64,000 nucleotides of DNA from Haliotis rufescens. Taxonomy: Eukaryota. The notes under the pieces are model-generated. The model made no database searches. It was not told where the DNA came from and was given only the letters and a program-made list of their open reading frames with translations. This document shows positions 1-64,000 of this stretch, piece by piece. The first letter of the stretch is position 1; each line of letters starts with the position of its first letter. The stretch spans positions 47,306,001-47,370,000 of the forward strand of contig NW_025964383.1 of NCBI RefSeq assembly GCF_023055435.1. The letters run 5' to 3'. The position numbers and the translations under genes are program-made.

Positions 1-544
1 TCGTTCAACTGCACCTCAAAGTCAGCCGTGTGTAACGAAGCGATTAATTGCCAATTCAACTATAATCCCGATCAAACTAGAAATCTGTTTCTTCTAACAT
101 ACACCAAAGAAGTATATATCTATATGTTTAATAGGCAACATTACGACAATATGGAATATGCCTTAATTTAACATGTTTTAAAACAAAACGATCGGCACTT
201 TACATGTAGATGTTTAGGGTCAGTTCGTAAAACGCAACCAACGGTTTTAGCGTATGAACGCACCCCCCAGCACGAGCCTTGATGCTTGAGATGCACCTGC
301 TCGGGGCACATAACCAGCAAGGTTGTGCTCAGAGACTGGGGAGGTCTGACACTGACATGGGTCGTCTTATAGACGTGACTTGTGTTCATATTATGTTTAT
401 ATAACTTTGTGATAACGTTTAGTCGATGGTTAGTTCATATTGTTGTTGGGTTGATTTAAGGTTGTATAACATATTATTTTATAGCGTTGAAATGATCATG
501 AGTAAGTTGAGGTAATTATGTTGTGTAGGGTATTTCTGACATGA

Positions 545-824
545 GTGAGTGAGTGAGTTGGGTTTAACGCAGCTTTTAACAGTATTCCAGTTACATCGCG
601 GCGTTCCATCTTAATGTGGGAGGAAAGCCCGGAGTGATGCAGGTCTCAGGCGTTTACCACTTCGGTGAAACCCACGAGCACGGGTATGGTGCTGACAAAC
701 CTAGAAACATAATTGGGGCGAACCGGGATTCGAACCCACAATCATAGGCGTCTGGCGTTCCCAAGGGACGCAACTCTGCACAGCGAATCGCGAAGCCTTA
801 GACGACTGGGCCACTCGTGCCCCC
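545..824 (-). mobile_element. SINE family A (tRNA-derived head, Meta-domain-like body, (ACTC)n tail), full length
   Basis: A box TGGCCCAGTCGTCTAAGG, B box GGTTCGAATCC; TSD atttctgacatga at 532-544 and 825-837. Confidence 0.9.
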
Positions 825-1630
825 ATTTCTGACATGAAGGGTGAATCTACTGTTATGTGGAAATAGTGGAACAGAAGTGATTAAGGTAAAAACACTGAAG
901 TAGTTTATCGGTTACACAGAGATTAATAAACGAGTGTCTGTCAGATACCATTTATCTTACGAGTTGTTTTCAAACGTATCTAACGAGCGAGTTGTAATGT
1001 AAATGAATAAGGTAAAAAGACAAATTTCAAAGGGGACCTTTAAGTAAGTTTGCTTTGCATAAAATGGATGACATCACAGAAGAGGGAATTTCCCTCAGAA
1101 TTCACAACTGTGAAGTGTATGAGTATAAGTAGTGTAATTTGTAATTTATTCGAGTTCGAAGTGAGGACATGTCACTGTGGCATCCAGGGTCTAAACTCTT
1201 AAATCATAACGTTCAACACAGACATGGTTAACATTCGACTGAAATAACTTACCTACGATCAGGAGAAAAGTCCGTCATAATCTTACCTCAGGTCATCACC
1301 TTTAAGTAGCCAATCACGGACCTGGAATTCGATCTCGCACATGTTGGATACCCATCATCTGAAATGAATTTCCACCCACATCTGTCTTTGTAGTTATCTG
1401 GTGGAGACAAAGCCAGTTGAACTTCCTACCACCGGTTAGGGTGACGGGGAACCGTTCAATTCCAGGTGTCCAGTGGGAGTCGAAATTCTACGTAGCTACT
1501 CGTCAACAGGAGGGTAGAGGTCGCCACTGTCGTGCGTGATAGTTATTTTGACAACGGAATCTTGTCATGCATTGACATTGACATAACGAAGACACCGTTC
1601 AACCTTTAATGTGTGCGTGGTATTCGTCGG

Positions 1631-1803
1631 AGGGTTCGCCTCGATTGTTTCTAGGTTTGTCAGCACCATACTCGTGGGTTTCGCCGAAGTGGTAAACGTC
1701 TAAGACCTGCATTACTTCGGGCTTTCCTCCCCCATTAAGCTGACACGCCGTGTGTAACTGGAATACTGTTAAGAGTGGCGTTAAACCTAACTCCCTCACT
1801 CAC
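1631..1803 (+). mobile_element. SINE family A, 5'-truncated
   Basis: Matches the family A body and tail. Confidence 0.85.
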
Positions 1804-1834
1804 TGCAGCCATAAGGAACTGCAACTGGTACCAG

Positions 1835-2090
1835 CTGTACCAGGGATAAGAATAGGTTTTCATCAACCAATGTTTGTGAAAGGCGACTATGCTTGTCGAA
1901 AGAGGCGACTAACCTATGGGGTGGTCATGCTCGCTGACTTGGTTGATGCATGTCATCGTACCCCAATCGCGTGAATCGATGCTCATGATATGAATCACTG
2001 GATTGTCTGGTCCAGACGCCATGTATTTACAGACCGCCGCCATGTAGCTGGAATATAGCTCAGTGCGGCGTTGAACAACAAACAAACAAA
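1835..2090 (+). mobile_element. SINE-like family B (no tRNA head; LINE-5'UTR-like head), diverged copy
   Basis: Matches the family B consensus with an (AAAC)n tail. Confidence 0.85.
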
Positions 2091-2364
2091 TCAGTGATTA
2101 TTACCAGAAACTTTGTGAAGTATGTTGTGTTCAGGGTAGAGTACGTGTATGGAGAACGCGTGAACATGTGTTTGTGCGATACGTCTCTTCGGCTGACATA
2201 AATACGTATGGCGTCTCTGGCAATGATCACACACAACCGCATTTCGTATGGATCACTTTATAGTCTCTGTAATGGAATTGCATCTTTGTAATAAACTGAA
2301 CCATAGCATCAATAGAGACTGTACAGTGTACGTTTCTGTGCACTATACACATATCTGTATTATC

Positions 2365-2526
2365 CATGTGATACAGCGCGCGGTTATACAATGTCAGGCA
2401 AATGTGAGGTAGACCTGGTAGCAGGCCACTGGGGCGTTGTTCATGGCAGCCATGTGATACAGCGGTTATACAATGTCAGGCAAATGTGAGGTAGACCTGG
2501 TAACAAACCACTGGGGCGTTGCTCAT
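2365..2526. repeat. Tandem duplication (period 86 bp) of the GM2A C-terminus, stop codon and proximal 3' UTR
   Basis: catgtgatacagcg..gttatacaatgtcaggcaaatgtgaggtagacctggta..ccactggggcgttg.tcat at 2365 and 2451. Confidence 0.92.
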
Positions 2527-5500
2527 CGTCATGTTCAGTTGACCAAAGTAGTCACCAGCAGGCAGGAAGGAGATGTCCACCTCAAACTGAGTCTTGGGGA
2601 GTGTGTAGTTACCCTGGAAACAGAAAAAAAACTGTTTTGAAAATTGTTTACTCACGTCTTGCCTTCAATATTGAACTGTCAAATGCAATGGGCTCCTACT
2701 TTGAATACCAATTTAATACCCTTAATATATTCTAGAATTCTAAAGATCGAAAATGGTATCTGTTGACACCCTCACCGCTCTTCACAACCCAACCCAGAAA
2801 CGAATAAGACAATGCGGTTAGAAACCAATAAGGATGTCAGTAGAAATAATATATGATCCATGGATGACGCAATAGTGGACCAGTGGGCTAGGTTATTGCT
2901 CCCAGCTATAGTTGTTTAGAAGCGACATTGTTTGAATTGAATAAGATTTAATGCAAAGTTATCTTTTTACCAAATCTGAAACAATTTCGGTTTGCAACAG
3001 ATAAAAGACCCCTGTGAGTGTTCATTTTGTTTAATTTGCCATACTGACTTCAGAAAATGTGTGATTTCATAAGTAACATCAACATGCCAAAATGTCAATT
3101 TACGAATCAATAGCGTGTGTGTCCACCTCTGGTTGCGATGCAAGCAATACATGTTCGTCGCACAAAGTATTGTGGGATATATGTCCATATCTGCTGGAGC
3201 ATGTTTCGAAGTTCCTGGAGTGTCTGTTGAACACGTGGTTGACGTCGAGCGCGCCGATCCATCTCATCCCATATGTGCTCGATTGGTGAGAGATCAGGGG
3301 AGCGAGCCGGCCAGGGGTGACATTCGCGTTGTTTTGTTGAAGGGAATCCTGAACAAGTCGAGCAGTATGAGGCCAGGCGTTGTCATGTTGAAAGGTAATG
3401 CCTTGGCCATGACGACGTAAAAACGGTAGAACAACAGGGCCGATGATCACGTCGCGGTATCGCTGTCCAATGAGATTTCCCTCTACCACTATCAAACGGG
3501 TCCTCTGTCTTGCTGTAATCCCGACCCATACCATAACGATGCCGCCCCCGAACACGTTGTCACATTCACCTGTTGGAAGGGCCGCTGGCAGGCCACGTTG
3601 TTGTCACATTCACCTGTTGGAAGGGCCGCTGGCAGGCCACGTTGTTGTCACACTCACCTGTTGGAAGGGAGGCTGGCAGGGCACGTTGTTGTCACACTCA
3701 CCTGTTGGAAGGGAGGCTGGCAGGGCACGTTGTTGTCACACTCACCTGTTGGAAGGGAGGCTGGCAGGGCACGGTGTTGTCACACTCACCTGTTGGAAGG
3801 GAGGCTGGCAGGGCACGTTGTTGTCACACTCACCTGTTGGAAGGGGAACTGGCAGGGCACGTTGTTGTCACACTCACCTGTTGGAAGGGAGGCTGGCAGG
3901 GCACGTTGTTGTCACACTCACCTGTTGGAAGGGGAACTGGCAGGGCACGTTGTTGTCACACTCACCTGTTTGAAGGGACGCTGGCATGGCACGTTGTTGT
4001 CACACTCACCTGTTGGAAGGGGAACTGGCAGGGCACGTTGTTGTTACACTCACCTGTTGGAAGGGGAACTGGCAGGGCACGTTGTTGTCACACTCACCTT
4101 TTTGAAGGGACGCTGGCATGGCACGTTGTTGTCACACTCACCTGTTGGAAGGGAGGCTGGCAGGGCACGTTGTTGTCACACTCACCTGTTGGAAGGGACA
4201 CTGGCAGGGCACGTTGTTGTTACACTCACCTGTTGGAAGGGGAACTGGCAGGGCACGTTGTTGTCACACTCACCTGTTGGAAGGGGAACTGGCAGGGCAC
4301 GTTGTTGTCACACTCACCTGTTGGAAGGGACACTGGCATGGCACGTTGTTGTCGATGAATGGCTGAGGGCACTCCGGTATCATATCGAGGATTTCACAGA
4401 AGTCAGCATAGTCACAGGTGCCGAACTGGTCGATGCAGGGGACGGTGATCCAATTGGACAACACCCTCTTCTTGATCTGCACCGAGGTCTGCAAGTTGAA
4501 GGGGAAGCTGATTTTGATACGAGGCAGAAATAAAGGTACATTGATTACACCGGACACCAATCCGGATGTGCCTACATGCACTGACACATGCCCACAGTCA
4601 TTGACACATATTTACAGTCCTTATGACCATATTCATCAAAACTGCACAGACATCTGGGTTAACATGTCCTTGTTTGTTTTGGCATTATTCTTGCAACCTA
4701 GGAATGTATTTCAAAATAATGTTAAATAAAAAGCATGTTGAATGATTGAAACGCTATGTTTATTTTCACAGTATCAATCAATCGTGCTTCAGATTGTGTT
4801 ACAGATCGTGTTGAAGCCAGAGTCACAGATTGTGTTACAGATTGTTACAGATCGTGTTAAAGCCAGTGTGACAGATTCTTACATATTGTGTTAAAGCCAC
4901 TGTGACAGATTGTGTTACATATTGTGTCAATGCCAGTGTGATTATGATACAGATTGTTACAGATCGTGTTAAAGCTAGTGTGACAGATTGTTACTGATCG
5001 TGTTAAAGTCAGTGTTACAGATCATGTGACAGATTGTGTGACAGATTGTGTTACAGATCGTGTTAAAGCCAGTGTGAAACATTATGTGACAGATTGTGTG
5101 ACAGATTGTGTTTAAGCCTGTGTGACAGATTGTGTTACATATTGTGTTACAGATCGTGTTAAAGCCAGTGTGACATATTGTGTTACAGATTGTTACATAT
5201 TGTGTTAAATCCATTGACAGATTGTGTTACATATTGTGTTAAAGCCAGTGTGACAGATCGTGTTAAAGCCTGTGTGACAGATTGTGTTACAGATCGTGTA
5301 AAAGCCATTGGGACAGATTGTATTACAGATCGTGTTAAAGCCAGTGTGACAGATTGTGTCACATATTGTGTTTAAGCCAGTGTGACAGATTGTGTAACAT
5401 ATTGTGTTTAAGCCAGTGTGACAGGTTTGTACAGATTGTTACAGATTGTGTGAAAAGCCAGTGTGGCAGATTGTGTTACATATTGTGTTAAAACCAGTGT

Positions 5501-8122
5501 GACAGATTGTATTACATATTGTGTTAAAGCCAGTGTGACAGAATGTGTTACATACTGCGTTAAAGCCAGTGTGACAGATTGTGTTACAGATCATGTGACA
5601 GATTGTGTTAAAGCGAGTGTGACAGATTGTGTTACATATTGTGTTAAAGCCAGTGTTACAGATTGTGTAACAGATCGTGTTAAAGCCAGTGTGACAGATT
5701 TTATTACAGATTGTTACAGATCGTGTTAAAGCCAGTGTGACAGATTGTATTACAGATTGTGTTACAGATTGTGTTAAAGCCAGTGTGACAGATTGTGTTA
5801 CATATTGTGTTAAAGCCAGTGTGACATATTGTGTTACAGATTGTGTTAAAGCCAGTGTTACAGATTGTGTTACAGATCGTGTTAAAGCCAGTGTGACAGA
5901 TTGTATTACAGATTGTTACAGGTCATGTTAAAGCCAGTGTGACAGATTGTATTACAGATTGTTACAGATCGTGATAAAGCCAGTGTTACAGATTGTTAAA
6001 GATCGTGTGAAAGCCAGTGTGAGAGATTGTATTACAGATTGTTATAGATCGTGTTAAAGCCAGTGTTACAGATTGTTAAAGATCGTGATAAAGCCAGTGT
6101 TACAGATTGTGTTACAGATTGTTATAGATCGTGTTACAGCCAGTGTTACAGATTGTGTTACAGATTGTTACATATCGTGTTAAAGCCAGTGTGATAGATT
6201 GTATTACAGATTGTGTAACAGATCGTGTTAAAGCCAGTGTTACGGATTGTGTTACAGATTGTTACAGATCGTGTTAACGCCAGTGTGACAGATTGTATTA
6301 CAGATTGTTACAGATCGTGTTAAAGCCAGCGTGACAGATTGTATTACATATTGTGTTACAAATTATGTTACAGATTGTTACAGATCGTGTTAAAGCCAGT
6401 GTGACAGATTGTGTTACATATTGTGTTACAGATTATGTTACAGATTGTTACAGATCGTGTTAAAGCCAGTGTGACAGATTGTGTTACAGATATTTGTAAT
6501 CCAGACCTTCAGAGGAGTCAGAACTGCCCTGTAGAAATCCAGGGCGAAAGCCACACCTATTTCACCAGGAAGTTGAATGGGGTCAGGGGTCACTTGAAGA
6601 CTGACAAGTTTGCCGGATTCAGTGGCAGGGTTCCCACAGTTCCTGACAGTGAAGGTTGACAGTCTCGTAGCTGGTTTTATTCCCTGTGAGAAACATATTG
6701 ATACTATATTAACTATTCTAAATTCCACAATGTGTTAACTAATAACTCTATGCACGTCTAATGACACACGAACTCCGTGTCCTCGTTTCTCATTACCATG
6801 CATAATGGATCTCAACACGCCAGCCGCTGACTTGGTTGACGCACGTCATCCACGTCATCGTATCCCAACTGTATGGATCGATGCTCATGATATCAATCAC
6901 TGGATTGTCTGGTCCAGACTCGATTATTTACAGACCGCCGTCATATAGCTGGAATATTGCTGAGTGCGGCGTTAAACAACAAACAAACAAAAAACTAGAC
7001 GCCGATCCACGAACACTTTGTGAGTCCATTCTACCCATACAATACTGCATCTATGTCTGTGAGACATGTTTTATTATTTTAGATATATTCATAGAGCTTG
7101 TTTAAATGTTGTCAGAGGCATTGTCTCAAATATCACTGGGTCGAATATTAAATCCAGAAGTTCATTTTAAAAAACCCTCAGGAAATCAGACTGTGTGTCA
7201 CATTTAGCTGCACTGAAACAAAATATGGCATCATCTGAATCAATTACTCAATAAAAAGAGTACGAGAGTATATTTTGAAAAGTATGATGTCACAGATGTG
7301 TGTGTATCTACAGCGATAACAGTTGTAATGTATCGGCGACAGATCACTCCCCTATGTGCATGTATATGTTATCACCAGCAGTATCGAAAACATATTGTCC
7401 TAGAAAATTCTACATTAAACTATAAAACAATTCTAACTTGTCTGCTACAAAAATTGCATTGTTTCAAGGTGTCTTTCTTATTAAAAAAACACATTTCAAC
7501 CTCTTAGCTTTTGCAGCTGTAAAATATATCAGACAAAATTCCAAGAATAGCCCGCATTACGAGGCGGTCATTAAAGACTGATACCTTTAGGAATTACTAT
7601 TGACTGAATTTTAGGATTATCTAAGTTTCTATATAGTACTCATTGCTATACTATGAAAGAAACTGAAGACAAACGTATGCAGTGTCAACCCTACAGAGAT
7701 ACTTCACTGAAGTCAAATGATTGCTTTGATGGCGAAATGTTATCAATTTGTGATATCATGAACAATAGATGGGGCAATATCGCTTTGCCCGTAAAATGAA
7801 GCGGTATGAAGCATTTTATTACATTATTTTTGTTTCAAAGAAAGGAGTCTTGCAACAAACATAATTGTCTTATGTATATGAAACTGTTCAATACTTCATC
7901 AGTGCATGAAAAAATTGTACAATGACCATATGCATGATATAACGAACTCACGTGTTTATGGAAATACGACTTCGGCATATACCTCTCAGGTGTTCGAGGT
8001 CTCATCAAAATTCGAAAAATATCGTGAGCATCCTTCTCGTCGTCGGTGTAGGCATTGAAGGTAACGATACCGTAGGCCACTGTGATCACTGCAAGACTTG
8101 CTGCGAGGGTTAGAGTGTTCAT
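2476..8122 (-). CDS. GM2A: GM2 ganglioside activator-like protein (ML/MD-2-related lipid-recognition domain), 4 coding exons, 218 aa
   Basis: Exons (minus strand) are 8122-7952 (MNTLTLAASLAVITVAYG signal peptide...YFHKH|gtgagt), 6683-6507 (cag|GIKP...RNCG..VTPDPIQLPG..TPLK|gtctgg), 4488-4318 (cag|TSVQIKKRVLSNWITVPCIDQFGTCDYADFCEILD..ECP..VPCQCPFQQ|gtgagt) and 2613-2476 (cag|GNYTLP...LPAGDY...VVCYQVYLTFA*). All introns are GT-AG and phase 0. The 8 Cys and the W..VPC...G.C.Y...C, PC.CPF..G.Y.LP and G.Y motifs match GM2A. Confidence 0.92.
2995..3555 (-). mobile_element. Tc1/mariner transposase C-terminal fragment in GM2A intron 3
   Basis: GGGIVMVWVGI...GNL.GQRYRD.I..PVVLPF.....FQHDNA.PH is the Tc1 DDE region; frameshifted and 5'-truncated at the minisatellite. 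Confidence 0.88.
3553..4352. repeat. 44-bp minisatellite, 18 copies, derived from the GM2A exon 3 end plus its splice donor
   Basis: Unit gttgttgtcacactcacctgttggaagggRRRctggcagggcac; the cacc core recurs from 3567 to 4315 (17 x 44 bp). Confidence 0.97.
4790..6495. repeat. Complex ~1.7-kb satellite built from 10-12-bp subunits
   Basis: Shuffled acagattgtgtt / acagattgtt / acagatcgtgtt / aaagccagtgtg modules filling most of GM2A intron 2. Confidence 0.95.
6818..6990 (+). mobile_element. Family B, 5'-truncated, in GM2A intron 1
   Basis: Matches the 3' two-thirds of family B. Confidence 0.85.
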
Positions 8123-8499
8123 GATGAGCAGCTGCAACCAGCTCCTCCTCTGTGCCTGGTCCAGACGAAGTGATGACAGTTGTCTCCTCCAGCTACCTTT
8201 GTACAGTTATCTGTCTGACACCAACAGATCACCGGGCAGATAATATAGAAAGTACGGAGGTACCCAGCGTGTGATAAAGCGTTGTACTGATGCACCCAGA
8301 CATGTTATAGTGAGGTTCTTGGTGATAAAGATATATCTTGATGCGTCATACGTGCAATAGTGAGGCACCTGCCAGGTTATATAGATAGTTGATACTCAGC
8401 ATATTTTTGCCTTAGTCCACACGAAGCTCATCTAATGTGAGGCAAAATGTTATATCATATACTATTGATCAAAATAAAGTCTACATTCACTCGGACTGC

Positions 8500-9860
8500 G
8501 TATAAAAAGAAAAAGAGAAAATACACACATTTCATTTGAAATGCGTTTTTGGAAGCCCCCAAAATATATAAACTTATGTCGCTGACTGGGTGAACTACAA
8601 TTGTTCCATTAGTGCATATTGACTGAGCTGATTATTAAAAGGTTCATATCTTTTGGACAGAACATTTGGTAATTGTAGTCATCTCAGTTATTGGTACATA
8701 GGAAATGTCCAAGGTGAAGGTCAGCTACATGTACCATCAATAATGCGTTTTTCCCCCGTTGGAATCGATAGCGGCCTGACATATCCTGCCACTGTCAGAG
8801 ACGAGTATGCGAATCATATCCTGAGGAATGGTAGCCTGCAACTCAAAAGCCAACTGCTGCAACGTCTAGGGTTGTGGTTGACGTCAGCGTAGCCCTCTAT
8901 CCAATTCATCCCACAGGTGCTCTATCGGGTTCAAATCCGGGGATCTAGAGGGCCAGAGGAGAACATCAACGTTGTGTAGATAGGCTCTTGTGATGCGTGC
9001 TGTAGGACGTGTGGTAGGAGAATTTCGTTGATGTATCGTTGAGCCGTAAGATTCCCCTGGATGTGGACCAAACCTGTCCTGTCATGATGAGAGATAGCCG
9101 CCCACATCATAACGCTACACCCCACCACACCTGTCCACTTCCTGTACGCAGTTTCAGGCGTAACGTTCTCTGCGACATCTGTAGGCCCGTGCTCTTTGAT
9201 CCCCTTCACGAAGGAGAAATCTTGATTCGTCGCTTAACCAGACATCACTCCATCGCAGTTGAGGCCATACCCTGTGTTGACGACAGCAGTGCAGTCGTTG
9301 TTGACGATGTTGTCGACTCAATATGACGTGTCGAACAGGACGTCTTGCTCATAGACATGCTGCTCTTAAAATGTTTCGTACGGTCTAGTCGGAGATTCTG
9401 CGCAGTCCGGGTATTTGGGATGTGGTTGTGGTGGCTGTGGTCGTCCTTTCACGTAGGTGGCGCAGTCGGATGAAGCGATCTTGGGCGAGGGTGGCTACTC
9501 TTGGTCGTCCCGACCTTGGCCGATCACATGTTGACCCATGCCGTTAAAAAGAGATTCCATAGCCGTGTGATGGTGCTGGGCGCTACATTGAAAACCCTGG
9601 CTACAGCTGATCGGGAAGCAGCCTGTGACGTTGTTTCTTTGCACTGTTAGTCTTGACATGTTGTTGAACTGTCACTGTTCGATTGACGCAGATGCCAGGC
9701 AATCACAAATCCTGCACTTTAATGCCGTTTACAGTGCTGCATGCAGCTCCATGGCCCTTTTGTTGATGCACTGGGTGGTTTTCTTTTCGAATCGTACGCC
9801 TCTACGGTTTGTGTGTCATTGTTGTGATCATCTATGATCCGGGAAATTTGTCACTGACAC
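8500..9860 (-). mobile_element. Degenerate near-full-length Tc1/mariner element
   Basis: From ATG at about 9659: AVARVFNVAPSTITRLW, DRPRSGRPRV...QDRFIR, then SVMMWAAIS...[17 protein letters not shown]; multiple stops and frameshifts. Boundaries are approximate. Confidence 0.85.
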
Positions 9861-10589
9861 TATAACACATTAAACCTCTTCATATATATCGTCTTTTCAG
9901 GACGCTGCCGTCAGCTTTAGCCCAGCTTTATCAGGATAAGCTATAAGTAATGAGCAAACTGTGGATGTGTTGGGGTCCGGGTCAACACGGAGAAGTGTTA
10001 TCGTCGTGATGGCAGTAAGTCTGATAAGCTAAAATGTAAGTTCATGATGACAGATTGGTGGATGCAAGTGCTGCAGTAAATGACGAGTTATCTGCCTTGT
10101 TCTCTGCTTGTACTGACACATCTCCATCATGCACACTGTGACAATGATGGTATGAACATACTAGCACTGACTTATGTAGTGTTGTCAATGTCCAATGTTG
10201 TTCGACGACTTCATGTGTCACTATACTGTCGGAATGGATGACAAGAGCGTGAATCTCTATATGCTTGAAATACAGGTACGCCTGCTAGAGCACTTTGAGT
10301 TTCTCCCCACGTACGACACGTTGACACCCAGGGTGTTCTTTTATGAGGACTGCCACATTACATGGAAGTGAAATATTGAAACTGTTTGCCGACACAGTAC
10401 ATTGTCCCGAAATATTGGGGGTCCTGTTTTCCAATGGTAGCCTGGGCTATATCAATAATTTGCAGGCCATGACATATGGAAAATGACCTACCCTTTATTG
10501 TACACTTTCTCACATGACACTCAGTGGTTTACAATTTGTTATCACACCACATGCACAGTGAGCACATACACAATTGATCCTTGCTGTGT

Positions 10590-11860
10590 TAGATGCTTCC
10601 TCTCCAAAGACTGTTGTGCGTCTCACACACTATCAGACACAAACAGTTTCGCACAACTGACTAATGTTGGCGTCTCACACGCTATCTGACAGAGTTTCAC
10701 ACTACTGACCGCTGTTGTGCGTCTCACATACTATCACACACAAACAGTTTCACAAAACTGACCGCTGTTGTCCGTCTCACACACTATCACATACAAACAG
10801 TTTCACACTACTGACCGCTGTTGTGCGTCTCACACACTATCAGACACAAACAGTTTCACACTACTGACCACTGTTGTGCGTCTCACACACTATCACATAC
10901 AAACAGTTTCACACAACTGACTAATGTTGCGCGTCTCACACACTATCACATACAAACAGTTTCACACTATTGACCGCTGTTGTGCGTCTCACACACTATC
11001 ACATACAAACAGTTTCACACTACTGACCGCTGTTGTGCGTCTCACATACTATCACATACAAACAGTTTCACACTACTGACCGCTGTTGTGCGTCTCACAC
11101 ACTATCACATAGAAACAGTTTCACACTACTGACCGCTGTTGTGCGTCTCACATACTATCACATACAAACAGTTTCACACTACTGACCGCTGTTGTGCGTC
11201 TCACACACTATCACATACAAACAGTTTCACACTACTGACCGCTGTTGTGCGTCTCACATACTATCACATACAAACAGTTTCACACAACTGACTAATGTTG
11301 TGCGTCTCACACACTATCACATACAAACAGTTTCACACTATTGACCGCTGTTGTGCGTCTCACATACTATCACATACAAACAGTTTCACACTACTGACCG
11401 CTGTTGTGCGTCTCACATACTATCACATACAAACAGTTTCACACTACTGACCGCTGTTGTGCGTCTCACACACTATCACATACAAACAGTTTCACACTAC
11501 TGACCGCTGTTGTGCGTCTCACACACTATCACATAGAAACAGTTTCACACTACTGACCGCTGTTGTGCGTCTCACATACTATCATATACAAACAGTTTCA
11601 CACTACTGACCGCTGTTGTGCGTCTCACACACTATCACATACAAACAGTTTCACACTACTGACCGCTGTTGTGCGTCTCACATACTATCACATACAAACA
11701 GTTTCACACAACTGACTAATGTTGTGCGTCTCACACACTATCACATACAAACAGTTTCACACTACTAACCGCTGTTGTGCGTCTCACATACTATCACATA
11801 CAAACAGTTTCACACTACTGACCACTGTTGTGTGTCTCAAACATTAACACACGCAAACAG
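10590..11860. repeat. 53-bp minisatellite, about 24 copies
   Basis: Unit cacactatcacatacaaacagtttcacactactgaccgctgttgtgcgtctca. Confidence 0.97.
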
Positions 11861-12193
11861 TACCTTATTCACGCCACAGTTTTAAATGTAGTATCTTTGT
11901 TTTTTTACATGTAAAAAGAAAGGTCGTCGTAAATCAAACATGGTACTCATCGTGGCGAAACATGTGCCCTCTTCAAAGCAGAGAGATGGTACTCCGAACA
12001 TAGAAGTGACATCACACAATCGAGACATAGTGGAAAGAAACGAGGCTGCCCACGAGAACTATGGCCATTAAACGTAATGCTGGAGACAACATTGTTACAA
12101 CAAATATTAAAGCTATCCAGTCCACAAACATATCAACAGTTGCTAAACGGGACATACATGGATGTTATGATGACTCATCCATTTTCAATGATT

Positions 12194-12459
12194 TGGTTGG
12201 TTGGTTTGTTGTTTTTACGCCGCACTCAGCAATATTTCAGCTATATGACGGCGGTCTGTAAATAATCGAGTCTGGACCAGACAATCCAGTGATTAATGTC
12301 ATGAGCATCGATCCACGCAATTGGTATCGATGACATGCATCAACCAGGTCAGCGAGCCTGACCACCCGATCCCGTAAGTCGTCTTTTACGACAAGCATAG
12401 TCCCCTTTACGGCAAGCATGGGTTGCTGAAGACCTATTCTACCCCGGAATCTTCACGAG
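12194..12459 (-). mobile_element. Family B, full length
   Basis: TSD tttcaatgatt. Confidence 0.9.
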
Positions 12460-12469
12460 TTTCAATGAT

Positions 12470-13060
12470 TATACATACTATTGCCTGAACGCTTTGAAAA
12501 CTTCAATTGCAGTATGACCCTCTGATGGTATCATGTCTGTCATCCAAAGCCCATCAGCCTTAGAAGAAGCAAACTATCACTGTATCATCAGCATAGAGCA
12601 AAGCGAAATACTTCTCGTGGATACATGAGGTCATCGTTGAGTACAATCCCAGCACAGTTATTGAAAGTGAACTATTGCTCACGGTCATTTACATCGTGAG
12701 AATAGTAGGGGCGTATTACACCTTGAAATTGAATAAGTAACTGTGGTGGGACTGTACCCACCAATGACCACATGTATCTACGTGAAGTGGTAGGCTTTGC
12801 TCTTTGCTGATGAAACAGTGATATATTGCTTCTTCTAAGGATGATGGGCTTTGAATGAAAGACATGATACCATCAGAGGGTCATCAGACATGATTCAATA
12901 CTGTTGTACATAGATTGAATAATTCTGAAACATTTACCTGTAATTTCATATTTAATGAACTCATTCCATAAATCAGTTCTCCATACACTATCAAACACCT
13001 TTTCAAAGTCATGGCATTTTAATTTCCTATAGAAATTGCTTATAACGTGAGATGCTTGCG
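12470..13060 (-). mobile_element. LINE (CR1/L2-group-like) reverse transcriptase remnant with internal inverted duplication
   Basis: Minus-strand DFEKVFDSVWR..LW......ITGKCFRIIQSMY (about 13010-12900) and LLYADDTVI (about 12600-12575). Confidence 0.7.
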
Positions 13061-13156
13061 TTTAATTGATACAGTGTTGAGTGTTTTGTGAATGTGAATA
13101 TTTTTTTATTCTAAAGCTTGCTATTAAATTAGTACTTAGTACAAAATAAAATTGTA

Positions 13157-13450
13157 AATAATCCATCGTGTAGTACAGTCGCAGCCCATCACTCATGCAG
13201 TGTGTAATTAGTCAGACTTCAGTTAATAAGTATTGATTCGCCACATAAACATAAATGATGTGTTTGATATTCTTCAAGTTAATGGAACTAATAACCCAAA
13301 GTTGATTTGTCAATAATCCATCGGGTAGTGCAGTCGCAGCCCATCACTGCGATGATGTGCAATTAGTCAGACTTCAGTTAATAAGTATTGATTCGCCACA
13401 TAAATGATGTGTTCAATATTCTATGGCCAGGTAACTAATAATCCAAAGTA
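13157..13450. repeat. ~155-bp tandem duplication upstream of the lectin gene
   Basis: aataatccatcg.gtagt.cagtcgcagcccatcact...aattagtcagacttcagttaataagtattgattcgccacataaa at about 13157 and 13312. Confidence 0.9.
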
Positions 13451-13624
13451 AAATATAAGTAATGCATCGTTTCAATTCAAGTAGATTGATATTTGAGAAG
13501 AATATTTGTAAGGTAAGACAACTGAGACAATGGTCGTTGTCAAAGGATCCAATCGTCCTGCCCTGATGATTGTGATAATGATCCAAGTCGGGACATTCAG
13601 AACCCACCAGGAGACGAGTGAAGG

Positions 13625-16491
13625 ATGCTGCTGTCTGCTCGGGAGATGATATTCATCGTGTGTTGTATCTGGGTCCAAGGTATGTAGAATATTTGGTTCA
13701 TGATTCAGTTTGGGAGTGTTGACCATAACGTATACGTAATATATATATGTGTCGTACAATTAAACTGACTGTTGTACAAAATCTTACCCAAGCCAATTAC
13801 GACTCCCAGGAGGAAACGATTAAATATGTGTGCTTGTGAGTGAAGGAAAGGAAGGAAGAAATATGCCCAAGTGGATAACTTATAATATGCTTACAAACTA
13901 CACTGTCAGTTTGAGGACAACTTATTTTGAGATAACATGAACATACAAACAACTTCGTTACAAGTCAGTGTGTTCACCTCAAAAAGATTTGGTTGGTTGG
14001 TTTGTTGTTTTACGCCGCACTCAGCAATATTCCAGCTATATGACGGCGGTCTGTAAATAATCGAGTCTGGACCAGACAGTCCAGTGACTGATATCATGAG
14101 CATCGATCCACGCATTTTGGATCGATGACATGCTTCAACCAAGTCAGCGAGCCTGACCACCCGATCCCGTTAGTCGCCTCTTACGACAAGCTTTGTTGCC
14201 TTTTACGGCAAGAATGGGCTGCTGAAGATCTATTCTATCCCGGATCGTCACGGGTAACCTCAAAAAGATTTTTTTTAGTTCAAAATAGTCCTTGATGTCA
14301 GTAATTTCATTACGGCACCAGACTCATGGTCGTGAATAGTGGCGACTACCTACAACATTAAGTTGGCACGCTATGAAATATTGTCAAGAACAGTGTTAAA
14401 CCAAGCTGTCACACTCTCTGTTATCATCAGCGTTGTCATGTGTCCTTCATAGGGATATTCTCCAAAAGGACTCCTGTCCCATGCTCAAAATACTACTGAT
14501 TATCTCTGCTACCCCATACACGTCTAGTATTTTTATTTATGCACAGGCAAAGATGTATTTACAGAGAAACGTTTCAATGAGAGTTTACATGATAAGTCAG
14601 TGCAACATGAGGACGATTCACAATGGTCACACTGGACCTTACCTTCCTTTTGGACAGTGTTCCAATTGTGAAGTAAACATGTCCTTAATGAAATCAGATA
14701 TCACGTTCAGTCTGAATATCTCCGCATGAAAGGTGACTAAGCTAGATGTATTTTCATTGTATTGCAACTCCAGTGGAAATTCATAAAAAATAACAATTAT
14801 TCCTTCAGATCGGCTTCATGTCAAGGCAGATAATATCATGTTACAAAAACCAAGGCGCCTCAGTTCTACTTACAAATGGAAATCTGATGGCAAAGATTAT
14901 TATTACCACTCCTACTATGCCAATGATGGCAGCAAGATCAGATGGCCAGCCAGAAGTGGTTTTCAGGCAGGCCCCTACTGGCAGGGAGACTTGCAAGGGT
15001 TCTACACAGTACATAACATCACAGTCACCAGCGACGACCATACTACATTTGGTGAGCCGATATATGTATCAAAATTAATATAATACCAACCCCTATATGA
15101 AATGATCATGTCCAGTGTTAACAATCTTTCAAGAATCACATTTACTGGGGACATAATGTTTCAGAAAACTATTTATTTCTAAAATCCGAATAATGTACGC
15201 GGCAATTCCACATCAGGCGACCGATTTACGTTGCATGCGTTAAAAAAAACATCTGCTCAAAAGAGTCATTGCATATATTACTTATTATACATAGATAATT
15301 CCAGTATGTTTATGAACAGAAAATTTATCTTGTCTTGGGATTGAACAGCTTACAATGAGCATGTGAAGTGATAATGTATTTATTTGATCAACCAACTGTT
15401 GAGTTGTACGTAGTATATATCGTTTCAATTTCGCAGCTTCAGACATCAGAGATGCGTACATTGGTGTGTCGTCAGTTGACATCAAGTGCCCGGATGACGA
15501 CGTGACCTGGTGTGGTCAATGGCCGGCAGATACATTACCTCGAGAAACCTTGACCTTCAGCTGTTCCCACGTGCAGCCTGTGAGATTCGTGAGGGTCTGG
15601 AGAAACATCACAGGCTACCTGACTGTCCAGGAGGTCGAGGTTGAGGGCACTCCGAGAAGAACAAGGGGTAACTATTGGATCGTGTATCATGCTATACCTA
15701 GAGATTACATACATATACATAATATGTGTTTATGCCAGCTTGATTATACGTGCCTTACTCGACCACCAATCCTCCCAAACACCCTCCCATGATATATAAT
15801 CCATTATACACCCCGGGAAGGACAATGGGTAACTGTTAGATCTTGACTGATGTCATGGCTATAGATAACATCACGGCAGAAAGCCCAAGTGGTGCTGGAT
15901 TACATAAATAGCAATATTTGTCTGTGACTTTCAAGCACAATCATAACGTTCCGCACTGGACCACGTGCCTTCCCACCCTCCATCTCAGTATAAACACAAA
16001 TATATCATATACTATGAATATTCCTACTCATTCACTCGCTCACAAACTAACAGGCGCACTTCTACAGTTATTGCACACAACCTAGATGTGTATTTGTCTT
16101 CCGCTATATCTGAGGATCTGTCACAATAGCACTGCAGTGTGTTGTAAATGAATGCTCCTAACACATCTCAATGCTCCTATTCAACTCATTCAGTGAGCCA
16201 CTGCTTATAGATTTTGCAAAATTCTGTATTTTAGCCGCCAAGTACAACAAGAGTCTTAACAAGAAGCTGTACACACCGCTGACGTCAGTGTATGCCATAT
16301 CAGCCAGTGACTGTGGTATCAAGTGTTACAAGACCCAGCCTTGCCTCGGTTTCAGCTACAATCCATCTGCTGATCCATCCTGTCTCCTTGCGACATCAAC
16401 AAAATCGACAACAGCCACCGACTGGGTTACGTACTCCATCACTGACTGCTCCAACCACATCACTTGTGACCTGACTGATCAGTTCAAATAA
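13625..16491 (+). CDS. Secreted F-type lectin (fucolectin/F5-8C-fold)-like domain plus C-terminal PAN/apple domain protein, 4 exons, 261 aa
   Basis: Exons 13625-13679 (MLLSAREMIFIVCCIWVQ, signal-like), 14809-15051, 15437-15667 and 16235-16491. All introns are GT-AG and phase 1, and the frame is open throughout. ANDG, PYWQGDL, V.NITVT, WCGQW, FSC...VRFVRV and YLTVQEVEV resemble FTP/F5-8C motifs. The last exon SASDCGIKC.....CLGFSY......CLL is PAN/apple-like. AATAAA lies at about 16905. Confidence 0.8.
13991..14256 (-). mobile_element. Family B, full length, in lectin-gene intron 1
   Basis: TSD acctcaaaaagattt. Confidence 0.9.
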
Positions 16492-17844
16492 TTACCCTTC
16501 ATTACTCGATTTCTAGTTCTACTACCCGTGCCAGCTTTTGAAATACAATCAAACATGCTATTACCAGCAACCACCGCCGAACGACTCTTGTTCCGAAGCT
16601 GTGTAATCAAGGTTACAACATGCAAGGCCTTCGAAATCTTGTACAATGTTTTATGGTAGACATGCAGAGGACATTTAAGAATTAACTTTGTATAAATTCA
16701 TTCGATTATGAACCGTTATAGAGTGAGGGCCAAACTGTATGAACGACGGAGCCTGCTAGACACAAAGTGAAAATCAATTGTTATAATTCTTCAACACAAT
16801 TTCTTACCTCAAAGGATGTAGACCGAGATTTATACACTATTTTATTTAGTACGTGTGACTTCATGTTTACACTGACAGCCATACAACAATCGGCTGTATC
16901 GCCGAATAAATAAGTTCCTAAAAACGAGAGATGATATGAGCGTATGTATGCACAACTTGCCCTTCAGAAAAATCTTACGCAACACCTGTATTCAAATAAT
17001 ATACTCATAAGATGAGAAATGACTTAAGAACCACCCTAGTAAGTTACTCACAATGACAGCGTTAGTCATAATTCATTTACATCAAGTGCAAGACGTCAAA
17101 ATGGCCGACACGATAAACGTGACGGGAGATTTCCGAAGTTGTTGATGAACGTGGGGCAGTTACATGTTTTAGTCATCATTGATCAGTTGGCCGATTACTG
17201 AAAGGTGATTAAAGGTGTGTCAAAAAGGCACTCAAGGTTATTTCATAGATTGCTGTAGAATGTCACTGTCAGCCTAGACACGGATCAAGTCGATACTACA
17301 ATAGTTTTGATGTGCATTTCTTCGTTTTGTTCATTAGGATGGGTCATATCAAGGATATGCATGAACGATCGTAAAACTCTCTGACGTTACTCAGTGTTTA
17401 CTGAAACGTCACATTGTGTCGTTCATACACGTATGAACCTCAATTTTGCGGTCCTGTGACCCAACTCTCGTCCAGTGGAAATGCCGTTTATCGTGTTAAC
17501 TTCAAATTAAAAATATTTCCAAATTAAACGCATCAATTGATTCAATATGATTCAATTCCTTATTTTGACTTGAACCTTATGTCCCGTTCTTTTTCACGTG
17601 AAAATTGACTTGTCGTTGACTTGAATGTGCTTTTGGCAGAGATTTTGTTGCTTTTAATGTTATTGTAATGGAATGTTGATGTACCTTTGGCATTAATACA
17701 CAAAATAACATCCTTTAAAAAAATCCTGGCATTGACTTTTACTGATAAGTGAGGTGAAACGGAGCAAACCGTCACATTCAAAATTTGTGCGTGTCGTGTG
17801 CGTGCGTGCGTGCGTGCGCGCGTGTGTGTGTGTGTGTGTGTGTA

Positions 17845-19540
17845 CCCTTCACATGAGATCAACCTCGATGTCTCTTCACGTGTGACCAACCTCGATGTCT
17901 CTTCACGTGTGACCAACCTCGTTGAATCGTTACGTGAGATCAACCTCGATGTATCTTCACGTGTGATCAACATCGATGTATCTTCATGTGAGACCAACCT
18001 CGATGTATTTTCACGTGTGACCAAACTCGATGCATCTTCACGTGAGACCAACCTCGATGTATCTTCACGTGTGACCAACATCGATGTATCTTCACGTGTG
18101 ACCAACATCGATGTATCTTTGATGTATCTTCACGTGTGACTAACCTCGATGTATCTTCACGTGTGACCAACATCGATGTATCTTCGATGTATCTTCACGT
18201 GTGACCAACTTCGATGTATCTTCACGTGTGACCAACCTCGATGTATCTTCACGTGTGACCAACCTTGATATATCTTCACGTGTGACCAACCTTGATGTAT
18301 CTTCACGTTTGACCAACCTCGATGTATCTTCACGTGTGACCAACCTCGATGTATCTTCGATGTATCTTCACGTGTGACTAACCTCGATGTATCTTCACGT
18401 GTGACCAACATCGATGTATCTTCGATGTATCTTCACGTGTGACCAACCTCGATGTTTCTTCACGTGTGACCAACCTCGATGTATCTTCGATGTATCTTCA
18501 CGTGTGACCAACCTCGATGTATCTTCACGTGTGACCAACCTCGATGTATCTTCACGTGTGACCAACCTCGATGTATCTTCACGTGTGACCAACCTCGATG
18601 TCTCTTCACGTGTGACCAACCTCGTTGAATCGTTACCTGAGATCAACCTCGATGTATCTTCACGTGTGACCAACCTTGATATATCTTCACGTGTGACCAA
18701 CCTTGATGTATCTTCACGTGTGACCAACCTCGATGTATCTTCACGTCTGACCAACCTCGATGTATCTTCACGTGTGACCAACCTCGTTGAATCGTTACGT
18801 GAGATCAACCTCGATGTATCTTCACGTGTGACTAACCTCGATGTATCTTCACGTGTGACCAACCTCGATGTATCTTCACGTGTGACCAACCTCGATGTAT
18901 CTTCGATGTATCTTCACGTGAGACCAACCTCGATGTATCTTCACGTGTGACCAACCTCGATGTATCTTCACGTGTGACAAACCTCGATGTATCTTCACGT
19001 GTGACCAACCTCGATGTATCTTCGATGTATCTTCACCTGTGACCAACCTCGATGTATCTTCACGTGTGACCAACATCGATGTATCTTCACGTGTGACAAA
19101 CCTCGATGTATCTTCGATGTATCTTCACGTGTGACTAACCTCGATGTATCTTCACGTGTGACCAACATCGATGTATCTTCGATGTATCTTCACGTGTGAC
19201 CAACCTCGATGTATCTTCACGTGACCAACCTCGATGTATCTTCACGTGTGACCAACCTCGATGTATCTTCGATGTATCTTCACCTGTGACCAACCTCGAT
19301 GTATCTTCACGTGTGACCAACCTCGATGTATCTTCACGTGTGACCAACCTCGATGTATCGTTACGTGAGATAAACCTCATTGTATCTTCACGTGTGACCA
19401 ACCTCGTTGATTCGTTACCTGAGATCAACCTCGATGTATCTTCACGTGTGACCAACCTCGTTAAACGTTACATGAGATCAACCTCGATGTATCTTTACGT
19501 GTGACCAACCTCGTTGAATCGTTACATGAGATCAACCTAG
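17845..19540. repeat. 27-bp minisatellite, about 60 copies, with 11-bp sub-duplications
   Basis: Unit cacgtgtgaccaacctcgatgtatctt; preceded by a (GTGC)n(GT)n microsatellite at 17797-17843. Confidence 0.97.
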
Positions 19541-20632
19541 TAGATCACCTTCATTTTCCTTAATGATAGAAATATGTCAACGGCTTGAACCTGAACCAAC
19601 AAACTCCGCACAAAAGGTTGACGAATGTCGTTTTCTGCCACGGTGGCATGAAGGAGATTTATTTCTAACAAAATATTAATTTAATGAGCACCAATAGTTT
19701 ATCCGTTTATATATGGGGAAATAGGTGTTTTGTGATTTTTCATCCGTTTATTTTCAGGGAAATATGTATTTTATGAGGTGTATTTTATGCATTTCTATGC
19801 ATTGCAGGTACGTGTGATTTGGTAGATTTTCATTCGACGAAACAGATAGAATGATAATGACTCTTATCGTGACCAGGGTTGTGTTTGCCTCATAAAGATC
19901 CATCAATTTGGACAAGAAATATTTCAGTGGTTGATTTGCTCGAGACATAGGAATTGTAAGCTTGCCCTTGGACATGCATTTCATTACCCGAGTCGCCAGA
20001 TCGCGAGATGCAGGTACACAAGACAACGGAACACATGATGCAGTCGTTCCCACAGCAGAACGTTCTTGAATATCTTTTAAATAACATTGATCAAAATGTG
20101 GTTTTAACATATAAGGTGTTATGGTTCATTGAATTTTGAGATAAACCTTGTGTAGTTTGAAATTGAGATCGTCCTTCTGTCGTTTCACACTTCCTATTTT
20201 ATCCAATCTACAAATCTGGGGTATATTCCTCTGTGGGAACCAGGGATGGAGAAATAGTGACATAAAATACTGAATACATTTACTTCTCGGCAAACTTTAT
20301 TAAAGAACAGTAGTTTAGATATTTAGTAATTCTACTCCTGTATCAAATAACCCCCAGTAACAGTAATACAAATTCAAAATGGACGAACATTGACGTGGCT
20401 GGACCTACTAAAGTCAATGGCTGCAAAAGCAGTTTTTGACAGTCTTCGTGCTATTGTCAAATCACATGAAGCTAGACGACAACCCCGATCTATAAAGCTC
20501 TTCAACAGTAACTTGTGGACATCCTGGGAATGCGCCCGCTGGTAAAACGAAAATTGCAAATGGAATCTCCCTGAAGTGTGAAAAGGGCATTTTTTAAGCA
20601 TGTGCGTGCATGTGCATGATGTTACGGCATTG

Positions 20633-20896
20633 AGTGAGGGAGTGAGTGCGTTAGGCTTAACGCCGCTTTTAACAGTATTCCACTTATATCGAGGCGTGTC
20701 AGCTTAAAGTGGGAGGACAGTCCGAAGTGATGCAGGTCGTTTACCACTTCGGTGAAACCCACGAGCACAGGTTTGGTGCTGACAAACCTAGAAACATAAT
20801 CGGGGCGAACCGGGATTCGAACCCACAATCACCCAAGGGACGCAACTCTGCACAGCGAATCGCGGCGCCTTCGACCACTCGGCCACCCGTGCCTCC
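20633..20896 (-). mobile_element. SINE family A
   Basis: TSD tacggcattg; internal deletion in the head. Confidence 0.9.
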
Positions 20897-21018
20897 TACG
20901 GCATTGGACATCAGCAAGTAAAAAGCATGTGGCTGTTATGGCTCTGACACAGTGGTTTGTGGTTGATTTGCTTAATTTTGCGTATTCCATTCTCATTATA
21001 ATCAAATCTTAGTTCTTG

Positions 21019-21091
21019 CTTGTCCCCCGCCGTGATATTGCTGGAATTTTGCTAAAAGCAGCGTAAAAACCATACTCACTCACTCACTCAC
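21019..21091 (+). mobile_element. Family D 3' tail fragment
   Basis: tgtcccccgccgtgatattgctggaat..tgctaaaagc.gcgtaaaaaccatactcactcactc; flanked by gttcttgct on both sides. Confidence 0.8.
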
Positions 21092-23434
21092 TTGTTCTTG
21101 CTAATGCTAAACAAAGACCTGATGACATCCGATCAATCAGAGCATCGCCTATCAGAGCGGAAAAGTAACAGTTGTAATGTGCTTTCTGATCATGCAACCT
21201 TGAAGTGGTTAACTCAGGGCTATTCCGTACGATAGTTGCAGGCTATATATCACCATGTAAGTGATTATCAGAGTAAAGTTATGTAAGCTGGTTGATTTGA
21301 GTGGATAGGCGTGCATGCTTTGCTACACATGTACATGTAACTTTCATGCATTTGGGCAATCTTTATCTTAATTCTGAAGAAACGTTGACCAGGTTGGACT
21401 GTGAGTGATGTCCCTAGCTTTTGTGGCTTGAGAGTTATATTTTTATTGATTATATTGTTTGGGCGTATTATGTCATATTGAGTCATTTGTGAACATATAA
21501 AGTATGGCGTTTTATATTTTGAAGGTATGTAATTGTGTATATATTATGAATTTGTCAGTCTATTCGTCAGTAAGTAAGACATATGAACTTCGTTTCGGCG
21601 CCAATGTAGTACGTCCTGTCAAATGGTATGTAAACATCACTTTATAAGTGTACACTACGACATGTAGTTTCATGTTCCTATACATGTGATTCTGGGCTTG
21701 CAAAGTCTACCTGCAGTTAGTTTGGGTCAGTACAGTTGACAAGGTCTTTTTAGCAAAGTTTGACTCATTGGTATGTAATAATATCGTCATTGGAGTTGGT
21801 TGAAGCTAGATATTATACTCTCTGCATGTTGAAAAACTTTGTCTTTTTAATAAAATAACATCAGCTAACCGGATGTAAGTTACTCCATTGTGTATGTAAA
21901 GACATTCTAGTTTGGTACATATGGGTACTTGAATGGTATCAGACATCAGTAATGTTTCTTTGGTTGTGTCGTGTCAGAAAACCGGGACCGGCACGGGACT
22001 CCTAACAAGACGTGCGGACGTAGCTCGCTGCCAAGGCACGGGGGATGGTTACCTTTTGAGAGAGCCGGCAATGTGACAAAGTGTCATGTGAGACACGTGT
22101 CATATAGAGGTGAGCTGTTGTTCGAGGCACGTGAACATGTGTATACACGTGAACTGTACATGTGCTGAGGCTACATGCAGCTACAAGCGAACTTCAGTTC
22201 CGTATGTATATATTTGCATTGATATATTTGCATTGTGCTTGAATGCTGTCATATTATGTTTATTATGTATGCTTTTTATCAGATAATGTAACAGATTATC
22301 AATGGGGAAGAAGGAGTACGATAGTGGATGAGTGAGATGGTTGAGAATTATTGAAGCAGTATGAGCTAGTTGTGTGGACATCTTGTGATTCCCTTTCTCC
22401 CCAAAATAAAACACAAGTATTCTCCATGACCTTACAGAACTGGTGTCACTTTTGCAGTGTGAAAACATGGACAAGACAAATGCAACCGCAAAAACTGTAG
22501 GAACATTGACGGAAAAGGTAACCATACAGAGTTGGGGCAACCTTAACATTATATTCCCCGATGGCCTACAGTTCGGATTTCGGAAGAGAACTGGCGCTCC
22601 AGTTTGCAGCCGTTACCCTGCAAGAATGTATGGCGTATTTCAGACAATTACAACCTGTATTTTACCGTATTTGGGCGTTTGATAAGATTTGGCACATCGA
22701 CTGCTGAAACAGCTATTCACACTTAGAATAAAATATATTTATACAACAGCAATGTCTTACAGTACTTTTCAAGGTCATCAATCAGATCATTTTGAAATAC
22801 ATGGCTGTCGCACAATCTGACGATCCTGACGTCAGGTGGTGACCCTTGGTCTTCCACTACGTGGTCGGTCATATGTAGTGTTGGTGGTCTGATACCGTTA
22901 ATGGCGCCTGTATATGGTCCATACATGGTCTTGAAATGCATTGGCTACTTGCTGGGTGGTTTCTCCAGCTTGCAATCGTTCAAGGGCTTGGTGCCCTGTC
23001 AATCTTGGCATGTGGTAGCAATTCAATAACGAATGAATGTTATCAAATCTGGGTGGATTTTTATAGGGCAAAAAATGGGGGAACGCATGTGCATTTCAAT
23101 TTGAACTCACGTGCATCGTTCTACCATGGCCCTTGCCGTGATGGTTTGGGCGATCGGTTTTATTGGCATCTGCTTTTTGTTTTGATCATCTAATTTCATT
23201 TTTCCGGACAAGGGAATGTTAAATTTTAGAAACATTGACACAAATTACCCAGATATTTAAATGAAAACTTTTCATTCAATGTTACTTGGGGTGACGTTTC
23301 TGTTGCGGTTCAGTATATTTTTACCTATATTTCACTTATGATCGTAATTCTTTATGAACAGCCTTGTCCTGTGAACTACATCTCCTCAGAAACCACTGGA
23401 CCAATGAAGCTGAAAGTGTAAAGTTATACTCTTA

Positions 23435-23763
23435 GGTGAGGTGAGGTGAAATGGGGTTTAACGTCGCGTCCAAGATTATTGCACTTATATAGCGACATGC
23501 ATGCACGTGTATGTGTGTGTGTGGCTGCTTGTACTAGTCCGGACTGATGCCGATTTATAGTGCTAGCTCACTGAGATACCATTTCGCAGTTTAACATGAA
23601 TAACCCACTCAGACCCAGTATACTGACTCCGAGCCGACCAGTCCTTGTTTTAGCCCTTTAATGCCGAGCGCCAGACAGGTTAACAACCTGACCATCTTTT
23701 AACGTCTTTTGGTATGACGCGGCCGGGGATCGAACGCTGAACAACTAGACCACGGAGGCGGTC
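23435..23763 (-). mobile_element. SINE family C (tRNA-derived head, (CACCT)n tail)
   Basis: TSD agttatactctta at 23422-23434 and 23764-23776. Confidence 0.9.
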
Positions 23764-23786
23764 AGTTATACTCTTACATTCTCTAA

Positions 23787-24105
23787 TGTAGTCTAGTGGT
23801 AGAGTGTCCGCCAGGAGAACGGAAGATCCGGGGTTCGACCCCCGGCCGCGTCATACCAAAAAACTGGTACTTGTTGTTAGCATGTCTGGCGCTCGGCATT
23901 AAAGGTCTAAAACAAGGACTGGGCGTCTCGGAGAAAGTATACTGTGTCTGAGTGGGGTATTAAACTGCGGCATGGTATATCTTTGTGTGCTAGCACCATA
24001 AATCAGCATCAGTCCGGACTAGTACAAGCAGCAACACATACACACACACACACGCGTCCATGCATAATCGTGGACGCGACGTTAAACCCAAATTTACCTC
24101 ACCCC
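23787..24105 (+). mobile_element. SINE family C, head-to-head with the previous copy
   Basis: A box TAGTCTAGTGG, B box GGTTCGACCCC; TSD acattctctaa at 23776-23786 and 24106-24116. Confidence 0.9.
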
Positions 24106-24974
24106 ACATTCTCTAAAAATGCATTGAGTGAGCATCTTCCTCAATGACTGTGCCACCCTGAGGGGAGCTGTATTTCATCATTTGTGTTTCTCCTTGTGAT
24201 TACATCATATCTTGTGTGTCATTGGGATTTTTATCGGGTTATTTTTCAAACATTTGCATAAATAATATTCTCCCCAAGAGGTATATTGGACTTAAAGACG
24301 GAAATCTAACTGTTGTCCATTATGTTCATTCTTGCAGAGTTGGAATTTTTGTAGAAATTTAGTTATTTGTTTCATATTTGTAAATACATTTATTTTTTTG
24401 AATAATAAGTGAAAGGCAATGATGATACGTTTAAGTGGATGTCTTTGTTGGTGACATTTCAGATCCTGTAACCTCGTCCTTCTGTTTGCAGTCCATAGTA
24501 GTTAGTGATTGGCGTGCGTACCGTTTCTTGATACGCTTGAAAAATCAAAACATTTAAATATTTATTCTACAATTAGGAAACTTGGAAGAGCATGACACTG
24601 ATTTTCCTTTGTGTTGATATGAGGCTGTATTGATGACATCATTTATTCAGTTGCAAATGATAAACTGTTTGGCTCCTTGCAAAGTAGAATTAATGACGAA
24701 AGATCCACATGGTTCACATTGGGAAAGATGGGTCACTCTAATTTCGATCGGGGGCTATCTCCGTTGTTTTCTTGTTTGTGACAAATGGCCTCAGTCACCC
24801 TGAACGTTGTCGTTATTAATTGGCCATCTAATCCCAAAGGCAAACCGTATTCTTTATTAAATGGTTGAAGACATTATATAGTTTTCTTTCCATCTGTAAC
24901 TTGCAGAAAATTAAATTAAAAACGGTGCTTGCCAATGGAATAAATGGCTCGTAAATATTCATTTTCAACAAATG

Positions 24975-25195
24975 TGGGCCCACTTTATATTCATCACGGT
25001 GGTAGGACGCCTCTCGTTCATGTGACAGGTGCATTGACAGGTGTGCGTTACAGAGACTTGATCCTACAGCCTTACGTTCTTCCCCACGTCAACGTTCATG
25101 GCGGACAGTTCCAGCAGGACAACGCTCGACCGCATATTGCACGTGCTTGTCAGGACTTCTTACAGCACAACAACATCCAAACATTACCTTGGCCG
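24975..25195 (+). mobile_element. Tc1/mariner transposase fragment
   Basis: GRTPLVHVTGALTGVRYRDLILQPYVLP...FQQDNARPH.A......LPWP. Confidence 0.88.
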
Positions 25196-27348
25196 TGTGT
25201 ATGTCTAGGTGACACTATTAATGTTTGGAACATTGTGTACATTGATCTTCAAACAGTGTTTCAATTATGGTTTCTGAGTCCTATTTTGAAACAATCGCAT
25301 TATATTACAAGCTTATTTCAAATTATTCATTATAACTCAAAACAACACAAGTTAACAGTCTACACAATGTTCGTTGTGAGAGAGCACTTCAAAGAGACCG
25401 CCAAACGACGAGTGAGACGAGTTGTAAACAATGTTGGAAGTCTAGCGAGAAAAGCGTGCAAAACGTGAGCCAGTGAATGCGAGAGAGGCGATCCACATAA
25501 GGCAAACTCAAGGACAACTGTTCACTTTGTGTTATGTCTTGTAAAATACTTGAGTGTGCTGAAGGACGATGATTGGCAAGCAACTTGAAATATTGAAACG
25601 GTTCGTTTTGAGATCAAAATAAAGTTTTTGGCACAAATGTTTCACTACCGTATGATGTCCGTTAGGTCCTGGTTTGACACAATCCCACTTCTGACACCAT
25701 GTTACGTTAGTTATTCCTTCAAAATCAGGACGGACGTAGGAGTGTGTTTGACACATCGTGAGGGCTACACCATGACAACTGTTGTTGTCTCCCTTTGTAC
25801 ATAGCCCTACAATGTGTGTGTTTGTGGTGGGTGTGTGTGGTGTGTGTGCTCTTGTGTATTTCTTCAGCTGTCTGATAATCAGTCATGATGATTACTTATG
25901 AATGTTGTCTGCCAACATCTCACCTTGCAGCCAGTATCACACACGTCATACATAACTGTACTTCACTCAGGCATTAAACACAGGACCCCGCACACGAGAC
26001 ACAATGGCCAGCATAACATGTTGAGGGAAACACCCTGTGCACAAGTAATAAACATAAACTCTGGCCATATTTAAGCAGGATCAGGCTGAGACGTGCATCA
26101 CACACCACAGCGGGGAGGTTACCTGAGTTGCAGCCGGACTGACGCTGATATTGAGGTACGTTGTTATTGTGTGTCTGATGTCATCACCAGCAATATCTGA
26201 TAACTATTATCTTGCACAGCTATCTTGACAAACTAGAACAGGGTTTGTCAGCTGTCCTAACCTGTGTCAGGGCGACCTAAAATCTACTGGAGAAAATTAG
26301 GTTACACTGAAAGCTGACTGTTGATGCATGAACGTGCAGAGCATACACACACATCCTTACCTGTGGCCGTGTTACAGGATGCGTAGTATGTCATTATTAC
26401 ATTGACATCCGACTATTTCACCTACCATAGGACAGTAACTATTGCTTAAACTGTCGATACATTGCAATTGTCCGAGTGCTAATAGCAATAGCAGTCAGAC
26501 ACATATGAAACAATGACAGAAAAATCTCATAAGACCAAGACAACGGAAAGGTCAGTGAAGGGGACACAGCAGAGTGAAGCGTATCTATGTTGAGGAAAGT
26601 TTGGCTTGAACGCACTCCTTTACCCGGCGAGTTGCAATATGTTATTCAGTAACCGTGGTAGCATTGGCGTTATCGTCTCGGTTTGAAGTAAGCATATGTC
26701 TTGCATACATTGAAACATACTATTTAAAACAAATAAAATAACAGTCATTCGATTATTGGATATGGGTTTGTAGTAAGAGCAGGAGTAAAACTTTTTTGCT
26801 AAGAAATTTGAAACTGAATGAGCTGAGGTGAATCGCCAATCTGCTGATGAACGTAAAAGATACTTTCATATCAAAACCTTTTAGAGCCAAGAAGCTCTTC
26901 TCAGAACTACAGCTGGGTTTCTGATCTGACCAATCACCAATTGGGACTATTTTAGGCAGCAGCTAAGGTGAGAGAGCAGTGTGTTGCTGGTGCACTGGAG
27001 TACAGTGTCTTTCTATCTCTCAAGGAAAGAGCGAAAACGAACACTGGGAAATGTCCGATTAAAAACAACATTAGGAAAATGAAAAACAGTGACTGTAAAC
27101 ATGCTCTCTATATACATTGAATGACACTTGTAAATGCTATGTTAGTTATTCGTCCTTCTCCTTATGTATGTGTTTGTGGGTGTATGTTTGTGCTGTGTGT
27201 TTTTTTAGTGTGTGTGCGTGGTACGTTTTTTGCGTGTGTGTCTTGTGTGTGTGTTTGAGTTTGTGTGTTAGTGCTTGTGCATATGTGAAATGTAAATAGT
27301 GTATTGTACTATAAAATGTGATTATTACTCTCATTACATGACCATTAT

Positions 27349-27622
27349 GGGAGGCACGGGTGGCCCAGTCGTCTAAGGCGCCGCGATTCGCTGTGCAGAA
27401 TTGCATCCCTTGGGCACGCCAGAAACCTATGATTGTGGGTTCGAATCCCGGCTCGCCCCGATTATGTTTGTCAGCACCATACCCATGCTCGTGGGTTTCA
27501 CCGAAGTGGTAAACGTCTGAGACCTCCATCACTTCGGGCTTTCCTCCCACATTAAGCTGACACGCCGTGTTATAACTGGAATACTGTTAAAACGGCGTTA
27601 AACCAAACTCACTCACTCACTC
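27349..27622 (+). mobile_element. SINE family A
   Basis: TSD acatgaccattat. Confidence 0.9.
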
Positions 27623-28144
27623 ACATGACCATTATATTTCTTGTCAAGAACTTGGTACACCTTTCTGCGAACACCTACGCTAGCATCATCACTGCTTGAT
27701 TGTGATTCATACACACATATGAATGTGAATGTGAAACAATTTTTTTCAAGTTCATTTTCAATACCAAAAAACATGCTTAAACGAACTTGAAAATACGTCA
27801 CTCTGGTTGAAGACACAGTTTCAGTACAGAAACGTAGTTGTCCATAGCAAAAACAACGTCTACCGGGTCTCAGTGACAACACAAGCCGGTGATAAGTTGT
27901 GATTTGAAGATATCGATACACAGGTATGCTGATACCAAGTCAATCAGTACTGGATTCATTTGTATCCTATTTCTTTGACGTCAGATTTTCTTTTTTTATT
28001 TGTGACACTTTGAGGTGGATGTCCGTTGTTCTTATTGTCACTAAAGCAGATGCTTTGATATTTTACAATTGGATGCTACGTCAAGGTTTGGCCAATGCTG
28101 TGACGTAAGGTTTTTCATTACAGAGGCAAGCAGAAGAGAAAAGG

Positions 28145-28202
28145 ATGGCGGAATTCGCAAGTTCTTCTTCAGAAGAAGCCACATCGAAAAGCAAATTTGA
28201 GG
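28145..28202 (+). CDS. Probable first coding exon of the ankyrin-repeat gene (MAEFASSSSEEATSKSKFE-)
   Basis: Acceptor ttttcattacag at about 28122, aggATGG start context, strong donor G|gtaagt (phase 1). Confidence 0.55.
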
Positions 28203-28446
28203 GTAAGTTTGCTTTCTTCAAGCTCAACGAAGTTGCCTCAGCGTTTATTAATATGAGATATTAAATGTAAATATGTGAATGTGTGAGATGGGTTCAACTC
28301 TTTTTTAAACGTATTTCCAACCAAACCTTGTGAGAGGGGAAATCAGTGAGATGCAACACTATGAAACTGCGTTGTCCTGATGAACCAGGAGACGTGCAGT
28401 ACTCATTCCGATTCCGAGAATACAACTAACGAGCAACAATTGTTGC

Positions 28447-28521
<75 letters not shown>
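28447..28521. repeat. (TA)n(TG)n compound microsatellite
   Basis: Direct reading. Confidence 0.97.
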
Positions 28522-28522
<1 letters not shown>

Positions 28523-29687
28523 TTGTGTGCACATTGGACTTGTAAACCAATCGTTAGTGTGTTCTGCAATCTGATTGGTCAGCCTATCCCCTCGATTTTC
28601 ATTCGATAATACATAATTCGAAAAGCTTTTTATCCGCGTATACATAAATAAACGGTACTATTTCTCAAGACAAGCCAATGCCTGAAGGTACTTTTTCCAA
28701 GCCAGAATTCAATAAATTTAATAATTGTTCAATATGACGACAGTTCAACTAGCCTAGTAAAACACATCATTTTTTTAATGTAAACTTCGGCTTGACAGAG
28801 ACGTCATTTACTCATTTAATACTTGCCATTTTCATTCAGGAATTCTTCCAGCATCCTCCATGCCCAAACCGAAAACTTCCTCATAGGTTCTCAGATTGAA
28901 CTCTGGCTGGGAAAATCTACCTTCAGAGAATTTGGTTTGTCTTGAGAAATAGAAAGGCTCATGTGGATTTGTGGAAATAGAATGATAATCGACGAGGAAG
29001 GCTGACCAATCAAATTGCGGAGCACACAAACTATCGGTTTACAATGTGAGATACATTTGAGAATAGACTTTCACTTTGTGTGAGATCATTGGAGTATGAA
29101 CCTTCATAGAGTGCGCTCCAAACTGTATGAACGTCACAAATGGTATATTTAGGATAACACTGTCTTTGTAAAGTACAGATATTCGCACTTTATTGGGTTG
29201 AGTCCCGGACATGCTCTACGGAAACAACTTATGTAGTTTCTTTACAACAAATAAATTCAAATAATACCCTCCTCAGATGGGAAATGTCCGTTAAAAACTA
29301 CCTCAGTAGGTCAGTCACACATCAAGACGTCGAAATGTCCCGAACAATAAACGTGACGGCAGAGATTTCGGAAGTTCTTAATGAACCTCTTGAGGATAAT
29401 GTTTTAGTCATCATTGATCAACTGGTCGATCATTGAAAGGTGATTCAAGATGTTTCAATTAGACACTGAGGTAAACTCATAGATTGCCATAGACCCGTCA
29501 CTGTGAGCCGAGACATGGATCGAGTCGATACTTTGATACTTCAATTGTTTGGATGTGTATTTCTTAGTTTCTTTCACTCTAGGTACGGTCGGGAGAGAGT
29601 ATAAAATTTGCTACATTTGACCATTTACTGAAAGACTTTGTGGATTAATGTGGTGTTGACCCTCAACTGCTTCTTGGTTGTTTTCAG

Positions 29688-29750
29688 ACTCGCCGATGCC
29701 GATGAGAATGAGACCTGAATTTCCCCAACCCTCGGAAAGCTATGAACTAT
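29688..29750 (+). CDS. 63-nt phase 1-1 micro-exon (SPMPMRMRPEFPQPSESYEL)
   Basis: ggttgttttcag acceptor and |gtgagt donor; open in phase 1; paralogous to 30770-30823. Confidence 0.5.
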
Positions 29751-30052
29751 GTGAGTAAAATCTGTGACCATGTTCAACTGTTTAAAAAGACAGTGTGATA
29801 CGGCAGTTATCATCACCATTGGCCTGTTCTGCAACGCCTACCAATTAACAGAATTCGATCCTGTGGCATTCGGGCCAATTTATCCTGCAATGCCTGCCAA
29901 AGCTGCGGAAGCGTTTGAGGCGGTGGTTGACGTTGTTGGACACAGGGTTCGAGTTCATCCCATAGATGTTCAATTTGGTTTAAATAGGGTAATTTTGAAG
30001 GTCACGTAAGCACAGTATTTTTTCTGCTTCAGCAGGAAATCAGTAGTGACTC

Positions 30053-30295
30053 CGGGGCCACGGGCGGCCAAGTCATCTCAGGCCCTCGACTCGCTTTGCA
30101 GAGTTGCGTCCCTTGGGCACGCCAGAACCCTTTGATTGTCGAATCCTGGCTCGCCCCAATTATGTTTCTAGGTTTGTCAGCATCATACCCGTGCTCGTGG
30201 GTTTCACCGAAGTGGTAAACGTCTGAGACCTGCATCACTTCGGGCATTCCTCCCACATTAAGCTGACACGCGGCAATATAACTGGAATACTGTTA
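30053..30295 (+). mobile_element. SINE family A, tail truncated
   Basis: Sequence match to the other copies; lies between the duplicated micro-exons. Confidence 0.85.
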
Positions 30296-30769
30296 CCCCA
30301 TAGTGACACCTGCAACATGTGCTCGGGCGTTTTCTTGCAGAACAAGCTCTCATTAAGGGCGGATCAGGGGGAAGCAGGTGATGGTTCGAGAAGTTCGTCT
30401 CGGGGAAGTTATTGTGTCATATTGCATTGCACGTGCACCAAAATGGTTGTTATGGTGTTGGACATGGTTGCCCACCTCTGAATCTATGCATACAGAGTCC
30501 GTGCACGAAGTCCAAGCTCACAATGTCCAGGGAGATTGTATTCCATGCTTTTTTCGTGCCAATTCACCAAAAATATGTTTCAGCTGTCAATAAAATACCA
30601 AACGCTAAGAGAACGCTTTATCAAATTTTGTTAACATATTCATAATTTGTATAAAGAAATCACCTGTGTCTTTCTTCATTGTTACATTTGACTACCTTCT
30701 GAAAAGCATCGTGTATTAATGCTAGAGCGTACGGTGTTGACTCGCAAATTTTTCTTTGGTTGTTTTCAG

Positions 30770-30823
30770 ACTCACCGATGTTGATGGAAATGAGACCAGA
30801 TTTTCCCCAACACTCGGAAAGCT
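30770..30823 (+). CDS. 54-nt phase 1-1 micro-exon (SPMLMEMRPDFPQHSES), duplicate of 29688-29750
   Basis: Same acceptor, donor and flanking intron sequence (tgaccatgttcaactgtt) as the 29688 exon. Confidence 0.5.
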
Positions 30824-31839
30824 GTGAGTAGAATCTATGACCATGTTCAACTGTTCAAACATGCTTGTCCAGAACATATTATTTGAAAGCCTCGTCAGGT
30901 AACAGCAATATTGCTGAATGTGGTGGTAAACAACAAGAAAAGCTTTGACGTTTCGAATTTATTGCATTTTAACATGTGCATGCCTTTGAAGTTTTGTGAA
31001 TTACGTTTGAGTCAGATTGAAGTGTTTACGTCGATGGATTGTCACTTCCAGTGTCAAGACCAACTACGTTAGCTTCTGTAGGAAAGATAAAGCTCACAGG
31101 GTAAATCTGTATTAATTGATATACTTCGAGCTTCCATAGCCCCTAATGAAGGAGTCCATTTGCATGTCACTATTAAACAGAAAAAAATAATGTTCATAAT
31201 CGGAATTAATTTTGTGAAACACAATCGACTTCTGAAACTCATAGAAAGGGAGACAACTCTTTTCACTATATGGAACACTGATTCACAACCTAGGATCAGT
31301 TTGAAATAGAATCCAAATATTGGTAGTATTATCAGTACAATAGCTATCACAATAATCATAAACGAAACTGGAACTACTAAATTCAACATAAAAGCCGTTA
31401 TTTTTGTTCGACAGACGGGCCGCATCAGTGCAATGAATGTTTGATGGCGAGTTGATACATGTACTATTGAAATATCTGCATTAACTTGGTTTCAGGTGCC
31501 GGCATTGTTTAATGAGATTACTGATAATGCAACATGTTTAACAACAATTGTCTGCATGTTCCAACGAACGTTATATTTAGTGGATGTAAAATGTTAACGA
31601 TGTGTGTGAGATGCTCACACCCAAAAGTAATCCATGGCGATAACTTTACATATAAGTTGTTCATGTTTATTGAAATGGCATCTTTACCTCTCAAAAGTGT
31701 ACATAATCAAATACGTCAAAGACACCTGTAATGTACTGGCATGATATGTCAAATTGAGCGCTCAGCACCATTCAGTTCCTACAGCACTTCCAAAACTGCA
31801 GAGCACATCATTTGGACTGTGGACTGTTTACTTTAAATG

Positions 31840-32073
31840 TTTGTTTGCACTCAACAATATTTCGGCTATATGACTATACTCGAGTCTGGACCAGACAATC
31901 TAGTGATTGCATCATGAGCATCGATCCACGCAATTCGGATACGATGACATGCATCAACCAAGTCAGCAAGCCTGACCACCCGATCCCGTTAGTCGCCTCT
32001 TACGACACCCGAGTCGCCTTTTACGGCAAGTATGGGTTGCTGAAGACCTATTCTACCCCGGATCTTCATGGGT
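31840..32073 (-). mobile_element. Family B, near full length
   Basis: Head intact to acccatgaag; tail degraded. Confidence 0.85.
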
Positions 32074-32314
32074 CTACTTGAAATGAAAAAAATAATTGAC
32101 TATTAGAGTAATATACAACTCAAAGGATGTTAAGGACCAAACTCGGGAATATTAATAGAATATGTATGATTTGATAACACTCCAATTTCTTTCCATTGAT
32201 GTTTTTCCCTTTTGACGTTTGTGTGTCTCCAGTATCTAGTGGGCAAATATTTATTGTCTCTGATCTAACACAACATTGAGTTTTAGTCACACTTTAAACT
32301 CGGCATATTTTCAG

Positions 32315-32380
32315 ATACAGCAACAGATACAACAAATACAAACAAATTTGTAGGTGATGAAGACTTTCAGGCTGAGGGAG
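32315..32380 (+). CDS. Candidate 66-nt exon of the ankyrin gene; reading frame ambiguous
   Basis: tattttcag acceptor and gag|gtaata donor. Phase 0 gives IQQQIQQIQTNL*VMKTFRLRE (in-frame stop); phase 1 is open. Confidence 0.35.
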
Positions 32381-33900
32381 GTAATATTATAGAGATTATC
32401 ATGTACGAAATATGGAATAATTCACATCATTAGCATCGATTCCACTCATTTAGGATACGATGACATGCAACAAACTAAGATAATGAACATCTGATTCATG
32501 TGGTCATATCCTAAGTCAAACATATGGTGCTAGGGACCTATATCCATACCGAAATATGAAATACCACAATAAGTATTATTAGTCTTATGTCATTCCCTGT
32601 TTCCCTTTTAAAACTGAATCTGTTGATTAAAACATAAAGATGAAATTGTATGTTCATCTTATCCCAGGGGGCAGGTCAATTTTGAATCAATGTTGAAACA
32701 ATGTTGTGACATTGTTTTTTATGTTGGATTTGGAATTTGAAATGTCGACGTTGAATCAACATCACATATCAATGATAACATTTGTTTTGGTATTGGTTAA
32801 ATATTGGCTGCATTGACACATAAAGCTCTTTATATATAAATAGTATCAATGGACTCCAAACTATACTCCAAGTCTGAGTTGCATCTACATTGATACTAAG
32901 GACATGCTGATGTCTCCCCATTGGAGACCCGTTCCATACATGATCCTATTAGGGTGAAATGCTGCACTTTGAGAAAGTCCATAGTTTCAACTTCGTGAAA
33001 TGACAAGGTCTCATCATTCACCACAACAGTAAAGTGAACCGGTAAGGAGTATTTGGATTGTCTGAACAAATGACAATGACTTCAGTACTTTTTGGCACAT
33101 TCGGTCATACATGTCTTGTATAAGAGATTCGCCACAAACGAAGAGAATATGGATATACAGTTTCTCTCTCCTCGGAGAGTATGTGAAGTTCTGAGTCGAG
33201 AGTGATCCATAAAATCATGCTCATGATATAATTGGAATCATTAAATCGGCATTTCTTATGAATATGGAAAGGTTTGTCGCTTTTGTTAATTGATTTCTTT
33301 GAATTATAGATCTGTCAACACCAGAAACTAAAAGAGGATATGGACACGTAGGATGTGTCAGTAAGGCGCAGGTACAGTTCATGTGTTTTGTTTGAATATA
33401 TCTTTTCACTAAGATCATGTTGTTTGTTGTCGTTCAGCAACTCCTTAGTCAGATCAGTACTCAGGTTCAAACATTCATTAGGGAAATGTTGACAATGTGA
33501 TGTACACAGGCAATGAGACAGTTGGCAACATGCACTGACACGAGCTTGAATGTTTAATCAGATAATTAATAGTTTTAGCGAACAAATCAATCCTGCTGTC
33601 TGCATTAGTGATCACTGTGGTGTAAGGCGTTTTTCTTTGCTGTATTGTAAAGAGGTTACTACCTTGAGAAAAGCATGCGACATAGGTACCAGGTTCAAAT
33701 GTCCTAATTGTTTTAGATACTCAAATATTTCGTCACTTTACATCCAACAATTTCATTATATATTTATTTCAGCTGAAACAAATATAATAAACCTATATAA
33801 AAAGGAAATATCTTTATACTGAGTAACAGTGTTATCAAAATAACACCTTATATCTCATTTAGTTCACCCATTTTACCATGTTAAATTTCATTTCTTTCAG

Positions 33901-34012
33901 CAAACGTCTGGATCTGTGACTGATCTGACAAGACAACTGGCAGACCTAAAGCAAGAACTGAAGGCAACCACTGAGAGGGTCAAAAGAATTGAGATCACAC
34001 TACAGATGAAAG
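33901..34012 (+). CDS. Coiled-coil-like exon (QTSGSVTDLTRQLADLKQELKATTERVKRIEITLQMK), phase 0-1
   Basis: tttctttcag acceptor and AAG|gtaaca donor; heptad pattern. The phase 1 end is compatible with both ankyrin exons. Confidence 0.6.
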
Positions 34013-35299
34013 GTAACACTGGTCAAAGTGCATTCAATTTAATGGCTGCATGCCAAAATTCCATGCAAATGAACTGCCGATCTAAAAAAATGTGAGATCA
34101 AGGGTACCAAGGATTCAAAGCAGTACATCTGATATATGTATCAGGAAAACAAATGTTCCCTGTTTGGAGTTTTTGAAACCATTGACAAACTCTCACTTAA
34201 GATAAGAAAGTATTATTTAATTGCTTGCGATATTGTAATGGAAAGAGATAATTATGAACAGGGAAATAGATTTAGGAGATTGTGCGCAGTTGTGTGGAAA
34301 AACCTAGGATGGAATTGCGTCATATAGGTGGAATATTGCTGATTGTGATGTTAGAAAACAAAGAAACCAAACAAAAAGAGAAAATTAGTAACCTCTTGTA
34401 ACATGAAGTAATATTTTATGTGTTGTCGTTCTACTTTAATTAATCAGTATATGTGTATTGCTTAAAATAATATCAGAGGATCTACGGTGACATGTACTCG
34501 AAACCTATCCACCAGTGTTGAAACATATATAAGAACATTGAGTTTTTGAATTGAAATTAATCTCAACTGGCTTTTGATATATAATCGGAATGAACCTGTA
34601 GAGTCTGGACTTGAAATTATAGGCTTGCAGGATATATTTTGGACAATTTGTGCTCCACAGTTAGATTAATGTTTAGTCCCCGGAAATATATTATTTTAAT
34701 AGAAACAAGTAAATGCATTAAAATTGAAAGTAACTCCAGAGAGATGGAAATTTCTGCCTGAACATGTGGAAAATGTCGGCTTGTTTCATTCAGGGCTATA
34801 TCAGTACCGCAAGGGCTGGGCGGAAGGGAAAATACGAAAGTTCAGGGACTGTGACATTACTTATCAAAGATAGCATGTTTGTGGCATTTGGAGGTACCCG
34901 AGAACCTTCCGTTTACAGGTCCCCTCACCTGTCCGACACCTGTAGCTCAGCAACAGGGTAGGCAGGGGTAATCCCTAAAGAACTGGCATGCGGGATATAG
35001 TATATTTCTCACATCCTGTGATATAATCTAAAAAAACAAGTTTGATGTACGACTTTTACATCCATTTACCTGCATTTGAATGTTTCACCATAAATCTAAA
35101 ATCCATCCCACATAAGACACATTAAAAATAATGAAAGATACACCATTTGTTCACATGTTTATATATGATTGACATTACTCTCAGAATTTGTATTAAAATC
35201 TATTGACATATATCTATATCAATTTATATGGATCTAAATAAAATAACGTTATTGTGACATTTTTCTCATCAATATTTATTCAAACACATACAATATTCA

Positions 35300-35430
35300 A
35301 GCTACATGACGGGGGTCTGTAAATAGTCGAATCTGGACCACACAATCCATTGACTGAATATTATAAGTATTGATCTATCAAATTGGGATACGATGACATA
35401 CAGCGAACAGCCTGACCACTCGATCCCGCT
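35300..35430 (-). mobile_element. Family B, degraded fragment
   Basis: tctgtaaata.tcga.tctggacca.acaatcca...cctgaccac.cgatcccg. Confidence 0.75.
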
Positions 35431-36086
35431 TCTATAATGTCTTATACGTCTTATACATGAGATACATTGTCCAGGGAGTGAGTAGCGACCAACTGACGCA
35501 TGAACATGTGAAGAGTATGTTCCAGTTGTCAGAGCTACGTTTTCCTTGGACTCACAGTGTATGTACAACTAGTACTGACCAACTCAACCGTTAGGAAGAA
35601 ACTTTTGAGCGTTTGCCATGGTGTAAATGTTGCCCATTAAACAACACCGTGACACGTTTTGTAGTCCTCTTATTTTAGCATGTATATGCAGATCTGTAGA
35701 GTAAGGTCTACCTTCGCCTACAGTGCTAGTTGTAACAAAATAACACTGATCAGAGGACAGATAGTTGGCATTACAAGCAAAGACAATGCTCAGTGTTCGT
35801 AGCCAAAATACTCGGTTAATATTAGTCCATCATAATCACTATCAACATATAGCCTACCTATCAACCTATATTTCCTAAGATTTATTTACTTTCATTTACT
35901 TTTGTAACCAAATAATACTCAACCGAATTTCCGCGAGAGTTAACTGTGTTAAGCAGAGGGATATGAGATCTCAATAAACTTGGTAACATGGTTTAATTTG
36001 ACTTCCTGGTGCATGTCTGAATTCCAAGACATGTCCTAAAACTGATTATCAGTAAATGCTGCTTGTCAACGCATGTCACAGCAGCT

Positions 36087-36282
36087 AGGGGGCTGTCGGG
36101 TAGTCCAGTGGTTAAAGCGTTAGCTCGTCACGCCGAAGACCCGGGTTCGATTCCCGACAAGGGTACAATGTGTGAAACCCATTTCTGGTGTCCCCCGCCG
36201 TGATATTGATGGAATATTGCTAAAAGCGGCGTAAAACCATACTCGCTCGCTCACTCACTCACTCACTCACTCACTCACTCAT
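36087..36282 (+). mobile_element. Short SINE family D (tRNA-Asp-like head, (ACTC)n tail)
   Basis: TAGTCCAGTGG A box, ctcGTCacgc anticodon-like arm, GGTTCGATTCC B box, shared LINE-type tail. Confidence 0.85.
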
Positions 36283-38833
36283 CATTTTTTTTTTTCTTTT
36301 GAAGTGTTACGGTACACTCACCTCTTATTGCCACAATTTATCAACAATGTGTTACGTTCCTTCATGTACGTGTACACATCCGACCTCTAGCGACTTCTTG
36401 TCTATATATCCATTCACCTTACAAAAGTAGTTCCATTTAAATAGATTCAATACATAAACAGAACACTGATTGTTTCTAAAGTTTAATACTTGGGAACAAT
36501 ACATAAACTGCAGTTTTACAAACTTCAAGAACATTTTTAACAAACATTGGTGAAACCACAAAGCCTTGGCGGTGAAATCCCGCACTAATACAATGTAGCA
36601 GGTACTTTGCACGTGAGAGCCGTCGAGGCGGAATTTCTGTCGATTCATGATATCTAAATGTGTGAATTTTGCAGTGCTCAAGAATATTAAAATATCTTAG
36701 CCTTCGCACACTGGAAGATGATTATTAACTTTGTTTATCATTGCAGTCTTACTGAAGCAGATATATGTACAACGTTTTAATGATGTTATACAGTAGCAGC
36801 TGGACATACTGGTAATTTACAATGTCATATAACATTTGATGTGTTTGTTGATGACGGGGGGGGGGGGGGGGGGATTGATGAGGCCAGTGAAGTGTAAAAT
36901 TTGACCTCCCGTCGTCTGCAGATCACGTTCTTATCTTTTTTGAAGGAATGAAACACCAGTTATACAATTGGGTGTTTGTTTTGTTATTTTCAGCCCCTGA
37001 AACATTTACACATGTATTAGACCATCAGGGTGGAGGTACCATACAACATTTATGTATCTTGTTGGCAACAGATGGCACCAGCATATTTTCCTGATTTTAC
37101 CCACTTCCTCCTTAATCCAGGCGTATCACTGATTATTACCGATAAGGGCTCAAATAGGCAGTGTCATATCTTTGTGATATTTGCACAGTGTGCAATTACT
37201 GATTCTCGAAGCTGATTGGTCATTTGAACAAAGTTTAATTTTCAGTGGACAACGGGACTATCTTTTTTTTATCCCATTCATTCACAAATCCACGCCACTC
37301 AATTGGATGTTTTACGTGCTACAATCTCACTGATTCGAGATAATTAAGACAAGAAACATAGTTTCATATCAACAACATGATTTCACATTATTTATTTTTT
37401 TCATTTATTTCACATGATTTTCGTTTTAAGGTAAAAACCAAAACTACGTCTGCGTTTGTAAACAAACATGGCTGGCCATTTGACACCCGTCAAAGTAAAT
37501 GACCTTGTTAAAGCGGACGTCGATCTGACTGCCATGGACAGTTATTCGTATAATTCAACCTCTAAACACATTTAATGTCTTTGTTGTCAAAACTGCATAC
37601 GGCCAGATTGAGGTTTCATGATTCAGATCGCGATGTTGCCAGAAATTGTGTCTTGTGCGCCAAGATCAATACCAAGTCCGGGTTTGGATCTGTGTTAGAG
37701 GACCCCCCCCGAATCCAAAAACCGGACCTAGTACAGACATGTTTACCTTTGTGAACGATGATGACATCGATATCTGCCAATGAAAATGAAAACACAATGA
37801 AAAAGACTAAACTTGACAAGTTGACATGAACTTAATTCACAAATTTATACAGTTAAGAAAAACACAAAAAATAGTTTACACTTTCAACGATGGTATAAGA
37901 ATGAAAAGAAAACAAAAATAATTAAAAATACAAGGAAAAGAAAACTTACGCAAGCGAGCTAATCCTGTGTCCAATATTGAACTAAATGAACTTCGTGAAT
38001 GCGGACAGCTTGTCACCAAGTCTCCAGATACCGTGTTGGTCTGTCAACAGCTATTCGACCATTAGCCTGTGAATCACATCAGAACATTAACTAACTCCCG
38101 TCATCCACTCGGTTTTGTCCACTCCACAAGCGTGTTTGACAAGTCTTCCTAAAATCCCACATGCACATGTTTTCAATCAGTTACACATGTCTCAAATCAC
38201 ACACAATGTTCATTAAACTTGTTGTTCAGATTAAACTGTAACGCCGGTTCTGTTGTCATTCCTGGTTTTGGCTGTCTCATATCTGTGTCAAGTCGGGTCA
38301 TTCATTCCGACACTGTGACGGCAATCGTACTTTTAAAAATTTACCTACTATTCGCGTAACTTTTCCCTAGCAAACAAGACTTCTGTACATTCCGTCTATG
38401 TTGTTGTTATAGGTTTTGGCATTTTTTTCAAATGACACGTAACAAAATTAACAAGTTTTCCGTGTTTCCTCTTCTCAATGTGAAATGCACGTCTCTGCCG
38501 ATGCACGACAGGGGCTGTCTGTCAGTGACGAGATCGCGTCAAAACAAACTTTGATTTGAACAAACCTGATGAACCTTTTTAGAAACTGGTCTTCTTTATC
38601 AATGCTAGATAGTGTACGCTGTGTAAATGAGACAGAAATGTAACTGCAATAATGTGATCTTTAAGTTTTTTTAACAGAACTATATTTTTCACACGTAACA
38701 ACACGGTAAGTGTGTAATGCGATTGGAGAGAGCGGACAGTGTTTTTTCACACGCGGATTGATGCAAAACAGCTGATTCTTGATCGTCGACAGTTTTTTCC
38801 TTGAAACGTCTTAAAAATGATTATGGGAAATAA

Positions 38834-38977
38834 ATAGAATAACCCAGTCGGCACAAGTGATTACGGAAAATATGTTACTCGTGAAATTAATATTGTAAGT
38901 TCTGAGCTAAAGCTATAACATTAATTTCACTCGTGACATATTTTCCGTGATCACTTGTACCTCGTGGGTTATTCTAT
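38834..38977. repeat. ~144-bp imperfect palindrome
   Basis: atagaataaccca..acaagtgat.acggaaaatatgt.ac..gtgaaattaat pairs with attaatttcac..gtgacatattttccgtgatcacttgt..tgggttattctat. Confidence 0.9.
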
Positions 38978-39132
38978 AATTCTGCAACATAAGCATTTTA
39001 CAAGCCCTAAGGCACAAATAATTGAAGGAATCACTTTGGAATTGGAATCGTATCTACACGAACATCTGATACACCCATCTGTGGGTTAAGACAATGTCAC
39101 ATGTTTTGTAGAGGGTAAACTCTTCATACATA

Positions 39133-39415
39133 AGGGGGCACGGGTGGCCCAGTCGTCTAAGGCGCCGCGATTCGCTGTGCAGAGTTGCGTCCCTCGGGCA
39201 CGCCAGAAACCTATGATTGTGGGTTCGAATCCCGGTTCGCCCCAATTATGTTTGTAGGTTTGTCAGCACCATACCCGTGCTCGTGGGTTTCACCGAAGTG
39301 GTAAACGTCTGAGACCTGCATCACTTCGGGCTTTCCTCCCACATCAAGCTGACACGCCATGATATAACTGGAATACTGTTAAAAATTGCGTTAAACCCAA
39401 CTCACTCACTCACTC
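39133..39415 (+). mobile_element. SINE family A
   Basis: TSD actcttcatacata. Confidence 0.9.
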
Positions 39416-39642
39416 ACTCTTCATACATATACATAGAGACATTCTAACCATGTAAACACCAAATCTGTTCAAAATAGAAAACCATCTCTTGTCATTCCCT
39501 TTACAATCGCCATGTTGTTATCGGCTATTATGTTTGTTTAAATGCTGCATCAACTGTTTCATACTATCACTGTTAGATTTAACAATGCCCCTTTAAGATT
39601 ACAGATGTCAGACACGTGTACATAGTTTTGTTTGTGTTCCAG

Positions 39643-40295
39643 CGACTCCAACTCCCACACATAGAGACCCCGGGGCAGACTCCGACCTCTGTGACGCAAG
39701 CAAGGCAGGCAACTTGGCGTCTGTGAAGCAGATCCTGGCTGCAGGTCGGGCTGATGTCAATTGTAGAGGCAGGGTCGGGATGACACCCTTGATGTGGGCA
39801 GCACGGTGTGGACGCAGAGACGTGGTGGAGCTCCTCATTAGTGAAGGAGCAGATGTGTCACTGGTGAACGAGTATGGTAACAGCACCCTTCACTGCGCCT
39901 GTTTGCTAGAAGACCTTGAGATGATAAAGTTTGTCCTCTCACACACCATGGCGGACATCAATATAAGAGGAGAGGAGAGCAGGACACCGATGATGTGGGC
40001 AGCACTGAAGGGACACAGAAAAGTGGTGGATTTCCTTGTGAGTGAAGGAGCCCTAGTGTCACCTGTGGACGATGGCGGAAACAACATCCTTCACTGCGCC
40101 TGTCAGGGAGGAGACGTGGAGACAGTGGAGTTTGTCCTGTCTCTGAATGTAGTAGACATCAACGTCAAGAACAAGAAGGGGCAGACAGCAGCCGACGTGG
40201 CAAAACTCTGGGGACGTCCAGAAGTGGTTGAACTCCTGCTGTCCCATCAGCAAGTGGAGGAAGTTTTGGAACCGCTCCCTTGTCACGTGATGTAA
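39643..40295 (+). CDS. Terminal exon encoding about 6 ankyrin repeats
   Basis: ttgtgttccag acceptor (phase 1), in frame with ORF 39714-40295. Motifs GMTPLMWAA, NSTLHCAC, RTPMMWAA, NNILHCAC, GQTAADVA. Confidence 0.88.
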
Positions 40296-43099
40296 ATATT
40301 AGAAAGTGGTAGATCTCATTGTGTCACGGGGCGGTCAGTGAAATGTTATGATTGTCTTGGCAGTGAAGGAGGACATGTTGCTTCTGTGGTTTATAATAAT
40401 ATAAATCTGTGATATGTATGTCGTTTATCGTTTAAATAATCGCCAAAGAGACAACAAATTATTTGTTTACATCTCGGTGCACTCTGTGACCTCAAACTGA
40501 GCCGTGATTCGCCATGATGTGGTGCCCGATCCCGAGCTGGTGTGGCGCCAAATGTATGATGTCACACTGTTGATGTGGCCAAGGTCAAATCCTTAGTGGC
40601 CGCCTGTCACTTCTACCCAACATAATCTTAACTGTGATGGCTGAAGTGTCGTGCATGCGACGTTCACCTGCACCTCTCATTAATAATTCACAGATGCTGG
40701 AATCATATGGAATATTATGTATGATGTATTGACAATAAGTAATGTACATGCGAGTGTGTTACTTTCTCTAGATCTTATTATCTTTTTCTTTGTTTGAGGT
40801 TTGTCGAATGCAACCAGTTAATATCAACTACACTGACCAAACGGCAACACTGTTAGATCAAATGTCTCCTATGGATATACCCACCCTGCTTGAAACAAAA
40901 ATGAATCCCCTTCAAGCAGTGCGCATTTCGAAATAGTGCCCGATAAAAAGATGCCTTTCTACAAAAAAAACCCAAATAATATATGACATAAGTGTTACTC
41001 GAAATTGCATTTAATCACTGCAAATTTATAAATAAATCTGTGTTTATAATTGTTACATATTATCTACACAACGTGATGTCAAACATTGCCTTCACGTAGG
41101 ATTTCGAACATTCAAAACACGAGGCCAAGATAACTGCAGTGGCTAGGTCAGGAGTCAGTTTTTTTGTGTCACTGAATGTCAACAGGAGCCAAAACTGTAA
41201 AATATTCAATCAAACAAGAACTATTATAAGAAAAATAAGGAATTGTGGCGGGTGCATATGGACTGTCTATTTATCATCAGACGATCACTGGTGACAGGAA
41301 GCAATGCGTCTATGTGTAGTGACTGGCTCATGGATAAAGTAACGGAAGGAATCCTGGAATTTCCAACAGTGATGTAACATGTATAGGACCACCAAATATT
41401 GTGTGAACAAAATCTGACGACATCTGCTTGTGCTGGTGACAAATATAAGTTTTGCGCTCGCCAAGGCTCGCTAAATACAATGTTTATTCCTAATGCAGGA
41501 TATTTACTATCTCCACACACACAGTTGGTGCAATGTTGTTGTCTTGCGACTTGTATATCAGGTGTTTACGAGCACTTAAGCCCGCCAGAGATGTAAGCTC
41601 CGGAATTCATATTTTTCATTTTACTTCTAACTTGTTTGTTTTCTATTGGTTGCCTTTTAACTTAATATAGCCTTGAATGAGCCTACATTTACTAGCAGTG
41701 GCGAGATAAAGGGGTGTCAACTTTACAATCATCCCCGGGTCTGATGGATTTGTACTATTTAAACATGGCAACAGACATCTTCAATTGATATTCAGTATTG
41801 GCCCAAACAAGGGAGTTCCGTGTGTTATGCAAGAGACAGACGAAAACGCCCATATCTCGAGATACTCCCTCATTCCCATCAGTGTTTTAATAATGATATG
41901 ACAATATCATCTCCCCTGATTAAGGGGTCAGATTTAACATCTGCAGCAGAAGTTTGAGTGGATTACTCTGTGAAAAAAAGCAAAAACTAACCTCATATAT
42001 ATGTCCATTAAAATAACGTCTGGACTTCTACATCGTCACTGTTAAGGAATCACAATTGCAGCATGTGCTATGACAGTGCTACCAGGCCAACATCGAGAGA
42101 CCCGTGGTTGAGCTGACAGGTCTCCAAACAGGGGCAGAGTGCCAAGGACATATAGTTAGTGAAACTAGCTTTACACTATACTGACAAAAGGCGCTCAAAA
42201 AGAAAATTGACAATCAACAAGGTATCACTACAAATGTTTCTCTAGAAGTATGTATGCTAGAAACACTCTGAACGGAAAGAGCACAGGGACGAGACAGCTC
42301 TCACTCACTGAAATAATGTTTTACTGCACAAGAAGCTCGCCTTGAAAATCACATGATCACAACTGAGCAATTAATCAAAGACAGTTCTATTCAGAGAGAC
42401 AACATGTCTAAAGCAATTGAATGTTATTGGGCAGCTAAATTTGAAAATCTATTCCTTAGAATATAATAAAATGGAAAACGAACTTGAAATGATAAACCCA
42501 AGCAAGAATCCGTCACCAAATTGAACCACTGAGCCCTAGAAGAGAAGCTTTCTGTAACCAAGCTACACACCTTAGACACTGAGATTACTGTTTTGATTGG
42601 ATAATAGGCTCTCGTATAACACTCATAGAGGACAGAATAGATATAATAAACAACTCATCATCACCTTCCAAACCTGCACTCCTGTGGCCTCAGATGGTCA
42701 AGCAGTTGAAACAGAGAACACAAGAACCCCCCAACACCCTTTATGGACCACATTTCAGTCATAAATCTACCCCAACCCCATTGTACTAACTTTCGATCTA
42801 TCATCCAACTCAAGAGGTATACCATTACCCAGACTTCCACCTACCAGTCAACCTACGCCTCAGATAAGTGATAACAACAACATCATCAGTTTCAGTCTGG
42901 ATGAGTAAATTCTGATCTAATGTTACAGACATTCCAGGAACAACAACCCTGGCAGTGACAGTGCCCCCTTATGCCAGCAGGAATGAAAGAATGAGACCAT
43001 CTCGACCTCCTGGACACCAGATACCATGCCCATGGCCTCTTCCATAAGCAGCCCTAGAAGGAAGGCAGTGAAATGTGATAAGGGCTTGTCTTTAGAAAT

Positions 43100-44700
43100 G
43101 ACGTTTGCTTGTTGCATATTGGGAAGGATGTGTGCCCGAAGAATCTCATCTTCTTTGTTCGTCACCTGTCTCTGACCGCAAGTTAGTTTCAATCCTCACG
43201 AAGAAACTGTGGAGTTCCTGCTGCACTGTTATGAGTTTAGAAATATAAGAAATGATAAGTCAAGTGTTCACCTGAAAGAAACCCTCAGGAACATTTGGTA
43301 CAAGTCAAGGTATAGAATAGCATGCGTCAAATTAGGAAGTGACCTCAACGTGTACTGCCATGAAACGCTTTGAAAGCTTTACCGAGGCCATGAATGTTGT
43401 AAAACTTCTGAGCAAGAGTCGTGTCGTGAAATCTTTGAAGAAAGAGAATGAACACCAAACGCTGGAGCTGCACGAATATTGCTCGACATGAGGAGAAAGT
43501 TGACCATTGCAAAGGTCATTCCTCTTGTCATACAGTATTGCATAGACCTATGCATATGACACAGACGAGGCCGTCTCACTGGTATCTTTTTTTCTGGTAC
43601 AGGTGAGTAAATAAATGGAAGGGAATTGGTTTTATGTTCAATCTTGGATATACTTGCTACAATAGCATTAGGTCATATTAGTTTTCATTTCATCAAACAA
43701 GGCATGTACCCATGTTGGGTTTATCACTTGTGCTGGTTAAGTGTGTGCAACATTACTGGTAGGTACGTCTCTAGGTTAGTTGTGAAAAGATATGTGTTCA
43801 TAGCATGGTTTTGTTTCACCCAGGAGTTAGTTATAGTTGAGACGATTAAGTCTTTTTTTGCCACGTTCGGCTGTCTTATGTGTCATCAAAGATGATCCAA
43901 AGATGTTCTACTGGCAAAAGGTTGGGTTATTGTGACATTCAATGAATAACGGGTACGGTAGTGATGTTGAGAACGTCTGGATTATTTGAGCAATTTGGGA
44001 CATAGTATTTCTTATGTCTGTCTCCTGAAAAAACGGAATGACAACTGGCTGCAAATAGACATCACTTCCAATTTCAAAGGATTTTAGCAGACCATCAGGA
44101 TGGAATAAGATGAGCATTGATCAATAACATTGCACAGTTCCTGAGGACTGACGTTTTGTCGACAGTGTCGATGAGTCCATGCCATTCTGTCTGTAGGCTA
44201 AATTCCTGCAAAACGTTATTGTCTGGACACTGTGTGCCTTCAGATGCGGCTTGTGCAGAAGCAATGTGCTGTATGTGGGAAGGTCACATGTAGTCATCCA
44301 CATCGTGGCCTGCTGCATCGCTGAAGTACATGTAGTATTGCAATGGTCAGTCCACTGCACCTGAGTGCTCTTGAAATATAGACCTGCATGGCCACCATCA
44401 GTGCCATTTCACGACCCCTCTCTCTGGGTTCAGCTTATAACTATGGGTGTTTTCTCGCCTGATTTTATTATATTGATGTGTTGGTATCCAAACACTTTCC
44501 TTTGATACCCTCTTTGCACTGTTATTCTTACATCTGTTTCATGAAAAATCATTTTTCTCAAACATGAATGGACTAACGGTCAGATAATGGTGGGTGTTGT
44601 TGGCACTCGATTCCAAACTAAATTCAATTTCTTTAGTCAAGGTATTAAAATCTGTTAATCTAACAATGTGTACTTTCTCTTAATCAGCAGTTTAGTGTAT
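43100..44700 (-). mobile_element. Highly decayed retroelement, possibly Penelope-like
   Basis: Weak minus-strand motifs only: NGTDGGHAGLY (GTAMG-like), FFQETDIRN (YxKPTD-like), VYAIL......NGQ (GIY-YIG-like), in RT-then-endonuclease order. Confidence 0.3.
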
Positions 44701-45039
44701 GGTAAAATGGCCGCAAAGCTCAACAATGGAATGTGTCTTTGATTTGATACAAGGCTACTTGCCAAATTCACAATTCAGCTTTCACAAATAAAAATCGCGC
44801 CATGTCCTACATCATAGTCATGTGTATGGGTTTCAACTTTTCTGTAAACAATGCGGGTGGGTAGTTGGGAAAATAAGGAAAATAAAAAATATGTTTGGTC
44901 TTTACCCTCAAAACGTTATCTGAATATCTGACATAGATCATGTGCCCAGACATAACTCGAGGACCTACGGTGATAGCCAATGCGTGTCTGTCTGTCTGTC
45001 TGCGTGTGTGTGTTTAGTCTTCGTGGGCATGGGGCTGGC

Positions 45040-45125
45040 CAGATATGGTAACAACAAGGACCATCATTTAACGTCTTTTGGTATGACGCGGTTGGAGATC
45101 AAAGCACCGACCCCCGCACTCGATC
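45040..45125 (-). mobile_element. SINE family C fragment
   Basis: taacaacaag.accatc.tttaacgtcttttggtatgacgcgg. Confidence 0.7.
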
Positions 45126-46215
45126 CGTCCACTAGAGCACATAATCCTCTTCTGAACACCCCACACGCCACAGCATAAAACGCATAAGGAACTATTTCTT
45201 TTCAAAGGAGTGTGGTAAGGAGGTGAGCAATCTCCATTGTACAACGCACTCTTCACTCTGTAAGACTCCTTAAGTTGTCAAGTGGTTGAAGTGTGCAGTA
45301 ATGTCGTGTTGTCAGCCCTCCAGTAATCCCTGCCACACGCATCATGTTTGTTGGAGTAATAAAATCTCAAGTGCAAATAATTTAAAAACCTATGTCGCAA
45401 CTGGGTGAGTTGTAATTCTTACATTATCGCATATTCTCTGATATTGGGCTAATCATTAACAGGTTAACATCTTGTAAAGTATAATGCATGAATCCCTTTG
45501 ATACGTTTTTAATCATGAGGATCTCTAAAAGTCTTTTGAAGACGGATTTTACTACGTCGTCAGCTGTAGCCCACCTGCAATATCGTGGCCTGTCACTGAT
45601 CACCAGACCATAAAGGAATTGGAGTATGACAAGCACTACTGTTGGCGTATCTCCTTGCTTTGTGTGTCGATACACGTTCATTGTTCCAACACACTATGGG
45701 GGACCAAAGTATTTTGCCCGGATGATGTTTTCAAAGTGGTAGCCAGGGAAATGAAGAACAAGGAGTTGTCATGGCACTGTGAGCGCCCAGTGTTGTATAC
45801 CAGAACCTGACGGAGTAGCCTCCCTTGCACCGTTCATGGCCATCAGTAGTTACTACACACCCTGTGACAGTGTTGACTGAACTAACGGTGAGAGGAGTAG
45901 CCCGAACCCGGCATGTATTGTTCAGTGTAGTGTACCTGAAACTGGCGGAGTAGTCTCCCTTGCACCGACCATGGCAAACAGTAGTTTCTCCTCCCACTGT
46001 GATAGTGTTGTTGTGACTCGCGGTGACTGGTGTAACTCGGCATGCGAGCTGACAATGCTCTTTAAGCGACCAGTGTTGTGTACCTGAACCAGCCTGAGTA
46101 TCTGCCTTGTACCATTACTGACACTCAGTAGTTTACATCTACCAAAGTGTTAGTTTGATTGTAAAAATCATGGGGTGGAGCAGATAATTGTTAACTGCGT
46201 TCTTGTACTTCTATT

Positions 46216-46296
46216 GACTCTCCTATAGACTCTCCTATAGACTCTCCTATAGACTCTCCTATAGACTCTCCTATAGACTCTCCTATAGACTCTCCT
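46216..46296. repeat. (GACTCTCCTATA)n 12-bp perfect tandem repeat, about 6.5 copies
   Basis: Direct reading. Confidence 0.95.
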
Positions 46297-47392
46297 GTGA
46301 TCTGCATATGTGTAAGGTCATGTTCTGGATATTTATGCTACATGATGATCGATGCATGTGTGTAATTATAACGTAATGATTTATACATGTAATGTGATGA
46401 TCTATACATTTCACTGACGTTAATCATGTACCGTATATTAATATGTAGATTTAAGTTGGTTGGTTGGTTTGTTGTTTAACGCGCACTCAGCAATATTCCA
46501 GCTATATGACGGCGGTCTCTAAATAATCGAGTCTGGACCAGACAATCCAGTGATTAATATCATAAAATACGATCAACGCAATTGGGATCGATGACATGTA
46601 TCAACCAAGTCAGCGAGCCTGACCACCCGATCCCGTTAGTCGCCTTTTACGACAAGCATAGTCGCCTTTCACGGCAAGTATGGGTTGCTGTAGACCTATT
46701 CTACCCCGGAATCTTCACGGGTCGTAGATTTAAGTACATGTGTAACGAGATGATCTGTCATGTGTTTAACGCAATGATTTATGCATATACCGTCATATGT
46801 ATGTTTGTTACGTGATCTACGCACGTGTGTATCGTGATGATTCACGTGTCTAACATGCTAATTTATGCATTTGCATCACGTGCATATCTATGCTTTTGTT
46901 TAACGCGATGATCTTGACACTTGCGTAACTGGATGATTTATACATTTGCGTAAGGTAATGATCTATGCACTTGTGTAGTGTGGTGATCTACGCACATGAT
47001 TAACGTAAAGATCTCTGTATTTGTTTAACGAGATGTCATTTGCATTTGTGTGATGTCACGTTCTATAGCTATGTTTTTGTATAAAGTGATAATACATGCT
47101 TAAATAAAGTGATGCCCTTTGCATGTGATTGGCGTGATGATCCATCATCTGTGTGACATGATGTGCAAAGCATGTGTGTAAAGTTGTTTGTCTATTCTGA
47201 TGTATGTTACATGTATAATGTGATTATGCATACGTGTGTGCAATGGTGTGATCGATGCACGTGCGTAACGATGAGATACATGCATGTGTGTCACATGTTG
47301 ATCTAGGCACGTGTGAAATGTGAAGATCCATGCATGTGTTAAATATGGAGGTCTATGCTCCTCGACGAACATGTGTTACATGGTGATCTATA
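46297..47392. repeat. Old degenerate ~26-bp satellite interrupted by a family B SINE
   Basis: Recurring tgatgatct/atgcatgtgtgtaac-like units. Confidence 0.7.
46457..46723 (-). mobile_element. Family B, full length
   Basis: TSD gtagatttaagt. Confidence 0.9.
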
Positions 47393-47396
47393 GCCA

Positions 47397-47520
47397 GTGA
47401 GTGAGTATGGCTTCTCGACTCTTTTTGTAATATCAAGGCAGGGAACACCATAAATGGGCTTCACACATTGTACACACATTGTACCCATGTGAGGATTCAA
47501 GCCCTGGTCTTCGCGAGGAC
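47397..47520 (-). mobile_element. Family D, degraded
   Basis: gtgagtgagtatgg...acacca.aaatggg.ttcacacattgtac...ggtcttcg. Confidence 0.75.
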
Positions 47521-48538
47521 AAACTAGAATCTGTGCAACAAGCCACAGGGAAACACGGATACTATTTCCCTTGTATATAAGTAACAACTCAATCACCATC
47601 AGTGCAGTGTACAGATGTGTAAGGGACAATCGCTGGGTGATGATTTGCACTTGAGGGTATTAACGACGTCCCATACAAATTATATTTGAAATGTATTGAA
47701 ATAGTTATCAGGCGTCTGAATAGAGAATTGGAGGGTATACTTTGTAAACATGTTTAGTAAGTAAGTGATGCCACGCAATGGTCAAACAATCATATGTAAA
47801 GGCTGAACCCACAATGTAGATGAGAGGCGACCAGACACAGGCGGAAGCTCCTGATCCTTCTGGTGTCACATGCTTACTCTTGTTACAACTGCATACAAGA
47901 GCTAGTTATTACACCCCATACACAGTCACCCCATACAGCTTCACATTAACGTTGTACGTATCACGTGATATCAGACACCCGTTCCCATTTCTACATGTCA
48001 TCACGCATTAGCCACATGCGCAAGCTGTTTTATAAGGCCGTACAAACCATGTGTGCCATTTGTTGCTCGTGTTATATATAAATCAGTTCAACCTTCCGTT
48101 ATTACCTTTACCCAAAATGTAAAAAAAAATCTTAGTTATTATACAGGTATAACCTCAGATCAGTTTTTAATCCTTAGCGTTTATTCAATAGTATTTATAC
48201 TCGTTTCTCATTCACATATCAAAGACATCCCACAAAGCTCCTCAACTATACCTGAAGGTGTATTGTCAGCCGTCATACCTGTCAGCTACCACCGTTAGAC
48301 CCCCCATTAAATGGAGTTGAATGAGAAAGGAAATCGTTATTCACTTGTAAAACTGCCACTGGTGTGTCGTCTCGCTTACCAACATTAAGATCAAAATGTG
48401 TGTAAAGTGAGTTTGTCTGACATATACCAAGCGTCGTACAGGTTGGTTTCTTTCATTTTTCTAATATCACATCTGAGAGAGAGACGGAGAGAGAGAAAGA
48501 GAGAGAGAGGTGGGGGTGGGGTGGGGGGTGGGGGAGGA

Positions 48539-48972
48539 GAGTGAGTGAGTGAGTTGGGCTAAACGCTTTTCCAGTTATATCACGGCTTGTCAGCTTAATG
48601 TGGATGGAAAGCCTCAGAGAGAGAGAGAGAGAGAGAGTGAGATGGGTGAGTGAGTTGGGTTTAACATCGTTTTAACATTATTCCAGCTATATCACGGCCT
48701 GTCAGCTTTATGTGGAAGGAAAGCCTGAGAAAGTGAGTGAGTTGGGTTTAACGCCGCTTTTAACATTATTCCAGTTATATCATGGCGTGTCAGGTTAATG
48801 TGGGAGGAAAGCCCGAAGTGATGCAGATCCTAGACGTTTACCACTTCGGTGAAATCCGCGAGCACGGGTTTGGTGCTGACAAACCTAGGAACATAATCGG
48901 GGCGAACCGAGATCCGAACCCACAATCATAGGTTTCTGGTGTGCCCAAGGGCACTCTGCACAGTGAATCGCT
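48539..48972 (-). mobile_element. SINE family A with two additional tandem copies of its 3' tail
   Basis: Three gagtgagttggg..ttccag.tatatca.ggc..gtcag.tt.atgtgg..ggaaagcc units at about 48539, 48645 and 48733, separated by GA-rich runs. Confidence 0.85.
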
Positions 48973-49093
48973 GTTTTAAAACAGACAATAATAGTAGAAA
49001 TCAATCATCTACACTCCATTTGGCTTTTGTACTAAGGTCAGTACTCTCTATCATCCCTTTTACATGTAATCAGCAGTTGATGTATTCTTTCAG

Positions 49094-51522
49094 GAATCAA
49101 AATGTTGTTCAGTACTCGAATGAACCTTCAGACACCTTCGACAGACCTCACGCTCCATAGCGCCTGCCGACAGGGGAGCATAGAAGGTGTGAGGTACCTC
49201 TTGTCTGACGGTTTAGCTGATATCAACACCAGGGGGAAGAATGGGAGGACGCCAGTCATGGTTGCCGCCTGTGATGGAAACAGGTCCTTGTTCCAACTTT
49301 TGGTGAGGGAAAGAGCTGATCTGCTACACTTGGATGATGATGGCAACAATGTGCTTCATGTTGCCTGTCTTGGGGGCGACTTGGAAATGGTCAGGCATAT
49401 TCTCAAACTTGACATTGTTGACATTAACAGTAAAGGAATGTACGGCAGAACACCAATTATGCTGGCAGCCCGAAAAGGATATAAGACAATCTTTGACCTA
49501 CTCGTTAGCTCAGGATGTGATTTGACGCATGTAAGCAATGATGGCGACAATATTCTTCACCATGCCTGTTTGGGTGGCTATTTGGATATTGTGAAATATA
49601 TCCTTCATGAAAATATTGTTAGCATTAACAGTAGAGGGAAGTATGGCAGAACGCCAGTGATGAAGGCAGCATGGGGTGGACACAAGAGAGTATTAAATCT
49701 CCTTGTGGACAAAGGCGGTGATGTATCCCTCTTTGACAATGAAAATGACAACATCCTCCATGTTGCCTGTATTAGAGGCAATGGAACAATGGTTAAGCAT
49801 ATTCTCTCAAAACAAGTTGTTGGTATTAACAGCCGTGGGAGAAAGGGAAGATCACCACTGATGGTGGCTGCACAAAATGGTAAGAAGGAACTTTTTAACC
49901 TTCTTCTCTGTCAAGGAGGCAACATGTTTCAGACAGACGGTGATGGTAACAACATTCTGCATGTGTCCTGTATTGGAGGCCACCTGCACATGGTGGTGTA
50001 CGTCCTCTCGGGATTTATATTCGACATCAACAGCAGAGGTAAGATTGGACGGACACCAGTAATGCTGGCAGCAGAGAAAGGACATAGACAAGTGTTCAAC
50101 TTGCTTGTGAGTAGAAATTGTAATCTGCATCTTGACGATTCTTGTGGTAACAACATAATACATGTGGCCTGTCTGGGGGGCAGGGTGGAGATGGTGAATT
50201 ATCTTCTTGCATACAACACATTTGGCATCAAGAGCAGAGGCAGAGACGGGCGTACTTCAATAATGTCTGCAGCAGAGAAGGGTCATATAGATGTGTTCAA
50301 GTTGCTGATGAGTAAAGGATGTGATGTAATGCTCAATGACGACCATGGTGATAGCATCCTCCACATTGCCTGCAGTGGTGGCAGTATGGACATGGTTGCA
50401 TACATCCTGTCACTGGGACAATTTGACATCAACAGTCGAGGGAGGTGGGGCAGAACGCTGGTCATGTTGGCAGCAGAAAAAGGAAATCGACAAGTGCTTG
50501 ACTTTCTTGTAAATGAAGGAGGTGACCTGTCTCTTATGGATGATGAAAATGACAACATTCTTCATGTGGCCTGCATTGGTGGAAATGTAGAAATGGTTAA
50601 GCACCTACTCCAGATGAACATCTCCAACATCAACATCAAAGGAAAGTATGGTAGAACACCAGTGATGTTGGCAGCAGAGTTTGGTCATATAGAACTGTTT
50701 TACTTCCTTGTGTGTAAAGGCAGCGACTTGTTGCTTGTGGATGACAATAGAGACACCATCCTTCACATTGCTTGTGGAGGAAATGTGAAGATGGTCAAAT
50801 GTCTTCTCTCACTCGATGTTATTGACATCAACAGCAGAGGTAGCCACGGTAACACCCCCGTCATGACAGCAGCCAGTAGAGGAAACAGGGGAGTGTTTGA
50901 GTTGCTGGTGAAGAAACAAGCAGATCTGTCTCTCCTGAATGAGGATAACAATAGCATCCTGCATGTAGCATGTATCACCGGGAATGTCAGCATAGTCAAC
51001 TTTCTCATCTTAAAGCATGCTGTTGACATTAACAGTAGAGGGAAGTATGGTAGGACTCCGGTGATGTTGGCGGCAGAGTTTGGAAACAGTGAAGTGTTTG
51101 ATCTGCTTGTTCAACATGGTGCAGATATATCCCTGAGAGATGATGATAGGAACAACATCCATCATGTCTCGTGCAGTGGGGATAATGTGAAGATCATAAA
51201 CGTTGTTCTGATGAAGTGCATGTTTCACATCAACAGTAGAGGACATGGTGGAAGGACTTCATTGATGTGGGCCGCAGAGAAGGCACAGACAGGCGTCTTT
51301 GACTTCCTGTTGAATAAGGGAGCTGATGGAACTCTAGTGGATGATGATGGTGACAACGTCCTTCATGTTGCCAGTGCAGTGGGTAATGCTGATATCGTGA
51401 GACATATCATCTCCAGGAACATTGTGGACATCAACGCCACAAATAATTATGGATCAACGGCAGATATGATAGCAAGGGGAAAAGGCCACTACTCAGTGAG
51501 CAATATCTTCCATGACAAGTGA
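49094..51522 (+). CDS. Long single-exon ankyrin array (about 24 repeats; 806-aa ORF from ATG 49102)
   Basis: Uninterrupted ORF of alternating GRTPVMLAA and NILHVACxGG repeats. A gtattctttcag acceptor ends at 49093 (phase 1, in frame). Confidence 0.93.
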
Positions 51523-51679
51523 AATATTGTTTTGAACAAACACAAGTGTTTCTTTCTGTGATGGTTTAACCTTGCTAAACCCACAGAACATAGTACCTTA
51601 ACCATACCACAGTTGTTAATCGGTTAAGCCAGGTTCATCGAACGGTGTCGAAGTCTACCCTGACAATGTCATCAGTCAT

Positions 51680-52110
51680 GCAATGGATTTGGACGAACAC
51701 CTGACGAAGATCGTTGACTCCTTCCAGGGACTCACTGAAGCCAAGTTGACTGTAAATTAGGTGAAAAGTGAATTTACACAGGCACATGTCTAATTTTTAG
51801 GTCATGTCATAGGCCAAAGGTGGAAGCTATCTAAAAAAAATATTCAAGTTCTTGATATGGCTGGGTACTACTGTAGATATTGTCCAATTTTCTCACATGT
51901 GCCAGCCCCTCTCACTAATTTGCTTGGAAAATAGGTGAAATGTATTTGGAACAGCAATGTCAAGCTGCTTTTGACAACATTAAAGCAATTCTCATGAATT
52001 TGTTCTCAAAGGATTTTTTTTTTTAAATTCTTCAAAATAGCTGTAGATGCTTGTGACATTGGTGCTGGAGTTGTCCTGTTGGAGGAAGATGCATCAGGTT
52101 TGTTGACCAG
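51680..52110 (+). mobile_element. Ty3/gypsy LTR retrotransposon pol (RT-RNase H) remnant
   Basis: EAKLTVN..KSEF, FLGHVIG, FL.MAGYY.R, APLTNLL and FKIAVDACDIGAGVVLLEED, with stops. Confidence 0.8.
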
Positions 52111-52341
52111 GCTAGTGTGGTCTGGTCCGAAAACCACAGACGGTGAGAGTATGTTATAGAAACATTTCCCTAATGTTCTATGTTGTGAATGCTGTAGGGA
52201 ACCTTCCAGTGGCTGGGTAGGTTGTATATAAGGGGACAGTAGCGTGTTTGCATATCACACGCATTTTCATCACGCATTATGTCAAGAGCAGCCTTCATGT
52301 GAAGATCCCTCATCATCTCTGGTCCATATATATATATCAAC

Positions 52342-52343
52342 AA

Positions 52344-52388
<45 letters not shown>
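52342..52388. repeat. (CA)n(TA)n compound microsatellite
   Basis: Direct reading. Confidence 0.95.
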
Positions 52389-52393
<5 letters not shown>

Positions 52394-54984
52394 TTGTGGC
52401 AAAAAGTGATTTTTACATCTACATCACAAGTGATGACGTTCCTTTCACACTGATTCAAATGACATGCCGTAAGTTGCCACATGTGCAGACGATTTCCCAT
52501 CGTCGGGGCATGTACTCTTACACCTGTTGCAACCAGTCGCTTGTCTGAGTGGCACTTTGCGAACGATTTCTTAATGTGATCGTTCTGACTTATCTCTTCT
52601 GTGCTGGAGTTGTTGCCAGAGCAGCATCGGTCATCGATGTTATGTGTTTGTTGGTTTGGGCCCACAATCTGTCATCAGCAAAAAGTGGTCATGTTGCACA
52701 TAAACGTTCATCACGTTGCAGACGTTGCATGATCAATGATATGCCATCCTAAATGTATCAACATGCCTTAGAAAGTGTCTTCGAGGAAGATAAGATGCGT
52801 CTCATCACACCCGAATGTGAGTGGCAATAGTAAATCTGGCATACCATCCCTAGAACGTGCTGTCCGAGGTCACGTGCTTAACGTCTGTCACAATGTTGTG
52901 TTTCGGAGTTATATTTCTTCGGAAATCTGGCAATATCAATAACTTACTTTCATTGTCAGACATTGGTGTATTTTAGTAATAGTCCCAAACTCACTACAGA
53001 AACGATTTCAAACATCACAATTCATTTCTATTGCATCAAATGTTAGTGTCAGAAACTATCACAACAGCTCGACAGTGACGTGTACATATCTATTGTGTTT
53101 CAAATGTACAGAATAAATTATGTATAGAACAAACAATTTTTATAGCCTATCACATAAAATCATGGTGAACTATACCCTATTAAGAGACATTATACTACGC
53201 ATTGTATATCGGTAGAGCCATAGTCAGGTGTTGTTCGCGATTTTATGCCAATGTATTCTCACTGTTAGCTGAATACACTCTGCCTGCATTTTTTACAAAG
53301 AGGAACGAAACGATGCATTTATATGAGTTCTTTATAGATAAGACATATAAAAAAAACGGGACCAGTAAATAATAATTTTCCCTGCCCACAATATCATTAA
53401 TTCAGACTTCCTCAAAGGAAACAGTTTGAGAGCAGTTTGTATTTGGCATGTTTGTAAAGGGGTAGGACGAGTAACTACATGTTATGCACAGCACACAAAA
53501 CATGCCCAGCCCTGCCCAGGTATATGGTAGAAGGTAGTAATAAGCATAGGTTCAAAACTGCACATTAAATCAGTTTGTTCGTCATTCTAGGGAACATTTA
53601 TGTTTGAAATACAATAACTAACGCAATTCAATGCAAGAATGAGACGTGTATATGTCAGGTGCCAAGGGTCAATGAATAGCTTGATCTTACAACACATAAA
53701 TATGAAGGGACATTGTCGAGCCACAGTCAGGTGCCAAGGTTCAGTGCATATAATAATCTTACAACACAGAGATACGGAGGGACATTTTTCAACTCCAGTC
53801 GACTCGTAGTCTTTTGAGATAAGGACAAAACTATCCATGCACATGAGATATTTGAGTTTACACTATCACTGTCAAGTCAATGGTTACAATATCTAGTTAT
53901 GCATCGACACATTTTTAGAGGGGAGAACCAATTATGTTATATTTCAGGTGCGTTAACTAAGCATAGTTGCATGAGTTGCATAAATGTCTCCTTTCTGCAG
54001 AGAACATTCTCCATACGACAGTACAGATCTCCCGACCACGCGACTTGTGAAGACTGTGGAAAAAATACCATAGCCATGTATTGTTTGAGAGGCATTTCTT
54101 TGAAGTTAACTTATGACAAAGTAATAATTGTCACAGCATTGAAGTAGAGAAATGTAAACCAGTTAAGAAAGATGCTGAATACTAGATTTAGTGCCCTTAC
54201 CTTTGGTTCTCTGGATCATGTTCCATACCTTGGACATGGGCGTGAATGTATTTTTGACACATAATTTCGCTAAGATTGGCGTTTACTTTGTTTAAACGTT
54301 CGCCTTGTTTTAGTGTTTAAAATGTTTAATTTTTTAAATTATGGACCATAGGATGATGACGGATATAATGCTCAGCCTTTTTCCTCGCCTTCATAGCTTG
54401 TTTGTATGTGGGAAATTGCAGATGACTTTGGAACACATTCTTCAGCTATCTTGTTGAGTTCATCAGAAAAGAATTGTATTCGATCACGAACGTCAGTAAA
54501 GCGATCAGGTGTTTGCCTGTACAGAGAATGTCATACAGAGGCGAGTTGGCTTCCTTGAAGTTCCATCGAGATGATGGAGGAACATATGATGGGGTAATAG
54601 TGTTTAATGTCACTTCCACAGAGGTTATCGTGAACTGACCACTCAAATTCATTCAGCAGGTTGGAATCGGTAACAATCAAATCCAAAGAAGAGTATGTGC
54701 CTGTACCAGGATGTAAATATGTTTTTTGAATTATCGTTTAAAATGCATAGAGTTTTGTTGAAAATAAAATCTTCTACGGAGCTTGTCTCTTCTGCTTGTA
54801 TGATCACAAAGTCAAAGTGGATTATGACCGTTCATATCGTCCATTATCATACAGGGCTTAGGAAACTGGTCATAGAGAGCTTGACGATCGGAGGAGATGC
54901 AGATGGAGGAATGTAAACAGATCACAGAGTAAAAACAATTTGCATGGTGAAACAAACTGTGATAGCTTGTAGAGGAACATTGAG

Positions 54985-55340
54985 GTGAGGTGAGGTGAAA
55001 TGGGGTTTAACGTCGCATCCAAGATTATTGCACTTATATAGCGACGTGCATGTACGTGTGTGTGTTTGTGTGGCTGCTTGTACTAGTCCGGACTGATGCC
55101 GATTTATAGTGCTAGCTCACTGAGATACCATGCTACAGTTGAACATGAATACCCCACTCAGACACAGTAAACTGACTCCGAGCCGACCAGTCCTTGTTTT
55201 AGCCCCTTAATGCCGAGCGCCAGACAGGGTAACAACAAGTACCATCTTTTAACGTCGTTTGGTATGACGCGGTCGGGGATCGAACACCGGACCTTCCGCT
55301 TTCCGGGCGGACGCTCTACCACTAGACCACGGAGGCGGCC
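54985..55340 (-). mobile_element. SINE family C, full length, nested in the LINE ORF2 remnant
   Basis: TSD gagga(a/g)cattgag. Confidence 0.9.
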
Positions 55341-56511
55341 GAGGAGCATTGAGAGGACACAGGGCTATGAATAACACCCTGCTTCACCAAGATAGTAGAA
55401 CCTCCAGTTGCTTTATCCCCTGGAGGTGAAAAGAAATGATAGGAATCGTATTGTTTATTGTTTAGTTGATATATAGTTTTAAGGTAAGTTACTGGCAAAC
55501 AAATGGCTGATGGCTTGAAATCTTGTTTTCATTGCTGCAAATCATTAAAATTGTTTAATAGTCCTCTGCAATTCCATTGTATGATAGGGTTAGAACAGGT
55601 CATAGTGGTTCTGCTGAGAATCTTGATCAGGACTGATATTGAACCTTAACAGGTGCTGGCTGAGAAGAAGGCACATCCAAGTGTTAGAGGGCCTTGGCTG
55701 TTTTTTTAAGTTTCTTTTTTTTTCCTTTTTTGTTAAATGTGGGTCTCTATGAATTGGAGATGATTCTGGTTCCAATGTTTTTGATTCCACTAGCTCCGTC
55801 TGTGAAGCTGATGTTGCTTCGTGTTGCTGGAGATGTTTGGGCTGTATTGTCTTTTAGAATCTGCTGATTATCAACCCAAGAGATGGTTGTTTGGCATCCT
55901 ACTGATACTGTGGCAGCCTTGACACCAGGAGTGACAGTTACTGCTGCTGATTAAGATTTTGTTAAGTTTTGGGGAGATTGTGACTGAACTAGCTTCTTAG
56001 CATCATGAAAAGAGTTATTATTAGTGTGTTTAGTTGTTAATATTTGCCATTTAGTGGACAAAGTTTGGATGGGGCCAAGCGGTCTCTATCGCAATTTGCA
56101 CACTTTATGGCATCAGTGCACTCTGTGCTCTCATGTGAGCCACGGCAGCGCACACAGACAGTGCTGAGAGTACAGGTATTGGCACCATGTTCAAAATGTT
56201 GACATTTATAACTTCGGAGTGGGTTTGGTACATAAACTTCCAAGCCAATATTAAAGTACCCAGATTTGATTGATTTAGAACTTGTTGGAAGAACCGGGCC
56301 CATTCTACCACCTGTCTAGGTGAAGTTAGGGTCACAGTTGTGTGTTTGGCAAAGGAACACAGTTCCAGGAACCAGTGCTCTCAACTACCAGACTACCTTC
56401 CTCCATCGACACAGGGGCGCAACACACGGCAAACGGATTGCCCAATTTGGTCGCCTTTTACGACCAGCAATTGGGTGCTGAGGACACATTCTACCCCGGG
56501 TCCACACGGGG

Positions 56512-56569
56512 GAAGAGCTTTTAGCGTTACCCGGCACTTACCACGGGGAGGTTGCCCTTCACGGGTGCC
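56512..56569 (-). ncRNA. Candidate HDV-like self-cleaving ribozyme at the LINE 5' end
   Basis: Minus strand reads GGCAC CCGU GAAGGGC A ACC UCCCCGU GGU AA GUGCC GG GUAACG CUAA AA GCUCUUC. This gives P1 GGCAC/GUGCC, P2 GAAGGGC/GCUCUUC, P3 ACC/GGU, L3 UCCCCGU, P1.1 CC/GG and J4/2 GCUAA, in HDV nested double-pseudoknot order. Confidence 0.7.
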
Positions 56570-57249
56570 TACTTCCATGAAGGATATGTGCAGAGAGCAG
56601 TTTGTGTATCGCGTAAACGTTCTCTGTGTGAAGGCAAGCACACGTTGTCCTTGTCCAACAGTTTATTGAACAAACCACTGCACGCTGCACTTTGCAATAT
56701 GTCTGCATAAACATTGCAATGCTATTAAATGTTATTACATTTATAGAAGATCGTAGTCGTGTCAAATTTCAGCATACACTAATGAATGTCAAAGTGCTTA
56801 AAGATTAATAAAGTGCAGTAGCTATGTGTGCCTGTTTTGAAATTGTTGTTAAAACCCCACTTAGATTAATTCAATGAAATTTAAATTACTTAACTGTATT
56901 TATTTTACTGTCCCTCGATATGGCTGAAATATTGCCGATGTGACTTAAAATTTTAACTCGCTCACTCACTACTTAACGGTATAGTGGTAAGGTGGGGAAG
57001 AAAACACTTACTAGATTATGCAATTTATCTTGAAGGAGCTAGTTATGGCCGCCGTTTGTGATCCATGTATTCTCAACAAGATGATTTTTGGTATTGTCAA
57101 GATGTTAAACACAGTCTGGTATTATTTTCCTGTCTCCAATCCTCCTCTCCAAAAATTGGAATGCGATTTATCTGATGATGCTTTATTTTCCAAGCACCTC
57201 TGCCATTCAGCACTTTACAAAACTCCTTGTACTTTTACTTCATCAAGGG

Positions 57250-57500
57250 ACTGTTCCCGGAGAGTGAAAGGGCTGGGATTCGATATTCGGACGGATCATA
57301 CCAAAAGACGTTAAAAGATTATACAATTTGTTGCTCTGTCTGGCACTCGGCATTTCGGTGCTTAAACGAGGACTGATTGGCACCTAGTCAGTATATTGTG
57401 TCTGAGTGGGGTAATTATGTTCAACTACAGCATGTCATCTCAGTAGGCAAGCGCTATGAAATCCGGAGTAAGAAGCCACACACACACACACACACATAAT
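57250..57500 (+). mobile_element. SINE family C, degraded
   Basis: ttcgat..cgg..tcataccaaaagacgttaaaagat...tgtgtctgagtgggg. Confidence 0.8.
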
Positions 57501-60500
57501 GTATGTATAATGTATATAGGTCATGACTTATACCGGCAAGACACATGTGGGTGTATTTCTTCAACAATAGTGTCATCAATGCATGGGAATAACAGTGAAT
57601 TGAATTATTGCAAACAATTATTCGACTGGTTGAACATTAGAAGCACGACTTAGGGACATTAATCGTGAACAAAACAACATGAAATGTCAGTGAATTCATA
57701 TTAGTAGAAACTTAAATTTCGAACTTCTGTTTCCATTTATGATACTGTTCCTCTTGACATAACGGGTAGTTTGAACCTTTACTATCTGCATATTAATGCT
57801 GTATGTATAAGAAATCGCGCCTCACACTAGCCTCACATGGTATAAGCTCTGTGGGATTCTAAATATACCCCCAGCTTGTGAATCACAGCCTGCTTACTGA
57901 ATGGCAATTGTAAATACTTGGTTGTATTCAAATGCTTATTCAAAATCTTTACACGTTGTCATAAGGGAAGAATGAGGGTAAAAAGTTAGCCAAGTAATCT
58001 TTTTGAAGTGTTTTTTTTTATAATTCACAGATTGTGCTTTAACACAAAGACATACAATTTTATGGGCACTTTTTGAGACTAGTATTTTGACTGCAGTCGC
58101 GCCAAGGCCCAAGTAACGCATTTTCTAACAAGCAGTAGGACTGGTTTAGTAGGCTCAACAGATAGGGTGCAGTCAAGCTGGAAGGTGTCAGTGGAACTGC
58201 GTGTTCATCTTAGGTAAGATGTGCATATGTTTCATTGCATGTTCTGGGTCTGTAACAGATCGGGTAACTTTCTTTTCTATATATCTTGAGTAAGGTGCTG
58301 TAAATATAATGAATGAAACGAGTTTATTTAGAGTTTGCAATGTTCTTTTTTGTTCAAAACATGGTATCAATGTTGCTCTTTTAGTCAACAATTTATTAGT
58401 ATACCTCATATATTTACACACACAAACACTCAAAGGACTAATTGTGTAATTGGTCTACTTAAAAGACAGTCAAGGCATATGCAGAAAGGTTTTGACTAAC
58501 GTGCAGCCTTGGGGCTTGAGATGATATAAAAGTCCTGATAACATACTCACCTATGTTACTTACATTGTAGGTTTAGTGAGTTGTTTAGTCGAGCACAATC
58601 AGGATCCATATGAGTTTACTGTTGGTTGTTACAGCTTTATTTACAATCGTAGAAACGTTTTCGCTGAGACATATGTAACAATTTCAGTGTCTTAGAGTTG
58701 TTTTGAACTGTTTTCCTTGAAACCCCCTACAAACAAAGTGCTGGTTTAACGAAACTTCTATATTAAAGGCATTAACACGTAAACAGTGATTCTTTAACAG
58801 ATTCTAGGTTTGTAGGCTGAAGTAACTACAAAAAAACGAAAACAATACAAATGTCGATGAGCACAGCGAAAGGTTTTACCTTTTGCCTGGAAAGGCAAAT
58901 AAAATTGAAAAAAGGCTTTGCTCAGTGAACCCGGTGGATGGCAATGATGGCAAGTGTACATCATTATCAGCATGAGGAAGTATATATATATACTCACAGT
59001 GAATACTACATTTGGCCTTTTTAAAAAAAGTTTGAATGTCGTGAGAGAGATCTACAATTCTTCACTGAGAACGTGATATGCCACTCAAAATGTGTTAAGG
59101 GTCAACACTTTAGAAGGTTGTACGTCCGTCCAATCGTGTGCATCTGTTGAAACAGCCAAAGACAATATTGACTGAACAAAATTCGGTCGCCATGTGCCAC
59201 ACAATACCAACAGACAACATGTGAGCAATGATCAGTCAGATCGCCTGTCGAGTATCGGAACAAAACATAAACGTCAAAAAGTAACGAAAACAAATTCATT
59301 GTCCAAAAGAAACAACTCTCAGTGCCATATATGTGGTTCACGTGATACGATCACAACCTGGAACCGTCGTCTCATGCCAAGGCAAGATTGTCCCACTCCC
59401 CAAATACAGCAGTCATTTTCGGCTACGTTGGAATCCTGAAATCTATCTCCTTTTCTGCGCCTCACGCAAATACGAAGATTTGTTATCAGTACTTGTCGAA
59501 TTAAGATGATCTTCAGCCCAATATAAATGTCTGTGTGTAACGTCCGTGACCGGAAAACAGCCTCCCGGAGACGACAGCAGTGTCTGAGTAGAAAGGTTAA
59601 CGTCACTGGCGTATCACATGTGGAGTCTGGTGGCAGTCAAGCTGCAATCAGTCTTTCCACTGTGTGTTTGGACGTTGCATGTCACTGGGTAGCTGAGCCA
59701 AACGTCTGGTATTGATTCTTTGCCCTGCTGAGCCCACTTTGGCTGACATCAGAGACCTTTGCATTTGATGTGGTGTGGACCCAGTTTCAAGCATGTCTGT
59801 GCATATGCCTAATTCTTCGGTTGACGCACTGCCACGTAACTCTGGATTATTGTAATGCACAACACAGTGAATTGATTATTTGTATTGTGTTTCTGATATA
59901 ATTTGCCTAATACCATAATACTGAATTGTGAATATATATATATATATATATGTATAATGAGGGTGGCAAGTTTACAGAAACCTGAGCAGAAAGTCATACT
60001 TTTCCTCAGACATGACAAAAAGGACAGTGCTCTTAGTATGATGCTTGAATTAATTAATATAAGAAATACTGTCTTAACGTTTATGCATAACGTACAAATA
60101 CCAGTGGAGGATGTCAAAGTGAGTGTTAAGCTCAGGGGACTGAATCAAGAAGCAGAGCAGGACAAAGGTAATAGAAACAACTTTATATTTATATTTCGTC
60201 AACCTGTCAGCTGCCAGGAAAGAGATTAACAGTTAGGTTTCATCATCATACAAGTCAATACAACTTCCAAAGAGCTATGTGCTGATGCAGATTCATAATG
60301 AATCATACGTTGAATATATAGATATATACAGACAGTCTCGATTATCTGCCGAAACATATTCCACTGTTTGTACAAGGCAAAACAGTTGTGAAGATAAAAA
60401 CCAATGTATCAACGAAAATCAAATATAACACCAGGTGTTCGCGAAAAGGGTCAGCATGTTTGTATCTGTCATTTGTCACTTACTGGTCCAATTTACACAC

Positions 60501-61270
60501 AGAGCCCAGAGTGCATATATATTTATTACCAATTTAGAGACATTTACACGCACTTCATTAAGCCAAACAAGATAGTCACACTACGGATCAATAGATCGAG
60601 GGTCCCTATGAACGTGTGACGCACCAAACCATTTTCACAGCTTTCAATTTGATTTAACATAAAAGGATAAGCGTGGTAATGAAGTCAGTTTTAACTGTCT
60701 GGTAATATATCTGAACTTACTTTGGATGCTCCGGTTGTGCCATCAGTGTCCCCTTTGAAGCGTATTTTGTGGCACTGTTTTGGGAGGTGTCTGTTTATGA
60801 ATAAACATCCAATATTTGCATACAACACAAGCATATTTGAGTTTGTTGATTTCACGGTCTTCAGTATCGGGTCGTACAGTTAACATTAATGTCTTTGTCG
60901 AGCACTCTGATTTCCCTCTTCCAAAATTGTATGGACAGGATATAAACTCAGCTGATAGATCAAGTAAACCGCAAAATGTTGATTGCACAGCCGGAAACGC
61001 CGGCGATGCGAGTGACCGACTGTTTGTCCGATATTCAAAGCGACGCTTATTGACTTTTTAGATTTTCTTGGTGTCGTGCGAACTAACAATGCGCTTGAAT
61101 TGATATAAGTTGAATAAATTCTTCAAATAAGATCTTGATCGTTGATGCTGTCATGTTTGCACACACAACAGCCGGAACATGTTGTTAACGCGTATGCATA
61201 GAAATGTCAACAATGCCCATATTTCGGCATATATCAATATTAATGCGCAACCAGATTTGCAACCGGTTTC

Positions 61271-61374
61271 AGTTTGATCTGTCAACGAAAGAAAATGTTT
61301 ATATATTTAAGTGTAAATACATAAACATTTAAGTGTAAATACATAAACATTTTCTTTCGTTGACAGATCAAACT
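61271..61374. repeat. Palindrome with perfect 32-bp arms
   Basis: agtttgatctgtcaacgaaagaaaatgtttat ... ataaacattttctttcgttgacagatcaaact. Confidence 0.93.
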
Positions 61375-61718
61375 AATATTTTGACATGTGTAATAATTAA
61401 AATACCACACTCATTCTCGTTAGATACCATGTTTTCGAAACGCGTGAACTTTCTATGGTATCTAACGAGATATATATATATATGATGAACTCGCATGACG
61501 TCGACTTATTAACACGAATGCTTCATTCCACAAACTGTTGTTGTTTTAATGGATTAAAACTGAAGGGAAATCTTGTGATCTGTTAGTCGTTATGTTCTTT
61601 ATATTCATTAGTGTCAAATTGTCATCTAGACCGTCTTGAATCCATAACCACAACTGGTACTACAACAATAACTACAACTACCACTACTACTGCTTTAACT
61701 GCAGGAACTGTGACTACA

Positions 61719-61719
<1 letters not shown>

Positions 61720-61773
<54 letters not shown>
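61720..61773. repeat. (ACT)n microsatellite
   Basis: Direct reading. Confidence 0.95.
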
Positions 61774-61774
<1 letters not shown>

Positions 61775-61782
61775 ATCCTACT

Positions 61783-62050
61783 GACCCGTGAAGATTCTGG
61801 GGTAGAATAGGTCTTCAGCAACCCATGCTTGCCGTAAAAGGTGACTATGCTTGTGGTAAAAGGAGACTAACGGGATCGGGTGGTCAGGCTCGCTGACTTG
61901 GTTGATGCATGTCATCGATCACAATTGCGTGGATCGATGTACATGATATTAATCACTGGAATGTCTCGTCCAGACTCGATTATTTACAGACCGCCGTCAT
62001 ATAGCTGTAATATTACCGAGTGCGGCGTTTAACAACAAACCAACCAACCG
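61783..62050 (+). mobile_element. Family B, full length, inserted beside an (ACT)n tract
   Basis: TSD actaatcctact. Confidence 0.9.
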
Positions 62051-62154
62051 ACTAATCCTACTCCTATTACGATGACATCTGCGAAACAACAAATAAATCA
62101 TCAACAACAACTACTACAACCACAACAACTACTGCACTACCACTACCACTACAG

Positions 62155-62385
62155 CCTCTGAAAGATTCGGGATAGAATTAATCTTCAGCAACCCATGCTT
62201 GTTTTTGAGAAGCGACTAACAAGATTGGAAGGTCAGGCGCGCTGACTTTGTTGATGCATGTCATCGTATCCCAATTCCGTAGGTCGATTCTCACGATGTC
62301 ACTGACTGAATTGTTTGGTCCAGACTCGATTATTTACAGACCGCAGTCATATATCTGTAATATATTTGTGAATTAGGCGTCAAAC
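62155..62385 (+). mobile_element. Family B, older variant with a single hairpin module
   Basis: Diverged match; lacks the 22-bp internal duplication seen in the other copies. Confidence 0.8.
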
Positions 62386-62424
62386 AGTTAACTACTACTA
62401 CAATCGCCATGTTTACTTGTCTAG

Positions 62425-62800
62425 TTACTGAGATATTGGAATGAAATGATTTTTCTGTAATGGCGGTCAATAATTTGCATATTTATGAGTTTTGTTTGTC
62501 ATTAATTCCTTCAGGAATGTCTTAATCCTATTCTCTGACCCTCAAAACATAGGTTAAGACACTGCCTTTGTCAAGTTGTCAAGTTTGCTTGTCTCGTTTC
62601 AGAGATATTGGAGAAAAATGATTTGTCTGTAATGGCGTCCACTAATTTGGATATTTATGAGTATGTTTTACCATTAATTACTTCAGAAATGTCTTAATCG
62701 TATTCTTTGACCATCAGTGCATAGGTAGAGACATTGTATTTGTCAATGTTGCTGACCCGATTACAGAGTTATTGAAGAAAATGGCTCCAGAAAGGTAAAG
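62425..62800. repeat. ~170-bp subrepeat (2 to 2.5 copies), probable non-autonomous DNA element
   Basis: agatattgga..aaatgattt.tctgtaatggcg....taatttg.atatttatgag...attaatt.cttcag.aatgtcttaatc.tattct.tgacc at about 62431 and 62603. Confidence 0.75.
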
Positions 62801-63179
62801 AAAATGACAATTTGGCAGCCATTTTGTTTCTGCAAATATTTTGCTTGGGAACCGGGTTTGGTGGATTCAGCATACCTGAATTATGTTGAAAACTCTGGTT
62901 CCCAACTTGTACCCAAAAATGCATTAACATTTTTTCAGAAATTCCACTTGTCTATTATCCGAGTAGTGGAATGGATCAGTCTCGATCATATCCCATTTTT
63001 CGGAGAATGAGAACGCTCATGAGAATGTAAGACTTGCAATAAATAATAATAATAAACATAAAGACTTATAATCAGTCAATCTTTATGTCCAGTACTTATG
63101 TACAGTACTGAAAAGGCCATGGGCCTGTAGTACATATATACACACAGTAGCAATTGGTCCAATAGTAATTAGAGATATC

Positions 63180-64000
63180 ATAAATATTATCGCATCTTGA
63201 TACAGAGGATCTGATGTTCAATTGCATGGTATATATACATTGCAAGATTTTTTGTGACAGTTTGATTTTGAGATGACATGAGGATATAAAGTTTGTCTTT
63301 TCTAGGATTCAGATAAACATATTGTTGTATGTATTCGTTTCTGACATTTGCATACAATGGACAATCAAGCAAAACATGGTATTCATCTTCTATCTCAGGG
63401 CAAATACAACATTTTCACAAACTGTTTTCCTTTGATATCGCGAAATGTCTACCCATCAGAAGGTCATGAGAAGTACACCTGAAACGGGATAGTGCTGTTC
63501 GGAATTTCTTAACATTCATGTTCAAAAGATATTTTCAGTAAGAATGAATATTTTAAAATAATGTGTAATGAGTTATCTTATTTTGTAAACACAGTGAAGA
63601 GTACCGCTTCTGAAAACATATATCTATTAGCCTGCGTCTTAAATTATATATGAAACGATCTGGTACTGTTACATGTTGCTCTCTCCCAATGTAATCATAC
63701 CCACAAGATTGGAGTATCTTTTTGACACCCGAAGCCCAGTTATTTTTCCTCTACTATCGTGAGTAATCATCTTATTACAGACTTTCTTGGGAATCTGCTA
63801 CTTGGCATGCTGAGCAATTTTATTCAATATTTTATTACTTTTATGTAACTAAATATATTCATAGGGTATCTCCCACATTCCCCATAACTGTAAAATTTGG
63901 AGTGTTGGCATTTACTCCTAAAATTGGATTATACTCATATAGATTTACTTTCACCATTAATTGTACCATATTTTTGTAGAACCCAAACTTCAGCACCATA
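63180..64000 (-). mobile_element. 3' portion of a CR1/L2-group LINE ORF2, degenerate; continues past the window end
   Basis: FRTALSRFRCTSHDL, C..C..IEDEYHVLLDCPLY..VR..YI, NLAMYIY, LGFYK and ECGRYP motifs. Confidence 0.8.

Follow-up and report, generated by a model that had tools for sequence, protein, structure and literature searches.

Module X, found in the 5' UTR of a LINE and at the head of a tRNA-less SINE family in a mollusc, is a conserved and selected RNA fold of about 75-90 nt. In different animals it serves as the 5'-terminal module of several lineages of non-LTR retrotransposons (I/Ingi-like and RTE-like LINEs), and it also heads bipartite non-autonomous elements derived from them, SINE B among these. 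The fold probably consists of two pseudoknots and a T-loop-like hairpin, of which the 5' pseudoknot depends on a predicted pairing designated S1. [quoted passage not shown]

Module X in the LINE and in SINE B

The window, i.e. the whole stretch of 64,000 nucleotides of Haliotis rufescens DNA analysed here, contains X in the 5' UTR of a decayed I/Ingi-like LINE and at the heads of SINE copies:

56441-56512, minus strand: module X in the LINE 5' UTR, read from the sequence and matched by covariance models R1 and R2 (90 bits with R1)
56513-56569, minus strand: candidate minimal HDV-like ribozyme with which the LINE copy begins; it adjoins X on the 5' side and lies outside the module
46460-46723, minus strand: full copy of SINE B (264 bp), with the X head at 46628-46723 and H2 duplicated there
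61783-61878, plus strand: X head of another SINE B copy, covariance-model match within 43-78 bits
62153-62227, plus strand: X head, covariance-model match within 43-78 bits
31981-32074, minus strand: X head, covariance-model match within 43-78 bits
14162-14256, minus strand: X head, covariance-model match within 43-78 bits
12367-12461, minus strand: X head, covariance-model match within 43-78 bits

The minus-strand letters of the LINE quoted in a sequence-only reading of this DNA were exact when 56441-56512 was read from the window; its location of the motif was right, although the true start lies one base further 5', at 56512. The motif does lie directly 3' of an HDV-like fold, as was claimed, and the family B copies start with (G)ACCCGTGAAGAT and the copy at 62155 carries the stem AAGATT/AATCTT just as described. 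The fixed 5' end ascribed to the SINE is likewise seen in the copy at 46460-46723, which carries a stem-loop in its 3' part, ends in an (AACC)n tail and is flanked by the 12-bp target-site duplication ACTTAAATCTAC; because this duplication bounds the copy, the motif is the true 5' end of SINE B. The loop-1 word CGGGGTAGAAT, with one mismatch allowed, was counted 7 times in the window against 0.43 expected, and the hairpin-2 word 11 times against 0.05 expected.

Secondary structure of module X

Read from 5' to 3', X is composed of a C-run, hairpin H1, hairpin a/a', hairpin H2 and a G-run, and the loop of H1 holds a G-run followed by UAGAAU. The elements of the LINE copy are as follows:

56507-56511, minus strand: 5' strand of S1 (CCCCG), proposed partner 56494-56498 (CGGGG), just 5' of UAGAAU
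56500-56505, minus strand: 5' strand of H1 (GUGGAC), partner 56480-56485 (GUCCUC); loop/L3 UAGAAUGU at 56486-56493
56476-56479, minus strand: helix a (AGCA), partner a' 56466-56469 (UGCU)
56470-56475, minus strand: strand b (CCCAAU) within the a/a' loop, partner b' 56441-56446 (AUUGGG), crossing a/a'
56450-56464, minus strand: H2 (GUCG-UAAAAGG-CGAC), 4-bp stem with a T-loop-like 7-nt loop U-N-N-R-A-G-G

Swap tests across 53 families gave 0/2000 permutations for H1, 0/2000 for a/a' and 4/2000 for b/b'. At pair 9-52 of H1 in alignment A4, UA, CG, AU and GC all occur, as do AU, UA, GC and CG at pair 54-67 of a/a'; in alignment A5 all four pairs of a/a' vary on both sides. Altogether 94% of the cells of A4 are paired, and 12 of the 13 pairs in A5 (84 distinct sequences) vary on both sides, with 0/500 shuffles matching the observed score. 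A selected fold common to the LINE 5' UTR and the SINE head, as proposed earlier, was thus upheld by strong covariation once other taxa had been added. The earlier observation of co-varying stems holds for H1, in which 3 of 7 pairs are two-sided among 33 mollusc sequences (covariation score 0.254 versus 0.127 for shuffled data, with 0/500 shuffles reaching the observed value), but not for the inner stem of hairpin 2, which is only conserved.

The 3' half of X is a pseudoknot: strand b, in the C-rich loop of a/a', is paired to the G-run that follows H2, and the resulting helix b/b' crosses a/a'. In other families the same helix is formed by CCUGA/UCAGG, CCUGG/CCAGG, CCUCCU/AGGAGG, CCCCU/AGGGG and GCCCC/GGGGC. 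The partner of the linker C-run is the G-run 3' of hairpin 2 and not the loop-1 GGGU: the GGGU/ACCC pseudoknot suggested by the sequence-only reading has no covariation, with 530/2000 permutations in the swap test.

For the 5' half, a helix between the initial C-run and the G-run preceding UAGAAU is probable (S1). RNAfold chose it as the helix of lowest energy in each of the four LINE variants, and both runs are present in nearly all parsable families, where the final GG belongs to the search pattern; two swap tests were not significant (209/2000 permutations, about 0.10, and 485/3000, about 0.16). Since H1 is shown by covariation, S1 and H1 could coexist only as a pseudoknot.

In A4 the stem pairs of H2 do not vary, and in A5 they are 97% paired; the hairpin (in the form GUCG-UAAGAGG-CGAC) is conserved, without covariation in its inner stem. 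Its loop variants UAAAAGG, UAAGAGG, UAUGAGG, UACAAGG and UGAGAGG all keep U1, R4, A5 and the G-C closure and conform to the T-loop pattern at the level of sequence, the three-dimensional motif being predicted. Conservation of loops, another early observation, held for these positions of H2 but not for loop 1, which varies and reads GGGGCAGAAT in several LINE subfamilies. It should be added that the metagenome search pattern demanded the H2 word, so that conservation of H2 outside the mollusc, and likewise that of GGUAGAAU, is partly by construction.

Distribution across families and LINE lineages

In JGI metagenomes, module X was detected on at least 120 contigs, which come from about 20 data sets and represent 53 distinct families; a stricter search pattern gave 0 matches. 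The largest of these families has 20 different flanks that switch to conserved sequence at GCCCCGTG, and in the two multi-copy families the elements begin with G-CCCCGUG, with no ribozyme upstream. The sharing between LINE and SINE noted at the outset was confirmed and is wider than first seen, extending outside this genome, where X usually stands at the extreme 5' end.

Two loci, L131 and L184, have X at the head of a single-ORF, RTE-like LINE encoding APE and RT, the open frame of which starts 57 nt after X. Over 133 aligned residues, the APE region of this LINE shares 18% identity with that of the mollusc LINE, which itself has APE and RNase H. At a third locus (L141) X heads a two-ORF LINE with an APE 37% identical to the mollusc one. 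X is carried by LINEs that differ in the presence of ORF1 and whose APE is only 18% identical, so that it is unlikely that they all share a single viral partner protein.

Relation of SINE B to LINEs

SINE B is represented by at least 4,800 candidate copies with X as the exact 5' head, and in 39 of 40 scored copies the match starts no more than three bases from G1. The copies are young (94-95% identical), and X is the only conserved sequence at their 5' boundary. At the 3' end, 39 of 79 columns are invariant between SINE B and the LINE-type 3' stem-loop. The 5' part of SINE B is homologous to a LINE 5' region and its 3' part to the LINE 3' stem-loop, with a target-site duplication and a repeat tail; because of this additional 3' stem-loop, SINE B belongs to the bipartite non-autonomous LINEs as defined in PMC5786205. 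A 5' self-cleaving ribozyme has been suggested as a possible reason for the retained LINE 5' ends of such elements (PMC5786205). SINE B keeps X alone, without the ribozyme of the window LINE, and its tail differs, being (AACC)n as opposed to (CACT)n in that LINE; its true partner is therefore probably a sister LINE.

Older SINE families of the same genome have other H1 stems (GGGGAU/GUCACC and GGAGAU/GUCCCC) and begin with CCCCCGTGGAGA or ACCCTGTGGGGA, near the internal start of X in the LINE. An origin of the SINE head from the LINE 5' end by deletion of the ribozyme core, for which a 10-nt match (ACCCGTGAAG) seemed to speak, is unlikely, as these older starts resemble the internal start of X and X-headed elements elsewhere are free of the ribozyme. 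A likeness of the middle part of SINE B to 5S rRNA, noticed by eye, was not matched by the Rfam 5S model.

Comparison of X with known RNAs

In keeping with the earlier description of the motif as uncharacterised, X is absent from Rfam 15: the module had no match at E up to 5-10, and nothing reached gathering scores in the window and 15 loci. Neither a matching Rfam family nor a tRNA call nor a paper was found for X in the databases and literature searched, and a full-text search for the motif words returned chance matches only.

The statement that the motif does not map onto hammerhead, HDV, twister or pistol agrees with the Rfam models of these classes, which gave no match on X. For the LINE and SINE heads, twister, twister-sister, pistol, hatchet, hammerhead and hairpin models had no match at E up to 10, nor at E up to 5 for eight metagenome loci. 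The HDV-family models had none on X alone at E up to 5-10; the RF00094 alignment touches X solely by prolonging the match to the upstream ribozyme, with 22 bits against a gathering score of 50. Folding X by eye in the HDV manner (on A4) leaves a P1-like and a P2-like helix in order and a joiner, UAGAAUAN, without the catalytic C, and the pairing of the 5' end with the 3' G-run that an HDV P1 next to H2 would require has no covariation.

A tRNA-like cloverleaf was also rejected. The ends of the single-unit SINE head (72 nt), GACCCGU and ACGGGAU, can pair, but as an acceptor stem they do not covary (mean of 9.04 for matched and 9.17 for swapped ends, 1308/2000 permutations). With ARAGORN, neither the window nor any of 40 loci yielded a tRNA that overlaps X, the sole call (at L121) lying upstream of a 5'-truncated X, and the Rfam tRNA model gave no match on X at E up to 10. 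As judged by eye, the Pol III A and B boxes fit only at the GG and G..RA..C positions, T55 and C56 being A and A. Among the RNA runs, three small-RNA runs had 1-19 reads and a single contig run was uninformative on ends or strand.

The candidate HDV-like ribozyme upstream of X in the LINE

The decayed candidate copy at 56513-56569 scored 21.4 bits with RF02682 (E 0.12), below the gathering score of 44. A better copy, at L013, scored 28 bits with the same model (E 0.0014), also below gathering, and 22 bits with RF00094 against the gathering score of 50. All HDV helices and elements (P1, P3/L3, P1.1, the J4/2 C and P2) can be drawn by eye upstream of X and remain predicted; in the better copy these would include P1 GGCACUC/GAGUGCU with G1.U, L3 UCCUCGU and P2 GAAGAGC/GCUCUUC. 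The LINE at L013 begins at G1 of the HDV-like fold, adjoining a 12-bp target-site duplication. The upstream fold is kept in 27 of the 27 LINE-type copies seen, 11 of which were found via an internal LINE region, and this argues against efficient self-cleavage by X, or transcription start at X, in these copies. X of the mollusc LINE has C in place of G at +1.

Possible function and alternative explanations

If X sets or guards the 5' end, transcription would include the upstream flank and the final RNA would start at G1 of X. The first six nucleotides, G-CCCC-G, would pair with the G-run in the H1 loop (S1), by which the 5' half would also become a pseudoknot with the 5' end locked. The end itself might arise by one of two routes: X may halt a 5'-to-3' exonuclease at its own edge, like viral xrRNAs, or self-cleave at its own 5' edge. 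We give these about equal weight, with a slight lean to the exonuclease stop, because it is the only 5'-end mechanism that would fit the mollusc LINE, where an HDV-like ribozyme lies directly upstream and is kept in every copy seen. Either route would account for the precise 5' end of SINEs without a Pol III head, and a signal of this kind would be needed by SINE B, on which no tRNA or other Pol III head was detected. Two findings count against the proposal, namely that a SINE B subfamily with an A.A mismatch in H1 still spreads and that S1, on which the locked end depends, is without covariation support. Moreover, X is internal in the mollusc LINE and yet compensatory changes continue there, so that it should have some role that does without the terminal position. 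An exonuclease stop would make these elements the first cellular retroelements with the viral xrRNA trick, and self-cleavage would define a new ribozyme class. X would also be of use as a compact RNA with which 5' ends could be engineered, and as a marker in the annotation of an entire group of LINE and SINE families.

The more specific proposal of a novel class of small self-cleaving ribozyme, in which X would cut before G1 and replace the HDV-like ribozyme in I/Ingi-like and RTE-like LINEs and in SINEs across animal phyla, with the X of the mollusc LINE as a version no longer cutting, appears rather doubtful to us; cleavage by X at its 5' edge is difficult to square with the LINE copies, since all of them keep the HDV-like fold just upstream. 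That structural selection on X persists in the mollusc LINE although an HDV-like ribozyme would already make the 5' end there would suit a platform to which the LINE's own protein(s) or the ribosome bind, in the manner of the R2-like 5' motif or of an IRES-like leader for uncapped RNA, with the 5' end set otherwise and SINE B capturing the LINE machinery. This we regard as a tentative alternative, for which the start of the APE/RT frame 57 nt after X in the RTE-like LINEs and the joining of X to a LINE-type 3' stem-loop in SINE B also speak. By analogy, R2 RNA has a conserved 5' pseudoknot that is bound by the R2 protein, and HDV-like folds can reportedly promote translation (Ruminski et al. 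2011). A platform would, however, not explain why unrelated LINE clades and thousands of SINE copies have X exactly at the 5' terminus, with G1, and would provide no signal making that end; nor does a SINE need translation. X is about as long as a tRNA (75 nt in L167) and shows several tRNA-like traits: GGUAGAAU at about +19 to +26, presumably the same word as in tRNA-Gly; H2, as a G-closed 7-nt U-N-N-R-A loop at about +55 to +63, resembling a T-arm; and an annelid-type a/a' loop resembling an anticodon loop (UUCCUGA). Consensus-like SINE B copies (e.g. L041) are, by eye, also free of a four-T run. Nevertheless, a heavily remodelled tRNA-derived head, still acting as Pol III promoter for SINEs and captured by LINEs, is improbable in view of the missing ARAGORN and Rfam tRNA matches over X, the acceptor-like pairing without covariation, the poor A-box fit by eye and the two unmatched B-box positions; besides, a LINE of 5-6 kb cannot be a Pol III unit and still keeps X.

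Compensatory changes in three helices across 53 families are inexplicable at the DNA level, which makes it very improbable that X is only an internal Pol II promoter (initiator and downstream elements) with incidental pairing. Such a promoter has precedents in the first 77-190 bp of I/jockey-type LINEs and of L1Tc (Pr77) (PMC3383444, PMC1874656), and CGTG-containing words do recur at LINE and SINE starts; a start site at the edge of X nevertheless predicts ribozyme-free LINE copies, of which 0 of 27 were seen. Hardly credible is a passenger role, in which SINE B would have copied a LINE 5' UTR by chance and the similarity would reflect recent descent only. The young age of the SINE B copies and the neutral decay of single copies agree with it, but the older SINE families with other H1 stems do not, nor does the retention of X with compensatory changes in many other organisms and two LINE clades; cross-taxon covariation already contradicts it.

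Relation to known 5' modules of retrotransposons

The RNA modules known from the 5' termini of non-LTR retrotransposons are either ribozymes (HDV-like, twister-variant or hammerhead) or clade-specific protein-binding RNAs. X is a further, structurally distinct 5' module with two covarying hairpins and a crossing helix, common to two very different LINE lineages and to SINEs of thousands of copies. It shares with the HDV-like ribozymes of LINEs (R2, RTE, Baggins/LOA, L1Tc/ingi) a compact pseudoknotted RNA at an exact 5' terminus starting with G, the occurrence in RTE-like and Ingi/I-like clades and the retention by bipartite non-autonomous derivatives; its first nucleotides may even form a terminal helix ending in G1.U beside a purine-rich joiner, as in HDV. 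Unlike HDV, X has no P3/L3, P1.1 and P4 in the HDV order and has instead a second pseudoknot and a T-loop-like hairpin.

Pr77 of the trypanosomatid elements L1Tc, NARTc, ingi, RIME and SIDER is, like X, a 5'-terminal module (about 77 nt) of a LINE and its non-autonomous partners, but it is an HDV-like ribozyme and DNA-level promoter confined to trypanosomatids, whereas X differs in fold and sequence and occurs in animals. The R2 5' pseudoknot, compared with X here at the level of descriptive features, likewise lies in the 5' region of a LINE, just 3' of an HDV-like ribozyme; it is clade-specific, with no known role as a SINE head and with protein binding shown. If S1 holds, X would share with viral xrRNAs a pseudoknot around the very 5' nucleotides and a sharply defined RNA 5' end; to our knowledge, X matches none of the flaviviral and plant-virus xrRNA classes in sequence or secondary structure, and no description of an exonuclease-resistant RNA in a retrotransposon was found in the literature searched. 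The twister-variant ribozyme of Perere-3 (PMC8501958) likewise provides a LINE of the RTE clade with a structured non-HDV RNA at its 5' end; X differs from it in missing the conserved twister words GUCCCAAGC, GUAAA and GAGGG and in having no Rfam twister match.

SINE B resembles the bipartite non-autonomous LINEs (Kojima 2018, PMC5786205) and the R2 SIDEs (PMC3414825) in having a LINE 5' module and no head derived from a small RNA, and a LINE-type stem-loop with a microsatellite tail at the 3' end; it differs from them in that the kept 5' part is X alone, without the ribozyme of the window LINE. It should also be added that a young, successful subfamily of SINE B carries its A.A mismatch in hairpin 1 as GGTCTAC.

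Module X and its copies in the mollusc genome

On the minus strand at 56441-56512, the sequence-only reading had given the LINE copy of module X, an RNA fold of about 75-90 nt at the LINE 5′ UTR and the SINE head, exactly as it is found there. The loop-1 word CGGGGTAGAAT (up to one mismatch) was counted seven times in the window, where chance predicts 0.43, and the word of hairpin 2 (H2) 11 times, where it predicts 0.05. The remaining window copies are heads of the 264-bp SINE B; in the first element listed below, the motif is the true 5′ end, since target-site duplication and tail bound it.

Features of SINE B and the LINE
46460-46723, minus strand: SINE B copy with a 12-bp target-site duplication ACTTAAATCTAC on both sides and an (AACC)n tail
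46456-46532, minus strand: SINE B 3′ stem-loop with ATATRGCTGRAATAYTGC core, shared with the LINE at L013:3296-3372, minus strand
56513-56569, minus strand: minimal HDV-like fold, directly upstream of X in the window LINE

At least 4,800 candidate SINE B copies are present in the genome (1.33 Gb, 615 contigs); the best 40 of them show 93-95% identity, and in 39 of these 40 the match starts within three bases of the first base of the query. A 22-nt unit holding hairpin 2 (strand a′ of the second hairpin plus H2) is present in one, two or three tandem copies depending on the subfamily. Such subfamily-defining duplications were seen at window 46628-46723 (minus strand) and L039:2400-2520, and two-copy subfamilies were about as frequent as one-copy ones in the sample. 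In a young subfamily, located at window 46628-46723 (minus strand) and about ten other loci (L037, L045, L050 and L057 among them), GGTCTAC replaces GGTCTTC, so that A faces A in the second pair of hairpin 1 (H1); this subfamily nonetheless has numerous copies. At L088:48-1495, at least 29 tandem 50-bp units built from roughly the first 48 nt of SINE B (the H1 portion of X) lead into a normal SINE B copy; this array is therefore a satellite that originated from the SINE head. A (CTA)n microsatellite (61720-61782, plus strand) immediately precedes the SINE B element at 61783.

The LINE, its ribozyme and the origin of SINE B

The full I/Ingi-like LINE is represented by the 5.3-kb copy L013 from a different contig, with ORF1-like frames, APE, RNase H and a 3′ stem-loop followed by a (CACT)n tail. 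The target-site duplication ATCCCAGTTTCA lies on both sides of this copy, which begins with G1 of the HDV-like fold. The window copy has an internal deletion and no long ORF. Rfam model RF02682 scored 21 bits on the decayed window copy of the HDV-like fold and 28 bits (E 0.0014) on a better one, both below the gathering score; in the latter every helix of an HDV-like fold can be traced (P1 GGCACUC/GAGUGCU with G1.U, L3 UCCUCGU, P2 GAAGAGC/GCUCUUC). The 3′ part of the ribozyme precedes the motif in 27 of 27 LINE-type copies seen, 11 of which were retrieved via an internal LINE region and are thus unbiased toward having the head. The window LINE (54171-56569, minus strand) is decayed, and about 880 bp of its ORF1 region is missing relative to L013 on contig C12. 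Beside it, an 806-aa open frame at 49102-51522 (plus strand) consists almost entirely of ankyrin repeats (Ank_2, E 2e-139).

No tRNA was called by ARAGORN in the window, and in Rfam, at E up to 10, SINE B matched no tRNA, 5S or ribozyme model. The last 75 nt of SINE B align to the LINE 3′ stem-loop with 39 of 79 columns invariant and a compensated stem change (GGC/GCC versus AGC/GCU). SINE B thereby fits the “bipartite non-autonomous LINE” of Kojima (PMC5786205). Because the tail repeats differ, (CACT)n in the LINE versus (AACC)n in SINE B, its true partner is probably a sister of this LINE.

Predicted fold of X

The co-variation of stems claimed earlier was recovered in H1, where both sides change in three of seven pairs across 33 LINE and SINE heads. 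The stems run from UGGAC/GUCCA and UGGAA/UUCCA in the LINE through GGGGAU/GUCACC and GGAGAU/GUCCCC in older SINE families to GAAGAUC/GGUCUUC in SINE B. By this comparison the SINE stem connects to the LINE's own hairpin 1, which makes it unlikely that the SINE head arose from the LINE 5′ end by loss of the ribozyme core.

The layout was derived from an alignment of 16 diverse X sequences (A4).

Layout of X in A4, 5′ to 3′
5′ part: G1, C-run, GU, H1 5′ strand, G-run, UAGAAUAN, H1 3′ strand
3′ part: helix a (4 nt), strand b (C-rich, 4-7 nt), a′
End: H2 (GUCG, 7-nt loop, CGAC), A-rich linker, b′ (G-rich)

Pairing holds in 94% of the A4 cells; UA, CG, AU and GC all occur at pair 9-52 in H1, AU, UA, GC and CG at pair 54-67 in a/a′, and H2 is invariant. 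Among 84 distinct sequences both sides change in 12 of 13 pairs and the observed score exceeds that of every shuffle, in an alignment that leans toward structure as it was fitted to our covariance model of X. As b/b′ could not be placed in fixed columns, partners were also exchanged between families: own partners paired better than foreign ones for H1 and a/a′ (0/2000 permutations each) and b/b′ (4/2000), the last exemplified by CCUGA/UCAGG, CCUGG/CCAGG, CCUCCU/AGGAGG, CCCCU/AGGGG and, in the window, CCCAAU/AUUGGG. Since b lies within the a/a′ loop and b′ is 3′ of H2, the two helices cross, and the comparative data support both helices of this pseudoknot. Taken together, these alignments identify X as a selected RNA structure.

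Pairing of the 5′ C-run with the G-run before UAGAAU (S1), and hence a first, 5′ pseudoknot, is suggested by modelling: it is the minimum-energy pairing in four of four LINE variants, and compensated forms were noted by eye in single families (CCGAG/CUCGG, CCCAG/CUGGG, CCUG/CAGG); swap tests for S1 were not significant (about 0.10 and 0.16). Neither the loop-1/linker pseudoknot proposed from the sequence nor a tRNA-like acceptor stem gave any signal in the swap test. The H2 loop keeps U1, R4, A5 and a G-C closure, and is by this pattern a candidate T-loop.

The sequence-only reading could not map the motif onto the hammerhead, HDV, twister or pistol consensus, and Rfam 15 gave no match on X at any of the thresholds used. 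Conserved twister words are absent. Nor can X be folded in the HDV manner: P3/L3, P1.1 and P4 are missing in their order, and the joiner contains no C. Across 40 loci ARAGORN called no tRNA overlapping X, and a literature text search with motif words and related concepts found no description of it.

X outside the mollusc

A strict pattern had no matches in JGI metagenome contigs; a looser one (GGTAGAAT, 20-45 nt, CGTAARAGGCGAC) matched at least 120, and the 80 of them named among the matches listed came from 23 data sets. At least two matches are chance-like: L105, upstream of an asparagine synthase frame that suggests a bacterial contig, and L100, with no other feature of X. With these set aside, the matches listed hold 53 distinct X families, on contigs whose LINE ORFs and BIR-domain gene mark them as eukaryotic. 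The pattern contained GGUAGAAU and the H2 word, whose conservation outside the mollusc is thus partly by construction; among the few copies found pattern-free, one has UACAAGAAU where others have UAGAAU.

In the largest metagenome family, 20 different flanks switch to conserved sequence exactly at GCCCCGTG, and a second family has an equally sharp border; in both, X is therefore the extreme 5′ end, G first and with no upstream ribozyme. X heads a single-ORF LINE that encodes APE and RT and carries an RTE-like motif; its open frame starts 57 nt past X, and it shares 18% identity with the mollusc LINE over 133 aligned APE residues. X also heads a two-ORF LINE with an APE 37% identical to that of the mollusc LINE. 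X is thus common to unrelated LINEs and their non-autonomous derivatives, and is terminal in most lineages.

In three families (L143:2895-2925, L194 and L183) a tRNA-like stretch, GGTAGTCTAGTGGTAAC..., lies directly 3′ of X; ARAGORN called no tRNA there, and the arrangement would be X ahead of a tRNA-derived SINE part. At L121:420-585, 25 nt separate the end of a tRNA-Glu(CUC) gene from a 5′-truncated X copy downstream.

Possible function

An RNA-level function at the 5′ end is, in our judgement, the best reading of X (probability about 0.5). Something must cause the RNA of thousands of SINE copies, and of LINEs in several taxa, to begin at G1. X is the sole conserved sequence at that border, and a promoter acting as DNA only cannot account for compensatory changes in three helices. 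The main rival, a leader that binds protein or ribosomes, as in the R2 retrotransposon, would account for the internal X of the mollusc LINE and leaves the terminal position elsewhere unexplained; we regard it as rather unlikely.

If the function is exerted at the RNA 5′ end, X may cleave itself at its own 5′ edge or may stop an exonuclease. Self-cleavage has precedent at LINE 5′ ends. In the mollusc LINE, every copy seen retains an HDV-like ribozyme immediately ahead of X, and X still evolves with compensation; an X cutting at its 5′ edge, or setting the start site there, would lose that ribozyme. HDV-type cleavage leaves a 5′-OH, which Xrn1-type enzymes do not accept, so with an exonuclease stop the ribozyme would be kept. 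Precedent thus favours self-cleavage, yet the retained ribozyme is compatible with an exonuclease stop, and we weigh the two about equally. A self-cleaving X would be possible if the LINE version is inactive; X of the mollusc LINE has C, not G, at +1.

Follow-up and report, generated by a model that had tools for sequence, protein, structure and literature searches.

Family B repeats in the analysed DNA

The 64-kb stretch of Haliotis rufescens DNA analysed here (the window) carries several kinds of repeated sequence. Minisatellite arrays lie at 3424-4471 (44-nt unit), 4700-6430 (12 nt), 10587-11999 (53 nt) and 17770-19527 (27 nt), and an AT-rich, near-perfect inverted repeat with a 22-nt tandem inside it occupies 61269-61376. 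An 813-aa stop-to-stop frame at 49081-51522 (+) is made of ~201-nt repeats, and is one that we take to be ankyrin-like. When the interspersed repeat at 61783 was used as the query in BLAST and nhmmer searches across the window, nine clear copies of this family, termed B, and one faint fragment were detected. The clear copies are as follows:

61783-62050 (+): full-length copy, 268 nt with its terminal CAAC repeats
61771-61782 (+): 5' TSD of this copy, exact core 12 nt; the 3' TSD is at 62051-62062
12194-12460 (-): copy with an 11-nt exact TSD
13991-14256 (-): copy with a 15-nt exact TSD
46457-46723 (-): copy with a 12-nt exact TSD
31847-32074 (-): copy 31840, which starts as the others do and has a decayed 3' end
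62154-62394 (+): older copy (62150), with a single-unit head, compensatory changes in helix S2 and a start at about the usual place
1841-2090 (+): copy 1849, 5' end diverged
6825-6991 (+): 5'-truncated copy, starting near nt 111, so that the first ~110 nt are missing
35292-35428 (-): fragment spanning nt 91-234, the first ~90 nt missing

Copies 61783 (+), 12194 (-), 13991 (-), 46457 (-) and 31840 (-) are 88-93% identical in pairwise comparisons, and all begin within 1-2 nt of GACCCGTG. The first bases are GACCC in copies 61783, 46457 and 31840, whilst a T replaces the initial G in copy 13991 and this G is absent from copy 12194. TSDs bound four of these five, the weakest being that of copy 61783, which lies inside an (ACT)n tract; a search around copy 31840 found none. 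The original prediction that four TSD-bounded copies and copy 31840 share a start is thus correct to within 1-2 nt. Its wider claim of a precisely fixed 5' end applies to five of the nine clear copies, and fails for copy 1849, which has diverged, and for copies 6825 and 35292, which are truncated. Were truncation uniform, finding five of nine starts within 3 nt would have a probability of ~3e-8; the other four comprise two truncated and two diverged copies. Young copies are 266-268 nt long, terminal repeats included, and read AATATT before these repeats, where copies 1849 and 62150 read AATATA.

Outside the window, at least half of the B query words were present in 14 of 24 sequencing runs, among the matches listed. 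Long B-specific patterns had no match in viral and genome contigs, and one in metagenomes (L001).

Composition of the family B element

B has neither the Pol III boxes nor the small-RNA head of the SINEs headed by tRNA, 5S or 7SL sequences. Box B, with up to one mismatch allowed, was absent from all seven of the B copies tested, and box-A-like matches lie at +47 to +70, within a hairpin, bearing out the expectation that no Pol III boxes would be found. Box B was detected in three of four control slices from tRNA-headed SINEs, the fourth of which began downstream of its head. ARAGORN found nothing in B, and likewise missed the tRNA-headed control SINEs. In family A, another repeat of the window (542-824 (-) and 39134-39416 (+)), the distance from box A to box B is ~77 nt, which is long for a tRNA-derived head. 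The B element can be divided into three parts, with coordinates given for copy 61783:

61783-61874 (+): LP head, with helices S1, S2, P3 and P4 predicted
61875-61989 (+): body, ~115 nt
61990-62049 (+): I/Nimb-type tail and CAAC repeats, common to other SINEs of the window

The head aligns with a LINE 5' UTR at 56441-56511 (-) with a score of 74, the best of 2000 shuffles reaching 52, and the tail aligns with those of other SINEs in the window; both relationships had been proposed from the sequence at the outset. By eye, the tail of copy 6825 matches in 29 of 33 columns the T. granosa I/Nimb 3' end printed by Martelossi 2024 (PMC11481361). An alignment of the B tail to the body of the window LINE (49, against a shuffle maximum of 46) was discarded, as it likely stems from a tRNA-headed SINE inserted there. 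Judged by sequence likeness, both head and tail point to the I/Nimb group, and B is likely mobilised by Nimb proteins. As in bipartite non-autonomous LINEs, B opens with sequence from a LINE 5' end and closes with sequence of LINE 3' origin. However, nt 88-205, the ~115-nt body, has no above-shuffle match to the window LINE or to two related 5' UTRs (L014 and L018). Hence the earlier description of B as bipartite and LINE-derived is upheld for its two ends, but the bipartite structure is unproven because the body has no traced source.

B likely belongs to an element family that has already been described, the LP-SINEs of Matetovici 2016 (PMC4758252), the comparison with Hdi_LP and Hmi_LP being one with their published descriptions. 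Hdi_LP is represented there by 67 sequences, with a length of 255 bp and 27 TSDs. The ~70-nt head of LP-SINEs is common to Nimb-17_LMi, I-3_DR and RTE-9_CPB (PMC4758252); in the available portion of that paper a role as DNA promoter is only proposed, no structure is named for the head and the donor of the tail is left unidentified. B resembles Hdi_LP and Hmi_LP in its abalone host, its length (266-268 against ~255 bp), its variable TSDs and 3' tandem repeats, its ~70-nt LINE-type head and, in copies 1849 and 62150, the AATATA that precedes the terminal repeats. It differs from LP-SINEs as described in the AATATT of the young copies and in a 22-nt duplication. The latter lies at 61825-61869, where young B copies duplicate a P3b-P4 unit; as copy 62150 and L001 carry one unit, the duplication marks a subfamily of B. 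Among scallop LP copies with a listed TSD, three of 11 have a single A between the TSD and the C-run (PMC4758252).

The window LINE and its HDV-like fold

The LINE whose 5' end resembles the B head lies on the reverse strand:

56512-56569 (-): HDV-like ribozyme fold, predicted by descriptor, with P1 at 5/7 pairs, P2 of 7 bp and L3 reading TCCCCGT
56438-56511 (-): LP head carried by the LINE, contiguous with the HDV-like fold
56292-56436 (-): 5' UTR of I/Nimb type, with homology to L014 and L018 (alignment scores of 66 and 78, where shuffles reach at most 32 and 33)
54240-56291 (-): decayed LINE body, with ORF1 from residue ~161 and an APE endonuclease region; the 3' part and tail are absent

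This element begins GGCACCCGTGAAG. Its ORF1 fragment, which shares 77-81% identity with proteins named Haliotis cracherodii, starts at around residue 161 of these, the first ~160 residues having been deleted. Downstream of ORF1 is an endonuclease fragment. APE, RT and RNase H are all present in one distant full-length relative, an arrangement that we take to be the layout of the I superfamily; Pfam searches with the LINE fragments were uninformative. In both L014 and L018, an LP head precedes a UTR that shows homology to 56292-56436, after which comes an ORF1 N-terminus like P0001. As these show the same order of head, UTR and ORF1, the 5' UTR of the window LINE is genuinely of I/Nimb type, and the LINE has undergone an internal deletion; a chimera of RTE head and Nimb body was considered and dropped on the same grounds. 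A 'WARF' reading in the LINE UTR is at chance level and sits in a conserved UTR block. Inserted in the endonuclease region is a tRNA-headed SINE (55010-55344 (-)) that contains a (CA)n tract as well as CACCT repeats, and a second copy of which is found at ~23400-23720; it resembles the abalone MESC SINE (PMC4758252).

The HDV-like descriptor, which called for nested P1-P2-P3-P1.1-P4 with a catalytic C, has its sole window match at 56569-56513 (-), with three matches in 10 shuffled windows. At 56512-56569 the modelled fold is nested and has the catalytic C, with P1 incompletely paired, and self-cleavage is putative; Rfam returned no match for this segment. The fold ends exactly where the shared LP head starts, and is read here as a separate module set in front of that head. 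The ribozyme region contains three occurrences of CCCGTG, which had been placed on both sides of the ribozyme core; one of the three is within loop L3.

A predicted pseudoknotted RNA fold in the LP head

Most of the heads share a predicted layout in which S1a, S2a, S1b, a linker ending AGAAU(A) and S2b form an H-type pseudoknot, followed by helix P3 and hairpin P4. In copy 61783, S1 would pair 61785-88 with 61797-61800 (with one mismatch in this copy) and S2 would pair 61789-96 with 61810-17. Four helices are predicted across 13 head copies, and three of them covary. These copies are 13 of 17 rows, aligned with MAFFT after leaving out L011, L015 and L016, which have insertions or partial folds, and the near-duplicate copy 46457. 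The structure was first spotted by eye on the very sequences that were then scored, in which there are 43 two-sided changes against 16.7 expected (0 of 500 shuffles); 83% of cells are paired in the 13 copies, compared with 66% expected and 29-54% in slid controls. Two-sided changes affect all seven S2 pairs, three of the four S1 pairs and three of the four P3 pairs. P4 exhibits no covariation, and its conservation is partly imposed by the pattern used to search for it. RNAalifold recovers S2, P3 and P4 unaided. The covariation is not significant with the window copies and L001 alone (93/500), nor are the single-strand fold z-scores of the window copies, which range from -1.8 to +0.7.

Under a strict pseudoknot score, own pairings pass in 11 of 17 copies and cross pairings in 37 of 260; among the 11 passing copies, at most six of 300 shuffles attain the score. 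The six that fail are the head of the window LINE, L001, L011, L015, L016 and L018. In L015 and L016 the linker between S1b and AGAAU carries insertions of 11 nt and ~50 nt, and hence this loop tolerates extra sequence. A second pairing, between the P3 loop and the segment after P4, was matched in 29 of 20000 permutations across 18 copies and is absent in L003, L004 and L007; its signal is the weaker one, and it might form in place of P3 instead of adding a second knot. The modelled fold is probably double-pseudoknotted, and contains near-invariant unpaired bases.

A covariance model built from eight non-viral rows finds eight heads in the window. Its scores were 58 bits for L005, 55 for L004 and 42 for L009, against 23.5 for hairpin-only controls (L006/L010 and L019), whilst L002, L003 and L007 scored 29, 26 and 22 bits, near those controls. 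Rfam contained no relevant match to the LP head.

Occurrence of the head in viral and other contigs

A 17-19 nt hairpin motif from B, excluding the pseudoknot region, was used as a search pattern, and was found at nine viral loci and at nine loci in contigs filed under prokaryotic genomes. The whole upstream fold, which lies outside the pattern, is present at seven of the nine viral loci (six of them distinct). L003 and L008 are separate assemblies of identical layout. The six distinct loci are five RNA-virus-like contigs and L004. Pfam identified viral ORFs as RdRP_4 (L030), RdRP_3 (L038), Peptidase_A21 (L023) and a nodavirus-type capsid (L035), and gave no match for L021. All five distinct RNA-virus-like contigs carry the fold on the coding strand, at distances of 6, 10, 23, 75 and 101 nt past the last stop seen; these folds are also 71-165 nt away from a contig end, and chimeras may arise in such places. 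L002 has two tandem copies with different self-complementary S2 strands, the second copy being cut by the contig end. In L004, a 212-kb viral contig, the fold is intergenic (549-626 (+)), ~170 nt before an ATG. In retroelements it is found at +1. A looser viral scan gave 22 loci, of which seven were re-finds and 15 appeared chance-like (four of these were scored with the model, at no more than 7.9 bits), and two further looser scans returned three re-finds each. As the 3' UTR of an RNA virus has no use for a DNA promoter, it is likely that the LP head acts as RNA.

The loci filed under prokaryotic genomes appear mostly to be eukaryotic repeats. L011-L018, from bacterial genome entries, carry LINE or SINE sequence of eukaryotic type (with LINE ORF1 in L014 and L018), likely as host contamination. 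Two short LP-headed elements with TGA or GAA terminal repeats, in L012 (~660-860 (-)) and L017 (745-960 (+)), are presumably RTE-like; elements of more than one kind carry the LP head at their start.

Origin of the fixed 5' end

It was originally suggested that a deletion between short repeats, in a LINE headed by a ribozyme, may have given rise to B. The start of B and the 5' strand of the ribozyme do share a 10-nt identity that none of 5000 shuffles reaches, and ribozyme helix P2 would bring the two repeats together. Yet the shared bases belong to the pseudoknot of the head itself, as S1a and S2a; CCGTGAAG is found again at this position in the unrelated L004; and B has no GGC start. An HDV-like fold was found within 155-330 nt upstream in none of 14 other head loci, so such a deletion is not needed, and by eye the 'Nimb-17 homology' block of scallop LP-headed copies (Fig. 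S2 of PMC4758252) matches the B head and begins at the same boundary. A deletion would also leave the 5' end of B unexplained. We therefore regard this origin as possible and the match as beyond chance, but the event as unlikely. The accompanying question, whether the 5' end is made by a promoter or by self-cleavage, was well posed, and to these two the data add a structured RNA barrier, which fits better.

B is a SINE that is bounded by TSDs and lacks Pol III boxes, with an I/Nimb-type 5' module as its head and a tail resembling the I/Nimb 3' end. We infer that the fold forms in cells and that the remainder would proceed as follows. Host read-through transcription would supply the precursor RNA, and decapping or cleavage of the transcript would open it to 5' decay. 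The head pseudoknot would then halt 5'-to-3' exoribonucleases, resisting Xrn1/Xrn2, such that transcripts are trimmed to one start, and Nimb ORF2 (RT), engaging the tail, would copy the short trimmed RNA to its end. That the B head is an xrRNA-like barrier of this kind is our preferred model, held tentatively and at somewhat less than an even chance. It is preferred because one function, marking the 5' edge of protected downstream RNA, fits both the viral and the retroelement positions, and because known xrRNAs, which depend upon pseudoknots, are situated where viral 3' UTRs begin and are often found in tandem (PMC8374639, PMC11702639). Against it, the fold matches no Rfam xrRNA family. Exonucleases halt several nucleotides upstream of an xrRNA structure, and B begins just 2 nt before S1, which is close for a halt site. 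In addition, an HDV-like fold is itself thought to be exonuclease-resistant (PMC11331408), so that in the window LINE, where such a fold comes first, a second barrier appears superfluous.

The proximity of the element start to the fold would suit a new self-cleaving ribozyme, cutting 2 nt before S1 and freeing the element RNA from read-through transcripts, as HDV-like and twister ribozymes do at LINE 5' ends (PMC3414825, PMC8501958); the compact, probably double-pseudoknotted fold with its near-invariant unpaired bases is also of the kind expected. We nevertheless consider this doubtful, as such a cut would detach the 3' end of a viral genome and remove the HDV-like fold from the window LINE, and as the element strand of B has no twister or hammerhead descriptor match, no HDV match and no match in Rfam. 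A twister-like mapping of B was rejected because the conserved cores are absent, and the one hammerhead-core match is on the opposite strand of one B copy and uses flank bases. A sigma-70 scan was irrelevant to B. The position of the LP head at +1 of both LINEs and SINEs (PMC4758252) is equally that of an internal Pol II promoter, possibly one that is also a structured RNA, for which Pr77, both promoter and ribozyme, is a precedent; the start G in three of five B copies could be a copied cap. However, DNA recognition explains neither the occurrence in RNA virus 3' UTRs nor the free covariation of S2, and the promoter is presented as hypothetical by the very paper that proposed it (PMC4758252), so we think it improbable. 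Finally, the head may serve translation or dock ribosomes, acting as a 3' CITE-like element in viruses and in cap-independent entry on LINEs, with B retaining it to meet LINE proteins on ribosomes. The locations in viral 3' UTRs, in LINE 5' UTRs and ~170 nt before the ATG of L004 are compatible with such a role, and uncapped, ribozyme-cut LINE RNAs need elements of this type (PMC7761336), but it would not account for elements starting at the edge of the fold, and we hold it to be very unlikely.

Returning to the exoribonuclease barrier, the broader proposition is that the LP head is a mobile RNA fold, distributed among I/Nimb and RTE-type elements, mollusc SINEs, RNA viruses and a large DNA virus, which makes defined 5' ends through either exoribonuclease resistance or self-cleavage. 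It would then be a genome-encoded xrRNA, or a new class of ribozyme, with many copies in abalone; we put this at an even chance.

Relationship to known systems

In possessing a LINE 5' module and 3' end, no ORF and no Pol III head, B is similar to the bipartite elements RIME, NARTc, Bov-A and the R2 SIDEs (PMC5786205, PMC3414825). It differs from them in its I/Nimb affinity, in a body with no traced source and in keeping no ribozyme; ORF-less bipartite elements are sourced only from RTE, Ingi, Vingi and R2 in the available part of Kojima 2018 (PMC5786205). As a short structured module at +1 common to unrelated elements, the B head is comparable to the Pr77/L1TcRz, R2 and Perere-3 ribozymes, although it matches neither the HDV-like nor the twister descriptor.

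In common with class 3 and flaviviral xrRNAs, the fold is a pseudoknot situated where a 3' UTR begins, occurs in tandem copies and has a stem-loop in which 7-8 bp form between the loop and the downstream strand (PMC8374639, PMC11702639). Unlike these, it has no sequence likeness to them, no class 3 P2/L2B core and no Rfam match, and its resistance is hypothetical. It is also reminiscent of s2m, an RNA motif conserved across the 3' ends of unrelated RNA viruses, but s2m has another sequence and fold, and no tie to retroelements was found in the sources available for it.

The LP head motif is absent from the accessible part of the Kojima supplement (PMC5786205) and from the texts reached by a full-text literature search. 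Neither the fold nor its viral occurrence is described in the open-access literature so searched. Hence the covarying fold and its presence in RNA virus 3' UTRs appear to be new, whilst the element family itself was already known.

With a fold of 70-90 nt whose helices are defined, the role of the LP head and the question of the 5' end become directly testable. The job of the head, and which LINE moves these SINEs, are questions left by the 2016 paper, as far as its available text extends (PMC4758252). The 2021 review of xrRNAs, in the part available, has them characterised only in viruses, with cellular ones expected (PMC8374639). If the barrier model is true, a class of SINE would gain its 5' end from RNA decay, rather than from a Pol III promoter, and so would have a precise start that is free of any promoter; an RNA module would also have been shown to move between retroelements and viruses.
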